Notes under the pieces: generated by a model | The model's input: the letters and a program-made list of their open reading frames with translations, nothing else | Told to the model about the DNA's origin: nothing | Databases searched by the model: none | Shown: in pieces, positions 1 through 64,000 of the stretch | How the letters are laid out: each line of letters opens with the position of its first letter | How positions within the stretch are numbered: position 1 is the first letter of the stretch | From: Gemmatimonadota bacterium | GTDB lineage: Bacteria; Gemmatimonadota; Gemmatimonadetes; Palauibacterales; Palauibacteraceae | Length of the DNA: 64,000 nucleotides | Assembly: GCA_039584255.1 (NCBI GenBank) | Contig: JBDGYE010000007.1 | Span: 5,815-69,814 of the forward strand | Direction: 5' to 3' | Made by a program: the position numbers and the translations under genes

Positions 1-1850
1 TCAACTTCGCCGGCGACCTGGACCCTGCGGATCCGACGGGCTCGGCGGACGAGCTTCGGACCCGGGTGGACAACGTGGCCGCCGGACGCGCGAGCGACCT
101 CGAGCGGTGGACGATCGATGCCCGCCTCGACTGGCGGCCTACTGCCGAGACCAGCGTGATCCTGTCCGGCGGACGCGCCACCGCAGTGAGCAGCGTGGAC
201 CTCACCTCGCTCGGAGCGGGTCAAGTCATCGACTGGGCGTACAACTACGTGCAGGGGCGATTTCGGTGGAAGGATCTCTTTGCCCAGGTGTTCCTCAACA
301 AGAGCGACAACGACCAGACGTACCTGCTCCGGTCGGGGCGCACACTGGTTGACCGATCGGAGCTGTGGGTCGCGCAGCTGCAGCACTCTTCGCGGCTCGG
401 TGTGAACAATCGGCTCGTGTACGGCGCCGACCTGCTGTGGACGATCCCGAAGACCGAGGGAACGATCAACGGGAAGAACGAGGACGACGACGAGATCACC
501 GAGGTCGGTGGCTACCTGCAGTGGGAGTCGGCTCTCGCCCGCCCGCTCGACCTCGTGCTGGCCGCCAGGCTGGACAAGAACTCGCGTCTGGCCGAGCCGG
601 TCTTCTCGCCGCGGGCGGCGCTGGTCTACCGGCCAGCGCCGGAGCACAGCCTGCGGCTCACCTTCAACCGAGCCTTCTCCACCCCGAACACGATTTCGCT
701 CTTCCTCGACATCTCGGGGCAGAGCATCCCGATCGCGGGGCCGTTCTTCTACGACGCCAGGGCGCAGGGGAGAAGCGACACCGGCTTCACCTTCCGGCGG
801 GAGGAAGGCATCCCGATGCACCAGTCGCCCTTCAACCCGCTGTTGGGAGGCAGCCCACAGGAGTTCCTGCCCACCACCACGGGCCAGCTGTGGGATGAGG
901 CCGTGGCGGCGGTCGGGGCGGCCGATCCGGGCCTGGGCAACCTGCTAGCGGCTGTTCCGGCGCCCGACGGTTCGGAGGTGGCAGTGGTAGCCGCCACTCT
1001 GAACCTGGACGAGGGCGCTTTCGTCCCCACGCCCGGCGGCGTGGCCGGCATTCGGGACATGCCGCCGCTCGACCCGGGCATCACCAACACGCTCGAAGCG
1101 GGATACAAGGGGCTGCTGGAAGAACGACTGCTCCTTTCGGCAAACCTGTGGTACAGCCGGATTTCGGACCGGATTTCCGATGTCAGGGTGATCTCGCCCA
1201 ACGTCTTCCTGGACGGAGTATCCCTGGACTCGTACCTCACCGAGCAGTTCCTGGGCCTGGTCGGGACCGTCTTCCCCGATGAGGAAACGGCGCGAGCCGC
1301 AGCCGCGGAGCTGGCCGCGACGATGGGCGAGATCCCACTCGGCGTCGTCGCGCCGGAGCAGGCCGGCGGGACGTTCGCCACTATCGTCCTCACGGACCGT
1401 AACCTTCCCGCAACGGAGCTTTTCGGAGCGGACCTGTCGCTCGGCGTGATCCTGGGCAGCCGCTGGAGCCTCGAGGCCACGGCCGCGTGGCTGAGCGATG
1501 ACATCTTGACGGCAGGAGAAGGAGCCGCGGCCGGTGTGATTCCCCTCAACGCGCCTACGCTGAAAGGGTCCGCGACGCTGCGCTATCGGGACCTCGACTC
1601 CGGCCTGAACGGTGCCCTGCGGTTTCGGGCCACGAAGGGATTCCCGGCCAGCTCGGGCGTGTATGCCGGGGACGTCGATGGCCACCAGGTGGTGGACCTC
1701 AATCTGGGGTACCGGTTCCGACGCATGGGCCTGTGGCTACAGCTGGACGTGCAGAACGTGCTCGACACGGGCTACAGCAGCTTCCCCGGTGCGCCCATGC
1801 TCGGGCGGCTCACGATGCTGAGACTGAGGTACGATCTGGCGGCGCTCTAG
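1..1850 (+). CDS. TonB-dependent-receptor-like outer-membrane beta-barrel, C-terminal part (5' end lies left of the window)
   Basis: Frame 3 is open from nt 3 to the TAG at 1848-1850; track ORF 66..1850 is only the Met-delimited part. Amphipathic beta-strand patterns are present (LRLTFNRAFSTPN, LSANLWYSRISDRI, VDLNLGYRFRRMGLWLQLDVQNVLD). No plug domain is visible in the window. Confidence 0.6.
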   Translation, partial: NFAGDLDPADPTGSADELRTRVDNVAAGRASDLERWTIDARLDWRPTAETSVILSGGRATAVSSVDLTSLGAGQVIDWAYNYVQGRFRWKDLFAQVFLNKSDNDQTYLLRSGRTLVDRSELWVAQLQHSSRLGVNNRLVYGADLLWTIPKTEGTINGKNEDDDEITEVGGYLQWESALARPLDLVLAARLDKNSRLAEPVFSPRAALVYRPAPEHSLRLTFNRAFSTPNTISLFLDISGQSIPIAGPFFYDARAQGRSDTGFTFRREEGIPMHQSPFNPLLGGSPQEFLPTTTGQLWDEAVAAVGAADPGLGNLLAAVPAPDGSEVAVVAATLNLDEGAFVPTPGGVAGIRDMPPLDPGITNTLEAGYKGLLEERLLLSANLWYSRISDRISDVRVISPNVFLDGVSLDSYLTEQFLGLVGTVFPDEETARAAAAELAATMGEIPLGVVAPEQAGGTFATIVLTDRNLPATELFGADLSLGVILGSRWSLEATAAWLSDDILTAGEGAAAGVIPLNAPTLKGSATLRYRDLDSGLNGALRFRATKGFPASSGVYAGDVDGHQVVDLNLGYRFRRMGLWLQLDVQNVLDTGYSSFPGAPMLGRLTMLRLRYDLAAL

Positions 1851-1975
1851 AGTGCACCGCCGTCAGTCCCTCTCGACGACCGGCCACGCGCCGTGCCGCC
1901 GCGACAGCTGCAGAAACTCCCGCTCCTGCGCAGGCTCGGGGAATACGGCCGAGCTGGTGACGAGGTTCTGGCCCT

Positions 1976-3208
1976 TTACCTGGAGGACGAGCTGCGCTTG
2001 GCCTGATACAGCGTCTCGTGCCAGAACGGCGTCACAGGGTCGTCCAGCGTGTGCATGGCCACCAGGGGCACTCGTAGGCGGCCCGTCGTCTCGTACAGGG
2101 CCTCGATCGTGGCCAGAGCCAGGGCGGCGGGCGTGAACCTGTCCACGCCCGCGTTGAGAGCCGCATCTTCAGTGGATCCTGAATACTGCCGGTTCTCGTT
2201 GCCATACGGATTCCCGTCCAGGATGTCCGTAGCGTCGTTCGTGCCGAAGAAGCTGTAGCGGAGCACCTCCGTGGCCACGTCGGGCAGGGATCCGGGATCC
2301 GCAGGATCGACGGGCAGACCCGTCACCGCCACCAGCTCCGAAGCCGTGAGGAGCTGGGCTTCCAGGGCAGCCGCTATGGATGCCGTTACCTGCGCCCAGT
2401 TGCCGTCCGTGATCACGGAGTCCTCGTCCGGTACCTGGATGGCGTTTCCTGGCATGATGCCCGGGAAGAAGTAGTCGAAGACCACCCGGAAGTCGCCGAA
2501 CCAGTCGATCTGCGAGCGGAAGTTGCCGATGGGCCCGCACAGAGCCAGGCCGCCGTCGAACGCATCGACCGAGCGGGCGTCCTCGATGGCCAGCACCGTG
2601 GACAGTCCCCCTTCCGAAGCGCCGACCAGGAACGCCCACACCGGGAAGCCGTCGAATCCCTCCTGTGCGGCGAAGGTCTGGAGCTGGCTCTCGGCCCATG
2701 CGGCCAGGTCTTCGAGGTCCGACACCGCCTCCGCCGCCACCAGGCCGTTGCGGCGGTAGCTCGTGCTGGCGTAGCCGTAGAATCCCTCCTGCGCCGTGCC
2801 GAGGCTCCTGACGATGTCCTTCAGGGTCACGCCACTGGCCTCGTCGTCGGGAAGCTCGAGTGGAGTGAACGGCGCCCGGCCCGGACCGGGGTTCACGTAG
2901 CCGTGCGCCCACAGCACCAGCTCGCCGTTCCAGGTCGCGGGCAGGCAGACCTCGAACAGGGCTCCGGCGGCCGAGGAACCAGTGACGCAGGCCTGGAACT
3001 GGGCCGGGGCCTGGACGGGAAGCTCCGGCGCGGGAGGCAGCGGCGGGCCTGTAGCATCATCGTCGTCGCAGGCGGCGAGAGCCAGAGCACAGGCGACGAC
3101 CGGGAGAACGGCACGCGATGACACGCCGCTGCGTGTCGCTCTGGCAGTCGATCGGCGAAGCAAGACTAACATGGCTCGTCGGAGGGGGAAGGTAGAGGAG
3201 GTCCGCAC
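1976..3208 (-). CDS. Secreted/lipoprotein alpha/beta-hydrolase-fold protein
   Basis: N-terminal signal with lipobox-like LALAAC. Nucleophile-elbow-like LVGASEGGL. High-GC third positions. Start could instead be the internal Met at 3172. Confidence 0.55.
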   Translation of the reverse strand: MRTSSTFPLRRAMLVLLRRSTARATRSGVSSRAVLPVVACALALAACDDDDATGPPLPPAPELPVQAPAQFQACVTGSSAAGALFEVCLPATWNGELVLWAHGYVNPGPGRAPFTPLELPDDEASGVTLKDIVRSLGTAQEGFYGYASTSYRRNGLVAAEAVSDLEDLAAWAESQLQTFAAQEGFDGFPVWAFLVGASEGGLSTVLAIEDARSVDAFDGGLALCGPIGNFRSQIDWFGDFRVVFDYFFPGIMPGNAIQVPDEDSVITDGNWAQVTASIAAALEAQLLTASELVAVTGLPVDPADPGSLPDVATEVLRYSFFGTNDATDILDGNPYGNENRQYSGSTEDAALNAGVDRFTPAALALATIEALYETTGRLRVPLVAMHTLDDPVTPFWHETLYQAKRSSSSR

Positions 3209-3333
3209 GCTCGTTCCTGTTCAAGATAGCCCCTCGGGAACGGACGTGCAGGGGCCAGGAGTGCGGCAGACGGAAGAGGGCGGCCCGTTGGAGCCGCCCT
3301 TCCGCTCTGACCGCTACTTTGGGCTAGATGGCT

Positions 3334-3861
3334 TCAGCGTCCTTCCTTCTCCACGGGAATCATGATGTGGGCGTAGGGGGTCCCTGGCCACATGACCCAC
3401 GGTCCGCCGTTGAGGTGATCGGTGGAGATCCCCTTCAGAAGGCTGCGGTCGGGGACGACGATCATCAGGTGGGCGCCCAGGTCGGTCACCCAGTCCTCCG
3501 GACCTGTTTCCTCGGTGGCGTAGGGATCGCTGTTGCTCACCGGCGAGTCGCCCATGAGCATGTAGGCGAAGCCGATCTCGTCGTATGTGGGCTCTGTCTT
3601 GTTCACGTAGGCACCGAGGAAGTTCAACCATGCTTCGGTGACGCACCATGGGTCGTTTCCGGGCGTGTCGGGTCTGTCCGGGAGGCAGGTCCAGTCGTTG
3701 GTGCCCTCCCGCAGAACGTTCATCTCCCAGTCCAGGATCGTGGCGTCGGCTGACACCGACACGGGTCCGGCGCTCATGGCGCTCTCGATTGCGTCCTGCC
3801 CGAGGGCGCCCGCCGGCAACAGCAAGCTCAGGCCGATCACGGCCATCATCGTACGGAACAT
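3334..3861 (-). CDS. Secreted hypothetical protein (175 aa)
   Basis: Internal Met of track ORF 3334..4101 (MFRTMMAVIGLSLLLPAGALGQD, signal peptide), preceded by a GGAGG RBS (revcomp of 3864-3875). The upstream 80 codons are Arg/Gly-rich and non-protein-like. Confidence 0.6.
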   Translation of the reverse strand: MFRTMMAVIGLSLLLPAGALGQDAIESAMSAGPVSVSADATILDWEMNVLREGTNDWTCLPDRPDTPGNDPWCVTEAWLNFLGAYVNKTEPTYDEIGFAYMLMGDSPVSNSDPYATEETGPEDWVTDLGAHLMIVVPDRSLLKGISTDHLNGGPWVMWPGTPYAHIMIPVEKEGR

Positions 3862-3917
3862 CCAAGCCTCCTTCTCTGGGGAAAAAGGGACGATGCCGGT
3901 CCCGCTGGCCCGTCCCG

Positions 3918-4661
3918 CTAGTTCGTCATCGCCGCCACGGCCTCGTCGGTCGTCCACACGGCGTTTGCCATGAACCGGAAGTTGACCAGGGCGGTCTGGT
4001 ATCCATCGCCGTCCGGCACCTTCGCGGCTGCTGTCGCGTCCTTCACGACCGCGACCTCGAAGCCCTGCTCGAGCAGCTCGCGCATGTGTGACTCGGTGCA
4101 CAGGTTCGCCGACATTCCGGCCAGGATGACCTTGTCCACACCCCGCTTCCTGAGCTGCAAGACCAGGTCGTTCGTCTCCGGGCCGTAGACCTTATGCGGA
4201 CTGGATACCACCGTCTTCCCATCCTTGATATAGGGCTTGTACCGCTCGAGCCAGTCCGCGCCGGACCCCTCGAAGCCTTCCAGGCTCAACGGATCCACTC
4301 GGTCGAACATGCCGATGTCGTGCATCAGGACCTCGAGGGCGCCCTCGAACTTCCAGCCGTGGTCGGTAGGGTAGTAGTAATGGGGAGAGACGAACACCTG
4401 CATCCCGATCTTCTTCGCCGTCTTCAGCAGTGTCTCGATGTTGTCGACCGTGTTGTTCTCAGTCACGCTCTCGCCGACTACCCCCCACGTCACACCCTCC
4501 GGACTCAGGAAGTCGTTCTGCGGGTCGGTGATCACGAGAGCGGTGCGCTCCAGTTCTACCGTGACTCCCGGGTCCGGGAGTTGGGCAGCGAGGTCGGACG
4601 GTGCGCTCGCGACTCCGAGCACAGCCGCTGCCACCATAGGAAAGTAGCTTTGCATTCTCAT
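3918..4661 (-). CDS. Isochorismatase-family cysteine hydrolase with signal peptide
   Basis: Start MRMQSYF at 4661, preceded by a GGAGG RBS. Family motifs ALVITDPQNDF and LAGMSANLCTESH (catalytic Cys context). Confidence 0.7.
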   Translation of the reverse strand: MRMQSYFPMVAAAVLGVASAPSDLAAQLPDPGVTVELERTALVITDPQNDFLSPEGVTWGVVGESVTENNTVDNIETLLKTAKKIGMQVFVSPHYYYPTDHGWKFEGALEVLMHDIGMFDRVDPLSLEGFEGSGADWLERYKPYIKDGKTVVSSPHKVYGPETNDLVLQLRKRGVDKVILAGMSANLCTESHMRELLEQGFEVAVVKDATAAAKVPDGDGYQTALVNFRFMANAVWTTDEAVAAMTN

Positions 4662-5032
4662 TACAACCTCCTTGAGGGAAAACGCAGCCTGCCTCTCGCA
4701 CTCCCCCAGTAACGGGAACGCATGCCGTTCCGGTTCCGCGCGGCCCCAGGCAGGGCTTCCCGAGCTTCTGTCTTCGTGCTGTATGAACAAACGGCGGGAG
4801 GATTCTCGACAACGACTTGCTGGAAGCTGTCTCCAACCGCGCGTGCCTCTAAGTCGCAGGAATGCTCGTCCACGATAAGCAGGAATCGGCGGTTCCGGAA
4901 GGCTGGCTGTGAGCGGCACCTTCTCCGGACCCGCGTCATTCTCTATTCATTGTGTATCGTCCGGCTGGGGCTCCGAGCAGCGCGGGTCGCTCGGGAGTCG
5001 GGCGGCTAATAGACCACGGTCAGAGACGGTTG

Positions 5033-5611
5033 ATGCAGGAGGAGAGCGGGTTTCGCGGAGAGGTCACGCAGCTGCTCATGGCAGCGCGACAGGGAGATCG
5101 GCAGGCTGTCGATCGGCTTATGCCCCTGCTGTACGACCAGCTTCGAGGCCTGGCGCAGGCGCAGCTGGCCAGAGAGCGGGCCGGACACACGCTCCATGCC
5201 ACCGGCCTGGTCCACGAGGTTTACCTGAAGCTGGCTGCGGGCGGCGGTGTCGTCGCCGCCGACCGATCGCACTTTCTGGCCATCGCTGCGCGCGCCATGC
5301 GGCAGGTGCTGGTAGATCACGCGCGGCGCAGGCAGGCGGCCAAGAGGGGAGGCGGTTGGAACGTTACGACCCTGACCAACGGAGCCGAGTTTGTGGAGTT
5401 CCGCCCGGAGGAGATGCTGGCGCTCGACCGGGCGCTGGATGAGCTGGACGAAAGACAGCGGCAGGTTGTCGAGTACCGCTTCTTCGGGGGCATGGAGGAG
5501 ACGGAGATCGCGTCTGTCCTCGGAATCTCCGAGCGCACCGTCCGGCGTGACTGGGTGAAGGCGCGGGCGTGGCTCCACCGCTCGCTGTATCCCGAGCGGG
5601 AGGGTGGGTGA
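5033..5611 (+). CDS. ECF-type RNA polymerase sigma factor (TIGR02999-like, kinase-associated group)
   Basis: N-terminus GEVTQLLMAARQGDRQAVDRLMPLLYDQLRGLA, region 2 LHATGLVHEVYLKL, region 4 ISERTVRRDWVKARAWL. Start chosen at MQEESG (5033). Confidence 0.85.
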   Translation: MQEESGFRGEVTQLLMAARQGDRQAVDRLMPLLYDQLRGLAQAQLARERAGHTLHATGLVHEVYLKLAAGGGVVAADRSHFLAIAARAMRQVLVDHARRRQAAKRGGGWNVTTLTNGAEFVEFRPEEMLALDRALDELDERQRQVVEYRFFGGMEETEIASVLGISERTVRRDWVKARAWLHRSLYPEREGG

Positions 5612-5629
5612 GGAGAATGGACCGGGTAG

Positions 5630-5866
5630 ATGACGAACCCTGAGAGGCAGCGGATCGAGGACCTGTTCGAGGAGGCCCTCGAGCACCCCGCCCCGGAACG
5701 GGAGTCGTGGCTGGCATCGGCGTGCCCGGACGAGCCAGGCCTCCGTAAGGAGGTACTGGAGCTGTTGGCCGCGCACGGGCGCGGTAGAGGCATTCTCGAG
5801 ACCGATCCCTCCACGGGTCGACCTGCGGACGCCGGTCGATACCGCTCGCTCAGCGGCGGCGACTGA
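5630..5866 (+). CDS. Stand-alone 78-aa protein resembling the N-terminal module of ECF-associated Ser/Thr kinases
   Basis: RIEDLFEEALEHPAPERESWLASACPDEPGLRKEVLELLAAH matches the N-terminal extension pattern usually fused to kinases encoded after this sigma class. Starts 18 nt after the sigma stop. No kinase domain follows. Confidence 0.6.
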   Translation: MTNPERQRIEDLFEEALEHPAPERESWLASACPDEPGLRKEVLELLAAHGRGRGILETDPSTGRPADAGRYRSLSGGD

Positions 5867-5872
5867 CCCCCA

Positions 5873-6421
5873 CTAGACTGCCGCCGGCGCTGGCGAGACA
5901 TACCCGCAGGCCGGGGTCCTTTTGAGTGCGCAGTAGACGCGACGGAGCGACTCCAGGGAAACGTCCTCCCAGTGGTCCTCGCCCTCGAACACGCCGTTCA
6001 GGACACCGCCCCACAGGCCGGCCGCCACTCCCATGCCGAGTCCAGCCTTCGCTCCCTCCCCGGGCTCGCCGAACAGGGCACCGATAAACAGCCCGCCGGC
6101 GGTCCCAGCGGCGGCGCCGATCGCGGTCTCCTTTGCAGTTCTGCTCAGAACTCCCTCGAACGTGGTCAGCTGGCCGCGATGGAGCTGGACCCTGACGATC
6201 CGGTCCACCGGCACGGTGATGTCCGGCTTCGGCTCGTCCCACACGATCAGCAGCAGGCTGTCCGCGTCCCACTCGACCAGGGCACCCTTGTAGGTCCTGC
6301 CGTCCGAGACCTTCATCTTTACCCACAGCTCGTCCTCTGTTGCCTTGGAGTACTGCTTGACCGACGTGCACCCCGTGAGAACGAGAGCGGCTGTCGCTGT
6401 ATATGCTATGAGGCGTCGCAT
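5873..6421 (-). CDS. Lipoprotein with C-terminal glycine-zipper region
   Basis: MRRLIAYTATAALVLTGC lipobox. GGAGG RBS 5 nt upstream of the ATG at 6421. Gly-rich segment IGAAAGTAGGLFIGALFG...GMGVAAGLWGG. Confidence 0.65.
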   Translation of the reverse strand: MRRLIAYTATAALVLTGCTSVKQYSKATEDELWVKMKVSDGRTYKGALVEWDADSLLLIVWDEPKPDITVPVDRIVRVQLHRGQLTTFEGVLSRTAKETAIGAAAGTAGGLFIGALFGEPGEGAKAGLGMGVAAGLWGGVLNGVFEGEDHWEDVSLESLRRVYCALKRTPACGYVSPAPAAV

Positions 6422-6703
6422 CTTTGCCTCCGTGTCCATGCTCGGAGGGGGGCTTCAGCTCCACGCTGTCCGGGGGCGGTCAAGCAGGGATCAAGAGCGG
6501 GTTAGATGCAGCTCGCTGGTGCGGCTGGACGATGACTCGCCGCCGGGGCGCTCCCGGTCAGGAGGCATCGGAGTGCACGTCCAATGTGTGCAGACCCTAC
6601 AGAGATATCCGTTGGAGAAGTAACGACCGTGGAGGATGCCGGCTCGACTCGGCCGACGGGACGACCCCGGCTGAGAGGTTCGGACCAGCGGGCACAGCCG
6701 GGG

Positions 6704-7573
6704 TCAGGCCAACACGCGGTACACCCTGTCGTGATCGCGAACGCGCTCATCCACCAGGATTCCGACCTCGGCGCCGGCGTCCGCAGAGTCGACCGGTCCG
6801 TGCTCGATCTGGATGGACGTGACCTTCTGATCGAAGCAGGTGGTATGACCCTCGAACCGGAGGGTATCGCCCACGCTCACGCCTTCGCTGAGCTTGACGG
6901 CGGCGACTCCCGGCCGTGCGAAGTAGTGGGTCACCATCCCTACGAGCTGGTCTTCCATTCGTGACCTCCTGTGTCGCTGTTCCCCCTCTTTCCAAACCTC
7001 GGCTTCGAAGCCGTAGAGGACCGCGTCCGGCTCCTTCCAGGCCTCCGGCGGAAGCCCGGCCTTGAGGCAGAGGTTCTCCAGGAACTGCCGGCGGTCCCAC
7101 CCCCAGTCGAGGGGCACTTCGGGTAGGAGCAGACCCGAGAACGGTCCCAGCACGATCATGAGACCGTGTCGTCCGATCTCTACATCTTCCTCGGAGATGG
7201 GCTCCATGGGCCCGAGCGCATTGATCTCGATGCTGATTTCCGGTAGCTCCTCCAGCGTCACACCGGGAAAACGAGGGTCGTCCGTGGCCGCCGCGACGGC
7301 GACTCGCCTGACCGATTCGACCAGCGCAGCCGCAGCCACGACCTCTCCACGGCAACCGCGGAGCTCGCCGGAGTCCCGATTGCGCAGCGTCACGAATGCG
7401 GGCCGAAGCTCGTTGAGGCCTGGCAGAGCTGTCTCGTCCGCGGGTACTTCCCGTCGAGAGAGGTGGGCCTCGAGTGACTCACGCGCAGCACGGAGCAGTT
7501 CCCCGCGCTCCTCTGTCGTCAGGCCAGCCGCGGGATGTGTCGTTTTTGAGGCGGAGCTGCTGTCGTCGGTCAT
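6704..7573 (-). CDS. AMMECR1-domain protein fused in frame to an EF-Tu-domain-2-like small beta-barrel
   Basis: AMMECR1 pattern (AFVTLRNRDSGELRGCRGE, DDPRFPGV, HGLMI). The C-terminal 85 aa (VGMVTHYFARPGVAAVKLSEGVSVGDTLRFEGHTTCFDQKVTSIQIEH) matches free-standing elongation-factor-like proteins. No stop codon separates the two parts. Confidence 0.7.
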   Translation of the reverse strand: MTDDSSSASKTTHPAAGLTTEERGELLRAARESLEAHLSRREVPADETALPGLNELRPAFVTLRNRDSGELRGCRGEVVAAAALVESVRRVAVAAATDDPRFPGVTLEELPEISIEINALGPMEPISEEDVEIGRHGLMIVLGPFSGLLLPEVPLDWGWDRRQFLENLCLKAGLPPEAWKEPDAVLYGFEAEVWKEGEQRHRRSRMEDQLVGMVTHYFARPGVAAVKLSEGVSVGDTLRFEGHTTCFDQKVTSIQIEHGPVDSADAGAEVGILVDERVRDHDRVYRVLA

Positions 7574-7731
7574 GGTTCGAGCACCCGTGCGTGCGATGGT
7601 GCGGTTGAATATATGCAGACGGCGCTCGGGCGGCAGCGGCCATGGGGAGAATGTTGGCCAGCCTGGGCCGCCCCTGTAGGTTCATAGCGGCAGACCTTCC
7701 ACGCCTTCCATCGGTCAGTTCGGAGAGAGCC

Positions 7732-8199
7732 ATGATCACTCTCCTCGTCAACGGCGAGCGGCGCCAGCTGGACGCCGACGCCGCGATGCCTCTCCTGTGG
7801 GCTCTTCGCGATCTCATGAATCTCAAGGGCGCCAAGTTCGGCTGCGGAATGGGGCTGTGCGGCTCGTGCACGGTCCACCTCGATGGCGAGCCCGTGCGCT
7901 CCTGCATCACGCCGATCTCGGCGGCCGAGGGCAAGGCCGTTACGACGATCGAAGGCCTGTCGACCGACGGTACGCACCGGGTCCAGATCGCGTGGGCGGA
8001 GCTCAATGTTCCGCAGTGTGGCTACTGCCAGCCGGGGCAGATCATGAGCGCCGTGGCGCTCCTGGAGCGCACCCCGCATCCGACTGAAGGCCAGATCGAG
8101 GAGGCCATGGCCGGCAACCTGTGCCGGTGCGGAACCTACCTGGGGATCAAGCGGGCGATCCAGCAGGCGTCGCAGGTGGCCATTGGAGGTGGCTCATGA
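7732..8199 (+). CDS. (2Fe-2S)-binding small subunit of a molybdopterin oxidoreductase (IorA / aldehyde oxidoreductase type)
   Basis: Two cluster motifs: [12 protein letters not shown] and [10 protein letters not shown]...CRCGTY. Start is the ATG at 7732 (MITLLVNGE). Confidence 0.85.
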
Positions 8200-10403
8200 A
8201 CGCCGTGCGCAAGATCAGCCGGCGGAGCTTCGTGCGGACCACGGGAGTGGCGGGATCGGCACTCGTCCTCGGCGTCCGCACAGGTTTGGGGAGAACTCTG
8301 TTTGCCCCGGAAGGCAAGGTGACCCCGTTCGAGCCCAACGTTTACGTCAGCATCGGCGAGGATGGGATCATCCAGCTGACGGTGCACCGGCAGGAGATGG
8401 GCCAGGGAGCGAGGACAACTTGCTGCATGCTCCTGGCCGAGGAGCTGGATGTCGACATCGACGCCGTCAGGGTCGTTCAGGCTACGGCCTACGGAAAGTA
8501 CGGGCCCCAGCACACGGCCGGGAGCACCACGGTTCGCATGAACTGGGAGCCGCTCCGCAGAGCCGGAGCCGCCGCCCGCGAGATGCTGGTGGGTGCCGCC
8601 GCGCTCACCTGGGACGTGCCTGCGGAGCAATGCCGGACGGAAGCCGGCGTGGTGATCCACGGCCCGACCGACATACGTCTCGGATACGGCGAGGTGGCGT
8701 CGAAGGCAGCCGAGCTCCCCGTCCCGGAAGAGCCGTCGCTGAAGAGCGCGGCCGAGTTTCGAATCATCGGGAAGCCTCATCCTTTGATCGACGTGGGTGA
8801 CATCATTCAGGGCAAGGCCGTCTTCGGATGGGACGTACAGATACCGGACATGCTCTACGCCAGCCTCGAGCGAAGCCCCATGGTGAAGGGCACCTTGCGG
8901 CGCTACGACGCCGCGGCCGCCCGCGCCGTAAGGGATGTCGTGGACGTACTCGAGCTGGAAGCGAACGAATCCGGGCTCACCAACAACTCCCTGGCGGTTG
9001 TGGCACGGAACACGTGGGCCGCCCTGCAGGGCCGGGCAGCGCTGGATGTAGAATGGGACCAAGGGCCGCTCCCGCCGGAGAACAGCGACGAGTATCGGGC
9101 GCGGCTGGAGGAGATCGGGGGGCGTCCGGGCCAGCCGAAGCGATTGGAAGGCGACTTCGAGGCCGCCGTTGCTGCCGCCGACCGCGTGATCGAGGCAACG
9201 TATCACGGCCCCTACCTGGTGCACGCGCCGATGGAGCCGCCTGCCTGCACGGCCCGGGTGGAGGGCGACGTGTGCGAGGTGTGGTCGCCCACGCAGGCCC
9301 CGCAGTGGACTCGCGGCGAGGTGGCGGGTGCCGTGGGGCTTCCGGAGTCCAACGTGACAGTGAACGTCACGCTGCTCGGCGGCGGGTTCGGCCGGAAGTC
9401 GAAACCAGACTTCGCCGTGGAGGCGGCGCTGCTGGCGCAGAAGCTAGGCCAGCCGGTGAGGGTGATGTGGACGCGCCAGGACGAAGTCCGACACGGCTTC
9501 TACCGGGCGCAGAACTTCCAGCTCCTCAAGGCGACGATCGACGCCGACGGCAATCCCACGGGGTGGATGCACCGGACGGTCTTCCCGGGCATCGGATGGG
9601 GTTTCGACCCGAACAGCGTGGGGCCCAGCGACAACGAGCTCGCCCAGGGCATGACCAACATCCCGTACCGCTTCCCCAACCTACAGCTCGAAGCCGGCGC
9701 CATCGCGTCCAGCGTGCGGGTCGGGTGGATGCGATCGGTCTGCAACACGTTCCACTCGTTCGCCGTCAACGGCTTCATGGACGAGCTGGCGCGCGAGCTT
9801 GGCCGAGACCCGGTGGCGTTCCACCTCGAGATGCTGGGCGAGCCCCGGATCCTGGAGCTCTCGGAGGCCGACCGGCGGAGCCCGCACAAGTTCGACACGG
9901 GCCGCTTGGGGAAGGTGATGCAGGCGGCCGCGGAAATGGCGAATTGGGGACGCTCGCTGCCAGCGCGGCATGGTCTCGGGTTCGCAGCCCAGTACAGCTT
10001 TCTGAGTTACGTGGGTATGGTCGCTCACGTGTCCGTGGACGGCGACGGCGAGCTCACGGTGCACGAGGTGTACTGCGCCCTGGACTGCGGACCGGTGGTG
10101 AACCCGGACGTCCTCGAGGCGCAGATGCAGGGCGCCGTGGCCATGGGGTTGTCGCTGGCGAAGCATGGCCGGGTGACCTTGAAGGACGGCGTGGTGGAGC
10201 AGGGCAACTACGACGACTATCCGATCGTTCGGATGCCCGAGATGCCGCGAGTCGACGTGCGGGTGCTGGCGAGCGACACGCTTCCAACGGGCATCGGCGA
10301 GCCGGGCGTCCCACCCACGGCTCCGGCCGTGGCCAACGCGATCTTCGCCGCGACGGGCAGGCGGATTCGGGACCTCCCGTTTGCGGGACAGGACCTGGGC
10401 TGA
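8196..10403 (+). CDS. Molybdopterin-binding large subunit (IorB type) with Tat signal
   Basis: ATGA overlap with the upstream stop (8196-8199). Twin-arginine signal [20 protein letters not shown]. Aldehyde oxidase / xanthine dehydrogenase a/b-hammerhead-like length and patterns. Confidence 0.8.
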
Positions 10404-10445
10404 GGCGTCGGGGGCAGGGCGCGGAAGCCGCTGCGGCGGGGCTCC

Positions 10446-11024
10446 CTATCCAAAGTAGGGCGGCGCGTTACCCGGCCGCCATTTGATGTTGCAGCCAACG
10501 CTCGGCGCCTGGTTCTCGAGAGCGGGCCTGCCAGCGAGAACGGCGTCGAGCGCCGCCCGAAGGTCCTCACCCGTCACCGGAATCTCGCTTCCGGGCCGAC
10601 TCGCGTCGAGCTGACCGCGGTAGACCAACATTCCCTCCCCATCGAACAGGAAGAAGTCGGGCGTGCAGGCTGCTTCGAAGGCCTTCGCCACCTCCTGGGT
10701 CTCGTCGAACAGGAAGGGAAACTCCCATCCCTCGCGCTCGGCCAGCGCCTTCATCTCGGGCGGCGCGTCCTGTGGGTAGGCGAGGGGGTCGTTCGCGTTG
10801 ATTGCCACGACTGCGACCCCGCGGGGCAAGTAGTCGGCGGCTAGGCGGCTCAGCTCGTCGACGACGTGCTTCACGAACGGGCAGTGGTTGCAGATGAACA
10901 TCACGAGCAGCGGCTTTCCAGCGAAGTCGGCGCTCCGCACGCCTCGCCCGTCAACGGCGCCGGTGAGCGAGAACTCTGGCATCCGTGTGCCGAGCTGCAG
11001 CATGGTCGATGGAGTGACTGCCAT
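10446..11024 (-). CDS. Thioredoxin-fold (redoxin/AhpC-TSA-like) protein
   Basis: LLVMFICNHCPFVKH active-site context; about 190 aa thioredoxin-like length. Confidence 0.7.
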   Translation of the reverse strand: MAVTPSTMLQLGTRMPEFSLTGAVDGRGVRSADFAGKPLLVMFICNHCPFVKHVVDELSRLAADYLPRGVAVVAINANDPLAYPQDAPPEMKALAEREGWEFPFLFDETQEVAKAFEAACTPDFFLFDGEGMLVYRGQLDASRPGSEIPVTGEDLRAALDAVLAGRPALENQAPSVGCNIKWRPGNAPPYFG

Positions 11025-11080
11025 CGGTTCCTCCTCCTCAAGGACGGCCGGCGATCACGGCGGACTTGACCTCGCCCGCT

Positions 11081-12334
11081 TTACCTGTGCCTCTCCAGGT
11101 AGTCCAGCAGCACCGCTGACATGGCCCGGGCCCCGGTCACGATCGATTCCTCGTCAGCCACGAAGCCGGGGCTGTGGGGCATCCCAACAGTTCCCTTCTC
11201 CGAGTTGGACACTCCCAGCCAGTACATGGCGCCGGGAATCCGCTGCTGATAGAAGGCGAAGTCCTCTCCGAAGTAGGGTACGGCAGAGGTGACCACGACG
11301 AGCCCATCCTCGCCCACCGCACGCCGCAGGGCCATCAGCGATCCACGCACCAGCTCGGGATCGTTGATCATGTCCGGTAGCACGCGATCCCGATGGTCGA
11401 GGTGATACTCCGCCCCCGGGGGCGTGGCGGCCTCGATTCCATCGCGGATGCTCTGCTTCGCCGCGGCATAGGCCTCCTCACTCGAGGCCTTTACGAATCC
11501 CTGGACCACCCAGCGGCCGGGATTGCTCCTGTCGTGGCCCGCCGAAGCACGCGACCAGATGAACTCCTCGGGACTCTCCACCCCGTCCGAGCTTCCCGGG
11601 GGCCCGACTGTTCTGACGCCGTTTATGACGGAAACGTATGCCCTCGCGGTGGTCGCCACATCCCCGTCGCCGGTGACGGTGACGGTTACCCGGTCCAGGC
11701 CAGGGAGGGCCAGACCCTCGATCGCTCCAACCTGCCCCACTTCGAACGGGGCACTGTGGACGGCGAAGATCGCCCGAGGCGCTGGATTCTCGAGCACTCC
11801 GTCGTCGATCATGGCGGCGGCGCCCTGGAGGTTTTCCTCGGCCGGCTGGAAGATGAACTTCACCGTGCCGGGCAGATCGTCTCGGATCGACGCCAGCGCC
11901 CGGGCCACTCCGAGCCCGACGGTGGTATGGATGTCATGGCCGCAGATGTGACGCACGCCAGCCGTTTCCGACCGGAACGAAACGGGATCGTGCGAGTCGT
12001 CATAGACGGCGTCCATGTCGGCCCGGTATGAGACGACCAGCCCCGGCCTCCCTCCCCTGAGCACGCCGACGACGCCGTGCCCACCGACACCCGTCGTCAC
12101 CTCGAGATCGAGCCCCTGGAGGTATTCCGCCACGATGCCTGCCGTTCGCTCCTCCTCGCCCGACACCTCTGGGTGGCGATGAATGTCGCGGCGAATCTCG
12201 ATAAGCGTTTCCCGGGCGGTCTCAAGGGTCGCCTCGAGTTGCCCCATGCGCGTCTCCGTCTGCAGCGTGGCGGCACCTGCACTCGCCGCCGAGCCTACCG
12301 ACGCTACCAGCAGGACGAGTACCCGGCGAATCAT
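11081..12334 (-). CDS. M20-family amidohydrolase (N-acyl-amino-acid / hippurate hydrolase type), secreted
   Basis: Signal peptide MIRRVLVLLVASVGSAASAGA. Metal-site pattern HICGHDIHT and FIFQPAEE. Confidence 0.8.
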   Translation of the reverse strand: MIRRVLVLLVASVGSAASAGAATLQTETRMGQLEATLETARETLIEIRRDIHRHPEVSGEEERTAGIVAEYLQGLDLEVTTGVGGHGVVGVLRGGRPGLVVSYRADMDAVYDDSHDPVSFRSETAGVRHICGHDIHTTVGLGVARALASIRDDLPGTVKFIFQPAEENLQGAAAMIDDGVLENPAPRAIFAVHSAPFEVGQVGAIEGLALPGLDRVTVTVTGDGDVATTARAYVSVINGVRTVGPPGSSDGVESPEEFIWSRASAGHDRSNPGRWVVQGFVKASSEEAYAAAKQSIRDGIEAATPPGAEYHLDHRDRVLPDMINDPELVRGSLMALRRAVGEDGLVVVTSAVPYFGEDFAFYQQRIPGAMYWLGVSNSEKGTVGMPHSPGFVADEESIVTGARAMSAVLLDYLERHR

Positions 12335-12377
12335 CTGATCTCCCCCGGAAGAGGGCGAGTCCGGCGGCCGGAGGCGC

Positions 12378-12986
12378 TCACCCTTCCCAGGTCATGCGCC
12401 AGAACTCGCGCTCGTGGCCCATGACCCGGTTGAACTCCTCCTGCTGCCCCGGGTGCGCGTGGCTCTCCGCGGCCTCGCGCAGCTTCTTCACGTACTCGAC
12501 GAAGGCGGGGTTGGTCCAGCGGTCGATGAAATCGGCATACGGCCCTGTCGATTCGAGGCGACTCCAGGCGACCGTGTAGGCCACTTCAACGCCGTAGAAG
12601 ATCGCCAGCAGGACCTCGAAGGACTGCGCGTATCCGGCCTCGATCAGGTAGTCCATGTAGCGCCAGCAGACCGGGTGGGGCTCTGCCGAGAGGTCGAGTC
12701 CCCTCTCGTCCGCCTGCCGCTCGAACCAGGCCAGCTCTTCGTCGAGGGCGGAGAGGCCTCCGATCACGAGGCTCTGCTCCGGCCGCGGAGCCTTGGCCGC
12801 CGTGAGGGCGACGAAGCTGGTGAAGCCGCGCACGAAGATGTAGTCCTGAACCAGCCAACGATCGAACGCCTCCTGAGGAAGCGTCCCGTCGCCGATCGCG
12901 TCCAGGAACGAGGCGCGGGTCGCGGCCTCCCATAGATCACCGGCGCCGAGCGCCAGCCGTGAACTCCCGAACTCTGATATCTGCAT
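12378..12986 (-). CDS. TenA/THI-4/PQQC-family (heme-oxygenase-like fold) protein
   Basis: FLDAIGDGTLPQEAFDRWLVQDYIFV and YGVEVAY patterns. Start at MQISEF (12986). Confidence 0.65.
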   Translation of the reverse strand: MQISEFGSSRLALGAGDLWEAATRASFLDAIGDGTLPQEAFDRWLVQDYIFVRGFTSFVALTAAKAPRPEQSLVIGGLSALDEELAWFERQADERGLDLSAEPHPVCWRYMDYLIEAGYAQSFEVLLAIFYGVEVAYTVAWSRLESTGPYADFIDRWTNPAFVEYVKKLREAAESHAHPGQQEEFNRVMGHEREFWRMTWEG

Positions 12987-13108
12987 GGGGTGCCTCCCGA
13001 GTGCAAACCGTCGACACCACAGAAGATAAGCGCGCCGTCCGCTTCCGCGCAGGGTCACACCGGGGGTCTGTCGATCCTGGCGACCGCCCGGGACCGCGCC
13101 GCCTCGGC

Positions 13109-13975
13109 CTAGCTGGAGATCCTGGTGATGGTGATCTCTACGGACACACTCGCGCCCGAGTCGACGGACACGCTGACGGGTAGCGCGGGGTCGGTCGCGA
13201 TCGTGACGCCGTCCGGGGGCGTCAGGCCGATCAAGAAAGGACTGTCGGAAGGAACCAGGTAGGCGAAGGTCGCCTTGCCTTCATCGTCGAGCCCTAATCC
13301 CTCCGTATCGTCGAGAGTCGCCGCGAAGTCGGTCAGGCTCACCCCGTCCGGAAGCGACACGCCGTCACCCAGCACGACGGCGACGGTGATGCTGGCCGAA
13401 AGGCCGATTTCCGCTGTGTGGATGACAGGGTGCATCACCCACTGGCCCGATCCACCGGCGAGGCGGCCAAAGCTCTCGGACACATCGAAGTCCACGAGCA
13501 GCACCTTCTGCTCGCCCTCTACAGTGAACGGAGCCTTCACCTTGATTCCGGTCTGCGCGAAGCTGGGCAGCTGGAGAACGCCGGCCAACGTTCCCTCGTC
13601 ACAGTGCGACGCGAAGTCGGGACCCGTGGAGAAGACATCGATCTGGGGAGGAGCGGCTCCCTTTACCGCTATGCACGCCTCCGGAATGACGAACCGGAGC
13701 TGGCTGTACGTTCCCTCCTCGACGACCTCGTCCCTGACGAGATCCACGACCTCGTTGGCGAGGGTCAGCAGGTCGCCAGTCCATGGCTCATCGCGGAGCA
13801 CGAGTCCGCCCGACCCCGAAAGCTCGATCCGCTCGATGGTCACCACTGCCTGGGCGAAATCGCCGGGATCGTCCGTGAGCAGAACCGAGAGCCGGGTCGT
13901 GCCCGCAGGATCGGTCGCGTCGCACGAGGCGAGGACGAGAATCGCGGCCGCGACGAGGGTCTTGCTTCCAGACAT
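13109..13975 (-). CDS. DUF4382-like lipoprotein
   Basis: Lipobox ILVLASC. LSVLLTDDPGDF...VTIERIEL pattern typical of DUF4382. Start is the ATG at 13975. Confidence 0.6.
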   Translation of the reverse strand: MSGSKTLVAAAILVLASCDATDPAGTTRLSVLLTDDPGDFAQAVVTIERIELSGSGGLVLRDEPWTGDLLTLANEVVDLVRDEVVEEGTYSQLRFVIPEACIAVKGAAPPQIDVFSTGPDFASHCDEGTLAGVLQLPSFAQTGIKVKAPFTVEGEQKVLLVDFDVSESFGRLAGGSGQWVMHPVIHTAEIGLSASITVAVVLGDGVSLPDGVSLTDFAATLDDTEGLGLDDEGKATFAYLVPSDSPFLIGLTPPDGVTIATDPALPVSVSVDSGASVSVEITITRISS

Positions 13976-14231
13976 GGCGTCACCTAATCCGCTGAAGGGG
14001 CCCATTCAGGAGCCAGTGCCGCAACCTGCATGCCCGGGGGGCCGGAACGGAAGCTTACGGGCCGACGGCGGGGGCAAATGCAGACACTCCAATCAATTGG
14101 GGAATGAGGTCCACGTCGGCCGGCCGACGTGGAGACCGGCGCAGACGTATGGTCTTGGATCCACAACTCGGTCGCAGAGTGTCAAACAGACGCGACACCG
14201 CGCCACGTCGTCCGTCACACTTCAGAGGCCC

Positions 14232-15182
14232 TCAGCCGAGTCGCGAGAAGGCCACCGCTATCCCTGCGGCCACCCGAGCGTTCTCAACCAGCAGCGCCAC
14301 GTTGAGATCCAGTGTCCGGCCTCCGCTGGCGCGCGCGAGGTGCTCGAGCAGATAGGGCGTGACGTCCTTTCCGGTCACTCCGTGCCCCGCAACCTCGCCG
14401 AGGGCACTCTCGATGAGCGACTCCAGATCGGCGCGGTCGAGGGCGCGATCGGCCGGCGGTGGATTGGCGAAGACGATTCCCGCCGGGAGCCCGAGCCTCC
14501 ACTGGGCCGCCATCACGGCAGCTGCCTCGTACGGGGACCCTACCGTGCTCTCCAGAGACAGTCCGCTCTCGCGCGCGTAGAAGGCGGGAAGCTCGTCCGT
14601 GCCGTATCCGATCACGGGAACGCCCAGGGTCTCCAGGCTCTCCAGGGTCCGCTCCAGATCGAGAACCGCCTTCGCCCCCGAGCACACGACGGCGACCTGG
14701 GTCCGGGCAAGCTCCGTCAGGTCAGCCGAGACGTCGAGACTCAGCTCTCCGCCCCGGTGGACACCTCCGATCCCGCCGGTCGCCACGACCGGGATTCCCA
14801 CCCTTCCGGCCGCCCAGATCGTTGCGGCGACCGTCGTGGCTCCCGGCCTGCCGGCGGCGAGCACCGGCGCCAGGTCGCGTATGCTCACCTTCACCGTCTG
14901 CGGATCCTCCGCCAGGGCCTCGATCTCCGGCTCCGTGAGTCCGACGATCACCTGGCCGTCGAAGAGACCGACGGTCGCCGGCACCCCGCTCTCCGCGCGC
15001 ACCGCGGCGGCCATCGCCGCAGCCGACTCCAGGTTGTGCGGGTGTGGCAGGCCGTGGGCGAAGACGGTCGACTCCAGAGCGACAACGGCGGCCCCGGACG
15101 AAATCGCCTCGGCGACTTCGCCCCTCACCTCCAAATGGGGGACGAGGCGGTCGCCCGGGCTCGCGCGAAACGGGTTACCCAC
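14232..15182 (-). CDS. psuG: Pseudouridine-5'-phosphate glycosidase
   Basis: AVVALESTVFAHGLP, GATTVAATI and VATGGIGGVHRG motifs; about 315 aa. GTG start at 15182 overlaps the kinase stop by 8 nt. Confidence 0.85.
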   Translation of the reverse strand: MGNPFRASPGDRLVPHLEVRGEVAEAISSGAAVVALESTVFAHGLPHPHNLESAAAMAAAVRAESGVPATVGLFDGQVIVGLTEPEIEALAEDPQTVKVSIRDLAPVLAAGRPGATTVAATIWAAGRVGIPVVATGGIGGVHRGGELSLDVSADLTELARTQVAVVCSGAKAVLDLERTLESLETLGVPVIGYGTDELPAFYARESGLSLESTVGSPYEAAAVMAAQWRLGLPAGIVFANPPPADRALDRADLESLIESALGEVAGHGVTGKDVTPYLLEHLARASGGRTLDLNVALLVENARVAAGIAVAFSRLG

Positions 15183-16770
15183 CGGGCGAAAGCCTGGAGC
15201 CGCCCGAGCCGGAATCGAGCCCGGAACTGGCGGCGTCCGCCGCTAGTATCGCCAGCCGGTCGGCCAGCTCCGCCAGCTCGGGTGCGCGTCTCCTGGCCGG
15301 CACTTTGACCATCGCGTTGGCCGCGATGATGGCGCCGCCGATGCCAGATACCAGTATGAAGGGCCACGTGTGGTCGGGGGTCAGGCCGAGAAGGAGGGTA
15401 AGCAGGAGAGCGAGGACGATTCCGGCACCGACTCCCCAGCCGGGAGCGAACATCCTCCACCCGGAAAGCTCGAAGCGCTCCTCGACGTGTATCGCCGTTC
15501 GACCTTCCAAAGGTGCAATCGTCACGACCACCTTCCGGTCCTCTACCCCGGGCGCGGCGGGGCTCCAGCTCAGAGTTCCTCCGATCCGGGATACGTGGCC
15601 GGCGATTCCGAGAGAGCTCTGTATCTCATCGACCAGGACGATATGGGTCGATTCCGGCACCTCTCCGTCCACGACTCGGTCCGCCTTGAGCCTGCTCTTC
15701 TGGAAGACCATTGTTCCGAAACGCGTGGCTGTCGGGACAGCCGGCGGTGAAGAGTCGTGCGCGAGGTCACGGGCCGCCTCCCGCACCACGTCCGGCGGTA
15801 TCCCGACCTGCGCGGCGGCCCGCTCGATCCCGCCCATCGAGACGTTCGGCTCGCCGGAGAGCGAGTCGGCCTCGATCGCCGCTGCTCGCTCCAGCACCCC
15901 CCGCACCTCCGTATCGCTGAGCCTCTGGCTCCCCTCCACCGCCGCTGCCAGCGCTTCGACAAACTCCCCGGGAGACGCGTATCGGTCCGTCGGCCTCAGA
16001 GCCAGCGCCCTGACAAGGCACTGCTCCACCCTTCCCGGCAGGGCATCCAGATGTCGCCGGTGGTCCGGCGAGGCCTCTGCGAATCTTCCCATCCTCAGGT
16101 CCTGGTCGGCAGGCCACATGCCCGGCGTGTCGCCGATAAGCATCTCGTATATGACGCTCCCGAGGCCGTAGACGTCTGCCGACTCGTCCACCTGGATGCG
16201 GCCGGCCGCCTGTTCGGGGCTCATGTAGCCTAGGGTCCCGACCGGGAAGCCGCTCCGGGTCAGCGTATCGCGGCCGGCCGAGCTTAGAGCGCGCGCCACG
16301 CCGAAGTCCGAGACGACCGCCAGACCTTCCGAAAAGAGGATGTTCTCCGGCTTCACGTCCCGGTGGATCACCGCGTGACCGTGCGCGTAGTCCAGGGCCG
16401 ATGCGACCTGCCGGGCGATCCGGACGACTTCGCGGCGCTCGATCCGGCCTTCCCTTGCGAGGCGGCTGCGCAGCGAGCCTTCCGGCTGGAAAGGAGTGAC
16501 GAAGAAAACCAGCCCGTCGGCCTCTCCGGAGTCCAGCAGCGGAAGAATGTGAGGGTGGTTCAGGCTGGCCGTGATTCTGATCTCCCGGAGGAAGCGGTCC
16601 GCTCCGACGACGACCGCCAGATCCGGTCGCAGCACCTTGAGCGCCACCTCCCGCCCGTGCTTGAGATCGCGGGCGAGATAGACGGTGGCCATCCCGCCCG
16701 CTCCGATCTCCCGTTCGATCTTGTAGCGGTCGGCGATTGCGGCAGCCAGGCGATCGACGAGCTCGGACAT
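15175..16770 (-). CDS. Hanks-type Ser/Thr protein kinase with C-terminal TM segments
   Basis: IGAGGMATVYLA, VALKVL, HRDVKPENIL, DFG and SPEQ motifs. C-terminal hydrophobic stretches GWGVGAGIVLALLLTLLLGL and FILVSGIGGAIIAANAMV. Confidence 0.9.
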   Translation of the reverse strand: MSELVDRLAAAIADRYKIEREIGAGGMATVYLARDLKHGREVALKVLRPDLAVVVGADRFLREIRITASLNHPHILPLLDSGEADGLVFFVTPFQPEGSLRSRLAREGRIERREVVRIARQVASALDYAHGHAVIHRDVKPENILFSEGLAVVSDFGVARALSSAGRDTLTRSGFPVGTLGYMSPEQAAGRIQVDESADVYGLGSVIYEMLIGDTPGMWPADQDLRMGRFAEASPDHRRHLDALPGRVEQCLVRALALRPTDRYASPGEFVEALAAAVEGSQRLSDTEVRGVLERAAAIEADSLSGEPNVSMGGIERAAAQVGIPPDVVREAARDLAHDSSPPAVPTATRFGTMVFQKSRLKADRVVDGEVPESTHIVLVDEIQSSLGIAGHVSRIGGTLSWSPAAPGVEDRKVVVTIAPLEGRTAIHVEERFELSGWRMFAPGWGVGAGIVLALLLTLLLGLTPDHTWPFILVSGIGGAIIAANAMVKVPARRRAPELAELADRLAILAADAASSGLDSGSGGSRLSPGG

Positions 16771-16771
16771 G

Positions 16772-18409
16772 CTACTCCTGCCCGAGGACCCCGGCGTCGT
16801 GCACGACCTCGCCGCTCACGAAGGTCAGTATACTCCGCGTTGTGGGAAGCTCCCCGAGGGGCACCTCGAAGATGTCCTGCGACAGCACCGCCAGGTCGGC
16901 CAGCTTCCCCACTTCGATCGTGCCCTTCTCGTCATCCGCAAACTCCGCGTAGGCCGAGCCGCTTGTGTACGCCCGTACGGCCTGCTCGCGCGACAGGGCC
17001 TCATTCGGGTTGGCCGGGTGCATCACCGCGAACATGATATTGAGGTAGGGGTTGAGCGGCCCGTCGGAGCCGAGCGCGAGAGGAACGCCCGCGTCGAGTA
17101 GCGACTTGAGCGGAAAGGCTCCGGATTCAAGCCCATACCGCTGCAGCACGATATCGGTGAACGTGAAGTGCGACGGATTCTGGACGACCACCACGCCCAG
17201 CGAGGCGGCACGGAGGATCAGGTCCCCCACCACTCCGTCGCCGTGCTCGATGCGGACTCGGCTGGCCTTCCAGGTGCTATCCGAACCCAGGCTCTCCATG
17301 GCGTCGAATAGCGCCGCCGCGGGTCTGTCACCAGCGGCGTGAACCAGAAGCTGGTCGTCGCGCTCCAGCGACTCGCTGACCATCGCAGCGATCTCTTCCT
17401 CGGGGAAGTTGAGCCGGCCATACCAATCGGGACGGTCTCTGTAGGGGGTCCTCCACGCGGCAAGTCTCTCCAGCGGAGTCCCATCCAGAATCCACTTGGT
17501 ACCACTCACGCGCACCCGCAGTGATCCCGGAGGACTGGCTGACAGGGCGCGGCCCTCGTCGAGTCTGCTTTCCGGCGTCGTCGGAGGGAAGCGGATTGCC
17601 CTGATTCGGATCGGAAGACGCGCCTTCTCGAGCAGCCGCACGTACCGCTCGACAGGCAGGAACGACATGTTCTGAATCGAGGTGATTCCGAACCGAATCG
17701 CGTCGTCGGCCAGGGCGCGCATGCTCTCGACGATCTCCTCGTCGGAGGCACTTTCGGCGAACATCCGGCTCGGACCGTACTGGGCGTACTCGAAGAACTT
17801 GCCGTTCACGCGATCCGACCCGGATGCCCGCTCGAAGAAGCCGCCGATCGGATCGGGCTCGTCGTCGGCAACTCCGAGCACTTCCATTCCCCGGGTATTG
17901 AGGATGTAGCCGTGGCCGTAGAACGCTCTCAGGAAGACGGGGTGGTCAGGCGCCACGCGATCGAGCTCGAAGCGCGTGGCCTCGGAGTCGGAGACCACCG
18001 ACAGGCCCACGGTGCCGAGTATCCACTCGCCCTCGGGAAGATCGGTTGCCGCTCCCGCCACCGCGTCCCGCGTCCGGCTCCACGTGGGGTCCATGCTCTG
18101 GAAGGCGAGACGGTGTCCCCGTGGATCGGGAGTGTGATGGTAGTGGGCGTCGTTGATACCAGGGATGATCACGTGACCGTGAAGGTCGATCGTGCGGGTG
18201 CCTGTCCCGGTCAGCCTCTCGATCTGCCAGCTCGAACCCACGGCGACGATGCCGTCGTCCGTGATCGCGATCGCCTCAGCCCACGGCTCCGCTTCATTCC
18301 CGGTGAACACCTTCCCGTTCGTCAGGATGAGATCGGCGGGCTGTCGGTCGCACCCCTGCAACGTGGTCAGGCCGATGGCGATCAGCGCGAGGACCAGGCT
18401 TTTCTTCAT
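16772..18409 (-). CDS. Amidohydrolase-family (Amidohydro_3-like) lipoprotein
   Basis: Start MKKSLVLALIAIGLTTLQGC (lipobox) at 18409. Metal motif PGINDAHYHH. C-terminal GKLADLAVLSQDIFEV. The stop TAG lies 1 nt before the kinase ATG. Confidence 0.8.
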   Translation of the reverse strand: MKKSLVLALIAIGLTTLQGCDRQPADLILTNGKVFTGNEAEPWAEAIAITDDGIVAVGSSWQIERLTGTGTRTIDLHGHVIIPGINDAHYHHTPDPRGHRLAFQSMDPTWSRTRDAVAGAATDLPEGEWILGTVGLSVVSDSEATRFELDRVAPDHPVFLRAFYGHGYILNTRGMEVLGVADDEPDPIGGFFERASGSDRVNGKFFEYAQYGPSRMFAESASDEEIVESMRALADDAIRFGITSIQNMSFLPVERYVRLLEKARLPIRIRAIRFPPTTPESRLDEGRALSASPPGSLRVRVSGTKWILDGTPLERLAAWRTPYRDRPDWYGRLNFPEEEIAAMVSESLERDDQLLVHAAGDRPAAALFDAMESLGSDSTWKASRVRIEHGDGVVGDLILRAASLGVVVVQNPSHFTFTDIVLQRYGLESGAFPLKSLLDAGVPLALGSDGPLNPYLNIMFAVMHPANPNEALSREQAVRAYTSGSAYAEFADDEKGTIEVGKLADLAVLSQDIFEVPLGELPTTRSILTFVSGEVVHDAGVLGQE

Positions 18410-18621
18410 AGTCCGGGCTCCGGAGAAGAACGGTCGGGACTCAAACAGAAGAATAGCAGGCGGCCCTGAAAACGGAACCGTCCGCGCGGTGCCGCAATCC
18501 GTAACGCCGTTTCGGCGAAGCCCGTGGTTTGCGTAGATTAGAGGCTCTCCAGAGCAGGATGAAGAGAGTGCGGCAGCGGACCCCGTGCTGACACGCCCAC
18601 CATCCATCGAGCAGACTGAGC

Positions 18622-20037
18622 ATGTCCGACCATCTCAGCTTCCTCCAGAAGGTCAACCGCAGTTTCGATCGGGCGGCAGCCTTAACGGATCACGACCACC
18701 GCCTGCTGGGCCAGATCCGGGAATGCAACAGTGTGTACCGGCTCACGTTTCCGGTTAAGCGCGACGATGGGTCGATCGAGGTCTTCGAGGCGTGGCGGGC
18801 CGAGCACAGCCACCACAAGCTGCCTACGAAGGGCGGGATCCGCTTCAGCATGGTGGTGGAAGAGGACGAGGTGATGGCTCTCGCGGCGCTCATGACGTAC
18901 AAGTGCGCCATCGTCGACGTCCCGTTCGGCGGAGCGAAGGGAGGCATTCGGATCGCCCGGCATCTGTACTCGCCCGGCGAGCTCGAGAGGGTCACCCGGC
19001 GCTACACCTACGAGCTCTCGAAGAAGAACTTCATCGGGCCCGGGATCGACGTCCCCGCGCCCGACTACGGTACCGGCCCGAGCGAGATGGCGTGGATCGT
19101 CGATACGTACAAGTCGCTGTCCAAGGGCGAGCAGAACGCAGATGCCTGCGTCACCGGAAAGCCGATCGCACAGGGCGGGATCCGGGGGCGCCTGGAAGCC
19201 ACCGGCCGGGGTACCTACTACGGTGTGCGCGAGGCCTGTAGAATCGCCGAGGACATGGAGGCGTTGGGGCTCTCGACGGGCCTCGAGGGGAAGACGGTCG
19301 TGATCCAGGGACTCGGCAACGTCGGATACCACGCGGCCAAGTTCCTGGCGGAGGACGGAGCCGTACTGGTCGGACTTGCGGAACACGAGGGTGCGATCGC
19401 CAGCCCGAAGGGTCTGGACCTCGAGAAGGTGATCGCGCACCGGCGCCAGACCGGCTCGATCCTGGACTACCCGGGCGCCACCAACATCCCGAACTCGGTC
19501 GACGCGCTGGAGCTCGAGTGCGATATCCTAGTGCCGGCGGCGCTCGAGAGCCAGATCACCGACGAGAACGCGGCAGGCGTCAAGGCGAAGATCATCGCCG
19601 AGGGCGCCAACGGCCCGACGACTGCCGAGGCCGATGACATCCTGCGGGGGAGGAAGGTCCTCATCCTTCCGGATCTCTATCTGAATGCCGGAGGCGTCAC
19701 CGTCTCCTACTTCGAATGGCTCAAGAACCTGGCTCACGTCCGCTTCGGACGTCTGGAGAAGCGTCACGACGAAGCGGCGCAGCGGCGGCTGCTGGCAGCC
19801 GTCGAAAGCGCCACGGGAAAGCCGTTCGAGGAAATGGAGGTCAGTCGCCTGGCCGGCGGCGGCAGTGAGGAAGACCTGGTGAACTCGGGCCTCGAGGAGA
19901 CGATGGTCCTCGCCTACGGCCAGATCCGCGAGATCCAGAGGCGGCTCGGCGACGATTGCGACCTGCGGACCGCGGCGTTCGTCAGCGCGATAGACAAGAT
20001 CGTCGTCTGCTACGAGGAGCTGGGGATCTTCCCGTAA
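18622..20037 (+). CDS. gdh: Glutamate dehydrogenase (Glu/Leu/Phe/Val dehydrogenase family)
   Basis: Catalytic-Lys motif PFGGAKGGIR. Rossmann motif QGLGNVGYHAA. 471 aa. Confidence 0.9.
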   Translation: MSDHLSFLQKVNRSFDRAAALTDHDHRLLGQIRECNSVYRLTFPVKRDDGSIEVFEAWRAEHSHHKLPTKGGIRFSMVVEEDEVMALAALMTYKCAIVDVPFGGAKGGIRIARHLYSPGELERVTRRYTYELSKKNFIGPGIDVPAPDYGTGPSEMAWIVDTYKSLSKGEQNADACVTGKPIAQGGIRGRLEATGRGTYYGVREACRIAEDMEALGLSTGLEGKTVVIQGLGNVGYHAAKFLAEDGAVLVGLAEHEGAIASPKGLDLEKVIAHRRQTGSILDYPGATNIPNSVDALELECDILVPAALESQITDENAAGVKAKIIAEGANGPTTAEADDILRGRKVLILPDLYLNAGGVTVSYFEWLKNLAHVRFGRLEKRHDEAAQRRLLAAVESATGKPFEEMEVSRLAGGGSEEDLVNSGLEETMVLAYGQIREIQRRLGDDCDLRTAAFVSAIDKIVVCYEELGIFP

Positions 20038-20066
20038 GAGATCCGCAGCCAAGGACGCGCTGGCCG

Positions 20067-21101
20067 TCAGCGCGCCAGAAGCACCTTCCCGAGGTTGCGT
20101 CGCTCGTGCAGGTAGCTGTGCGCCTCGGCGGCGCCCTCGCGGTCGAAGGGATAGACGCGATCGACGACGGGCCGGAGCTCGCCGGCCGCGACACCCCGGT
20201 AGATTTCCTCCAGCGCCGGCGCCAACAGACCTTCTCTTTCCTGCAGGTGGAGAAGGTGGACGCCCAACACGCCTATGTTGGGCTGCACCAGGTCGAACGG
20301 GTGGAAGCGCCGGGTGCGCAGCCACGCCAGCGCCGCTTTCGGCCAGTTGCGCTTCCCCCCCGACATGGCCGCGCTCATCCCGTAGAAGACGAGGCGACCG
20401 AGCGGAGCCAGGAGTCGGCGGCAGGCGTCGGTGGCACGCCCGCCGACGGCGTCGAGGGCCACATCGATCCCCCGCTCGCCGACGAAGCGCGCGACCTCGC
20501 GCTCCCACTCGCCGCGAGAGTCGAAGCAGGCCTCCGCAGCCAGCTCCCCTGTGACGAAATCCCGCTTGGCCCGGGTGCCGGCGGTGCCGATCACCCGCAT
20601 TCCGTGGCGCACGGCCAGCTGAACGGCGGCTGATCCCACTCCGCCGCCCGCCGCAAGGACGAGCGCCGTCTCGTCGGCCCTCGCCCGAGCGGCCTCGAAC
20701 AGGCAGACCCACGCGGTAAGAAAGACCACGGGCACCGCGGCCGCCTCGACGGCCGTGAGCGAATCCGGGTAGGAGAACACGTGCCGAACGGGGACCACAA
20801 CGTCGCGTGCGTAGCCGCCGTACCTGAGGAGCGCGACAACGGTGTCCCCCTCCCGCCAATCATCGACGTCGGGGCCAACACCCGCCACCACACCCGAGAC
20901 TTCGAATCCCGGGCTGTACGGGCGCGACGGTACGGTATCGTAGAGCCCCAGCCGCATGAACAGATCGGCGTAGTTGATGCCCGCCGCTTCGATCCGGACG
21001 TGTACCTCGCCCAGGCCGGTCTCGGGAAGCGGAACCTCCCTTTCGACAAACACTTCCGGGGGTCCGTGGCGCTCGATCAGGATCGCGCGGGTGACGCTCA
21101 C
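20067..21101 (-). CDS. Zinc-type (MDR) alcohol dehydrogenase / quinone oxidoreductase family protein
   Basis: GINYADL, GFEVSGVV and AAGGGVGSAAVQLA nucleotide-binding patterns. Convergent with gdh. Confidence 0.8.
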   Translation of the reverse strand: MSVTRAILIERHGPPEVFVEREVPLPETGLGEVHVRIEAAGINYADLFMRLGLYDTVPSRPYSPGFEVSGVVAGVGPDVDDWREGDTVVALLRYGGYARDVVVPVRHVFSYPDSLTAVEAAAVPVVFLTAWVCLFEAARARADETALVLAAGGGVGSAAVQLAVRHGMRVIGTAGTRAKRDFVTGELAAEACFDSRGEWEREVARFVGERGIDVALDAVGGRATDACRRLLAPLGRLVFYGMSAAMSGGKRNWPKAALAWLRTRRFHPFDLVQPNIGVLGVHLLHLQEREGLLAPALEEIYRGVAAGELRPVVDRVYPFDREGAAEAHSYLHERRNLGKVLLAR

Positions 21102-21446
21102 GTTACTCGATCTGTTTCATGCTGCGATGACGCCGCCTCGGAGATCTGCTCAGAGGACTCACGGGAGCGGTCTTCGAAGGCCCAAAGTTGAGGATCGGCA
21201 GCGATCCGGGCAACGGGCGGACAGTCGTGTGGTCGAGTCGTGACAGCGATGGGCGAATCCGGGCTTTTGCAACGAATTCACCCTCTTCGCCAAAGTCGGC
21301 CGGTCTACGGAGCGGCTCCGTACCTCGGCGGTCTCCGCCAATCGGCAGTCAGCACGGGCGCTCCCGTGCTGGCGGCGAGCCCGCGTCCGCGGATGGGTTG
21401 CTTCTTGCACCGTCTCCTGGTGACCCACCTCCGCTGAGAGGGAGCG

Positions 21447-21743
21447 ATGAAGCCGACGATCTACGATTGGACGCTGTACTGGGACACCGCTCTGGAGAAG
21501 GGGCAGGGCTGTCTTCCGACGAGCGTGCTGCGCTTGATCGAGGCGGCGCGTGACTACGACTCCGATGGCTTCGCCGCAGAGGCGGAGGACCTTCCGCAGC
21601 TCGAGCTCGCAGTCGCGCACATGGTATTCCACCGGGTAGAGGAGCTACACCGCAAGGAGCGCGCGTTGTCTTGCTACGCTGACGCGATCGGTGCCCTGGT
21701 TCAGCTCCTGGCCAACGAGGAGGCCCGGCGGAACGCGGCCTGA
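21447..21743 (+). CDS. Hypothetical protein (98 aa)
   Basis: The ORF has plausible composition and a hairpin 30 nt downstream. No recognisable family. Confidence 0.4.
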   Translation: MKPTIYDWTLYWDTALEKGQGCLPTSVLRLIEAARDYDSDGFAAEAEDLPQLELAVAHMVFHRVEELHRKERALSCYADAIGALVQLLANEEARRNAA

Positions 21744-21774
21744 TCCTCGGATTCACCCAGAAGAGATGTGAAAG

Positions 21775-21794
21775 GCCCCGCCACCCGGCGGGGC
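21775..21794 (+). terminator. GC hairpin downstream of the 98-aa ORF
   Basis: GCCCCGCC-ACCC-GGCGGGGC, a perfect 8-bp stem, followed by only a weak T tract (TCGTCGC). Confidence 0.4.
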
Positions 21795-22008
21795 TCGTCG
21801 CAGGGGGCTCGCATCACGCATCTACCTTGAGGTGCCCGGCCGGGCGTAGCTTGTGCTCATCGGTCGTCCGTCTTCCCGATCCACGGTCCTGGAGGAAATG
21901 AGCGGCTCAGACGCCAAAGCACCCACTACCGAGACGCGGGGCCCAGATCCGCGCGTCAGGTGGGAAGGGCCCGAGTTCAAAGCATTCCCCGGCCCGTCCG
22001 AGGGCACG

Positions 22009-22728
22009 ATGTGCCTGGGCGAAGACGAGATCCACCTCTGGGCCGCTTCTCTCTGCCTGTCCGCGGGCGTGGCGGAGGAGTTGCTCGGCGTCCTTTCGGC
22101 GGACGAGAGGGACCGCATCCGTCGCCTGCGCGTGGACCGTCAGCGTAGACGGGCGGCGGCAAGCCGGGGGCTGCTGCGATACCTTCTGGCCTCCTATACG
22201 GACACGACACCGGACCATCTTCGCTTCGAATACGGCGCAAAGGGCAAACCGGCTCTGGCCGGTCCGACACCGAACGGGTCTCTTCACTTCAGCCTCGCGC
22301 ATTCGGCGGATCTCCTCCTCGTCGGAATCGCCCGGGGACATGGCATCGGGGTCGACATCGAGCTCATGCGCCCGCTCTCGAACGTCGATCGCCTGGCGGC
22401 ACGATGCCTCTCTTCGACAGAGCGGGCCCTGTTCCGGCGAGTCCCGAGCGCGCAGAGGAGCCAGGCTTTCCTGGTCTGCTGGACGAGGAAGGAGGCATTC
22501 GCCAAGGCCATCGGCCAGGGGCTCGCCCTGCGCCCACGGCGTATAGAAGTGACGCCTCCACCCGAGCTTCCGGCCCGACTGCTGGCCGTGGACGGCGACC
22601 GGGGCAAGGCAGCGGGGTGGGAGCTATTCCACCTGGAGCCGGAGCCCGCTCACGTGGGGGCGCTCGCCGCCAGAAAGAGCGAACGGCGGATCGGGGCCTG
22701 GAACCTGGACCCGGAGATGCTCCTGTGA
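22009..22728 (+). CDS. Sfp-type 4'-phosphopantetheinyl transferase
   Basis: GAKGKPAL, FSLAHSADLLLVG, GIGVDIE and CWTRKEAFAKAIG motifs. Start uncertain (ATG at 22009, or 21898/21853). Confidence 0.8.
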   Translation: MCLGEDEIHLWAASLCLSAGVAEELLGVLSADERDRIRRLRVDRQRRRAAASRGLLRYLLASYTDTTPDHLRFEYGAKGKPALAGPTPNGSLHFSLAHSADLLLVGIARGHGIGVDIELMRPLSNVDRLAARCLSSTERALFRRVPSAQRSQAFLVCWTRKEAFAKAIGQGLALRPRRIEVTPPPELPARLLAVDGDRGKAAGWELFHLEPEPAHVGALAARKSERRIGAWNLDPEMLL

Positions 22729-24413
22729 CGGTCGTCCGAAGCGAGGTCCGGCCGGGAGTCTACCACGATTCGATCGTGCTCATGCAGCTCCAGGTCTCCC
22801 TGATGGATCTTCCCGGCGTGCTGGACGCCGGGGCCGTGATGGGGAGCCCGGAGAACCTGCAGATCCTGGAGGCGAACGAGCTCCTGCCCGAAACGCTCTC
22901 GGGAGTCCGGGCGGGTGACCTGGTGGTGGCGGTCAAGGCCGAGAGCGAAGACGACGCCGCGAGAGCGCTGCGAAGCGTGGAAGCGCTGCTCGTGCGGGGC
23001 GGTTCGGAGGTGAACGAGGACTTTCGCCCGCGCAGCCTGTCGTCTGCGGCCCGCTTGTCGCCCGGGGCCGGGTGGGTGCTGGTCTCCGTGCCAGGGCGAT
23101 ATGCCGCGGGAGTGGCGAGAGAGGCCCTCGAGCTCGGACGCCACGTCTTCCTCTACAGCGACAACGTCCCCATAGCGCAGGAGGTAGTCCTCAAGGCAGA
23201 GGCCCGTTCTCGCGGCCTGCTGGTAATGGGGCCCGACTGCGGCACCGCGATCATCAACGGCGTCGGCTTCGGCTTCGCGAACCGTGTGAGGAGAGGCGCC
23301 GTCGGACTGGTCGGGGCGGCCGGCACCGGGCTGCAGGCCGTCACGGCGGGCATCCACGCCAGGGGAGCGGGCGTCTCGCAGGCGATCGGAACCGGTGGTC
23401 GTGACCTGCAGGCCGAGGTCGGCGGCGTGACCGCGCTCCAGGGCCTCGACCTGTTGGCACGGGATCCGGAAACCCGAGTGATCGTGCTCGTCTCCAAGCC
23501 GCCGGAGCCCGCCGTCGTCGGACGCCTGCTGGCAGCGGCACAGCGAACGGGAAAGCCGGTGGTCGTGAACCTGCTCGGTTATGCGCCGCCAGCGCCCAGA
23601 TTGGGGTCCCTTCACTTTGCCGCCAGCCTCGGCGAGGCGGCCCGGCTGGCGGCAGAACTTCTTCGCGAGGAGCCGGAGAGCCGGTCTCCCGCGTCGGGAC
23701 ACCGTGCAGAGGCACGGGACTTCGGCTATCTGCGGGGACTGTTCTCCGGCGGTACGCTTGCCCTGGAGGTGCTTCAGGGGCTCCGGGCCTTTCTCGAGCC
23801 TTTGCACTCCAACATGTCGATCGACGACGTTCTGCTGCTCGCGGACCCGAGCCAGAGCGAGGCGCACTCGATTCTCGACCTGGGGGCAGACGAGTTCACG
23901 GTAGGGCGGCCGCATCCCATGATCGACAACGACCTTCGTCTGCGACGCATTCGTCAGGAGGCCGCCGACCCGGAGGTCGGGCTCATCCTGCTCGACGTGG
24001 TGCTGGGCGACGGCGCCCATCCCGATCCTGCGAGCGAGCTGGCACCGGCCATCGAGGCGGCTCGTGCGGTACGGGACGTCGAGTTCGCCGCGATCGTCGT
24101 CGGCACGGAGGAGGACCCGCAGGACCTCGGCGAGCAGGTGGAAAGCCTGGCGCGCGCGGGCGCGCGGGTCTTCCGTGACACGGCAGAGGCGCTGGAGGAC
24201 CTCGCGCGCCGCCGGCCGCGGCAGCCGGGCGTGGAGCCTCCCCCGGTTCCGCTGGATGCCTTCCAGTCTCCGGTCTCGGCGATCAACGTCGGAGTGGAGT
24301 CCTTCTTCGACAGCATCGTCGACCAGGGAGCGGACGCGCTGCATGTGGACTGGCGCCCGCCGGCCGGAGGCAACGAGAGGCTGATGGAGATCCTGAGCAA
24401 GATGGGGAGGTAG
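22725..24413 (+). CDS. fdrA: FdrA-family protein (succinyl-CoA-synthetase-alpha-like, acyl-CoA synthetase FdrA)
   Basis: N-terminus VRPGVYHDSIVLMQLQ...VMGSPENL, then the CoA-ligase-like GPDCGTAIINGVGFGFAN and GTGGRD. GTG start overlaps the PPTase TGA (GTGA at 22725-22728). Confidence 0.75.
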   Translation: MTVVRSEVRPGVYHDSIVLMQLQVSLMDLPGVLDAGAVMGSPENLQILEANELLPETLSGVRAGDLVVAVKAESEDDAARALRSVEALLVRGGSEVNEDFRPRSLSSAARLSPGAGWVLVSVPGRYAAGVAREALELGRHVFLYSDNVPIAQEVVLKAEARSRGLLVMGPDCGTAIINGVGFGFANRVRRGAVGLVGAAGTGLQAVTAGIHARGAGVSQAIGTGGRDLQAEVGGVTALQGLDLLARDPETRVIVLVSKPPEPAVVGRLLAAAQRTGKPVVVNLLGYAPPAPRLGSLHFAASLGEAARLAAELLREEPESRSPASGHRAEARDFGYLRGLFSGGTLALEVLQGLRAFLEPLHSNMSIDDVLLLADPSQSEAHSILDLGADEFTVGRPHPMIDNDLRLRRIRQEAADPEVGLILLDVVLGDGAHPDPASELAPAIEAARAVRDVEFAAIVVGTEEDPQDLGEQVESLARAGARVFRDTAEALEDLARRRPRQPGVEPPPVPLDAFQSPVSAINVGVESFFDSIVDQGADALHVDWRPPAGGNERLMEILSKMGR

Positions 24414-24417
24414 TCAG

Positions 24418-25659
24418 GTGGATATAGCGCACGCCAATCGGACGGCCGTCGAGAGGATGGCCTCGGCACGGCCGATCCTCAAGACGGTCTCCACAGCCCG
24501 CGAAGTCATACCGGGCATGAGGGACAACCTTCTCCTGCACGCCGGGCCTCCGATCGAGTGGGATCGCATGTCGGGGCCTCTCCGTGGGGCCGCGGTCGGA
24601 GCGCTCCTGTTCGAGGGCCTGGCCGCGGACGAGGCCGAGGCGACGGCACTGTCCGAGAGCGGCTCTGTGGAGTTCGCGCCCTGCCACCACCATCAGGCGG
24701 TCGGCCCCATGGCCGGTGTCATCTCCGCGTCGATGGCCGTGTACGTGCTCGAGGACGCCACTCACGGCACCAGCTCGTACTCGAACCTCAACGAGGGGTA
24801 CGGGAAGGTCCTGCGATACGGGGCCTACAGTACGGACGTCCTGGACAAGCTGCGATGGATGAACGAGGTAATGGCCCCCCTGCTCGCCGACGCGCTGGCC
24901 GGGAGTGAAGGGATCGACCTCAGGGCGCTGCTAGCGGAGGCCCTGCACATGGGCGACGAGGGACACAACCGTAACAAGGCGGGCTCGCTCCTGTACCTGA
25001 AGGCGCTGTCGCCGTTGATCGCCGGGGTGGCCGCCGACTCGTCGGTCGAGGCAGAGGTGCTGGCGTTCCTCGGCGACAATGCCCTCAGCGTCCTTAATCC
25101 GGTGATGGCCGCTTGTAAGGCGATGGCGGACGCCGCCCACGGCGTCGAAGGCAGCACGCTGGTGACCGCCATGGCTCGCAACGGTACTGACTTCGGGATC
25201 CGGGTGAGCGGGCTGGGCGACGACTGGTTCACCGCTCCGGCCGAGGTGCCCGACGGGCTCTACTTCACCGGCTTCACCAGCGCCGACGCCAACGCGGACA
25301 TCGGCGACAGCACGATCACGGAGACGGCCGGAATCGGCGGCTTTGCCATGGCCGCGGCGCCCGCCATCGTCACCTTCGTCAGCGGCACCCCGAGAGACGC
25401 GCTGAACGCCAGCCTCGAGATGTACGAGATCACGACGACCGAGCATCCGCACTTCACCATTCCGGCCTTCGACTTCCGCGGAACCCCCACCGGTGTAGAC
25501 ATCCGGAAGGTGGTCGAGCTGGGAATCACTCCGCGGATCAACACGGGCATTGCGCACCGCGAAGCCGGCGTCGGGCAGGTGGGGGCCGGACTGGTTCGCC
25601 CTCCGATGGAGATCTTCGAGAAGGCATTGCTCGCGTACGCGGACCGGTACGGGCTGTAG
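24418..25659 (+). CDS. DUF1116 (YlbE-like) protein
   Basis: LLHAGPPIEWDRMSGPLRGA...APCHHHQAVGPMAGV pattern of the YlbE/DUF1116 family that normally follows fdrA. GTG start 7 nt after a GGGGAGG RBS. Confidence 0.7.
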   Translation: MDIAHANRTAVERMASARPILKTVSTAREVIPGMRDNLLLHAGPPIEWDRMSGPLRGAAVGALLFEGLAADEAEATALSESGSVEFAPCHHHQAVGPMAGVISASMAVYVLEDATHGTSSYSNLNEGYGKVLRYGAYSTDVLDKLRWMNEVMAPLLADALAGSEGIDLRALLAEALHMGDEGHNRNKAGSLLYLKALSPLIAGVAADSSVEAEVLAFLGDNALSVLNPVMAACKAMADAAHGVEGSTLVTAMARNGTDFGIRVSGLGDDWFTAPAEVPDGLYFTGFTSADANADIGDSTITETAGIGGFAMAAAPAIVTFVSGTPRDALNASLEMYEITTTEHPHFTIPAFDFRGTPTGVDIRKVVELGITPRINTGIAHREAGVGQVGAGLVRPPMEIFEKALLAYADRYGL

Positions 25660-25819
25660 GGGCGGTTCTTCCAGGGGTCCGGACCGGGGCGATCGCGGTA
25701 TGCCAAAATGGTGCACCAATCGCTCCGCTGGCGGTAAACGGCGCAGACCAGGCAGCCGGCTGGATCTCGCAATCGAGAGCCGGATCGAAGGAAGCGACGC
25801 AAAGGGAGGCAAGGACGGG

Positions 25820-26959
25820 ATGACCGACGGGATGCGGCCGGTTCGAGAGCGGCGGATGCGTCGTCCTCCGTTGACTCACCTACGCTCCGTGCTCGCCGCG
25901 CTCGCCATCTGCTCGACCGTCACGCCGGGCCGGGCTCAAGCGCCGGCGCCACCCGCGGACTGGACCTGCGTGCCCCCGGATTCGGTCGGAGTCGAAATCG
26001 AGCGGATCGCCCGGCGCGTAGGCGGAGACATCGGGCTATCGGCGATTCACGTCGAGACGGGTGCGCGCATCTCCCTGAACGGAGACCGCCGCTTCCCGAT
26101 GGCCAGCGTATCGAAGGTCCCCATGGCTCTCGAGTTCCTCAGACGCGTCGACGCCGGTGAGATCGATCTCAAGGACAGGCTGGTTCTCCCAATAACCGAC
26201 TTCCGGGCCGGCCACAGTCCGCTCGCGAGCTGGTCGGGGGGCCGCCCCGTCACCGCCACGCTGGACAGCCTGCTGTGGCTGACGATAGGGATCTCAGACA
26301 ACACGGCCACTGACGTGATCCTGCAGTTGGCGGGGGGGCCGGAGTCGGTGACGCGCCGCCTTCGCGAGCTCGGGATCGAGGCGATCGACGTGGACAGGTC
26401 CGAGGCGCGAACCTTCGCCGACCTTTCGGGGATTCCCAACACCGTACCGGAAAGCGACCTCTACAGGTACTCCTACTTCCGCATACGCGATGCCCTTCCG
26501 CCCGAGCACAGGCGGGAGGCGCGGCTTCGGTTCGGGAACGACCCCCGAGACACAGCAACGCCGGACGCCATGGCCCAGTTGCTGGCTGAGCTTCACCTGA
26601 GGGGAGCTGGCCTCACGCCCGAATCGAGGGAGCGCCTGCTGGACTACATGACCAGAAGCAGGTCGGGTCCGCGGCGGCTCAAGGGGCTGCTCCCTCGCGG
26701 GACGCCGGTCGCCCACAAGACGGGCACCCTGGCCGGGGCGATCAACGACGTTGGAATCATCACGCTGCCGAGCGGCGCCGGCCATCTGGCCGTCGCCGTC
26801 TTCGTCAACACCCTGCAACGGACGACCTGGCGACGCGAGAGGACCATCGCCCAGGTCTCGCGCCTTCTCCACAACTCCTTCACGTCGGCAGCGGACCCCG
26901 GGGCGGTTGAGCTCCTGGCCGGGACCTGCGCGCAACAGGGAGACTCGGCCTCCGACTGA
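25820..26959 (+). CDS. Class-A beta-lactamase-like serine hydrolase with insertion and C-terminal extension
   Basis: SVSK (SxxK), SDN and KTG motifs in the correct order. Signal peptide. GGGAGG RBS 10 nt before the ATG at 25820. About 40 extra residues between the RSE (Glu166-like) position and KTG. Confidence 0.7.
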   Translation: MTDGMRPVRERRMRRPPLTHLRSVLAALAICSTVTPGRAQAPAPPADWTCVPPDSVGVEIERIARRVGGDIGLSAIHVETGARISLNGDRRFPMASVSKVPMALEFLRRVDAGEIDLKDRLVLPITDFRAGHSPLASWSGGRPVTATLDSLLWLTIGISDNTATDVILQLAGGPESVTRRLRELGIEAIDVDRSEARTFADLSGIPNTVPESDLYRYSYFRIRDALPPEHRREARLRFGNDPRDTATPDAMAQLLAELHLRGAGLTPESRERLLDYMTRSRSGPRRLKGLLPRGTPVAHKTGTLAGAINDVGIITLPSGAGHLAVAVFVNTLQRTTWRRERTIAQVSRLLHNSFTSAADPGAVELLAGTCAQQGDSASD

Positions 26960-26994
26960 GGCACGCCTGGCGGAAAGTCCCGGGATTCGGGCCT

Positions 26995-27018
26995 GCAGAG
27001 GTGTTCTGCCGTTTTTTT
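26995..27018 (+). terminator. Putative Rho-independent terminator after the beta-lactamase-like gene
   Basis: GCAGA-GGTGT-TCTGC stem followed by CG plus a T7 run. The stem is short. Confidence 0.45.
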
Positions 27019-27318
27019 CCTCGCCGTGACGCCTCGTGCACGATCGGCAGATAAGTTCACCGTTCAGGGCAACTTTCCGCTACAGGTACCGCGAAAGGAA
27101 GAGCCCCGAATCCGGCCGCTGCCGCTGGAGCGCCGCGTTGGACGCCGGACTAACATTCTTCCCTCGAATCTGCTGGATTCATGGGGCCTCCCGCTGTATC
27201 GAGTCGGCTTCCGGGACCGCCTGATCGCCGGGTACGCCGAACATGGCGGGAGTGCACTGCCCGAAAGGGCTGTCTGTGGAACGCCACTTGCTGCTGTTGG
27301 GCGTCGTTCAGGCCGTAC

Positions 27319-27340
27319 GAAGTGGCGGATCCGCCACTTC
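27319..27340. promoter_or_regulatory. Perfect 22-bp palindrome upstream of the giant gene
   Basis: GAAGTGGCGGATCCGCCACTTC. It ends 33 nt before the ATG at 27374. Confidence 0.4.
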
Positions 27341-27373
27341 CGAAGACGTGAAACCTGCTGGCCGCGACGCGAG

Positions 27374-30300
27374 ATGGCAGACGAAGCAGGACTGAGACAG
27401 CTCAGCCTGGAAGGGGCTCAGGCTTCTGACGGGGTGGCCGAGCGCTTCCACATGAGAGCGCCTCGGCCCCTGGTCGGCAGCATCCTCTGGACACCCGTCT
27501 CGCCCGACGCACCCGCCGAGGTGGAGGGCGCGTACGATGTCTTCATCACGCAGAGGGCCCTGGGCGACCTGCTCGATCACCTCGCGACGGCTCCTTCCGG
27601 CGAACGGCCATTCGGTCTTCTGTCCGGGGACCTTTGTGAGGACCTCGATGTCGGAGCCCGCTACGTGATCATCAGCGGCGTTTGCCGCTCTTCCGTCCCC
27701 CTCTCGGACGATCCTGGCGATCAGATACTGCCGAAAGCCTGGGAGGCGCTTCGGCGCCTTGCGGCAGGGATGCAGGGTAACCTGGTCGGGTGGTACCTGC
27801 GCAGCACGAAAGGTCAGCTGGAGCTCTCCGGAGACGAGCTGCTCTCGCACGAGAAGTACTTCAGCGAGCCGTGGCACAGTGCCATCATCGTCTCGGCCGA
27901 CCGGGATGAGCCTGGAGGCGGATTCCTGCGGCGAACCTCGCGCGGGTTCTCACCATCCGAGGCGCTGCCCTTCTACGAGGTCGTGACGTCTCGGGCGCTC
28001 AGCAAGGGAGAAAAGCGGACCCTGCTCGACTGGAGGAACGTCCAGACCGCGGACTCGGTCGTCCCCGGTCAGCTCGCTCCCGAGACCAGCAAGCGCGTCA
28101 TGCGGGCGGCGGAGCGCTCACAGATCGGGAGCGGAGCGGAGGTCGCGGATGCGACCGCCGATGGTCCTACCGATGGGTCCGCGCTGAGTGTTCCCTCCGT
28201 GACAGGTGCGCCTGGCGTCTTCGCCGAGGAGGTCGCTAGACGCTCTATCCTGGCCGCTGCCGCGAAGACAGCGGCAGAGATGGCAGAGAGGCGCGAACGG
28301 GCCGAGGCGGCGGCACGCGAGGCGGAAGAAGAAGCGGCCCGGCGAGCCGAAGAGCTGCAAGCGGCCCGAACCGCAGCGGAGGAAGCGGCCCGCAAGGCAG
28401 CCGAAGAGGCGGCCGAGAGAGAAGAAGCCGAGGCCGCCGTCGAGCGACGCCAGGCGGAAGACCTCGCCCGGCAGGCGGAAGAGGCCGCTCGAGTCGCCGA
28501 CGAGGAAGCTGCGCGTAGAGCCGTGGCCCTGACCTCTGCCCAGGAGGCTGCCGATAACGCAGAGAGCAGGGCGAACGAGCTTGAAACCGCCCTGAGGGCG
28601 ACGGAAGCAGATGCGGCCCGGCGTGTGGCAGAGGAGAACGCGGCGCGTGTGGCGGCCGAACAGGAGGCCGCCCGTCGCGCGGAGGAGGTGGCACTGGCAA
28701 AGGCGGCCGAGGAGGAAGCGGAGAGGAGGGCCGCCGAGCTGGAGGCGACATTGAAGGCCGCCGAAGAGGCGAGGAAGGAGGCCGAAGAGGAGGCCATGCG
28801 GCGGGCCGCCCAAGCCGAGGCGGCACGGAGGGCGGCCGAGGAGGAGGCGGCGCGACAAGCGGCCGAGCTCGAAGCCACCCTCGAGGCAGCCGAAGCGGCA
28901 CGGAAGGAGGCCGAGGAGGAGGCGAATCGGAAGGCCGCGGAGGCTCAGGCGGCGCGGAAGGCGGCGGAAGAGGAAGCCGCCCAGCGAGCGGCTGAGCTGG
29001 AAGCCACCCTCGAGGCTGCCGAGGCCGCCAGGAAATCCGCCGAGGAGGAGGCTGCTCAGCGAGCCGCGGAAGCCCAGGCCGCCCGGAAGGCGGCGGAAGA
29101 AAAAGCTGCCCAGCGAGCGGCTGAGCTGGAAGCCACCCTGGAGGCGACCGATGCCGGTAGAAAGGCCGCCGAGGAGGAGGCAGCTCGGAGGGCCACCGAG
29201 CTCGAGGCCGCCCGGAAGGCCGCCGAGGCGGAAGCCGAGCGGCAAGCCGCGGAGCTGAAGGCCACCCTCGAGGCTGCCGACGCCGCTCGCCGGGCCGCCG
29301 AGAAGAAGGCCGAGCGGCAGGCCGCGGAGCTCGAGGCCGCTCGGAAGGCCGCCGAGGCGGAAGCCGAGCGGCAGGCCGCGGAGCTTCAGGCCACCCTGGA
29401 GGCTGCCGATGCCGCCCGCCGGGCCGCCGAGGAGAAGGCAACCCGCAGGTCCGAGGAGCTCGAGGCCGCCCGGAAGGCCGCCGAGGAGGAGGCCGAGCGG
29501 CAGGCCGCGGAGCTCCAGTCCACTCTCGAGGCAGCGGAGTCCGCTAGACGAGAGGCAGAGGCGGAGGCGGCCCGCCGGACCGAGGAGCTCGAGGCCGCCC
29601 GGAAGGCCGCCGAGGAGGAGGCCGAGCGGCGAGCCGCGGAGGCGGAAGCGGCGATCCAGGCGGTAGAACAGGAGGCCGCGCGACAGTCAGCGGAAGCCGA
29701 GGCCGCTCGCACCGCCGCCGAGGAGGAAGCCGCGCGCCGCCGCGAGGAGGCGGAAGCACACAAGGCCGCCAAGGAAGAAGCCGTTCGTCGAATGGCGGAG
29801 CTCGAGTCCGCTCGAAAGAAAGCCGAAGAAGAAGCGTTGCGGTGGGCCGCGGAAGCCGAGGCCGCCCGGAGCGCCGCCGAGGAGGAAACGGCCCGCATGG
29901 CGGCCGAGCTCGAGGAGACGCGAGAGGCGGCTGCCACAGCTCGGCAGGTGGCGGAACAGGAGGCCGCCCGGCGTTCCGCAGAGGTGGAAGCGGCCAAAAG
30001 GGTGGCGGAGGAATCCGAACGGCGGGCACGGGATGCGGAAACCGCTCGTCGATCCGCCGAGGCCGAGGCCGAGACACGCAGGTCGGAGGAAGCCGCCCGC
30101 AGAGCGGCCGAGGCAGCCGCTCTCGAGAAGGCGGCCGAGCTGGAGGCCGCCCGCGAAGCAGCCCAAGATGAGGCCGAACGGCGAGCTGCCGAGGCCGAAT
30201 CAGCGCGCAGGGAGGCCGAAGAGGAGGCCAAGCAGCGAAAAGCAGAGGCCGCCGCGCGAAAGGCCGCCGAGAAGGAGGCCGCGCGTAGAGCCGATGAGCT

Positions 30301-31864
30301 GACGGAGGCCCGAAAGCTAGTGGAAAAGGAGGCCACGCGGCGGACGGAGGAGGCGGAGGTCGCCCTGAAGGCGGCGAAGCGGGAGGCGGGACGGCGGAAG
30401 AAGGAGGAGGAAGCCCGCAAGGCTGCAGAGAAGGAGGCCGCCCGGAGGGCCTCGGAGCTCGAGAAGGCCAGAGCGGCAGCGGAGGAAGAGGCTGCCCGCA
30501 AGGCGGACGAGGCCGAGGCTGCCCTCGAGGCCGCGCGAATGGAGGCCGAGCGGCGTGAAGCCGCCGAGCGCGAAGCTGCGGACCGGAGCTCCGAACTGGA
30601 GGAAGCTCAGAAGGCGGCCGAGGAAGCCGTTCGGCAGGCAACCGAGAAGCGGGCTGCGCAGCAGGCGATCCAGCAGGAGGCCGACCGGCGGACGGCCGAG
30701 GAGGAAGCAACCCTCAACGCGGCCGAGCAGAAGGTCTCTCACAAGGCTGCCGAGCTGGAGGCTGCACGGGAGGCTGCTGAGGAAAAGGTCGCCCAGATGG
30801 CGGCGGAGGCGGAAGCGGCCAGGGAGTCGGCCCGCCTCGAGGCGGAGCGCCGCGAGCAGGCGGAGGCGGCGGCCGCGGCGAGGGTCGACGAGCTGGAGCG
30901 CGCCCGGCAGGCCGCCGAGCAGGAGGCCGCGCGCATGGCCGCGCGCGCCCAGAAGGTGGCGGAGGTGGCGCGCCAGGAGCTGACCCGTCTCAGAGTGGAG
31001 CGAAAGGCGCTGGAGGAGGGCGCGGCACGCAGGATCGCGGCGATCGATGCCGAGCGCCGTGCAGCCGAGCGAGAGGCTGTGCGGCGGAGGGACGAGGAGG
31101 TGACCCGCGAAGCGTCGTCTGACGCGGCCCGGCAGGCGGAGGAGGAGGCGGAGCGAAGGGCTGCCCGAGAAGCAGCCTTCCGCCGGGCGGAGGAAGCGGT
31201 CACGAGAAGGGCGGAGCAGGACTCCCTACGTCTGGCAGCCGAGGCCGCTGCGCCCAGGGATCAGGAGCGAGAGGCGGAACGGGATGCCGCCCCGGCAGCC
31301 GCAGAACAGCCACCGCACAGGAAGTGGAGAAAGAGGCTGAGCCAGGCCGGTAACATCGCGGCCAGCATCGGGATCATCTCGATCGCCGCTGTCGGCGCCG
31401 AGAGGATCGTAGGCTCATCCGACCCGCGCATCGAAGAGGCTGTGCAGACTCTTCCGCCGGCAGTCACCGGAGACGACGAGGCGATTCCGCAGGCGCCCGG
31501 GGCAATCGAGCTGCCACCCCTAGCGGGAATCCAGCAAGTGCCGGGCTCCGGAGAGCTGTCGGTCGTACCTCCGAGCACCGACCCAGACGTGAAGGCGCTG
31601 GACTCCTGGGCGGGTTCGCTCGCCAGCGTAATTCAGGCGTTCCAGGAGGCCGCGGCGAGGCATGGCGCCGGCACCACGGCCTGTTCCGACCTCCAGGCGG
31701 CGTTCATCCTCGTGGATGAGACCTGGCTCGACTACAACGTCGACGGGATCTCAAAGGTCGTTGAAGACCTCGACCCCGAGCGGATGGACCGTCACGAGAG
31801 CCTGTCCAAAGACGTCCGCCAGGTCGAGCTCTCGCTGACTGCGTCGGGCTGCGAGAGACCCTGA
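27374..31864 (+). CDS. Giant (about 1496 aa) protein: degenerate MPN/JAB-like domain + about 1000-aa Ala/Glu/Arg/Lys helical repeat + TM helix + C-terminal domain
   Basis: MPN-like pattern FITQRAL...ERPFGLLSG...YVIISGV...LVGWYLRSTKGQLELSGDELLSHEKYF...AIIVS, where the expected HxH reads LRS. Uninterrupted AEEEAARRAAELEA-type sequence from about 28250 to 31300. TM AGNIAASIGIISIAAVGA (about 31348-31405). Start chosen at MADEAG; the upstream part of track ORF 27026.. is lower-GC and non-protein-like. Confidence 0.75.
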   Translation: MADEAGLRQLSLEGAQASDGVAERFHMRAPRPLVGSILWTPVSPDAPAEVEGAYDVFITQRALGDLLDHLATAPSGERPFGLLSGDLCEDLDVGARYVIISGVCRSSVPLSDDPGDQILPKAWEALRRLAAGMQGNLVGWYLRSTKGQLELSGDELLSHEKYFSEPWHSAIIVSADRDEPGGGFLRRTSRGFSPSEALPFYEVVTSRALSKGEKRTLLDWRNVQTADSVVPGQLAPETSKRVMRAAERSQIGSGAEVADATADGPTDGSALSVPSVTGAPGVFAEEVARRSILAAAAKTAAEMAERRERAEAAAREAEEEAARRAEELQAARTAAEEAARKAAEEAAEREEAEAAVERRQAEDLARQAEEAARVADEEAARRAVALTSAQEAADNAESRANELETALRATEADAARRVAEENAARVAAEQEAARRAEEVALAKAAEEEAERRAAELEATLKAAEEARKEAEEEAMRRAAQAEAARRAAEEEAARQAAELEATLEAAEAARKEAEEEANRKAAEAQAARKAAEEEAAQRAAELEATLEAAEAARKSAEEEAAQRAAEAQAARKAAEEKAAQRAAELEATLEATDAGRKAAEEEAARRATELEAARKAAEAEAERQAAELKATLEAADAARRAAEKKAERQAAELEAARKAAEAEAERQAAELQATLEAADAARRAAEEKATRRSEELEAARKAAEEEAERQAAELQSTLEAAESARREAEAEAARRTEELEAARKAAEEEAERRAAEAEAAIQAVEQEAARQSAEAEAARTAAEEEAARRREEAEAHKAAKEEAVRRMAELESARKKAEEEALRWAAEAEAARSAAEEETARMAAELEETREAAATARQVAEQEAARRSAEVEAAKRVAEESERRARDAETARRSAEAEAETRRSEEAARRAAEAAALEKAAELEAAREAAQDEAERRAAEAESARREAEEEAKQRKAEAAARKAAEKEAARRADELTEARKLVEKEATRRTEEAEVALKAAKREAGRRKKEEEARKAAEKEAARRASELEKARAAAEEEAARKADEAEAALEAARMEAERREAAEREAADRSSELEEAQKAAEEAVRQATEKRAAQQAIQQEADRRTAEEEATLNAAEQKVSHKAAELEAAREAAEEKVAQMAAEAEAARESARLEAERREQAEAAAAARVDELERARQAAEQEAARMAARAQKVAEVARQELTRLRVERKALEEGAARRIAAIDAERRAAEREAVRRRDEEVTREASSDAARQAEEEAERRAAREAAFRRAEEAVTRRAEQDSLRLAAEAAAPRDQEREAERDAAPAAAEQPPHRKWRKRLSQAGNIAASIGIISIAAVGAERIVGSSDPRIEEAVQTLPPAVTGDDEAIPQAPGAIELPPLAGIQQVPGSGELSVVPPSTDPDVKALDSWAGSLASVIQAFQEAAARHGAGTTACSDLQAAFILVDETWLDYNVDGISKVVEDLDPERMDRHESLSKDVRQVELSLTASGCERP
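28730..29633 (+). repeat. Seven tandem 129-bp (43-codon) coding repeats inside the giant gene
   Basis: Unit starts at about 28730, 28859, 28988, 29117, 29246, 29375 and 29504 (AAELEATLEAAEAARKEAEEEA..RKAAEAQAARKAAEEEAAQR and derived 25+18-aa subunits). Confidence 0.85.
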
Positions 31865-31878
31865 GGTCGCAGCGCCTC

Positions 31879-32406
31879 TCAAGGCGCGGGCGAGTGCTCG
31901 GAAGCCCGCCACTCGGTGGCCGGCTTGCTGTCGTAGATCACTTCCTCGTAGCCGTCGGCGACCGACCTCGCGGCGGCCAGGCAGTCTCGATCGCCGGCCA
32001 GCTCCACCGCGAAGCCCATCTCCGCCATCGTCCTCGAGTACTTGAAGCTACCGGTCTTCCCGCGGACGGCGTTGTGCGTACTGTCGACCGCCGCTGCCAA
32101 CTCCTCGGGGGTCTCGGCGCCGCACCGAGCGGACAGGCTCTCGAACAGGACGCGGTATTGCTCGACATCGGCGTTCGCTACCACTGACCTGCCGGCATCC
32201 TCAGCCGCCATGCGCGCGGCGAATGGCGCGTCCGAAGCCACGTAGAACCTGTCCTCCGGCCTCGGCAGCCCAGGCTCGCGAGGCTCGGGCCATGCTCGCA
32301 CGAGAACCCAGCCAAAGACGGCGGCCAGCGCCAGCCCGGCCGCTAGACGAGACAGTTCGGCGCGTCGCCACGCCGGGTCGTCGGGCATCGAAGTCCAGGT
32401 CATCAC
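31879..32406 (-). CDS. Hypothetical membrane-anchored protein (175 aa)
   Basis: One N-terminal hydrophobic helix (LAAGLALAAVFGWVLV). Convergent with the giant gene. No family recognised. Confidence 0.5.
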   Translation of the reverse strand: MMTWTSMPDDPAWRRAELSRLAAGLALAAVFGWVLVRAWPEPREPGLPRPEDRFYVASDAPFAARMAAEDAGRSVVANADVEQYRVLFESLSARCGAETPEELAAAVDSTHNAVRGKTGSFKYSRTMAEMGFAVELAGDRDCLAAARSVADGYEEVIYDSKPATEWRASEHSPAP

Positions 32407-32543
32407 AACCGAAGTATACGTTGGGCCAGCGGAGGCGCCGCAGGCTCCTGGCGTACCTACGGTCGGCTATTCAGCCAGTCCGGGATCTTCCCGCTGCGGT
32501 CTGCAGGCAGACGAAGGGAACGGGGGTCGTTTCGGAGTGAGGC

Positions 32544-33062
32544 TTACCTCGTTCCGTCGAAGGCCAGCCGCTCGAAACCCTCGGGTATGGCCGAGAGAAG
32601 GCGCAGCGGAACCGATCCCAGCTGGAGCCGCTCGTCCCCCCAGGAACCAGCCATGCCTACCAACAAGCCGGAGGCTCGAAACTCGAGGAACGACTCTACG
32701 GAACCACTCGCTCCGACGCTGCCGGCGAAGACGATGGCGGACGGATCGATCAACCAGTGTTCCGCAATGCGAGATCCGCCCGCTGCTATTCCCGTTATGC
32801 AGGCCCGATCGGCCGAGATCGTGCCATCCACCCTGGAACCGTTCTGAACGAGGATCTCGATCTGACCCGCGCAGACTGCGGCAGAATCCACTGTAGCGCC
32901 GTCGGCGGCCAGGAGCTCCAGCCTCCACCTACCGAGATACGTGCCTTGGACGTCCGGCGGAGGTGGCGGAGACAGCGGTCCCGATGCCTCCTGACGACCG
33001 CCTTCGCCTCCGCACGCCACCGAAGCCGCCGACAGCAGAACCGCGAACAACTTCCGAACCAT
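32544..33062 (-). CDS. Hypothetical lipoprotein (172 aa)
   Basis: MVRKLFAVLLSAASVAC lipobox. Start is the ATG at 33062 with a GGAGA upstream. Confidence 0.55.
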   Translation of the reverse strand: MVRKLFAVLLSAASVACGGEGGRQEASGPLSPPPPPDVQGTYLGRWRLELLAADGATVDSAAVCAGQIEILVQNGSRVDGTISADRACITGIAAGGSRIAEHWLIDPSAIVFAGSVGASGSVESFLEFRASGLLVGMAGSWGDERLQLGSVPLRLLSAIPEGFERLAFDGTR

Positions 33063-33149
33063 CTCGTCTCCGCGTGGCGGAGTCACGCCTGACGCCAGGC
33101 CCCAGCCGGCGACAGGAAACGCTGGCCGCCAGGTCTAGTCAATACAGAG

Positions 33150-34901
33150 CTATCCGCTCGGCCAGCGCCTCCGCTTCATCGCCTTCCGCTTGGCCTCGTT
33201 CTCGCGCCACGGCTTCCGGGCAAAGTAACTGCGGGTCTCCTCCACGACCTTCGGGGAGAGAAGCACCAGGGCGATCAGGTTCGGAACGATGACGACGGCC
33301 AGGAAGATGTCCCCCAGGTTCCAGATCACCGTCAGCGGGAGAACCGCGCCCACGAAGTGCATGGTGACGAACGCCATCTTGTAGGGCAGCACCGCCGGCG
33401 CCCCGAACAAGTAGTTGGCGCACCGGTCCCCGTAGTAGCTCCACGAGATGGCGGTCGAGATGGCGAACAGCAGCACGGCGAGGACGACGATCAGGCCTCC
33501 CCAGTCGCCCAGCGGTGAGAGCCCGAGCCGGAACCCCTGTTGGGTTAGCGGGGCTCCGCTCTCGATCGCCATTCCGTACAGCGACGTGTAGCTCTGACCG
33601 TCGTCGCCGACTGCGGTGACATCGGCGGGACGAATCGTGCCGGAGAACGGACGCGTCATATCTGCATCCGTGAAGAGCTCCTCGACGGCCACGTCGTGCC
33701 AGGCCACGAGCGGCGCCTCCACGGTCCGGGGGTAGCGTCCGTCCTCGATCACCAGCTCCTCCGGAGCGTCGGCGTCGGCGCGGCGACCTGCCGCATCCAC
33801 GGTGACGTAGCTGAGATCACCGCCCGTGAGCGAGATTTCGGTCGGGATTCGCGCGTTCCACACGCCGGTAATGATGATCACGAGACCTGTCATCGTGCAG
33901 ATGACGATCGTATCGATGAAGGGCTCGAGGAGCGCGACCACGCCCTCCGACACCGGCTCGTCCGTCTTGGCTGCCGCGTGCGCGATCGGAGCCGATCCCT
34001 GACCCGCCTCGTTCGAGAAAAGGCCGCGCCGTACACCCCACATCATAGTCACCAGGAAGGCTCCCACTCCGGTTCCCGCCACGCCGGCGGTCGGGTTGAG
34101 CGCCTCACGGACTATCAGTCGGAAGGCCGGAATCACATCACCCATGTTGAGGAAGATGATGATCAGGGCGCCGAGCACGTACATCGCGGCCATCGCCGGC
34201 GCCAGCACGGCCGTCACTCTGCCAATTCGCGTGATCCCGCCCAGGATTACCGCTGCCACGATGCCCGAGGTCGCCAGTCCCGTGACCCATGCCGGCAGCC
34301 CGAAGGTGGTCCGCATGGTGTCGGCCACCGTATTCGCCTGGATCGCGTTCCCGGTGAGAAACGCGGTGACGCCCAGGAGGAGGGCGAAGAGCACGGCCAT
34401 CCACTTCCAGTGCTGACCCAAGCCCTTTTCGATGTAGTACATGGGCCCGCCGGAGACCGTCCCCTCCCAGGCGTGGCCGTGGGTGGCCTCGATGTTGCGA
34501 TACTTCTGGGCCAGAGTGACCTCGGTGTACTTGGTGGCCATCCCCAGCGCGGCCGTGACCCACATCCAGAACAGCGCGCCGGGCCCGCCCCAGTGGATAG
34601 CGATGGCGACGCCGGCGATGTTACCGATTCCCACCGTAGCCGAGAGGGCCGTGGTCAGGGCCTGAAAATGGGATACGTCTCCGGGCTCTTCCGGATCGTC
34701 GTACGCCCCCGAGGTCACCTTGAAGCCGTGACCCAGGCGACGGAGCTGGATGAAACCCAGCCGGAGCGTCAGGAAGACGCCGGTACCCAGCAGGAGCAGG
34801 ACCATGTAGGGAACTGTCTCGCCCCCCACCGTGATGCCCAGCTCGACGACGTACCGGTTACCGAAGTCAGACAGCCGCTGGAAGAAGTCCATCCGCCCCA
34901 C
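33150..34901 (-). CDS. Alanine/glycine:cation symporter (AGCS family)
   Basis: ALSATVGIGNIAGVAIAIHWGGPGALFWMWVTAALGMATKY and other AGCS patterns. About 100-aa hydrophilic insertion (ARIPTEISL...APLTQQGF). Start at 34901 or 34892. Confidence 0.85.
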   Translation of the reverse strand: MGRMDFFQRLSDFGNRYVVELGITVGGETVPYMVLLLLGTGVFLTLRLGFIQLRRLGHGFKVTSGAYDDPEEPGDVSHFQALTTALSATVGIGNIAGVAIAIHWGGPGALFWMWVTAALGMATKYTEVTLAQKYRNIEATHGHAWEGTVSGGPMYYIEKGLGQHWKWMAVLFALLLGVTAFLTGNAIQANTVADTMRTTFGLPAWVTGLATSGIVAAVILGGITRIGRVTAVLAPAMAAMYVLGALIIIFLNMGDVIPAFRLIVREALNPTAGVAGTGVGAFLVTMMWGVRRGLFSNEAGQGSAPIAHAAAKTDEPVSEGVVALLEPFIDTIVICTMTGLVIIITGVWNARIPTEISLTGGDLSYVTVDAAGRRADADAPEELVIEDGRYPRTVEAPLVAWHDVAVEELFTDADMTRPFSGTIRPADVTAVGDDGQSYTSLYGMAIESGAPLTQQGFRLGLSPLGDWGGLIVVLAVLLFAISTAISWSYYGDRCANYLFGAPAVLPYKMAFVTMHFVGAVLPLTVIWNLGDIFLAVVIVPNLIALVLLSPKVVEETRSYFARKPWRENEAKRKAMKRRRWPSG

Positions 34902-35203
34902 GTCCGGGTTCAGGTTCGATCACTCTGCCTCTGGTCCTGCGCAAGATCGAGGAAGATAGGCGGGGGCAGGCGCATCGTGCGAGTCGGCCTCGCAGAGCGC
35001 CGTTCCCGAGGCGCGTTATTGCGAGCTCGGAATCGGTATCGTCGACCTCGTCGGTCCACGACTTGCTCGTTATGCATGGTGCTGGGGATCTCGCGGCGTG
35101 GATGCCCCTTACCGCTATGGAGACCGCAAGTCACTATTTAGAAGCATGTTATGTGGCTGCACACGTAACACGTACGGCGGATTCGACTGTTGGAGGACGG
35201 CAA

Positions 35204-35956
35204 ATGAGTACCACCAGGAGCAAAGACTGCAGAGTCGGAGTCAGGCTCAAGCCGTGGGATCTCCAGCGACTGGTCCAGATTCTGGGTGGCGACGAGATGG
35301 TGACCGGCCTTTCGGTAGAGCTGTCGGACGGCTGTACGGTGACGCTGGAGGATGCGTCCGAGTTTGGGGATCTGGATAACGTAAAGGGACGATCCATCAA
35401 CGCGTTAACTGTCGAGAGCGCGCCTGCCAACTTCCAGTTCAGCGAACAGTCCCGGTCGAGGCTGGCGGTCGTGACCGTACGGCCCAGTCCCAGCGCCACG
35501 GTTAGGTATCACGTCTCGGGGGACGAGCGGGCGGTGATATCGCTGTCCGCCGAGCTCGACGAATGGGTGAACGCCATCAGTCCCTGGTACGGAAGACTCG
35601 CGGCGGCCGACTCCGCGGTCTTTGCCTTTGCCTCGATCGTGCTGCTGGGGGCCATGATCGCCGGCACCGCTGGCCTATACCTGTGGCTTGGCGGGCAGCC
35701 GGGTGTCGCCGCCGATGGAGGCACGGGCTGGGTCGCTCGCTATGCGGTCTCAGGAGCTTTGCTCGGGCTGCTTGCGCTGGGCACCCTTCTGAACATCCGG
35801 CGCCGGCACCTGCTGCCGCTCGTCATGTTCCTCGTAGGTAAAGGAGCCGATCGCTCCCGCCGCTGCGACCAGCACCGAAAGGTGCTCCTGCAGTCGGGCG
35901 CTCTGATGATCGGGCTGGCTCTCTGCGGTTCCGTCCTCGGCGCGCTGGTCAGTTAG
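35204..35956 (+). CDS. Hypothetical membrane protein (250 aa, soluble N-domain + 3-4 TM)
   Basis: GGAGG RBS 7 nt before the ATG at 35204. C-terminal hydrophobic segments. No family recognised. Confidence 0.5.
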   Translation: MSTTRSKDCRVGVRLKPWDLQRLVQILGGDEMVTGLSVELSDGCTVTLEDASEFGDLDNVKGRSINALTVESAPANFQFSEQSRSRLAVVTVRPSPSATVRYHVSGDERAVISLSAELDEWVNAISPWYGRLAAADSAVFAFASIVLLGAMIAGTAGLYLWLGGQPGVAADGGTGWVARYAVSGALLGLLALGTLLNIRRRHLLPLVMFLVGKGADRSRRCDQHRKVLLQSGALMIGLALCGSVLGALVS

Positions 35957-36223
35957 AAGCGCGACTCATCCACGTAGCTCGACGGTGCCCCAGAACACCT
36001 CGGGGCAGCACCGGCGGCACTGATGGGTTCACCGACATCTTCGGGACTTGTCCACCCGGCTTCCCCAACCTCGCCGAGGCGGAGGCCGAGGCGGCGCAGC
36101 ACTACATCCGCAGCCACGTGCCGCCGACCGAGCAGAAGAAGCCACCCTGGCCAAGCGCAGTCGGGCTGCGGACGCCACCTGTCCGTCACACCAATTCACG
36201 ACCGCGCGCCTGGTGCCTGGCCT

Positions 36224-37873
36224 TCATCCAGTCGAGCCGTCGTGCTCCGCAACCGGGGGCGATTGGATCATCTGCGGAATCGTCTCGGGAAGATGCGTCT
36301 GCCACCATTCCGCAGCGCGCTCCCTCGTCCAGGGCTCGTCCAGGCGGATTCCATCCAGAGCACGGGCGAGATCCTCGGCCGATCCCGGACGACTCGCAGG
36401 GTCCTTGGAGAGGCACGCCAGAACGAGGCCGTCGAGCTCGACCGGAATCGGCATCTCCGCGACGGCGCTGGGAGGCTCCGGGGGAGTGTTCACGTGTGCG
36501 ACGATCGTGGCGACAACAGTGTCCTCCTGGAAGACACAGCGCCCGCTGAGCAGCTTGTAAGCCACACACGCCAGGGCGTAGATGTCGGCCCGCCCGTCGA
36601 TCTCCTGCCCGCCCATGGCCATCTCGGGCGCCATATAGCTGGGCGTCCCCGCCAGCAAGCCCTGTTTCGTCACCGGAGGCTCACGTCGCGACTCGAGCGT
36701 CGATTGCCTGACCAGCCCAAAGTCGAGGACCTTCACGAAGTCGGGCTCGAAGGCGCGCTGGCACAGGTAGAGATTGGCCGGCTTCAGGTCTCGGTGAATG
36801 AGGCCCCGCCGGTGAGCCTCGCCGAGGGAAAGGCACGCCTGCCGCAGAATGTGCACGACGCGCTCGGCCGGGAGTGGGCCGAAGCGCTCGACAAGGGACT
36901 CCATATCGAGCCCGTCGAGGAGCTCCATCACATAGAAGAAGGCTCCGTCGTCGCTGACCCCGAAGTCGTACAGCTCGACCGTGTGCGGTGACTGAAGGGA
37001 GGCGGTGACCTGCGCTTCCCGCTCGAAGCGGGTCAGCGCCGTATCCACGCCGCCAGGCTCCATGTCCAGCACATCGGCTCGAATCAGCTTGATCGCCGCC
37101 GGGCGCGCGAGCATGTTGTGACTCGCCTTCCAAACCTCGCCCATTCCCCCCCGCCCGATGAGCTCCAGCAGATGGTAGCTGCCCATCTCCTGGGCCCGGA
37201 GAATGTCCTTGCCCAGCCCGTAGATGATCCGGGCTGCGATGTAGGACACGACGACGACGACCGCGTAGGGAACAACGAAAACCGAGACGAAGTGCCCCGT
37301 TGCCAGGGTCGGCGCGTCACCGAACCGGGCCAGTAGCGCGATCGTAATGGGTACCGCGGAGCCCGAGAGCGTGAGGGCGATCAGCGCGTTTCTGGGCCTG
37401 GCCGGCACGAGGACCGCGAAGAAGAGCATCCAGGTCGCGACTCCGGAGAAGCCCACCAGGTCCGACGTCAGGAACTCGACCCCTACACCACGAAAGGTGC
37501 CCCAGTACTCCGAGATCGGGATACAGAAACTGACGATCACCTGGTAGACGAGGCCGACCGTGATCACCGCCGGCGGGGACAGCCGGGAGCTCCGGACGAG
37601 GAAGAGGACCACGAGCGACGCCACGATCATCGCCACACCGGGGCCGAACTGAAGCGGATCCGCGAACTCTGCCGCGAGTTCGCCTTCGACCCAGTTGCCC
37701 CCGAGCCAGCCGAACGCGAGCAGAACGACGAGCACAACGCAGACTACCTGAAGGCGCTCCGAGGCCTGGCGCAGGAGGGAAGGAGGGAGTCCCGTGGTGG
37801 AGCGCCCGGGTGTCTGGGACGGAATCTGCCGCCCGTCACCCTTCGTCAACAGGAGGTCATCCCGGCCGCTCAT
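36224..37873 (-). CDS. Ser/Thr protein kinase with N-terminal polytopic membrane domain
   Basis: About 6 predicted TM helices in the first 220 aa, then IGRGGMGEVWKA, AIKLI, HRDLKPANLYL, DFG and APE motifs. Confidence 0.85.
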   Translation of the reverse strand: MSGRDDLLLTKGDGRQIPSQTPGRSTTGLPPSLLRQASERLQVVCVVLVVLLAFGWLGGNWVEGELAAEFADPLQFGPGVAMIVASLVVLFLVRSSRLSPPAVITVGLVYQVIVSFCIPISEYWGTFRGVGVEFLTSDLVGFSGVATWMLFFAVLVPARPRNALIALTLSGSAVPITIALLARFGDAPTLATGHFVSVFVVPYAVVVVVSYIAARIIYGLGKDILRAQEMGSYHLLELIGRGGMGEVWKASHNMLARPAAIKLIRADVLDMEPGGVDTALTRFEREAQVTASLQSPHTVELYDFGVSDDGAFFYVMELLDGLDMESLVERFGPLPAERVVHILRQACLSLGEAHRRGLIHRDLKPANLYLCQRAFEPDFVKVLDFGLVRQSTLESRREPPVTKQGLLAGTPSYMAPEMAMGGQEIDGRADIYALACVAYKLLSGRCVFQEDTVVATIVAHVNTPPEPPSAVAEMPIPVELDGLVLACLSKDPASRPGSAEDLARALDGIRLDEPWTRERAAEWWQTHLPETIPQMIQSPPVAEHDGSTG

Positions 37874-37885
37874 GGGGTTCGAGAC

Positions 37886-38314
37886 TCAGTCCACGAAGTT
37901 CATGCAGCGAAGCAGATCGGCGAAGCGCGGATCCGAGCGAATCGAATCGAACCAGGGTCCGACCTGCATGTAGAAGAGATGATTCCGGTGGAGAACGAAC
38001 ATCCGCCTGGTCTCGTCGTCCACGGCCTGCTGCAGCAGCTCGAAGGCCCGGTCATGGTCTCCGAGCAAGGCGTTCAGGACACCCAGCCAGGTCGGATCAG
38101 TCCACCGGGCGCTGACTCGATCCACGACCTCCTGCACCCGGTCGTCCTTTCCCTGGTGGGCGTACGCGTAGGCCAGACACAGATCGCCGACCGGGAAATC
38201 CTGCCTCAACGCGACGCACTTCTGGCCGGCCTGGATCGCTTCCTCGAACCTGCCGACCTGGCTGTAGAGGGCCTCGATTTCGTGGCGTGGGGTCTCCATT
38301 ACGGATTCCCGCAC
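37886..38314 (-). CDS. Stand-alone TPR-like protein resembling the C-terminal end of kinase-TPR proteins
   Basis: The C-terminus ...FDSIRSDPRFADLLRCMNF parallels ...LDNLRGDPRFEALLNSVGF of the kinase-TPR protein at 49029..51284. Ends 12 nt before the kinase ATG at 37873. Start may be 38296. Confidence 0.55.
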   Translation of the reverse strand: MRESVMETPRHEIEALYSQVGRFEEAIQAGQKCVALRQDFPVGDLCLAYAYAHQGKDDRVQEVVDRVSARWTDPTWLGVLNALLGDHDRAFELLQQAVDDETRRMFVLHRNHLFYMQVGPWFDSIRSDPRFADLLRCMNFVD

Positions 38315-38685
38315 TGCGGCGACGCCGCCGCGGTTCGCTGAGATTGCCGGCCGTCGCCGTGGCCGATCTCACGGCCAACGGAATGCCGGACGACGAGGTC
38401 TGTCTTCGGGCGCTCGAGTAACACGCACACGGTCTCCGCCAACGGCTCTGATTGTCAGGAAGGGCCTCTACACAATATAGAATCCTGCCCCCCCGATGTT
38501 GAAGTGGTCCCTCCCGACCTCGGAACGCGCGATAGGCATCCGCCGGATCGTTCGGAGGTGAGCGCCGGCCGGGGCCCTGCGGTACATTCAACGCTAGCCC
38601 TCGCGAAGCCACTGGCTCGACCTTGACTTAGGGTGGACAATCTGGGGCCTGGAGTCCAGGAAACCCGTATTCGGCGCCGGGTGAG

Positions 38686-39417
38686 ATGATCCGACTGCGG
38701 AAGGCGATCGCAATAGGTGCCCTGCTCGCGCTGGGTGGTCTGATCGTGACGCTGGAGAGGGGCTCGTACGGCGTCAACCCGCGACTGGTAGGTGCCACGC
38801 GGATGCTGCTCATCCCACTCGGCGCGACCATCTTCGGGCTGGCCCTGGACAAGTACTGGGCACGGTGGCTGGCCCTCGCGTCCGCCGTGGCCGTGCTTCC
38901 ATGGGCGGTTTACCTGACCTTCGGGCTGCCCCCGGGGGTCCCGCTGGCGCAGCAGTCCATAGCCCTGGTTTCGTCGGCTCTACTGCTCGTCACCCTATCG
39001 GGTCGGGCCATGTTCGAGCGCTACGAGGGCCGTGCAGCGACGGACTGGAGCGGACCCCGCATGGGGCTCGTGCGTTGGACGCTGATCCTCAACCTCGCCT
39101 CCACTGTCGGACTCTTCCTGTTCGTTGCCATGTACCGCTACCGCGTCGGGTGGCACGTCGCGCTCCCGGCAGCGCTGCTCGTCGGTCTGGTGGCGGGCGT
39201 CCTGCTGCTGGCCAGGCAGAAGACCATGGGCCTCCTGTTGGTCGCGCTCAGCTGCATTCTCTTCGTTCCCGCCGGGGCCTTCTTCGTGTGGAAGGAATCA
39301 AGCTACGCCGGAGGGGCCCGCATCTTCGCCGCCGGCTTCCTGCCAGGCATTCTGGCCGGCTGGGCCTGCCTGTTCGCGTTCGGAAAGCCCGTCTGGCGGG
39401 CGCTGCGTGCGGGCTGA
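38686..39417 (+). CDS. Hypothetical polytopic membrane protein (243 aa)
   Basis: Six to seven hydrophobic segments. No family recognised. Confidence 0.5.
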   Translation: MIRLRKAIAIGALLALGGLIVTLERGSYGVNPRLVGATRMLLIPLGATIFGLALDKYWARWLALASAVAVLPWAVYLTFGLPPGVPLAQQSIALVSSALLLVTLSGRAMFERYEGRAATDWSGPRMGLVRWTLILNLASTVGLFLFVAMYRYRVGWHVALPAALLVGLVAGVLLLARQKTMGLLLVALSCILFVPAGAFFVWKESSYAGGARIFAAGFLPGILAGWACLFAFGKPVWRALRAG

Positions 39418-39505
39418 ACGAGACATTCGAGTAGCAGGCCGTCGCCGAGCGTAGCTCTTGCTCGGGTCGAGAGGAATGGCTCCATAAGCTGGCTCGGGGA
39501 GTCGG

Positions 39506-40084
39506 CTACCGGCAGATCCAGATCGCTGCTCTCCCCGTGACGATCCCGAGCACGGCCCCCGCGACCGCCGGCGCCAGGAGTATCTCCAGGACTGGATACA
39601 AGGAGATTGCAGAGGCAACCGCCAATCCGGTGACGCTCAGGCCCCAACCCGCTGCGCTGGCCGGTATCCACCAGACCGATCGCCCCGTGTGCCGCCGCAG
39701 CATCAGATGCTGCAGGGTCCCGATCAAGCCCCCGCCTACGAGCAGGGTGACTGCCCACAGAATGGCGACCGGCCAGCTCCACTCGAATGGACGCTCAATG
39801 TTGAGGATGGCGGAGGCTACCAGACCCGAGAGGGTGAATGAGGCGGCCAGGCCCACCATGCTGGCCAGCACCCAGCCGGCCCACATCAATTCACCTGACT
39901 GCGGAACCAGACGGCGCAGGACGGGCCGTTGCATGAGACCCACGCCTGCGCCTACGCCGACCGGCAACATCAGAAAACCCAGGAGGAAATGGCCGAGTGT
40001 GACGGCCACGTAAGCGCCCATGAAGTAGCCCACCGTCGTCATCGCCGCCCACTGGAGCCAGAGAACGGTGTGCCTTCTTCTCAT
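39506..40084 (-). CDS. Hypothetical polytopic membrane protein (192 aa) with internal duplication
   Basis: Two similar halves, each ending in ...LMQRPVLRRL / ...LQHLMLRRH followed by W-rich TM helices. Confidence 0.5.
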   Translation of the reverse strand: MRRRHTVLWLQWAAMTTVGYFMGAYVAVTLGHFLLGFLMLPVGVGAGVGLMQRPVLRRLVPQSGELMWAGWVLASMVGLAASFTLSGLVASAILNIERPFEWSWPVAILWAVTLLVGGGLIGTLQHLMLRRHTGRSVWWIPASAAGWGLSVTGLAVASAISLYPVLEILLAPAVAGAVLGIVTGRAAIWICR

Positions 40085-40272
40085 CTCCGCCTGCTTTCGT
40101 CCGGAAGGGCAGAGCTGAACGCGGGGAGTCGCGGCGGGAGAGGGGCACGGCCGGGCTCGCCGAAGAGTCGAGCATAATATAGCGAATCGGCGCGGGTCCT
40201 CGAATGCCCCTGCTCCGGATGAATCCGAGGTGGCCCGGGATTCGTAAGTAAGAAGGAACAGGAGGGCGAGAC

Positions 40273-40509
40273 GTGGACAGATGCCATGGAAAGACGAAGT
40301 CCGGAACTCGCTGCAAGCGGTCGGTCCGCGAGGGCTTGCACTTCTGCACGGCGCACGCGGATCAGGCCGAAGCGAGGCCGAGAGACGAAGACTCTCCGGG
40401 TGAGACTTCCAGGGAGCGAGATCCGCTGGAGACCCTAGTCGTATTGGCGGCTGCAGGCGCCGTCGTCTACGCGGTCCTGACCCTCAGGCGTTTCTTCCGG
40501 TTCTTCTAG
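40273..40509 (+). CDS. Small Cys/His zinc-ribbon-like protein with C-terminal TM anchor (78 aa)
   Basis: CHGKTKSGTRCKRSVREGLHFCTAH (C-x10-C-x11-C-x2-H), an acidic linker, then TM LVVLAAAGAVVYAVLTL. Confidence 0.45.
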   Translation: MDRCHGKTKSGTRCKRSVREGLHFCTAHADQAEARPRDEDSPGETSRERDPLETLVVLAAAGAVVYAVLTLRRFFRFF

Positions 40510-40549
40510 CCGACCGGTCTCCGCAGCGCGTTACCTGAGAAACCTGAGA

Positions 40550-40590
40550 AGCACCGGGTGAGCAAGCGAAAGCACCCCGTGCGCGGTGGG
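40550..40590. repeat. Post-ORF hairpin repeat family, divergent copy
   Basis: CACCGGGTG-AGCAAGCGAAAG-CACCCCGTG: same loop as the other copies, but a different stem that still pairs. Lies directly 3' of the minus-strand ORF ending at 40599. Confidence 0.55.
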
Positions 40591-40598
40591 TCAGTGGC

Positions 40599-40778
40599 CT
40601 ATCCCATCCAGAAGCCCTTGCGATGCGAAATGCCCAAGACCTTGCGACAGCCCCCGCAGAAGTACACGAAGCGTCTCCCCATCATGCCGGCAAGCTGCTG
40701 ATACCACACGGTACGCAGCTCAGTTGAGCAATGGGGGCAGATAGGCTGAACATTCTCGCTCCTGGCGCACTCGATCAT
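40599..40778 (-). CDS. Small zinc-ribbon protein (59 aa)
   Basis: The internal Met (MIECARSEN) gives CPHC...x19...CGGC. The upstream part of the track ORF looks non-coding. Confidence 0.4.
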   Translation of the reverse strand: MIECARSENVQPICPHCSTELRTVWYQQLAGMMGRRFVYFCGGCRKVLGISHRKGFWMG

Positions 40779-41159
40779 GGCAATCCGTCCCAAGGCCTGT
40801 GTTTCGATGTGGGCGTCCTCCGCAGGAGACCGCACTGTGAGGACGCGCTCGTGGTCCCATAAGGCGCCTCCAGGTGGGCATACCGCAGCCAGAAGAGGCT
40901 TCTGGCAAGGATACTCGGCGGGACCGTGCCCGCACGATGCTCCCTGGCCCAAGTGCAGTCAACTGTTGCGGGGACGCACCATGTTCCCCATCGCGGTGAC
41001 GACTACCGGTGCGTGGAAGCGGCTTTCGAACGCGGCGGGGCACCCGGGACACGGGAACCTCACCGATCAGAAGGACTGCGGGCACTCAGGCAGGCGCGGC
41101 AGCGGTCGGCGGCTTTTCGGTTTCGGCGAGGAACCAGTTGGAGCAATCGTGCTAGAGGG

Positions 41160-41465
41160 CTAGCCGATCCACTGCCGTTCCATCACAGCGCGCTCTGCCT
41201 GCTCGGCCTCGAGCTTGGCCCTGGCCCGATCGAGCTCGGCCTTGAGATCCGCGCATAGTCTCAGGATCTCCCGCGGGTCGTCCTGTTCCCGCAGGGCGAG
41301 GCGGAGACCCAGCCCGTGTACGGCGTACAGAGCCAGCAGCAACGCCGCCATGCCGTAAATCGGGTTGGGGGTAATGAATCCAAGGACGCCCGTCGCCGCG
41401 GCGATGGCACCGATGATCAGCAGGAACGAAAGGCTCACCGTAGGCATCGTCTTCGCTTCAATCAA
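41160..41465 (-). CDS. Small membrane protein with C-terminal coiled-coil (about 95-101 aa)
   Basis: Two TM helices, then LKAELDRARAKLEAEQAERA. Start at 41465 or 41447. Confidence 0.45.
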   Translation of the reverse strand: MIEAKTMPTVSLSFLLIIGAIAAATGVLGFITPNPIYGMAALLLALYAVHGLGLRLALREQDDPREILRLCADLKAELDRARAKLEAEQAERAVMERQWIG

Positions 41466-41723
41466 GAGACACTGTATGCCGAGATTTCCGCGGCGAGTAC
41501 CGTGCCGCGAGGCGATTGCGAGGGGTTGTCCTGTAAGCGTTTGAAATTCAGGAAGATAGAGTATAGCGCCGGGTCATAGATCTTCCATGGAATCTGTGGC
41601 GTCGGCTCATCACCTGTTGCACGACACCAACAATCAGGTCCGGTTCAGCTCCCGGCCAGGCGGGGTCCGGCCTGCCGCCGTGACGGTATACTGGCGCCCG
41701 GCGATAAGATACGGGCAAGCGGA

Positions 41724-41753
41724 AACGGGGAAGCCGTTCAAGGCTTCCCCGTT
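41724..41753 (-). terminator. Strong hairpin about 155 nt downstream of the disulfide-reductase gene
   Basis: AACGGGGAAGCC-N6-GGCTTCCCCGTT, a perfect 12-bp stem. On the minus strand it is followed by TTCCGCTT (weak U tract). Confidence 0.4.
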
Positions 41754-41911
41754 CTCGTGGGTCGTAGTCGCCAGACTGGACGTCCGCGTCCGGTCTTCAG
41801 GGTTTGCGAATCGCCCACACCCGCTACGATGCGTGAAAAAGAAGGCGCGTCAAGCGCTCTCGGCAGAGCGGAAGTCGATTAGGTTGCTCTGGACAGGTAT
41901 CTGAACGCTTG

Positions 41912-43318
41912 TCAGTGGTCCAGCGTCATGAAGAGGTTGTTGAGAGACTCGGCCAGAGTCGGATGGGCGATCACCGAGTCACGGAGCACGGAGTACGCCA
42001 GGTCTCCCAGCATCGCCATCTGAAGGACGGAAACGACTTCTCCCCCCTCAGTGCCCAGAATCGCCGCTCCCAGGATGCGCCCCGTGGAATTGTCTACGAC
42101 GGCCTTCATGAAGCCTCGGGTCTCGTTTACCTCGATAGCCCTCGCGACTCGAGACATGGGGAGCTTTGCAACTCGGATGTCTAGGCCCTTGTCCCGGGCC
42201 TCGCGTTCTGTGAGACCCACACGTCCAAGCTGCGGATCGGTGAACAGGGCGTAGGGAAGCAGTCGATCCGTCGTCGTCCGTCGTTTGCCTTCGAGCAGAT
42301 TCACCCGGATCACCCTGTAGTCGTCGTACGCGGTGTGCGTGAACGGCGGCGCCCCCGTTACGTCGCCCAGCGCCCAGATACCTTCCACCTTGGTCTCGCA
42401 GCGCTCGTTGACCGGTATCCATCCGCGCTCGTCCACCGCCAACCCGGTTGACTCGAGCCGGAGAAGATCAGCATTCGAGGTTCGGCCGGCGGACACGAGA
42501 AGGTGGCTGCCCGACAGCACGCTCTCCTTGTCCCCGGTCCGGACATGAAGATCGATGCCGCTCCCCGTCGACTGCACAGAGACAGCCTCGGTCTCGGTCC
42601 GTACCTTCACTCCCTCTTGCTCGAGGATTTCGCGCATCGCCTTGGTAACGTCAGCATCCTCGCGCGGTATGAGGCTCGGGCCCTTTTGGACGATCGTCAC
42701 CTCCGCCCCGAAACGGCAGAACATCTGGCCGAACTCCAGGCCGATGAAGCCGCCCCCGAGGACGAGCAGGTGATCCGGAACCTCCTCCAGCTCCATTATC
42801 GAGGTAGAAGTCAGGTATGCCACTGTGTCGAGCCCGGCGATCGCCGGGATGCGGGGTCTCCCGCCCACGTTGAGGAAGATGTGGTCGGATTTGAGGCGTC
42901 GCGTCCCGCCGTCCGTGAGCGCCACTTCCACCTCCCGGATACCTACAAACCACGCCTCGCCGAGGATGAGTTCGAGGTTCGCGTGGCGCTGCAGGCCCTT
43001 CTGGCTGCCCTCGCTCCATTCGTCGACGATGCGGCGCTTGCGTTGCCGCACGACTTCGAGGTCTACAGAGACCGAGCCGGTCCTCACGCCGTACTCCACG
43101 GCGCGGCGTGCCAGGTACGCGACTCTCGCGCTGGCCAACATCGTCTTGGTCGGGGTGCAACCGGCGACGACGCAGGTTCCTCCCACGCGTCCCTTTTCAA
43201 CGATGGCCGTACGCCAGCCGGCACGGGCGAGGTCGGCAGCGAGAGGCTTTCCGCCCTGACCCGTTCCGATAACGATCGCGTCCAGGCGCTCCGCTTGAGA
43301 CTGGGTGGATGCTTCCAA
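41912..43318 (-). CDS. Pyridine-nucleotide-disulfide oxidoreductase (mercuric-reductase / dihydrolipoamide-dehydrogenase-like, class I)
   Basis: DAIVIGTGQGG FAD motif. Redox-active GGTCVVAGCTPTK. Second Rossmann motif LLVLGGGFIGLE. C-terminal AHPTLAESL. No in-frame ATG at the N-terminus; TTG at 43318 lies 4 nt after AAAGGAGG. Confidence 0.8.
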   Translation of the reverse strand: MEASTQSQAERLDAIVIGTGQGGKPLAADLARAGWRTAIVEKGRVGGTCVVAGCTPTKTMLASARVAYLARRAVEYGVRTGSVSVDLEVVRQRKRRIVDEWSEGSQKGLQRHANLELILGEAWFVGIREVEVALTDGGTRRLKSDHIFLNVGGRPRIPAIAGLDTVAYLTSTSIMELEEVPDHLLVLGGGFIGLEFGQMFCRFGAEVTIVQKGPSLIPREDADVTKAMREILEQEGVKVRTETEAVSVQSTGSGIDLHVRTGDKESVLSGSHLLVSAGRTSNADLLRLESTGLAVDERGWIPVNERCETKVEGIWALGDVTGAPPFTHTAYDDYRVIRVNLLEGKRRTTTDRLLPYALFTDPQLGRVGLTEREARDKGLDIRVAKLPMSRVARAIEVNETRGFMKAVVDNSTGRILGAAILGTEGGEVVSVLQMAMLGDLAYSVLRDSVIAHPTLAESLNNLFMTLDH

Positions 43319-43398
43319 AGGGCCTCCTTTGACTCTTCGCAGGTTGACGTCATGGTCCGGTATGGCCCACCCGGGATCCGCTATCGGAACCCGGCAGC

Positions 43399-43860
43399 TC
43401 AAGTGTCCGCCGCTGCGGCGGCCTCGGCCATGGCCGCCAGCGCGCCGCTGATCTTCTCGAGTACGGCCATGCAGGCCTCCAGGTGGTGACGCTCGGCCAG
43501 GTGGGACGGCGGATCGTAGCCGATCCAGACCTTCCCGACCTTGTCCTCGAACACGAGGTACTTGAGCGGCAGATCGATTCCGACCGTCGCGTCGCACTTC
43601 ATCAACTGCGTGCCGATCGCCGGGTTGCCGAAGATCAGGAGCTCCATCGGCGGCACCTCCTCGCCGACCGCCCGGGCGCCGGCGGCATGGTCGATCCGAC
43701 TGAATCTCTGCAGGTTCCGCTCTTCGAGGATGGCCTCCAGGCGATCGACCGTCTGGCCTACGGTATGATTGCTCTCGACCGTTTGAAGCGCCGATGTGTG
43801 CTCCTGCGAACTCAGCGCGAGCGCCGTGAGCAGCAGTGACAGGTATAGCATTCCACCCAC
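43399..43860 (-). CDS. DUF302-domain protein with signal peptide
   Basis: Pattern ...RIDHAAGA...ELLIFGNPAIGTQLM...IDLPLKYLVFED. Confidence 0.7.
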   Translation of the reverse strand: MGGMLYLSLLLTALALSSQEHTSALQTVESNHTVGQTVDRLEAILEERNLQRFSRIDHAAGARAVGEEVPPMELLIFGNPAIGTQLMKCDATVGIDLPLKYLVFEDKVGKVWIGYDPPSHLAERHHLEACMAVLEKISGALAAMAEAAAAADT

Positions 43861-44271
43861 CTATGTGTTCGAGGTCGTCCCGATGGCTCCGCCAGCCGAT
43901 CATCTACTCCGGCGGGGAAAGAGCCACTTCGATTCGCGGTGTATCTCAGGGTGCCCCAAGAAGGACGAGCCGACACGATGCGTCAACCTTGGCGCGGTGT
44001 CGGTACCGCGCCCGCCGCCGGGGCGGCCCGAAGCGAAGCGCCGTACGTGGCACAGCCGCAGACTCGCTTTGTCACGGCGCGTCTCGACTCGTTGAGACTG
44101 GCGGTTCCCAGGTGCCCGAAAGCCACACCTTGACAGGGCTGGCTGCCGGCGCCGGCCGGGTTCCAGCGAGATTGGCACGAGGCGCAAGATAGGCCTATTC
44201 TCAACGCCGGCACCCTAGAGACACCCGGTTCTCAAACCGGAATCTGACAGGAATCGACAAATGGAGGTGAC

Positions 44272-44856
44272 ATGAGAAGTCGAACAGGCCTGATCGCATG
44301 TGCGGTGCTGCTTCCCCTGTTCTTTCCCGTCGCGACCCTGGCCCAGGAGCCGGAACAGGACGAAGCCATGGCGGCGTACATCGCCGCGGCCGCCCCCGGC
44401 GAAGAGCACGAGTGGCTCGCCAGCATGGCCGGTGAGTACGAAGTGACAACGAAGATGTGGATGGATCCGTCGGTGGAGCCTGCGGTTTCCACCGGTTCGC
44501 AGAAGTCGAAGATGGCGCTCGGTGGCCGCTATCTAATGGACCACTACGAGGGCTCGTTCGGAGGCATGCCCTTCGAGGGCGTGGGAATGACCGGCTACGA
44601 CAACACGCTCGGCAAGTTCGTCAGCTCCTGGATCGACAGCATGGGTAGCGGCATTCTCTCCAGCGTGGGCGAGCGCGACGAGGAGGGACGGCTGGTGATG
44701 GTGGGCTCGTTCGAGGACCCGGCGTCGGGGATGATGATGAAGCTCAAATCGGTGACCTGGGTGACCGACGACGGCTATATGAGCGAGATGTACAACATCC
44801 TCCCGGACGGGTCAGAGTTCAAGTCGATGGAGCTCACGGCCAAACGTCACGAATAG
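44272..44856 (+). CDS. DUF1579-like secreted protein
   Basis: Signal peptide. Pattern G.YEVTTKMWMDP...LGGRYL...FEGVGMTGYDN....W.DSMG. Confidence 0.65.
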   Translation: MRSRTGLIACAVLLPLFFPVATLAQEPEQDEAMAAYIAAAAPGEEHEWLASMAGEYEVTTKMWMDPSVEPAVSTGSQKSKMALGGRYLMDHYEGSFGGMPFEGVGMTGYDNTLGKFVSSWIDSMGSGILSSVGERDEEGRLVMVGSFEDPASGMMMKLKSVTWVTDDGYMSEMYNILPDGSEFKSMELTAKRHE

Positions 44857-44877
44857 GCATGGTATGCGGCCTTATCG

Positions 44878-45108
44878 ATGGAGCGGGAGGGCACAACCAT
44901 GCTTGACGAGCAGGTATTCAATCTGGAGATCCGAAAGCTCCTCAAACGCTTCGGCGTATCCGCGCAGCGTGAGGTAGAGCGAGCCGTTTGGTCGGGGATC
45001 GAATCGGGTGAACTGTCTGGCGGTGAAGCGCTAGAGGCGTCGGTCACTCTGGCAATCGACAGCCTCAGCTTGCGCTTCCGCATAGAGGACACGATCCGAC
45101 TCTCGTAG
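44878..45108 (+). CDS. Small conserved-looking hypothetical protein (69-76 aa)
   Basis: FNLEIRKLLKRFGVSAQREVERAV pattern seen in small uncharacterised proteins. Start at 44878 or 44899. Confidence 0.5.
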   Translation: MEREGTTMLDEQVFNLEIRKLLKRFGVSAQREVERAVWSGIESGELSGGEALEASVTLAIDSLSLRFRIEDTIRLS

Positions 45109-45143
45109 CGCGTCCGCGACGGCAGACCATGTCACAGTAGGCA

Positions 45144-47267
45144 TCATACCAGGCTCCTGTATTCCCGCCGGATCTGACGGATACCCGGCGGGTCGCCGAC
45201 GATGCTGAGACGGTCTCCGTCGCGGAGCACGGTGTCGCCGCCGGGTACGAGGATCTCCTGGCCACGGCGGATCAGGGCGACCAGAGTACCCTCCGGCCAC
45301 TGCACCTCCTTCAGTGTCCGCCCGATGAGCGGCGCCGACGCCGCCTCCCTCGTTACCCATAGCGAGAGGAAGCGCTCGTCCTGGAGAATCGCCCCTTTCA
45401 GGTGGTGGGCGTGCGAGACCGACAGCCAGGTGTCCATGAAGTCCTCGTCGTCCACCCGCCCGGCGATGCCTGCCAGGAGCCGCAGGTGTTGCCCCGGGTT
45501 CTGCTCCGGGCTCACAAGAAAGAACACGGCGCGGATGAGCTCGCCGTGGGGGCGGTCGTCGGCAAACTGGTCGCCCACAGACACCTTGATCCCGCTCTTC
45601 GATCGGACCAGTACGAGCTCCGGCGCACGGGCTTCGGTAAGCCTGAGATGGGGCAGAGCCGCGCCATGAGAGACTGGGGTGGCGCCGGTCAGCGTCCCGC
45701 GCATGAAGCCTTCCGCGAGCTGGTCGGCGCTCGCCGGGAGCCGGTGCGCCAACAGCGCCGCGGCGCGCTGGGTCGCCTCCTCGAAGCTGACGTCCGCCTC
45801 CAGGTCTACCACATATGCCCGCGCCACGACTTCGTCGAAGGGGTCCTGCGCCCGCAGTCCTTTCTCCTTTAGGATGCCCCGGAGCTCCGGGTCCAGGCCC
45901 TCGAACCGCCGTTCTCCGAGGCGCTCGAACCAGTGGAAGACCGCACCGTCCCGAACCACCCGATCCCGGGCCCAGTAGAAGTACCAGCCAAGGCAGGCCG
46001 CCACGAGGCCGATGGAGAAGAAGATCGGCATGAGGCCCATTACAGCGATGAGGAGGAAGGGGGCCAGGAGGCCGAAGATCTGGATCCAAGGGTAGAGCGG
46101 CGCCCGGAAGCCCGGGTCGTAGGCCTCGATCTGGCTCTCTCGCATCACGATCACCGCCAGGTTCACAAGGGCGAAGATCAGGAGCTGAAAGGTGCTGGCC
46201 AGCTTGGCCACGTTCACCACGTCCAAGGTCCAGATGGCAAGGGCCATCAGGGCGCCGGTGGCGAGCAGGGCGAGAGTCGGCGTCCTGAAGCGGCCCAGGT
46301 AACCCAAGCGCCGGGATACGAGGTTGTCGCGGGCCATGGCCAGCGGGTACCGCGAGGCGGCCATGATCCCAGCGTTCCCGGCCGCCGCCAGCCCGGCGAT
46401 GGCGGGCACGACTACGAGTCCCAAGGCCGCCCCCGCGGGCAGCCAGTCGAAGATCCGAACCCCCGCCGTGGCCACCGGCGTCAGGTCGCCGTGGAGGGTC
46501 GCTGGCTCGATCACCGAAACCATGATGAAGATGCCCACCACGTACACCGCCGAGGCCGTGATCAGGGCCAGCAGCATCCCGAGGGGTAGGTTCCGGTCAG
46601 GGTCGCGGACCTCCTCGGAGACGCTCGCCACCTTGGTGAGTCCGGCGTACGAGATGAAGACCAGCCCGATGGTGGCAGCCAGTCCCTCACCACCGTGGGT
46701 GAGGAACGGCGAGAACCGGCTGCGCGTGGCCTCCGTCGTTTCGTGACCCAGAACGCTGAGCAGGCCCGCCAGGACAAAAGCTCCGAGCAGGCCGAGGACG
46801 AGGATCACGAGGAAGCGCTGGAGGCCGCTCGTCTCCTTTGCGCCCAGCACATTGGTCGCGATGAATACGAGCGTCAGCCCTATGGCCACCGCCTTCACAG
46901 GGTAGTTGAGGAACAGGGCCAGGTAGGCGCCCATGCCGATGAGGGCAAAGGCACTCTTCAGGATCAGCACCAACCACGTTCCCAGGCCGCCCACCGTGCC
47001 GACCATGGGCCCGAGACTCCGGTCCAGGAAGTAGTAGGTGCCCCCGGCCCGGGGCATGGCCGTGGCCAGCTCCGCCTTGCTGAGCATTGCGGGGAGGACC
47101 AGAAAGCCGGCCAGAAAGTAGGCCAGCACGACCGACGGGCCGGTCTTCGCGGCGGCCAACCCCGGAAGAAGGAAGAAGCCGGAGCTCAGCATCGGGCCCA
47201 ACGCGATGACGTACACGTCGAGCAGGCTCAGCTCTTTCTTGAGACGGGCGGCGCCGTCGAATGCCAA
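45144..47267 (-). CDS. APC-family amino-acid permease fused to PTS-EIIA(Fru/Ntr)-like and TrkA-C domains
   Basis: N-terminal 12-TM permease (ALGPMLSSGFFLLPG, AELATAMPRAGGTYYF). EIIA-like region with ...VSHGAALPHLRL. C-terminal TrkA-C pattern LIGRTLKEVQWPEGTLVALIRRG...VLRDGDRLSIVG. Confidence 0.8.
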   Translation of the reverse strand: MAFDGAARLKKELSLLDVYVIALGPMLSSGFFLLPGLAAAKTGPSVVLAYFLAGFLVLPAMLSKAELATAMPRAGGTYYFLDRSLGPMVGTVGGLGTWLVLILKSAFALIGMGAYLALFLNYPVKAVAIGLTLVFIATNVLGAKETSGLQRFLVILVLGLLGAFVLAGLLSVLGHETTEATRSRFSPFLTHGGEGLAATIGLVFISYAGLTKVASVSEEVRDPDRNLPLGMLLALITASAVYVVGIFIMVSVIEPATLHGDLTPVATAGVRIFDWLPAGAALGLVVVPAIAGLAAAGNAGIMAASRYPLAMARDNLVSRRLGYLGRFRTPTLALLATGALMALAIWTLDVVNVAKLASTFQLLIFALVNLAVIVMRESQIEAYDPGFRAPLYPWIQIFGLLAPFLLIAVMGLMPIFFSIGLVAACLGWYFYWARDRVVRDGAVFHWFERLGERRFEGLDPELRGILKEKGLRAQDPFDEVVARAYVVDLEADVSFEEATQRAAALLAHRLPASADQLAEGFMRGTLTGATPVSHGAALPHLRLTEARAPELVLVRSKSGIKVSVGDQFADDRPHGELIRAVFFLVSPEQNPGQHLRLLAGIAGRVDDEDFMDTWLSVSHAHHLKGAILQDERFLSLWVTREAASAPLIGRTLKEVQWPEGTLVALIRRGQEILVPGGDTVLRDGDRLSIVGDPPGIRQIRREYRSLV

Positions 47268-47583
47268 GTGTGTCGCTCCTGGTTCGAGACCCGAGAGCGA
47301 ATGTAGGGGGGTTCGGGGCGCCGCGCGCGGCTGGCTGCGCGCGAAGCTCAGAAGTGCGTGCGGCGCAGGCGCCCTTGAGCAGTGTACCTGGAAGCCTGTG
47401 CGGGCCGGCTCGCAGCCGTGGCAAGCGGTCCGGGCGTCGCGCTCCTACTCCAGCCCCAGCTTCTGGAGCAGCTCACCGAAGCGTGGATTCGCTCGCAGCG
47501 CGTCGGCGGACGGGTCGGTATTCAGAGGAAACGGGAACGAGCCTAGACTTCACGAACCCTCTATTCTGTGCCGCGCGCGGGAG

Positions 47584-48870
47584 TCAGGCAACGTCGGGCG
47601 CCGCATTCCACACCCCTCCCTTACCGTCACCGGCTCTGTCACTGCGGGCCCACCGGAGAGCCAGTGTGTCGCCCGGCCCGGCCTCCACCCAGGTTTCGTA
47701 GCGCTGGCCTTCCCGATTCAGGGTCTCCCGGATCCAGTCCACCTCCGCTCTGGAAGGTCGCTGCAGTCGGAATTGGCGTATCCGCATGGGCGACAGCCAG
47801 AAACGTACGAGCCGTCCTGTCGAGAGATGGATGACCGGGAAGTACAACAGCACCAGGTCGGCACGGAACTGCTCGTGACCAGAGATCCCCTCGTAGTCAT
47901 TGAGTAAGTCGCCGCAGCCATAGAGGATCGGGCGATCGTGGTGAATCTCGATTCCCCTGAAGTGATGAGACGAGTGCCCGTGCACAACGTCGACGCCGGC
48001 TTCGTCTATGAGCCGGTGGGCAAACTCGCGCTGGGCGGCCGGGACCTGGTAGCCCCAGTTGGAGCCCCAGTGGATCGAGGCAACCACGACGTCGCTTTCG
48101 ACCCTTGACGCGCCTATCCGCTCGGCGATGTGCCGCATGGTGGCGTGGGAGAGGTCGTCCAGGAGGTTCACACCCGGTAGGTCGTCTTGTGCGGCCCAGT
48201 CTCCGGGGATCCCACTCGTCTTCGTTCCGAACCCGAAGACGAGCACCCTGCGCTTCGCGCCGACCTCCATCACTGCCGGCGCGGCGGCGTCCTCGGCATC
48301 GAGCCCGACTCCTGCCGTCTCGATCCCGGCGGCTTCCAGCGTGTCCAGTGTTTCACGCAGTCCGGTGAATCCCCAATCGGCGACGTGGTTGTTCGCCAGC
48401 ACGCAGCAGTCGATGCCGGCCGTGGCGATACAGGGGACGTTCTCCGGGTGCATCCGGTAGTGGACGCCCTTCCCCCGCCAGTGCCGGTCGCTCGTCGTGA
48501 CGCTGGTCTCCAGGTTGATGATCCTCACATCGGGCGCCATTCGGTCGAGCTCTGCGAGGGCGTCCCCCCAGACATAGGAGTACTCTATCGGTGCCCGGAT
48601 CGGGCCGTTCTTTGCCTCTGCAAGCTCCACGTACCGGGTGGCCGATTGCACGTAGGGTTCGAAGAGACGCGGGTCGCTGGGATGGGGCAGGACCTGGTCG
48701 ATCCCCCTGCCGGTCATCACGTCGCCGCCGAGGAACAGGGTGAAGTGGTCGAGATTCGTGGGGTTCTTCTTGGGCTTCCGTGGACTCGACGGCCTGGGGA
48801 GTGTGCGCGGCGAGCCGGCCAAGGCAAAGGGCAGCGCTGCTGCCCAGGTGAGAAACCTCCTGCGGTCCAT
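47584..48870 (-). CDS. CapA-family (PGA_cap metallophosphatase-like) protein with Tat-like signal
   Basis: MDRRRFLTWAAALPFALAG, LGGDVMTGRG and LANNHVADWG motifs. Start is the ATG at 48870. Confidence 0.8.
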   Translation of the reverse strand: MDRRRFLTWAAALPFALAGSPRTLPRPSSPRKPKKNPTNLDHFTLFLGGDVMTGRGIDQVLPHPSDPRLFEPYVQSATRYVELAEAKNGPIRAPIEYSYVWGDALAELDRMAPDVRIINLETSVTTSDRHWRGKGVHYRMHPENVPCIATAGIDCCVLANNHVADWGFTGLRETLDTLEAAGIETAGVGLDAEDAAAPAVMEVGAKRRVLVFGFGTKTSGIPGDWAAQDDLPGVNLLDDLSHATMRHIAERIGASRVESDVVVASIHWGSNWGYQVPAAQREFAHRLIDEAGVDVVHGHSSHHFRGIEIHHDRPILYGCGDLLNDYEGISGHEQFRADLVLLYFPVIHLSTGRLVRFWLSPMRIRQFRLQRPSRAEVDWIRETLNREGQRYETWVEAGPGDTLALRWARSDRAGDGKGGVWNAAPDVA

Positions 48871-49028
48871 GTCGATGGCTGCGGCCGGTTCATCGCTGGG
48901 AGGGAGACGCTCATGGCCAACGTACCATCCCGCCCACAGCCGTGCGAGCAAGAAAACGGCCGGGCCTGGTACGGCCGTGGGCGCCACTGCAAGTCAGAGC
49001 CGCCCCCTGAATCGGAGGGACCGTCTGC

Positions 49029-51284
49029 TTAGGGGATCAGAGAGTCGGACGACGTCCCAAACCCGACGCTGTTCAACAAAGCCTCGAACCGCGGATCTCC
49101 GCGAAGGTTGTCCAGGAACGGATCCACGTTCAGGTAAATGAGGTCGCTCACGCCCTCATCACAGGCACGCTTCAGGCAGGAAAACGCCTTGTCTCTTTCT
49201 CCCAGGGACGCGTAGATGAGGGTGAAGGCATAAGGCGTGACGTACCGCTCCTTGGAGAGCTCCTTCAACTCCTCGACAACTTCGAGTACCTCGGCCCTCA
49301 TCCCGGCCAGGCCATACGCCCGTCCAAGCGCAGCCAGCTTCGCCCGATCTCCGGACAACTCCATGGCCTTCCGGGTCGCTTCGATGGCATCGGCGTGCAT
49401 CCCCTTCTGAGCGTAGGCCGAGCCCAGGGTCACATGAGCCCGAGTGAAGCCGGGGTCCATCTCGAGCACTCTCTCGTACTGGGCTATGGCCCGGTCGTAG
49501 TCTCGGGCCAGGTAGGAAAGCACGCCCAGATCCGTCATGGTTCCTAGCGAGACGGGGTCGAGATCGAGGGCCCGCTTGAGAGTAGCGATGGCTTCCTCCG
49601 ACCGCCCTCTCCCGGCAAAGAAGAACGCGTAGAACCGGTAGGCGGACGGGTTGTTGGGATTCAGCCCGATGGCTCGTTTGAACGCCCGTTCCGCCTCCTC
49701 CCAGGCAAACTCGTGCATCTTCAGGTGCCCTAATGAAGCGTGCGCCTCGCTCAACCCATCATCGAGCTCGAGTGCCTTCCGGACGGCCGCCCCTGCGGTG
49801 GAGAAGGCCTCCCTTGGCGAAATGGCAGAGTGCCCGGCATCTCCGAGACTGGCGTATGAATCGGCCAATCCGACGTAGGCGCGGGCGTAGGTCGGGTCCT
49901 CCTCGATCGCTGCCTGGAAGTGCTCGGTTGCCCTCCAGTAGGCCTCCGTGTTGCTCTTGTTCCAGTAGTACCGACCCTTCAAGTACAGGTGGTAGGCGTC
50001 GAGGTCATCCGTGCGCCGCTGGCTGAAAGCGACCCTGTCACCCTCGATCAGCTTGACCTTCAGCACGTCGACGATTGCCCGTGTGATCTCGTCTTGAACG
50101 GCAAAGACGTCGGCCATGTCGCGGTCATACTGTTCAGACCAGATGTGGTACCCGTCTTCGGCGTTGATCAATTCGGCAGTTATGCGTAGCCGATTGCCTG
50201 CCTTCTGCACGGAACCCTCGAGCACCGCGCCGACGTTCAACTCTCGTCCGATGACACGGGCGTCGGCGGGGCGGCCTTTGAAGGAGAAAGCCGAGGTGCG
50301 GGCGGCCACTCGGAAATCCTTGATGTGCGTCAAGGCGTTGATGAGGTCCTCGGAAAGGCCATCGCTGAAGTACTCGTTTTCAGGGTCAAGGCTGAGACTG
50401 GTGAACGGAAGCACAACGATCGACCTCGCTGGCGACGGTCCCTCTCCCCGAACCGGCATCCTCAGCGCGGCCGCAAACTCACTGGCAGCAGCGAACCGGT
50501 CGATATGCGTTTTGGCGAGAGCCTGGCGCACAGTCCGATCCACTGTGTCGGGAATCGACGAGCGCGCCGCCTTCAGCGAAGGAACCGGGTCCATGAGGTG
50601 ACGCGCCAGAATCTCCTGGCGATTCGAGCCCATGAAGGGTGGATGCCCTGCCAACATCTCGTACAACACACACCCGAGGCTATAGATGTCGCTGCGCCCA
50701 TCCAGACTACTGGTGCCGGTCGCCTGCTCGGGGCTCATGTAGGCTGGCGTGCCCACGGCGAGGCCTGTGACGGTGAGCCGGCCTGTGCCCGCCACCCCGA
50801 CCGCCCGCGCCACCCCGAAGTCGGCGATCATAGCGTGGCCGCGCGACAGCAGGATGTTCGCCGGCTTGATGTCCCTGTGCACCACGCCTTGCTCATGGGC
50901 GTAGTCGAGCCCATCGGCTACCTCGACCGCGATGCGCACGGACTCGTCTACTCCGAGCTGTTTCTCACGGCCCAAACACTCCCTGAGGGACTCCCCTTCT
51001 ACATAGGGCATGACGTAATAGAGCAGGCCGTCTGCCTCACCCGAGTCATGGAGCGGTAGGATGTGGGGGTGGTTGAGGCAGGCGACCGTTCGAATCTCCT
51101 TGAGGAAACGGTCAGGGCCCACCGTAGACGCGAGCTCAGGGCTCAGAACCTTGACCGCAACCTGGCGGCTGTGCTTGACGTCTTCGGCCAAGAAGACAGT
51201 TGCCATGCCGCCACGACCGATTTCCTGATCGACGGCGTACCTGTCCGCAAGGGCGGCTTGTAGGCGCTCCAGGAGGTGAGTCAT
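49029..51284 (-). CDS. Ser/Thr protein kinase with central domain and C-terminal TPR repeats
   Basis: IGRGGMATVFLA, VAVKVL, HRDIKPANILL, DFG and SPEQ motifs, then several TPR-like units. GGGAGGAG RBS before the ATG at 51284. Confidence 0.9.
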   Translation of the reverse strand: MTHLLERLQAALADRYAVDQEIGRGGMATVFLAEDVKHSRQVAVKVLSPELASTVGPDRFLKEIRTVACLNHPHILPLHDSGEADGLLYYVMPYVEGESLRECLGREKQLGVDESVRIAVEVADGLDYAHEQGVVHRDIKPANILLSRGHAMIADFGVARAVGVAGTGRLTVTGLAVGTPAYMSPEQATGTSSLDGRSDIYSLGCVLYEMLAGHPPFMGSNRQEILARHLMDPVPSLKAARSSIPDTVDRTVRQALAKTHIDRFAAASEFAAALRMPVRGEGPSPARSIVVLPFTSLSLDPENEYFSDGLSEDLINALTHIKDFRVAARTSAFSFKGRPADARVIGRELNVGAVLEGSVQKAGNRLRITAELINAEDGYHIWSEQYDRDMADVFAVQDEITRAIVDVLKVKLIEGDRVAFSQRRTDDLDAYHLYLKGRYYWNKSNTEAYWRATEHFQAAIEEDPTYARAYVGLADSYASLGDAGHSAISPREAFSTAGAAVRKALELDDGLSEAHASLGHLKMHEFAWEEAERAFKRAIGLNPNNPSAYRFYAFFFAGRGRSEEAIATLKRALDLDPVSLGTMTDLGVLSYLARDYDRAIAQYERVLEMDPGFTRAHVTLGSAYAQKGMHADAIEATRKAMELSGDRAKLAALGRAYGLAGMRAEVLEVVEELKELSKERYVTPYAFTLIYASLGERDKAFSCLKRACDEGVSDLIYLNVDPFLDNLRGDPRFEALLNSVGFGTSSDSLIP

Positions 51285-51406
51285 CGGCTCCTCCCGAGGA
51301 GCGAAGGGGGTGGGGCTGATCAATATAGGACGTCTAGGCTTAGGGCGCTCCTGAGGCGTGCGCCGGTGCGGGAACCTAGCAAGCCCGGGCACGTGTTGGA
51401 CAGCAC

Positions 51407-51874
51407 TCAGCCCGGAATGCGGCCTCGGCGTCGGAGCCACCACCTCAAGCAGCGATGACCGATGTCAACCGGCTCACAGTACATCAAGGGGCATCCGCCG
51501 ACGATGCACTGGATGTTACCCAGCTCGCACTCGCGAATGGCTGCGTCCGAGACACTGCCTGAACCGAACGAACGGTGAAACCACACCCGCTCGACGCCAC
51601 AATCGGCAGACTGGCGCACCAACTCAACCGAAGTATTGGGGTGCGTTGCGACGACCACCCCGTGGATGGACCCAGGGATGGCGTCCAGGCTGGGGTAAGC
51701 CTTGGCTCCCTCGACTTCAGAAGCGTTTGGGTTGACGGGAAACGTCTCGTACCCAGCATCTCGCAGCTTCCGGTAAACGGCGTTGGCGGCCTGGCTAGCG
51801 TTACGCGATACACCCGCGACAGCGATTCGGTTTCCGCTCAGGAACTCGGCGACAGGCTTTGGCAGGTCGTTCAT
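51407..51874 (-). CDS. CoA-binding-domain protein
   Basis: IAVAGVSRNASQAANAVYRKLRDAGYETFPVNP pattern (CoA_binding_2-like). Start at MNDLPK (51874). Confidence 0.7.
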   Translation of the reverse strand: MNDLPKPVAEFLSGNRIAVAGVSRNASQAANAVYRKLRDAGYETFPVNPNASEVEGAKAYPSLDAIPGSIHGVVVATHPNTSVELVRQSADCGVERVWFHRSFGSGSVSDAAIRECELGNIQCIVGGCPLMYCEPVDIGHRCLRWWLRRRGRIPG

Positions 51875-51990
51875 GCGACGCTCCCACGTGTTCTTGCGGC
51901 CAGCCTTGAGGCGTTGGAAGAGGCCCGGCATGTCATGGCTCGACCAAGCGGCGAGGAAGTCCCTTCCAGTTTACCATTCTGAGTAGGCTT

Positions 51991-52039
51991 CCGCCCGCCG
52001 CCGTGCAAGCGAGCGAAGCGCCCGGCGTGAAGCCCGGCG
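51991..52039. repeat. Post-ORF hairpin repeat family copy
   Basis: CCGCCCGCCGCCGTGCAAGCGAGCGAAGCGCCCGGCGTGAAGCCCGGCG. Confidence 0.65.
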
Positions 52040-52080
52040 TTTGATGGACACCTACAGGCAGTCCCCCGGTCGTCGTGGGG

Positions 52081-52311
52081 TCACGTTTTGTGCTCTGGAA
52101 TGCTGTACGCGTTAAGGATTGTCGGCTTTGTGGTGATCGTCCCTTCATTGTACAGCGGCATCAATTCGTCTCTGCGATCTCTCCTCTGGTAGTAGTTCAG
52201 CGCAGCTGCGCCGATTACATAGAGGCTTCCCACGACTACGGCACACCCCCCGCCTATGATTAAGGCAAGCTTACCGAGTATGAGCAATGCTTCTACGGTC
52301 TCTGGATCCAT
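52081..52311 (-). CDS. Small membrane protein (76 aa)
   Basis: One TM (LLILGKLALIIGGGCAVVVGSLYVIGAAAL). Lower-GC stretch. The hairpin repeat lies 40 nt downstream. Confidence 0.35.
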   Translation of the reverse strand: MDPETVEALLILGKLALIIGGGCAVVVGSLYVIGAAALNYYQRRDRRDELMPLYNEGTITTKPTILNAYSIPEHKT

Positions 52312-52377
52312 GTTACGACCCTCTTCCTCTGGCGCCCGGCGTGAACCGGGACGGGGATTCCTCCAAGAGGATGCCGT

Positions 52378-52551
52378 TCAGCGCCACTTCGCGCGGCGAC
52401 GCCAAAGCCAGATAAGTGAGAGGACGCCCAAGACTAGGACCAGCGTGCGCACGGGCAGCCCACCGATGGCTGACGCACTCAGGCCGAAGAACTCGAGCTC
52501 GACAGCCAGCCAGATGAACAGCAACCCCGCAATCAACAGCAGGAACGCCAT
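52378..52551 (-). CDS. Small two-TM membrane protein (57 aa, below the track cutoff)
   Basis: My own translation: MAFLLLIAGLLFIWLAVELEFFGLSASAIGGLPVRTLVLVLGVLSLIWLWRRRAKWR. Confidence 0.3.
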   Translation of the reverse strand: MAFLLLIAGLLFIWLAVELEFFGLSASAIGGLPVRTLVLVLGVLSLIWLWRRRAKWR

Positions 52552-52574
52552 GAGGTTAACAACTTAGCAGCTGA

Positions 52575-52616
52575 ACCCCCCGCCGTGCGAGCGAAAGCGC
52601 CCGACGTGAAACGGGG
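52575..52616. repeat. Post-ORF hairpin repeat family copy
   Basis: CCCCCGCCGTGCGAGCGAAAGCGCCCGACGTGAAACGGGG. Confidence 0.6.
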
Positions 52617-52709
52617 TGCTGGTGAACCGAACTCTTGAGCCGCTTTGCGCCCTCTTAAACCACCGCCCGGTCTACAAACGCTCCATCGCCGGCCTCGAAT
52701 CTGGCCGGG

Positions 52710-52862
52710 CTAATGCATTGCGTGATCGCAGCCAAACAAGAAATGACAGATCGGTATGACGTCGTGGAAGAGGCAGGAGGCCAGGAAGAACAGGATGATA
52801 AGGGCCAGCCCGGCGATTATCAGGCGATGATGTCGTTCCATGGTCGCGGACATGGCTGTCAT
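52710..52862 (-). CDS. Small Cys/His-tailed membrane protein (50 aa, below the track cutoff)
   Basis: My own translation: MTAMSATMERHHRLIIAGLALIILFFLASCLFHDVIPICHFLFGCDHAMH. GAGGTGG RBS 5 nt upstream. Lies 78 nt downstream of the CMD gene. Confidence 0.35.
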   Translation of the reverse strand: MTAMSATMERHHRLIIAGLALIILFFLASCLFHDVIPICHFLFGCDHAMH

Positions 52863-52940
52863 GATTACCACCTCGTCGTAAGAAGAGTGCTTGTTGCATC
52901 AGGCGTCTCGAAAGAATGCGCACGGCATTCGGGCCTAACC

Positions 52941-53342
52941 TCACCCATGCCATGGCTTTTCGTCCGGCTCCACCTGCAGGCCATCCAGGAGCTTGTTGAA
53001 TCCTGCGAACAGGTCGACGACGGACATCAGCTCGACGATACCTTCGTCGTCCAATCCCAACTTCCGCACCGCGGAAGTATGCACCTCAATTCAGTAGCGA
53101 CACCCGGACACGGCCGAAACGGCGACTGCGATGATCTCCCTGGTCAGGCGGTCGAGCTGGCCCGGCGCTGTCATGACCGCCTTCACCTTGTTCCAGTTCG
53201 CCTCGAGAAAACCGGGCCTCGGGGCCATGGCCCGGTACATGTTCGGGACGAAGTCGATTCCCAGAGTGTCTTTGATGTCCTCGTAGATTTCCTTGACCTG
53301 ACCAGTAGCGTCTTCTTCGGCAATCATCTCGATCGAGGCCAT
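52941..53342 (-). CDS. Carboxymuconolactone-decarboxylase/AhpD-like protein with in-frame TGA at the second active-site Cys (candidate selenoprotein, 133 aa if read through)
   Basis: Track ORF 53091..53435 ends ...AVSAVSGCRY-TGA. The same frame continues IEVHTSAVRKLGLDDEGIVELMSVVDLFAGFNKLLDGLQVEPDEKPWHG to the TGA at 52941-52943, reconstituting the family motif C-x-x-[C/U]-x-x-x-H. Start is the ATG at 53342 with a GGAGAGAG upstream. Confidence 0.6.
53060..53078 (-). promoter_or_regulatory. SECIS-like hairpin 12 nt downstream of the in-frame UGA
   Basis: mRNA sense ACUUCCGC-GGU-GCGGAAGU, a perfect 8-bp stem with the GGU apical loop 21-23 nt after the UGA. Confidence 0.5.
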
Positions 53343-53409
53343 CTTCTCTCTCCGGCCAGAACTTGCGGTTTCATCAACCTGGGTTGGTCCCGATCGCGCT
53401 ACGGTGAGG

Positions 53410-54060
53410 TCAACGTGTGCGCGCCGCAGGCGCACGGGCCTGCGCCTCTGCTCGGCTCTTGATGCCGAGAAGGCACTTCCGCATCATGATGAGTTCGAGA
53501 GCATCGACCAACAGCATCTGCACGATGGATGGCCGCGTCCATTTGTAGCGGACTCGCAGACGGCTCACCAAGCGTGTGTGCCCAGTGTCTACCTCGTACA
53601 GGCCCCACGCCCACGTAGCATTCGACCACTGACCCTCCACCCGGAAGACCCACAACATCGACTCTTCCCGGTTCATCTCCAGCACTTCGACATAGGAATC
53701 GGGCGCAACCGGAATCATGTCCCCGATCTTCAGGTCTTGATACTCGGGGATGATGCGCTCCGCGCTCGGGATTCCGCCGTTGTCGAGCCGATCGTAGCTG
53801 TAGAAGCCAGCTCGCTTGTAGCCCATCTGCAGAAGCCAGGGCCAGATGTCCTCCGGACGCGCTGCGACGGTGACTGCCCTTGTACCGTTGAACGACGGGC
53901 GTGCATTGAGCTCGTCCCCGAGCATTGTGCGACTGACCTCCTCGTCCGTTGCGCCCCATGTCAAATGCCAAGGACGGATCACGAGGAGGTACGCGACGAT
54001 CAATACAGCGAAGACAGCAACTGCGCCGAGCAGCAGCGTCTTGAGTTTTCTGCGCTTCAT
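53410..54060 (-). CDS. SRPBCC-superfamily (polyketide-cyclase/START-like) protein with N-terminal TM anchor
   Basis: MKRRKLKTLLLGAVAVFAVLIVAYLL anchor. RPEDIWPWLLQMG...GFYSYD pattern typical of SRPBCC family members. Confidence 0.6.
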   Translation of the reverse strand: MKRRKLKTLLLGAVAVFAVLIVAYLLVIRPWHLTWGATDEEVSRTMLGDELNARPSFNGTRAVTVAARPEDIWPWLLQMGYKRAGFYSYDRLDNGGIPSAERIIPEYQDLKIGDMIPVAPDSYVEVLEMNREESMLWVFRVEGQWSNATWAWGLYEVDTGHTRLVSRLRVRYKWTRPSIVQMLLVDALELIMMRKCLLGIKSRAEAQARAPAARTR

Positions 54061-54118
54061 CGCTGACCTCATTCACGAGGCCAAAGTCAGCAGAGCATGA
54101 CGGCCAATCCGCCGACGG

Positions 54119-54814
54119 TCAGTCGCTGTGCTCGAGGCGCCTCTCGCGGCGGTCGCGTGGCCGCTGGGTCGCGGACGTGGGCTCGATCCCGCTGATCCGG
54201 TTCTGGCGAGCGGAATTGCCGAACGGTTGCGCCACTAGCTCGATCGTCTCTGGGGGCAGGTTGGGCCGGCCGGCCGCGGCGGGACTCTCCGCCCTCGGCA
54301 GCGGGTTGCTCAGGGATTCTCCTTTGATCTTCTCCTGTATCATCATGATTCCGTAGATCAGGTTCTCCGGGCGTGGAGGGCAGCCCGGCACGTACACGTC
54401 CACCGGGATGATGGCGTCTACGCCCTGGACTATAGTGTAGTTGTCGAACATTCCGCCCGAGCTGGCGCAGGCGCCCATCGCGATCGCCCACTTGGGCTGC
54501 GGCATCTGGTCCCAGATGCGTCGTAACACCGGTGCCAGTTTGTAGGTGACTCGCCCACCTACGATCATGAGATCCGCGTGCCGTGGACTGTATTGCAGCC
54601 ACTCCATGCCGAAGCGGCCGATATCGAACCTCGCCGCGGAGGCAGCCATGCACTCGTTCACGCAGCACGCCGTGTAGAAGGGCATGACCCAGAGGGAGTT
54701 GCGGCGGGACCAGTTGACGACGCGGTCCAGCCTGCTAATCAGCCAGGGATAAGAGTCTATACGCCTCAGCGCGGCGTCGGATTCCAACTCGCCCGGGGCA
54801 GGGACGGTAAGCAT
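54119..54814 (-). CDS. Orphan NuoB-family (NADH-quinone oxidoreductase subunit B / hydrogenase small-subunit-like) protein with Arg-rich tail
   Basis: [26 protein letters not shown] and VPGCPPRPE supply all four N2-cluster Cys. No nuoA, nuoC or nuoD neighbours. About 70-aa disordered C-terminal extension. Confidence 0.75.
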
Positions 54815-54817
54815 TCC

Positions 54818-54913
54818 CTAGAACCGCGCGCCCACACTCGCCACGAACTGCTCACCACTCTCGACCTCGATCTTTCCCTCGACGAACGGCTTTGCGATAC
54901 CGTGGCCGAACAT
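54818..54913 (-). CDS. Possible 31-codon micro-ORF immediately upstream of the NuoB-like gene
   Basis: MFGHGIAKPFVEGKIEVESGEQFVASVGARF. GGAGGA lies 8 nt before the ATG. The stop is 3 nt before the nuoB-like ATG. Confidence 0.25.
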   Translation of the reverse strand: MFGHGIAKPFVEGKIEVESGEQFVASVGARF

Positions 54914-55246
54914 CAGCCCTTCCTCCGCTTTACGTCTTCCCTGCGCCTTCGGGACCCGGACCAGTGGCGCCTGCTGAACGTGGTAACTCCAACACCGCGG
55001 CACAAGTTAGGCTGAGCTGCAATCGGGATGGGACAGCGCGCAGAAAGCGCAACTGCTCTCGCCCGACAGTGGCCGCTCACTCCTCCTCTCAAGCCCGCGA
55101 AAACCGGAAACGTACGTAACTCAGGAAAGCCTCGGCTGAAGGCTAGGGTTGTCGGGGGAGCCTCCAGGACAGTATAGAACCGTTGCCCGGGTAGGATGAA
55201 GTGGGCGGGCTTATCTGCCGGAGAGAGCTCCAGCGCGGTTGGGCTT

Positions 55247-55337
55247 GTCACCCCTTTGTCACCGACCGTTCTCAACCTGTTGAGACGACCACGTCCCAGA
55301 TGCACGAAAGCCCCGTCGCAAGAATCTACGGGAGCTT
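55247..55337. repeat. att-flank repeat, copy 1 (GGTGACA doublet + inverted repeat + hairpin)
   Basis: TGTCACCCCTTTGTCACC...TCTCAACCTGTTGAGA...CCCAGATGCACGAAAGCCCC. About 80% identical to 61021-61106. Confidence 0.7.
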
Positions 55338-55581
55338 CCAAGGGGAAGTCGGTCTGCGTGTTCTCGGAGAGGTCCCTCGGGTTGCCCCTGATCGTCCAGC
55401 TGTGCCGCTGGTTAGGTGGGTGTTTGTTCTGCTGGTGCTTCCGACCCTGGGCCAGGCGGACCAGGAAGGGCGGGACGCGGCGCTGCCGATTCACACAGCG
55501 GGAGCTTTGACTGCGGCTCCGGAACAGGTAACCTGGAGGCACCGGATTGCAGCGTGCAACGCACCGGCGCAGCAACGGCCC

Positions 55582-56076
55582 TTACTGCCCCTTACGCCTT
55601 TCCTTCCCAGATCGGCGTTCGCCTCTTCTGCGATCTACTCCTTTCCGCCTATCTGGAATGTCGATAGGTACCTGCTTCTTGCGCCGGTCCGTGCCCGAAC
55701 GGCGATCTCGCCCTCTGCGTCGGTCGCTACCCGACCGGGCTTGTACCTCAACACGCGCGTACGTCGTTTCGAACGCACCAATCCCCTGATAGCCGGGCCT
55801 AAGACCCGAGGCAACCTGATTCGTGATAATCAGGCCCTCCATCCTGGACACTTCAAACAGGTTCCAGCCGGGCGGAGTGGTTGGCGTGGAGTAGCCGCCT
55901 ATCTGGTAAGCAATCAGGAGCTCCTTTCCGGAAGCCGCAGCCCCATACGCATAGGGCTCTACCTGCCGGATTCCACCTTCGTAATGAAATCGAACGATAC
56001 GTCTTTCCTGGATTGCCTTGCAGACGCGTGAACGGAACTCGTCGCGACTCATCGTTGCACTCCCTTCGTACAGCAA
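55582..56076 (-). CDS. WYL-like small beta-barrel protein with C-terminal DRR-repeat Arg-rich tail
   Basis: RIVRFHYEGGIRQVEPYAYGAAASGKELLIAYQIGGYS....GWNLFEVSRMEGL pattern. Tail SDRRRGRDRRSGTDRR...PDRRKGVDRRRGERRSGKERR. Start at 56076 or 56052. Confidence 0.55.
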   Translation of the reverse strand: MLYEGSATMSRDEFRSRVCKAIQERRIVRFHYEGGIRQVEPYAYGAAASGKELLIAYQIGGYSTPTTPPGWNLFEVSRMEGLIITNQVASGLRPGYQGIGAFETTYARVEVQARSGSDRRRGRDRRSGTDRRKKQVPIDIPDRRKGVDRRRGERRSGKERRKGQ

Positions 56077-56221
56077 ACGTATCCGAGCCGGTCGCGCGGG
56101 CCATCTCTCAGGTGTGCTGCAAATGCGTGTGTAGCTTGCACTTCTGCGCCTCAGAAACGGGGAGAGGGTCCCTGCTTCTCTGAGTATGAATCATAACCAC
56201 ATCGATCGCTGAGCCAAATAG

Positions 56222-56422
56222 CTAATCGCGCACGCACGGGCAAAGGTCGCAACGTGATGAGCTCTCTGCGTGTTTACAACGACCAATCCCGCGGGGAGAA
56301 AGAGGGCCCTCGCGGTGTGTCACCATGCCGTTCATCATGGTGAACGGGACCTCCGTCTCGGAGATCTCGTGGGAGTCGACCTCGAAGAGGTTGCGCCCCA
56401 ACACCACGAGGTCGTACGGCAC
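56222..56422 (-). pseudogene. 3'-terminal remnant of an amidohydrolase gene
   Basis: YDLVVLGRNLFEVDSHEISETEVPFTMMNGMVTH parallels the C-terminus of the amidohydrolase at 16772..18409 (DLAVLSQDIFEVPLGELPTTRSILTFVSGEVVH). No upstream catalytic domain. Confidence 0.5.
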
Positions 56423-56493
56423 AGTTCAATCTGTGACGAGAGGCTCTCCGGTCCCAAGTCCCTCACAACTCCGGAGCTGGAGACTCGCAGGTG

Positions 56494-57024
56494 CTACGGT
56501 GCGTTCGTTCTCAGATCCCAGCTTCCGACGACCTCTCCCTGCTTCCTGCCATCGGCGCCGTAGGCAGTGTACGTCCACTCGGCGCGGCCAAAGGCCAGGG
56601 AGAGTGCCTCCATCGGGTGTTGGCTGCCGTGGGCTGCCGAGACCGAGTTAGCGCTCACGAGCACATCTGTGAGCTCAAGGCGGTAGAACTCCCGGCCTTC
56701 TGAGACAACACGGAGAGTCGCCTGCGCGAATCGCTTGCCCGTGGCGCAAGCCTGCAGCAGCACGGGGCTTGCCTTATCGACAGGCTTGAGGATGCTCAGG
56801 TCCGAGAAATCTGCCCTGCCCGCAGTCCTCGCACTGAGATCGGCCGCGTTGGCCGCTCCCCACTCGAAGGATTCGACGACAATGCACCCCCTGCAGTCCC
56901 TTTCCATGGACTCCCCTTCGACGCCCTCGATCTGGAGGAATACCTCAGCCTGCGCCTGGGCCGCATCGGGCAGCGTCAGGAGACCCATCGCGACAGAAAG
57001 CGCCAGTACGAGCATCCTTCTCAT
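56494..57024 (-). CDS. Hcp-family (type VI secretion tube protein-like) protein carrying a Sec signal peptide
   Basis: VFLQIEGVEGES...VESFEWGAAN...FSDLSILKPVDKASPVLLQACATGKRF..ATLRV...LELTDVLVSA...EALSLAFGRAEWTY matches Hcp1 throughout. N-terminus MRRMLVLALSVAMGLLTLPDAAQA. AAGGAGAGG RBS before the ATG at 57024. Confidence 0.8.
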   Translation of the reverse strand: MRRMLVLALSVAMGLLTLPDAAQAQAEVFLQIEGVEGESMERDCRGCIVVESFEWGAANAADLSARTAGRADFSDLSILKPVDKASPVLLQACATGKRFAQATLRVVSEGREFYRLELTDVLVSANSVSAAHGSQHPMEALSLAFGRAEWTYTAYGADGRKQGEVVGSWDLRTNAP

Positions 57025-57533
57025 AGGACCTCTCCTTTCCAAAGAGGCACAGTGCTGCCGGACTGCCGACGCGCGCCTGCTGCTGTGTCCTCCTATCTGG
57101 CCCGTTTCGCGATCACCGGGAGGTAAGCACAGCGTCACGCAGTCGCAGACAGCCCAGCAAGGGGACGGCGAGCCTTCCCAGATTCAGGTGTGAGGGGGAG
57201 CACGACCACCTTGAAGCTACCGACCCGCTCGCCGGCTTGCTAGCAAGCAAAGGCGCCCAGCGTGCAAAGGGGCGGCCCTCGATCGAACCGCCCTTTATCG
57301 GTGTCAACCAGCCTTGGCCACTGCTCTGGAAGCTGATCGGTGAGGGGAGAAATGTGAACATGGGCTTCCATCCACCGCCCGTCGCGTCTTTTGACCGAGG
57401 CGACTACGCCGCCATCCAGGCCCGTAAGCTCTGACTCCATCGCCGCGACCACTTGACTTCGCCGTGACAGACCTCTGCCGGTCAGGAACATGGAGAGTGG
57501 TGCGATTCGAACGCGACGAGACGGCGACGGTCC

Positions 57534-58866
57534 TCAAATACCCGTATGCCGGTGAGTGAACGCCAGGCCGAATCCCTCCAGCTCCGCTAGCACGGGCTCG
57601 TAGATCTCGCGCAAGGTGGGCATCAGGACGCCCGTGGTCTCGATCACTCCCTCGAGGATGAGTCGTGCGGCGATCGCCGCCGGCAGCGAGACGGCACGGG
57701 ACATCGCCGAGTCACCGTGGGGAACTCCCTCCACCACCATGCTGGTCGACCGTGTCTCGCGGCGCGCCGGGCGGTTCTCAGCGCCGGCACCAGGGAACTC
57801 AGCGCTGATCTCGTCGTGCACGATGATCATGTCCCGTTCACCGGGTGCGTAGGACATGCGTCGCAACATGAGGCAACAGGCCGAGCCACTCGAAGCGCTG
57901 TATCACATCGGCGATCTCCTCCACACCGAGGAACTCGGCCGTTTCCTCCCGGACCCGTGCCGTGGATACGCTTCCCTCGCCCTCCCGGGCCGCCTCTACT
58001 CCCCTGGCCCGAGAGATGAGCCCAGCCGTGTAGTCCGCGTAGGTCCGCCCCGTCCACTCGATCGCCTCGGAGTCATCGAGCGCTCCCAGCGAGATGAGGG
58101 CCCGCATCGTGTTGCACCAGCCGGTGAAGCGAAGTAAACCGCGATAGAGGGAGACGCTGTCGTCGAGGTCGTACCACGGCAGGTAGCGGGTGGAGTCACG
58201 GTTCGGATACGTCTCGAACACGCCGATCCCCTCTATTTCGACGATCCAGTGATGCTCGAACAGACGGTCGCCCGGAACCTCTACCCGGCGGCCCTGCCGT
58301 AGGTACGCAGCGGGGGCCTGCGCGGCCAGCATCACCCCCTTCGGGCTCCATGAGAACTTGTAGCCGAGGGGGTTTCGGTTGTGCTCGAAGGCGGGAAGGC
58401 CAGCTCCGTATGAAGTCACGCTTAAGGCGCGACCGCCCTCGTCCCGGATCGCATCGAGGGTCTGCATCACGCCCATGTGGTCGAGACCCGGATCCTCGCC
58501 GATCTCGTTCAGGATCGGTATGCCAGCCGCCTTCGCCTCTTCGTCGAGGGCCGCCATGGCCGGGCTGATGAACGAGGTGGTGATCATCGGTGTGCGGTGC
58601 CGCAGGCACGCCCGGGCCACCGGGATGTGCATCGTCGGTGGGATCATGCTCACGACGAGGTCCGCGCCTTCGGCCAACTCGTCGAGCCGGTCCTCCTCGT
58701 CGGTCGTCCACGCGAGCGTCTCGCCGGCGGCGCGGCCTGCCAGAATGCGCTCCGCCTTCGAGACGGTCCGGGTGGCCATCACGACCCGGTAACCGCAGCG
58801 GTCGAGGAAGTAGTCGACCATCGGCTTGGTGACCATCCCCGCGCCGAGAACGACGACCGTGCTCAT
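57534..58866 (-). pseudogene. Saccharopine dehydrogenase-like gene split by a frameshift
   Basis: ORF A (58866 down to the stop at 57838) carries VVVLGAGMVTKP and NEIGEDPGLDHM. ORF B (57869..57534) carries the family C-terminus SYAPGERDMIIVHDE...SAMSRAVSLPAAIAARLIL. The two overlap by 32 nt in different frames. Confidence 0.65.
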
Positions 58867-58929
58867 GTAGGCTCCTTCGTTGAACGCTGCTCCCTTCGGT
58901 AGCCTACATGAAGCTGCCACGTATAGCCA

Positions 58930-58985
58930 CCGCTTATCAGGCTCGAAACGAGCGCTGGTAGGCGCTGTCACCGCCTTTGTCACCG
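58930..58985. repeat. Second att-flank repeat type, degenerate copy
   Basis: GCTCGAAACGAGCGCTGGTAGGCGCTGTCACCGCCTTTGTCACC, homologous to 61154-61207. Preceded by a decayed trace of the T arm (CCACCG...CTTA). Confidence 0.6.
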
Positions 58986-59222
58986 TGCGGCCAGGCGCTT
59001 CTCTGGTCGAGCCTCCATTGGCACGACACAATGCCGTGCAGGATTGGGCGGGTGACCTACATTGATCGAGCCGGCCTGGGGCACCGCTCCGGCAAGCCAG
59101 TGCCTTAGCAGCTGGACCGGGCAAAGATTACTCATGAGAATCCGCGGAAGGAGTGCGGCAAGCGCGGCGACCGCCGGGCCGAAAGCGGTCGGCAAGTCAA
59201 GGGATTGGCCCTCCGATATCCG

Positions 59223-60503
59223 CTACCTGCTCGACGGTATTGGCAAGTCCATGAGCTTGCGCGCCACTTCAAGCGGGCCATCCCGCGTGGCTTGCCAGCC
59301 CTTCAACTGCGCCATCGCCGTCTTGTACGCCGGATCTCCCAGCACCGTGTCGATCGCGTCCCGCAGGCGCCCGCGCGCCAGGCTGCGCAGCGAGCGGCAC
59401 AGCCCCGCCCCATGCCGCTCGACCAGACGCAGGTTGAAGTTCTGCTCCGGCTGAAGGGGGAAGCCGATCACGGGGACGCCCGCCGCGATGGCGGTCTGCA
59501 CGCTTCCTTGCCCGCCGTGGATGATGGCCAGGTCGCAGCGGGGCATCACGAGATGCGAGGGCAGGAAGTCCCGCACGAGGATGTTGGCTCCGGCGCCCGG
59601 GTCCGCTCGGTGCACGGTGGTCACGATGACGGCCCGGACGTCCAGGCCCTCCAGCGCCTCGCGCACCCGCCGCACGTACTCCGGCCGGCTCGATGCCAGG
59701 GCGACGTAGACCTTGGGTCGATCGGTCTCTAGGAACTCAGCCGCGTCGTCGGGGAACTCGCCGAACAGCTCGGCGAACATCGCACCGGCATAGGCGAGGC
59801 GTGCGTTGGGACGGAACCGGTGCGTGTCCGTGGGACGCCATGCCTCGAGCTCATCCCCGGGGATCCCCAGGATCTCCGGCACGTCGGTGACCAGGGTGAG
59901 ATCCCCCATGAGGAGGTCGAACGTGCTGCGGATCATCTCCCTGATCCCCAGCCGGCGCGCCACGGCGTTGAAGGTTCTGGTCTGGAACCGGGCCCGGGTG
60001 AAGACCCGCCCCGCGACCCAATCCACCCACGGCCCGGGGAGAAGGGCCGTGACGGGATTGTCGAATGCCTCGCGAGACGCAAACCCCGCGGCCTCCAGCG
60101 CCGGAGGCACGAACGACCCCAGGTGCGTCACCACCAACGGGATGCGGGCGCCCCGCGCCGACAGCGCTGCCGACAGCGTGAACCCGATGACCACGGCCCG
60201 TGCACCGTGCCGCTCGAAGAACGCCATCTCCGACCGCACATGCGCCTGGAGCGCGGCCGGCTCGTAGAGCGGCTGCCACGGTCGGTACGTCAGCACCTCC
60301 AGCTGGCGCCGGGCCTCGTCGGCGGTGAGCCGCGGCTCGATCAGCTCGTAGGGCACGCCCTCCTGCCGCAGCACGAACTCGTAGGGCCCGCCGTGGGTAG
60401 CCAGCACCGAGTCCGCGCCCAGCTCCCGCAGCTTTCGGTACACGGCCACCATGCGGGAGGTCTCTGAGAGGAAAGCGCAGTTGGGCAGGCAGACGACGGT
60501 CAT
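59223..60503 (-). CDS. GT1-family (MGT/UDP-glycosyltransferase-like) glycosyltransferase
   Basis: C-terminal donor-binding pattern LAIIHGGQGSVQTAIAAGVPVIGFPLQPEQNFN. 426 aa. Confidence 0.8.
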   Translation of the reverse strand: MTVVCLPNCAFLSETSRMVAVYRKLRELGADSVLATHGGPYEFVLRQEGVPYELIEPRLTADEARRQLEVLTYRPWQPLYEPAALQAHVRSEMAFFERHGARAVVIGFTLSAALSARGARIPLVVTHLGSFVPPALEAAGFASREAFDNPVTALLPGPWVDWVAGRVFTRARFQTRTFNAVARRLGIREMIRSTFDLLMGDLTLVTDVPEILGIPGDELEAWRPTDTHRFRPNARLAYAGAMFAELFGEFPDDAAEFLETDRPKVYVALASSRPEYVRRVREALEGLDVRAVIVTTVHRADPGAGANILVRDFLPSHLVMPRCDLAIIHGGQGSVQTAIAAGVPVIGFPLQPEQNFNLRLVERHGAGLCRSLRSLARGRLRDAIDTVLGDPAYKTAMAQLKGWQATRDGPLEVARKLMDLPIPSSR

Positions 60504-60640
60504 GGGCTACGGTACACCTCCCCACCCTTCATCACGAACACCACGTGGCGGAGTGCCGAGGTGTGCTCCAGGGGATTGCCATCGACTGCGATTATGTCCG
60601 CCAGCAGACCAGCGCAGTTCACCTCGGTCAGGCCACCGGG
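60500..60640 (-). pseudogene. 3'-terminal remnant of an amidohydrolase gene, stop overlapping the GT start (ATGA)
   Basis: ...LLADIIAVDGNPLEHTSALRHVVFVMKGGEVYRSP is a typical amidohydrolase C-terminus. The upstream sequence in frame is not protein-like. Confidence 0.5.
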
Positions 60641-60940
60641 ATCGCCGTCAGGGACAGCGTTCTGACGAGTGCGGCTCACTACGTCGAGGATGCGCCCCAC
60701 CTCCCCGTTCTCCTCGATATCTTCGAACACTACACCGGTCAGCCCGATCCCCAACCGGTCTCGCTCGGGGGCGGAACCCATGCGCGGCTCGTTCCGAACG
60801 GTGTCAACTTCGGCCCGTCGATGCCCGGAGACGTTTACACCGGCCACAGTGAGCACGAGTTCATGACGCGCGAGACGTTCCTCCTCACGCTGGAGATGTA
60901 TACCGCCATGCTCGTGGAACTGGCCACATCGAAACGCTGA
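60640..60940 (+). pseudogene. 3'-terminal remnant of an M20 dipeptidase (PepV/Sapep-like) gene
   Basis: ...LLDIFEHYTGQPDPQPVSLGGGTHARLVPNGVNFGPSMPGDVYTGHSEHEFMTRETFLLTLEMYTAMLVELA matches only the C-terminal roughly 90 aa of that family. Confidence 0.5.
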
Positions 60941-61020
60941 GATTCGAGGTGTTTGGGCCAGGCCTGCCGGACTCTCGAAGTCCGCGGGCGCGGTGGGAGC
61001 AGACCAAGGGTGCTCCCTCT

Positions 61021-61106
61021 TGTCACCGCCTTTGTCACCGGCCTGCCTCAATCTGTTGAGACTGCCCACCCCCAGATGCACGAAAGCCCCATCGTGACGG
61101 GGCTTT
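61021..61106. repeat. att-flank repeat, copy 2 (adjacent to the tRNA-Lys half)
   Basis: TGTCACCGCCTTTGTCACCGGCCTGCCTCAATCTGTTGAGACTGCCCACCCCCAGATGCACGAAAGCCCC... Confidence 0.7.
61083..61106 (-). terminator. Hairpin plus U tract directly after the tRNA-like remnant
   Basis: Minus strand AAAGCCCC-GTCACGAT-GGGGCTTTCG. Confidence 0.45.
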
Positions 61107-61111
61107 GCGCG

Positions 61112-61153
61112 GAGGCCCGGGCGGATTTGAACCACCGACCTCACGCTTAAGAG
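61112..61153 (-). other. tRNA-Lys(CUU)-like 3' half (anticodon loop to discriminator); probable integrase att-core remnant
   Basis: Minus strand CTCTTAA|GCGTG|AGGTC|GGTGG|TTCAAAT|CCGCC|CGGGCCT|C reads as anticodon loop, 3' anticodon stem, variable loop, T arm and 3' acceptor. No complementary 5' acceptor strand, D arm or 5' anticodon stem upstream. Confidence 0.6.
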
Positions 61154-61207
61154 CTCGAAACGAGCGCTGGTTGAGCGCTGATATGCTCTGTCACCGCCTC
61201 TGTCACC
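61154..61207. repeat. Second att-flank repeat type, copy adjacent to the tRNA-Lys half
   Basis: GCTCGAAACGAGCGCTGGTTGAGCGCTGATATGCTCTGTCACCGCCTCTGTCACC. Confidence 0.6.
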
Positions 61208-61308
61208 CCGCCCTCCGCCGGGCGAGCAAAGCGAAAGCGCCCGGCGTGCCGTCGAGGCACGCAGTGTCGAGACATCGAGCACGCGCTGCGTGCGAACAAC
61301 GGGGCGCC
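61208..61308. repeat. Post-ORF hairpin repeat family, long (about 100 nt) copy
   Basis: GCCGGGCG-AGCAAAGCGAAAG-CGCCCGGC, followed by GTGCC-GTCGA-GGCAC and GCACGC-GCT-GCGTGC hairpins. About 95% identical to 61998-62098. Confidence 0.75.
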
Positions 61309-61331
61309 TGCGTCCCAGTGGCATCTGAGTC

Positions 61332-61880
61332 TCAGTGCCACATGGCGTTGATGGTCAGCAGCAGCAAGCTGGCGCTGTTATCGCTGATTCCCTGATAGAC
61401 GAAGTCGACGGTAGGCGTCAGAAAGAAATTGCTGGCGACCTGAATATCGTAGCCCAAGGCGGCCCCGAACCCAAACCCGCCATCCGGCTCCACGTCGCCC
61501 GGGACAAACTGTAGATCAGCCGTGCTGCCTGCGAATCCTATTCCCCCTTTTAGGAACAGTCCCCCTCGCGGGCTGGGGTAGTACATGACTATCAGGTGAG
61601 CGTTTCCTCTGGCGAGGTCAGTACCTACCTCGGTCGTCGTCCAGCCAATGGCTTCCCCACCGACAAGGACCTGCTGGCTCGGAGTACCACCCATACGGAG
61701 CTGCGACGCGAATCCCGTTTGCGTGTCTCCGAATACATCGTCATCTAGACTCCAGCCGCCACCGAACCCAAAGCTGATCCAGAATCCTTCGTGGTTCGCG
61801 GTCCTCTGGCCCAGCGCGGAGGACGGTAGCAGCAAGGCGAAGGAAAGGGCGAGGACAAGGCCAGTCATTCGACGCAGCAT
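61332..61880 (-). CDS. Small outer-membrane beta-barrel protein (OmpW/OprG-like porin-family size, 182 aa)
   Basis: Signal peptide MLRRMTGLVLALSFALLLPSSALG. Alternating-strand patterns. Aromatic C-terminus ...LLLLTINAMWH. GGGAGGTG RBS before the ATG at 61880. Confidence 0.7.
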   Translation of the reverse strand: MLRRMTGLVLALSFALLLPSSALGQRTANHEGFWISFGFGGGWSLDDDVFGDTQTGFASQLRMGGTPSQQVLVGGEAIGWTTTEVGTDLARGNAHLIVMYYPSPRGGLFLKGGIGFAGSTADLQFVPGDVEPDGGFGFGAALGYDIQVASNFFLTPTVDFVYQGISDNSASLLLLTINAMWH

Positions 61881-61997
61881 GATGCACCTCCCAATCTGCG
61901 TAACAGGCCGTGCCAGGAGGGGGATCGGCAAAGACTGCTTGGCCGTGGTTCGACCTGGCAAATACGCATGCGGGGCTAGGTGCTGTGAGTCTACGAT

Positions 61998-62098
61998 CCC
62001 GCCCGCCGCCCCGCGAGCAAGCGAAAGCGCCCGGCGTGCCGTCGAGGCACGCAGCGTCGAGACATTGAGCACGCGCTGCGTGCGAACAACCGGGCGCC
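61998..62098. repeat. Post-ORF hairpin repeat family, long copy
   Basis: Direct repeat of 61208-61308, 790 bp away. The two copies bracket the OMP gene. Confidence 0.75.
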
Positions 62099-62130
62099 GG
62101 AACGTGCGATAGAGCCTGCAGATGGCGCTC

Positions 62131-62517
62131 TCACTCGAGGTCTGCGCCGCGGTCGGCCAGGAGTTCACGGAGCAGGGACCTGTGACATCGAGACTCTCCC
62201 GCGCAGTAGCAGCCCACGGAGAAGTGGGCACCGTGCGATAGGACCGCAAGGAGATCAAGAAGCCGACTCTTGTCCGGAACGGCCATCTCGGCTCGGTACT
62301 TCTTCGCGAAGACGCCCCAGTCCTCGTCGCTGCTCACCGCTTGACCCAGCTTCATGAGCTCCGGGCTCGGTGCCAAGTTGGGGAGCCAGACGTCGTAGTA
62401 GTCTCGCGACGCGTACTCCGTCTTCGGGACACCGCGGGGCGGACGTCTCACGGTGCCAACTCGCACTCCCTCTTCACGATTCCTCGGAGTCCCCAGGCGC
62501 ACTATTCGGATTGTCAT
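62131..62517 (-). CDS. DUF488-family protein
   Basis: IRIVRLGTPR...VWLPNLAPS..L...........W..F...Y..E......LLDLL......FSVGCYCAGESRCHRSLL pattern. Start is the ATG at 62517. Confidence 0.7.
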   Translation of the reverse strand: MTIRIVRLGTPRNREEGVRVGTVRRPPRGVPKTEYASRDYYDVWLPNLAPSPELMKLGQAVSSDEDWGVFAKKYRAEMAVPDKSRLLDLLAVLSHGAHFSVGCYCAGESRCHRSLLRELLADRGADLE

Positions 62518-62612
62518 CTGTGCTTGGATCCTGTCTTTGTCTAGCCACATGCTGGCGGGGCGCGATCGCAACGCCGACCGCGATCCACAATGGCCTCTCC
62601 AGCCGCTTCATG

Positions 62613-63005
62613 CTAGGTCGCGGCAGATGGCTCCGAACCCTTTGGCGCCAGAATCAGCAGCACGATCCCGACAATCGCCAGGGCCGGCACATCACCGAAT
62701 AGGTGTCCCCGCTCGGCGGTATCGCGGAGCGCTTGTACACCCATGATTCCGGCATGCACGAGGCTGGACCAGGCCGTGAACAAGATCAGGCTCCGGTGCT
62801 TGTGAGGCTCGCGCGCGGCCAGTATGAGGAAGACGCCCAACGTAGCGTACACACCAATGAACATCTGCTCATACTCGGGCTGATTCGGCTGCCACTGCCA
62901 CCCCGCCGGCCAGATGCGCATGAACAGCCACACTCCGAAGATGAAGACCAGCCCGACAGCGATGAGCACCGGGCGCAGTGCCTGCGAGTGTTGTCCTCCA
63001 TTCAT
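62613..63005 (-). CDS. Hypothetical four-TM membrane protein (130 aa)
   Basis: Four hydrophobic segments. No family confidently recognised. Confidence 0.5.
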   Translation of the reverse strand: MNGGQHSQALRPVLIAVGLVFIFGVWLFMRIWPAGWQWQPNQPEYEQMFIGVYATLGVFLILAAREPHKHRSLILFTAWSSLVHAGIMGVQALRDTAERGHLFGDVPALAIVGIVLLILAPKGSEPSAAT

Positions 63006-63193
63006 TAGTGATCCCCCAGATGGCTCTTTGCCTCACCACCACTCAACGCGTCTATGCTGCACAGGAGGGCACGCTCCACGTGGAGGCCCCAGCCTGGCAG
63101 CTCGGAATGCAGTGTCCGAGAGAATGAACCTCAGGGAGAATCCGCTTCGTCTGCAATCACTATACGCGCTCTCCTACGAATGCCGGTTACGGC

Positions 63194-63236
63194 TCCCCGC
63201 CGCCGGCGAGCAAGCAAGAGCGCCCGGCGTGACTCA
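63194..63236. repeat. Post-ORF hairpin repeat family copy
   Basis: CCCCGCCGCCGGCGAGCAAGCAAGAGCGCCCGGCGTGAC, abutting the stop of the ICMT-like gene. Confidence 0.6.
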
Positions 63237-63794
63237 GAACAGGAAAGGAATGAACATCTTCGTGCGCCGCATGTACGCGCGGTAGTCGGGGCCGAAATAC
63301 CGGAGATTCTCAGTCTCCTCGACCCTGGCCGTCGCCACCAGGAAGGCCGTCGCGCCCAGCGCCAGGCAAATCCCGGCCCAGGATGGATTCTTAAAGAACA
63401 CACCCCATCCGAGAAGGAGCAGCGAGCTGTAGAGGGGATGTCTGATGTACCTGAAGGCACCCGTCGTCACCAGCCGGGTTGTCTTCTCGATCCCGAGCAG
63501 GTGTCCTTCCGCACGTCCATCCGCCTCCGGTTTGCCCTGAGTGCGCAGCAGATGTACCCCAGGAACCGCCGGGACCAGCGAGGCCACAAGCAAGAACCAC
63601 GAGACGAGCTGACGAAGGGAGAACGGGTCGTGGAACCACTGCTCGAAGTTCTCGAAGTTGAGCAGGAAGAGGACGAGGATGCATTCCCACGCGAAGAACC
63701 GGTAGAAGCCATGAGAACGCGCGTCCTTCAGGGAGGCCCTGGAGACGTACGCGAATCCGGCGGACAGGGCGATGAAGACTACGAGTCTGGGCAT
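63234..63794 (-). CDS. Isoprenylcysteine carboxyl methyltransferase (ICMT/PEMT-like) family membrane protein
   Basis: LVTTGAFRYIRHPLYSSLLLLGWG...EETENLRYFGPDYRAYMRRTKMFIPF is the C-terminal family signature. Confidence 0.75.
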   Translation of the reverse strand: MPRLVVFIALSAGFAYVSRASLKDARSHGFYRFFAWECILVLFLLNFENFEQWFHDPFSLRQLVSWFLLVASLVPAVPGVHLLRTQGKPEADGRAEGHLLGIEKTTRLVTTGAFRYIRHPLYSSLLLLGWGVFFKNPSWAGICLALGATAFLVATARVEETENLRYFGPDYRAYMRRTKMFIPFLF

Positions 63795-63840
63795 GGTCTC
63801 ACTCCGACGCCGTCGTGAGACAGAGCCTCCCTCCTAGCTT

Positions 63841-63890
63841 CCCGCCCGCCGCCGTGCGAGCAAGCGAAAGCGCCCGGCGTGAACCAGGCG
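63841..63890. repeat. Post-ORF hairpin repeat family copy
   Basis: CCCGCCCGCCGCCGTGCGAGCAAGCGAAAGCGCCCGGCGTGAACCAGGCG. Confidence 0.65.
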
Positions 63891-64000
63891 CTGGGTCGCT
63901 TAGGTGTAACCCGCCCCGTTTAGCATCGCAGTGCACTCAGATCCTCTGAGAGCGACAGGAGATCGTGGCAGTTTACCCTTTCCACAACCGCATACCACTC

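Follow-up and report, generated by a model that had tools for sequence, protein, structure and literature searches.

In a type VI secretion system (T6SS), Hcp is assembled in the cytoplasm inside the sheath and has no signal peptide, and it is precisely for want of a signal peptide that Hcp is used for T6SS annotation and serves as the standard read-out of T6SS activity. The window analysed here, a 64-kb stretch of DNA taken as a whole from a draft Gemmatimonadota genome (3.11 Mb, 140 contigs, 89% complete), contains an hcp gene whose product seems to begin with exactly such a peptide. The locus raises the question of whether this leader is real, whether the genome holds a secretion machine that the protein could serve and, failing that, where an Hcp of this kind would work and as what.

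Fold and family of the window's Hcp

The gene lies on the minus strand, with its ATG at 57024 and its stop at 56494-56496, and the ORF list and its translation give a product of 176 aa.

56494..57024, minus strand: complete coding sequence of the leader-bearing Hcp, 176 aa plus stop (ORF, Pfam, AlphaFold2, Foldseek)
56569..56940, minus strand: Hcp domain, residues 29-152, full Pfam profile (Pfam, phmmer against PDB, Foldseek)

Pfam PF05638 (T6SS_HCP) matched residues 29-152 with 100 bits (cut-off 23.5; E 1.6e-28), covering profile positions 1-129 of 129, and a phmmer search of PDB sequences returned P. aeruginosa Hcp1 (1Y12) with an E value of 1.7e-17. An AlphaFold2 model made from a 30-sequence alignment reached a mean pLDDT of 90 and a pTM of 0.82. 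When this model was compared with the PDB by Foldseek, 1Y12 was again the best match (E 2e-16, TM 0.80/0.88, rmsd 2.2 Å), and ranks 1-50 were all Hcp or Hcp-fusion structures. The Pfam match, the PDB sequence match, the model and the Foldseek search therefore identify the protein as having a true Hcp1-type fold, which in the model is the Hcp beta-barrel with one helix. The preliminary description of this DNA had held that the mature part aligns with the Hcp1 family over its full length; indeed, all the peptide segments that it quoted were found, and the whole Pfam profile is covered. The conserved DKASP...ACA.GK helix is kept, and the C-terminus ends 6 residues past the Hcp fold without a sorting signal, tail or linker. 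With NCBIfam TIGR03344 (TssD), the protein scored 53.5 bits, below the cut-off of 58.9.

The N-terminal leader and its start codon

Upstream of the Hcp domain, two features define the N-terminus of the protein.

56947..57024, minus strand: Sec-type signal peptide, residues 1-26, with a predicted signal peptidase I cut after A24 (AQA|Q) or A26 (AQA|E) (sequence features, alignment A1)
57029..57036, minus strand: Shine-Dalgarno sequence AGGAGAGG, 4 nt from the ATG (read from the sequence; conserved in L093)

The 28 residues N-terminal to the Hcp domain read MRRMLVLALSVAMGLLTLPDAAQAQAEV. They divide into MRR / MLVLALSVAMGLLTL / PDAAQA|QA, followed by EV, so that n, h and c regions can be recognised. 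The core consists of 15 hydrophobic residues, with a maximum Kyte-Doolittle mean over 11 residues of 2.54, the c-region holds two overlapping AxA sites, and no lipobox Cys was found in the leader. The window's Hcp follows the rules for a leader of the Sec/signal peptidase I type, namely a basic n-region, an h-region of 10-15 residues, AxA at -3/-1 and no lipobox. TssD proteins are cytoplasmic and lack a signal peptide, whereas the window's protein has, as judged by these sequence rules, a leader of 24-26 residues.

The sequence 5' of the ATG at 57024, GGAAAGGAGAGGTCCT, provides a strong ribosome-binding site. An independent metagenome contig (L093) encodes P0002, a protein with 93% identity; pairwise DNA alignment revealed the same ribosome-binding site and ATG there, and in relatives the leader ATG of leader-bearing hcp genes has an equivalent GGAGG site ahead of it. 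The only further in-frame starts N-terminal to the Hcp domain are a GTG and a TTG upstream, which would lengthen the N-terminus, and M4 and M13 within the leader itself. A downstream start giving a protein without a signal peptide was considered and rejected, as M40, the next start after the leader, would remove the conserved first Hcp strand FLQIEGVEGES. The preliminary description had called the N-terminus a canonical signal peptide, and this stands: the n, h and c regions and the AxA sites are present, and no better-supported downstream start was found, the leader, Shine-Dalgarno sequence and ATG all being kept in the independent 93% metagenomic copy.

In alignment A1, in which 25 leader-bearing and 4 leaderless homologues were compared with the window's Hcp, the AxA site falls 1-2 residues ahead of Met1 of the leaderless Hcps, so that cleavage would leave a normal Hcp N-terminus. 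From these features we infer that the window's Hcp is exported by a Sec-type route and cleaved. Formally, Tat rather than Sec could carry the protein, since twin Arg is present in the n-region of both the window's Hcp (MRRM, or RRML) and P0002 (RRTF). A Tat leader would be expected to show an S/T-R-R-x-F-L-K motif, a long n-region and a weakly hydrophobic h-region. The leader here is short and strongly hydrophobic, and the n-regions of most family members are of the Lys type, which speaks against Tat.

Local setting and selection on the gene

The gene lies in what the preliminary description had called a putative island remnant, and the following features mark the region.

56412..57244, minus strand: cassette of ~0.83 kb common to L093, comprising ~200 bp upstream, the gene and ~85 bp downstream (pairwise DNA alignment)
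57534..59124, minus strand: saccharopine dehydrogenase gene broken into two overlapping ORFs, a pseudogene or an assembly error (Pfam domain split over two ORFs)
55253..55318, plus strand: 66-nt repeat, left copy, its partner 5776 bp away
61029..61094, plus strand: 66-nt repeat, right copy, sharing 82% identity with its left counterpart

In the same-genus genome G001 the saccharopine dehydrogenase gene is intact and ~50 nt longer over this stretch, and the homology of the hcp region with G001 is restricted to that gene. A nuoB-like gene at 54119-54814 duplicates one found on a different contig, with 87% identity between the two. The 66-nt repeats bracket 5.8 kb around hcp; since more copies occur elsewhere in the source genome and in its sister genome, they represent a dispersed element and not a unique pair of attachment sites. 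The cassette is roughly 90-95% identical to L093 (estimated by eye), and homology ends on both sides of it. As homology with L093 is confined to this ~0.83 kb and the context there is another one, the gene travels as a small cassette. The island-like setting is thus upheld by the broken saccharopine dehydrogenase gene, the extra nuoB, the dispersed repeats and the presence of the cassette elsewhere in the 93% relative. No tRNA genes were found in 50000-64000, Rfam gave no match in 55000-58000, and a scan around hcp returned no terminators.

Several minor observations were made in the same region. A promoter scan around hcp picked up one weak promoter-like site, downstream, and PHROGs returned an unannotated family only. 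A short ORF at 56222-56422, considered as the C-terminal stub of an amidohydrolase, found no support in Pfam or in BLAST against the neighbours and the genome.

Against the 93% relative, dN/dS (Nei-Gojobori) was 0.15 for the mature part and 0.25 overall, and the value for the mature part indicates that the leader-bearing hcp is under purifying selection. The leader, with a dN/dS of 1.47 that rests on very few sites, holds 5 of the 12 amino-acid changes relative to P0002, and all five keep its leader character. These data bear on the idea that the gene is a decaying, non-functional remnant in a degraded island. Neighbouring genes are indeed broken or duplicated, and GC content beside hcp dips to 0.57-0.60, but an intact frame, a strong ribosome-binding site and the low dN/dS of the mature part make decay highly improbable.

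T6SS content of the genome

The window's gene is the only PF05638 match in the source genome. When 14 T6SS proteins encoded in a relative's cluster served as tblastn queries, the 64-kb window gave no T6SS genes, in agreement with the preliminary description; the same search detected T6SS genes in 20 control loci. In profile searches of the source genome TssF was absent, and so was a canonical TssC. We also compared the whole draft by tblastn with the T6SS proteins of the relative G055, whose single contig carries a cluster with TssM, L, K, B, C, A, E, F and G, ClpV and VgrG, as well as a leaderless Hcp, a TagJ-like gene and a homologue of the 526-aa protein described below; these genes were assigned by size, order and N-terminal sequence, and for TssC, TssF and Hcp also by family matches. 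The draft gave no match to TssM, L, K, B, C, A, E, F or G, and the G055 proteins retrieved only the window's Hcp (30% identity), a generic Clp ATPase and two genes on a 5.2-kb contig, C123.

The first of these two genes is the one ORF in the source genome that matches PF05943 (VipB), and it encodes a protein of ~526 aa in which a VipA-like N-terminus is joined to a VipB domain, without the C-terminal sheath domain. The adjoining gene encodes the first 336 residues of a VgrG and runs off the contig. After the 526-aa gene, G055 has tssB-tssC-hcp, whereas C123 has an unrelated PEP-CTERM-like gene in that place. The contig C123 could represent a remnant, a binning error or the edge of a cluster that escaped assembly. 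As the core T6SS proteins are absent from the draft, there is no working T6SS within its assembled part; equally, because the draft is 89% complete and C123 carries these genes, a T6SS cluster could be unassembled or unbinned. The gene of a TssD is expected near a T6SS or vgrG cluster, in a genome with a sheath, baseplate and membrane complex; here the 64-kb window is free of T6SS genes, and the assembled draft (89% complete) lacks all three. A T6SS that might use the window's Hcp was therefore not found in the assembled draft at this completeness, in which C123 contributes only the N-terminus of a VgrG and the VipA+VipB-like gene.

Leaders and T6SS among relatives

Among 61 genomes of the same order, 23 had an Hcp match and 6 a VipB match. 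Five relatives (G011, G033, G046, G053 and G055) are T6SS-positive, with both TssC and TssF, and in all five a leaderless hcp lies directly 3' of tssC, its product starting with MAFDAFL, MPYDAFL or MAWDAYL. A further genome, G058, is fragmentary: TssF is present, VipB gave no match, and the contig end truncates hcp. The 19 other hcp loci with a readable start all encode a basic-then-hydrophobic leader, 36 to ~80 residues long, behind a GGAGG-type site. Seventeen of these belong to sixteen genomes, the single-contig G042 and the same-genus G001 among them, from which TssC and TssF are both missing and in which every Hcp is leader-bearing; the remaining two are second, separate hcp loci in G053 and G055, in which both kinds are present. 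No T6SS genes were found in the flanks (up to ~8 kb per side) of 18 leader-bearing loci.

A similar pattern was seen in an external sample of 35 loci, which is biased in that it was drawn with one narrow pattern from a 6-sequence alignment. In named genomes of this sample, none of the 6 leader-bearing loci (two Opitutia, Rivibacter, two Thermoanaerobaculia and a Dongiaceae) had T6SS neighbours, as against 20 of 28 leaderless loci that did, and TssC was absent from 5 of the 6 leader-bearing genomes. Pooled, T6SS neighbours accompany 0/25 leader-bearing and 25/33 leaderless loci (Fisher p = 1.5e-9, the loci being phylogenetically non-independent). Leaders are strictly associated with T6SS-free loci.

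These comparisons weigh on the simplest alternative, that the window's protein is the ordinary tube protein of a T6SS missing from the draft, with a leader that is an annotation artefact or irrelevant. The VgrG fragment and VipA+VipB-like gene on C123, the 89% completeness and the fact that the genome's only Hcp match is this one would all fit such a view. However, the gene offers no usable alternative start, and a hydrophobic leader is expected to divert a protein from cytoplasmic assembly of the T6SS tube; moreover, the hcp that the five T6SS-positive relatives have beside tssC is leaderless in every case and falls elsewhere in the tree, and the C123 gene, unlike theirs, is not followed by tssB and tssC. 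We regard a hidden T6SS served by this protein as extremely unlikely.

A tree of 114 Hcp domains places the window's protein, together with the other leader-bearing Hcps of the order, in a group of 37 rows, of which 34 have a leader; the T6SS-cluster Hcps of the order fall outside this group. Gain and loss of the leader on this tree implies 11 changes, of which well-supported branches force only 1; with deep branches this weak, a single and a multiple origin of the leader are both possible.

We looked for conserved partners in 18 related loci and 3 metagenome contexts. What recurred was housekeeping synteny in the sister family and a second hcp beside the homologue P0086, and no conserved functional partner gene emerged from these contexts. 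The sister family has its leader-bearing hcp immediately 3' of a 120-aa cupin gene, among housekeeping genes in conserved synteny; the neighbours, named by reading their sequences, are the cupin, an EamA transporter, a PlsC-like protein and a tricorn-like protease. Such conservation indicates that the sister family has long inherited the gene vertically. Within the family to which the window belongs, the surroundings of hcp vary between genera. In G001, for example, the leader-bearing Hcp sits at another site and is virtually identical to P0084, which has 39% identity to the window's protein.

The distribution of leaders could also suggest a defensive decoy, in which a periplasmic ring catches Hcp-dependent effectors delivered by the T6SS of neighbouring cells and acts as an immunity sponge in T6SS-free bacteria. 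Such a role would suit the concentration of leader-bearing Hcps in T6SS-negative genomes, the retention of an Hcp1-like fold and the movement of the window's gene as a small cassette in a variable, island-like region. Yet the sister family inherits the gene stably among housekeeping genes rather than in defence islands, PADLOC gave no match, and G053 and G055 carry a T6SS together with a leader-bearing Hcp. We therefore consider a decoy very unlikely.

A wider family of leader-bearing Hcps

An exhaustive phmmer search of 1.84 billion representative sequences gave 8,161 matches to the window's Hcp. Among the proteins listed, 66 were no longer than 260 aa and contained the start-of-domain motif; 58 of these have a hydrophobic leader, 7 start at the Hcp fold and 1 is fragment-like. 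Some of the longer leaders among the 58 are perhaps membrane anchors and not cleaved signals. Leader-bearing Hcps were found in Gemmatimonadota, Verrucomicrobiota, Acidobacteriota, Pseudomonadota and Planctomycetota. A full-text literature search, with most subscription journals outside its reach, returned nothing on signal-peptide-bearing or six-domain Hcps, and the leader-bearing Hcps of these several phyla are apparently an undescribed variant of the known Hcp family.

Two further observations speak to where these proteins reside. First, the mature domains of leader-bearing Hcps contain a mean of 0.84 Cys (34 of 80 have none), compared with means of 1.7-2.4 in leaderless Hcps (Mann-Whitney p = 9e-7, the sequences being phylogenetically non-independent); fewer Cys in the mature domain is a hint of an oxidising compartment. 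Second, in the cultured Rivibacter subsaxonicus DSM 19570, which has no TssC, one protein combines a leader, an Hcp domain and a PEP-CTERM signal (Pfam 21.7 against a cut-off of 20.7; TIGR02595 16.9 against a cut-off of 16), an independent mark of extracytoplasmic location for this homologue. The window's protein has a pair of Cys of its own.

56884..56895, minus strand: CxxC motif, C44-R-G-C47, in place of the family's H-x-G-W; candidate disulfide (alignment A1)

Among 114 Hcp rows, CxxC occurs at the H-x-G-W site only in the window's protein, P0002 and the unrelated leader-bearing P0128 (CPKC), in which the change is of independent origin. A disulfide between C44 and C47 of the window's Hcp is plausible.

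Six-domain relatives

The highest-scoring homologues of the window's Hcp are far from small, at 900-2,100 aa. We counted Hcp domains per protein with an HMM of the mature domain in the best 151 of the 8,161 homologues.

1 Hcp domain: 76 proteins of the best 151 homologues
2 Hcp domains: 14 proteins
3 Hcp domains: 4 proteins
4 Hcp domains: 4 proteins
5 Hcp domains: 4 proteins
6 Hcp domains: 46 proteins
7 Hcp domains: 1 protein

The multi-domain proteins have a median repeat period of 168.5 aa, with linkers of ~25 aa. Many carry an N-terminal ...RRxL..E.LE.R.LLA motif, which we take to be typical of large secreted Planctomycete proteins; others begin at the fold and extend beyond it in C-terminal tails 450-1,200 aa long. 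That six tandem copies are so strongly preferred, two and three being next in frequency, argues that, in this branch, the hexameric ring is what selection maintains. The predicted structure of one six-domain protein, P0008 (pLDDT 81), has a pTM of 0.79, which suggests that its six domains take up a fixed mutual arrangement, and they may close into a ring.

The Rivibacter and multi-domain proteins might be taken to indicate that exported Hcps are extracellular or surface building blocks, their rings stacking as tubes or fibres or attaching to the surface or matrix in a structural or adhesive role. In favour are the PEP-CTERM exosortase anchor of the Rivibacter homologue, the C-terminal modules or long linkers of some homologues and the Planctomycete-type N-terminal motifs of six-domain single chains. 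The window's own protein is built differently: a sorting signal is absent from its C-terminus, which lies 6 residues beyond the fold, the extended loop lacks the Gly-rich stretch and is shorter, and no dedicated outer-membrane secretion partner is found near its gene. For the window's Hcp, a building-block role is in our view unlikely.

A proposed role outside the cytoplasm and independent of T6SS

The reading that we favour on balance, with moderate confidence, is that of a functional gene for an Hcp that is exported by a Sec-type route, cleaved and folded outside the cytoplasm, likely as a ring, independently of T6SS and most likely as a partner-binding scaffold. The protein would be exported across the inner membrane of the diderm Gemmatimonadota cell, and signal peptidase I would cut at AQA|QA to release a mature protein of ~150 aa. 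This protein would then fold to a beta-barrel in the periplasm or beyond, and would most likely assemble as the usual six-membered ring, which would work independently of any type VI secretion machine. Ring formation by the window's Hcp is likely, with the six-domain relatives as indirect evidence. Cytoplasmic Hcp1 carries effectors in its lumen in a chaperone-like manner, and a ring- or chaperone-like function can be suggested for the window's Hcp as well; by analogy, its role would most likely be that of a ring scaffold, either soluble or associated with the surface, for holding or carrying a small partner protein.

More tentatively, and with slightly more doubt than belief, we propose that leader-bearing Hcps as a whole form a widespread, undescribed family outside the cytoplasm, in which the T6SS/phage ring has been freed to become an envelope or extracellular carrier, chaperone or effector sponge, with a six-copy fusion in Planctomycete-type lineages. 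The fold and the family are known, and what would be new is the cellular location and the independence from the machine. If true, a phage-tail/T6SS tube ring has evolved a life of its own outside the cytoplasm, which raises the question of what job a ring with a 40-angstrom pore has in the envelope. If many Hcps are exported in T6SS-free organisms, an Hcp match by itself would no longer be reliable evidence of a T6SS in metagenomes. The six-domain single-chain relatives would represent a natural, genetically encoded Hcp ring, and in Rivibacter subsaxonicus DSM 19570 the function of a leader-bearing Hcp can be studied in culture.

Comparison with known systems

The best-known counterpart is Hcp1/TssD of the P. 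aeruginosa H1-T6SS (PA0085, 1Y12), with which the window's protein shares its fold and ~31% identity. The mature lengths are equal, and the mature N-terminus of the window's Hcp falls where Hcp1 begins. Unlike Hcp1, the window's protein adds a cleavable-looking Sec-type leader, has a shorter extended loop that lacks the Gly-rich stretch, carries CxxC for HxGW and scores under the TIGR03344 cut-off, and the assembled draft that encodes it is without sheath, baseplate and membrane complex.

The T6SS-cluster Hcps of the same order (L004, L008, L010, L011 and L012) belong to the same Pfam family and come from the same bacterial order, but they are leaderless (MAFDAFL.../MPYDAFL...), are encoded directly after tssC and stand apart from the window's Hcp in the tree; identity to the Hcp of the G055 cluster is ~30%. 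The orphan hcp/Hcp-ET genes of Enterobacterales (Pantoea, Erwinia and Mixta; L045-L055) resemble the window's gene in lying away from a main T6SS cluster. As a rule, the products of such orphan genes are loaded by a T6SS whose own genes lie elsewhere in the genome. The Enterobacterales proteins are leaderless, whereas the window's Hcp has a leader and no machine in the assembled draft.

Closest in design are the leader-bearing homologues, such as P0036 (47% identity), P0086 and the Rivibacter protein, which have in common with the window's Hcp a Sec-type leader ending in AxA and an Hcp domain. None of them has T6SS genes nearby, and they come mostly from TssC-negative genomes. Among these homologues the window's Hcp is set apart by its compact form, free of tail or linker, and by its rare CxxC.

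Neighbourhood of the leader-bearing hcp gene

The hcp gene under study (56494-57024, minus strand), whose product carries a Sec-type signal peptide, is surrounded in the window by the following features:

54119-54814, minus strand: stand-alone nuoB-like gene (Oxidored_q6)
55253-55318 and 61029-61094: two copies of a 66-nt repeat, 82% identical, bracketing 5.8 kb
55582-56076, minus strand: 164-aa ORF whose N-terminal part was judged by eye to be WYL-like
57534-59124, minus strand: saccharopine dehydrogenase gene, split into two overlapping ORFs

No other nuo genes lie beside the nuoB-like gene, which shares 87% and 75% DNA identity with copies on two other contigs of the same draft genome, C132 and C17, respectively. 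The 164-aa ORF, for which no Pfam match was found, ends in an Arg-rich tail in which DRRxG/ERR units recur. An intact saccharopine dehydrogenase copy, about 50 nt longer, is present in the same-genus genome, and the split copy in the window is either a pseudogene or an assembly error. The 66-nt repeat contains an internal hairpin (CTCAAC...GTTGAG), and because further copies occur on other contigs of the window's own genome and in the same-genus genome, it resembles a dispersed element of the REP/MITE kind. ARAGORN predicts no tRNA gene at this place.

Homologues of the Hcp protein and their loci

In the sister family, where the leader-bearing hcp is set among housekeeping genes, a 120-aa cupin-like gene lies upstream of it on the same strand in eight loci (L077, L079, L080, L082, L083, L085, L086 and L089). 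The gap between the two genes is 19-36 bp in L083, L085, L086 and L089, and a 500-aa gene intervenes in L079 and L080; the pair may form a conserved two-gene unit. A metagenomic locus (L095, the context of homologue P0086) has a leader-bearing hcp followed by a second Hcp-domain gene (298 aa) and then by a MoxR/DUF58/BatA/BatD/VWA aerotolerance-type operon. A signal peptide, an Hcp domain and a PEP-CTERM exosortase sorting signal are combined in one protein of Rivibacter subsaxonicus DSM 19570 (L048:10001-10720), a betaproteobacterium that is in culture and lacks TssC.

Exactly six tandem Hcp domains were found in 46 of the 151 best matches of the exhaustive protein search (P0003-P0025 and others). 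In one set of these the N-terminus bears an RRxL..LE.R.LLA motif of Planctomycete type. The members of another set have no leader but extend at the C-terminus by 450-1200 aa, and are possibly single-chain Hcp rings with a payload. The fold of one six-domain protein, P0008, was predicted with a pTM of 0.79, and no T6SS genes were found beside another, P0006 (L099).

A leaderless Hcp1-type gene was also seen on a 1.04 Mb contig of an uncultured Actinomycetes MAG (L051), and the 10 kb around it contain no T6SS genes. Provided that the genome label is correct, such a gene is unexpected for the phylum.

A VipA/VipB-like protein elsewhere in the genome

Outside the window, a 5176-bp contig of the same genome (C123, locus L002) encodes a protein of about 526 aa that joins a VipA-like N-terminus to a VipB domain and lacks the C-terminal sheath domain; a VgrG N-terminus adjoins its gene. 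We know of no established name for this protein. In T6SS-positive relatives its homologue is an extra gene between tssK and tssB, and these relatives keep normal TssB and TssC besides it.
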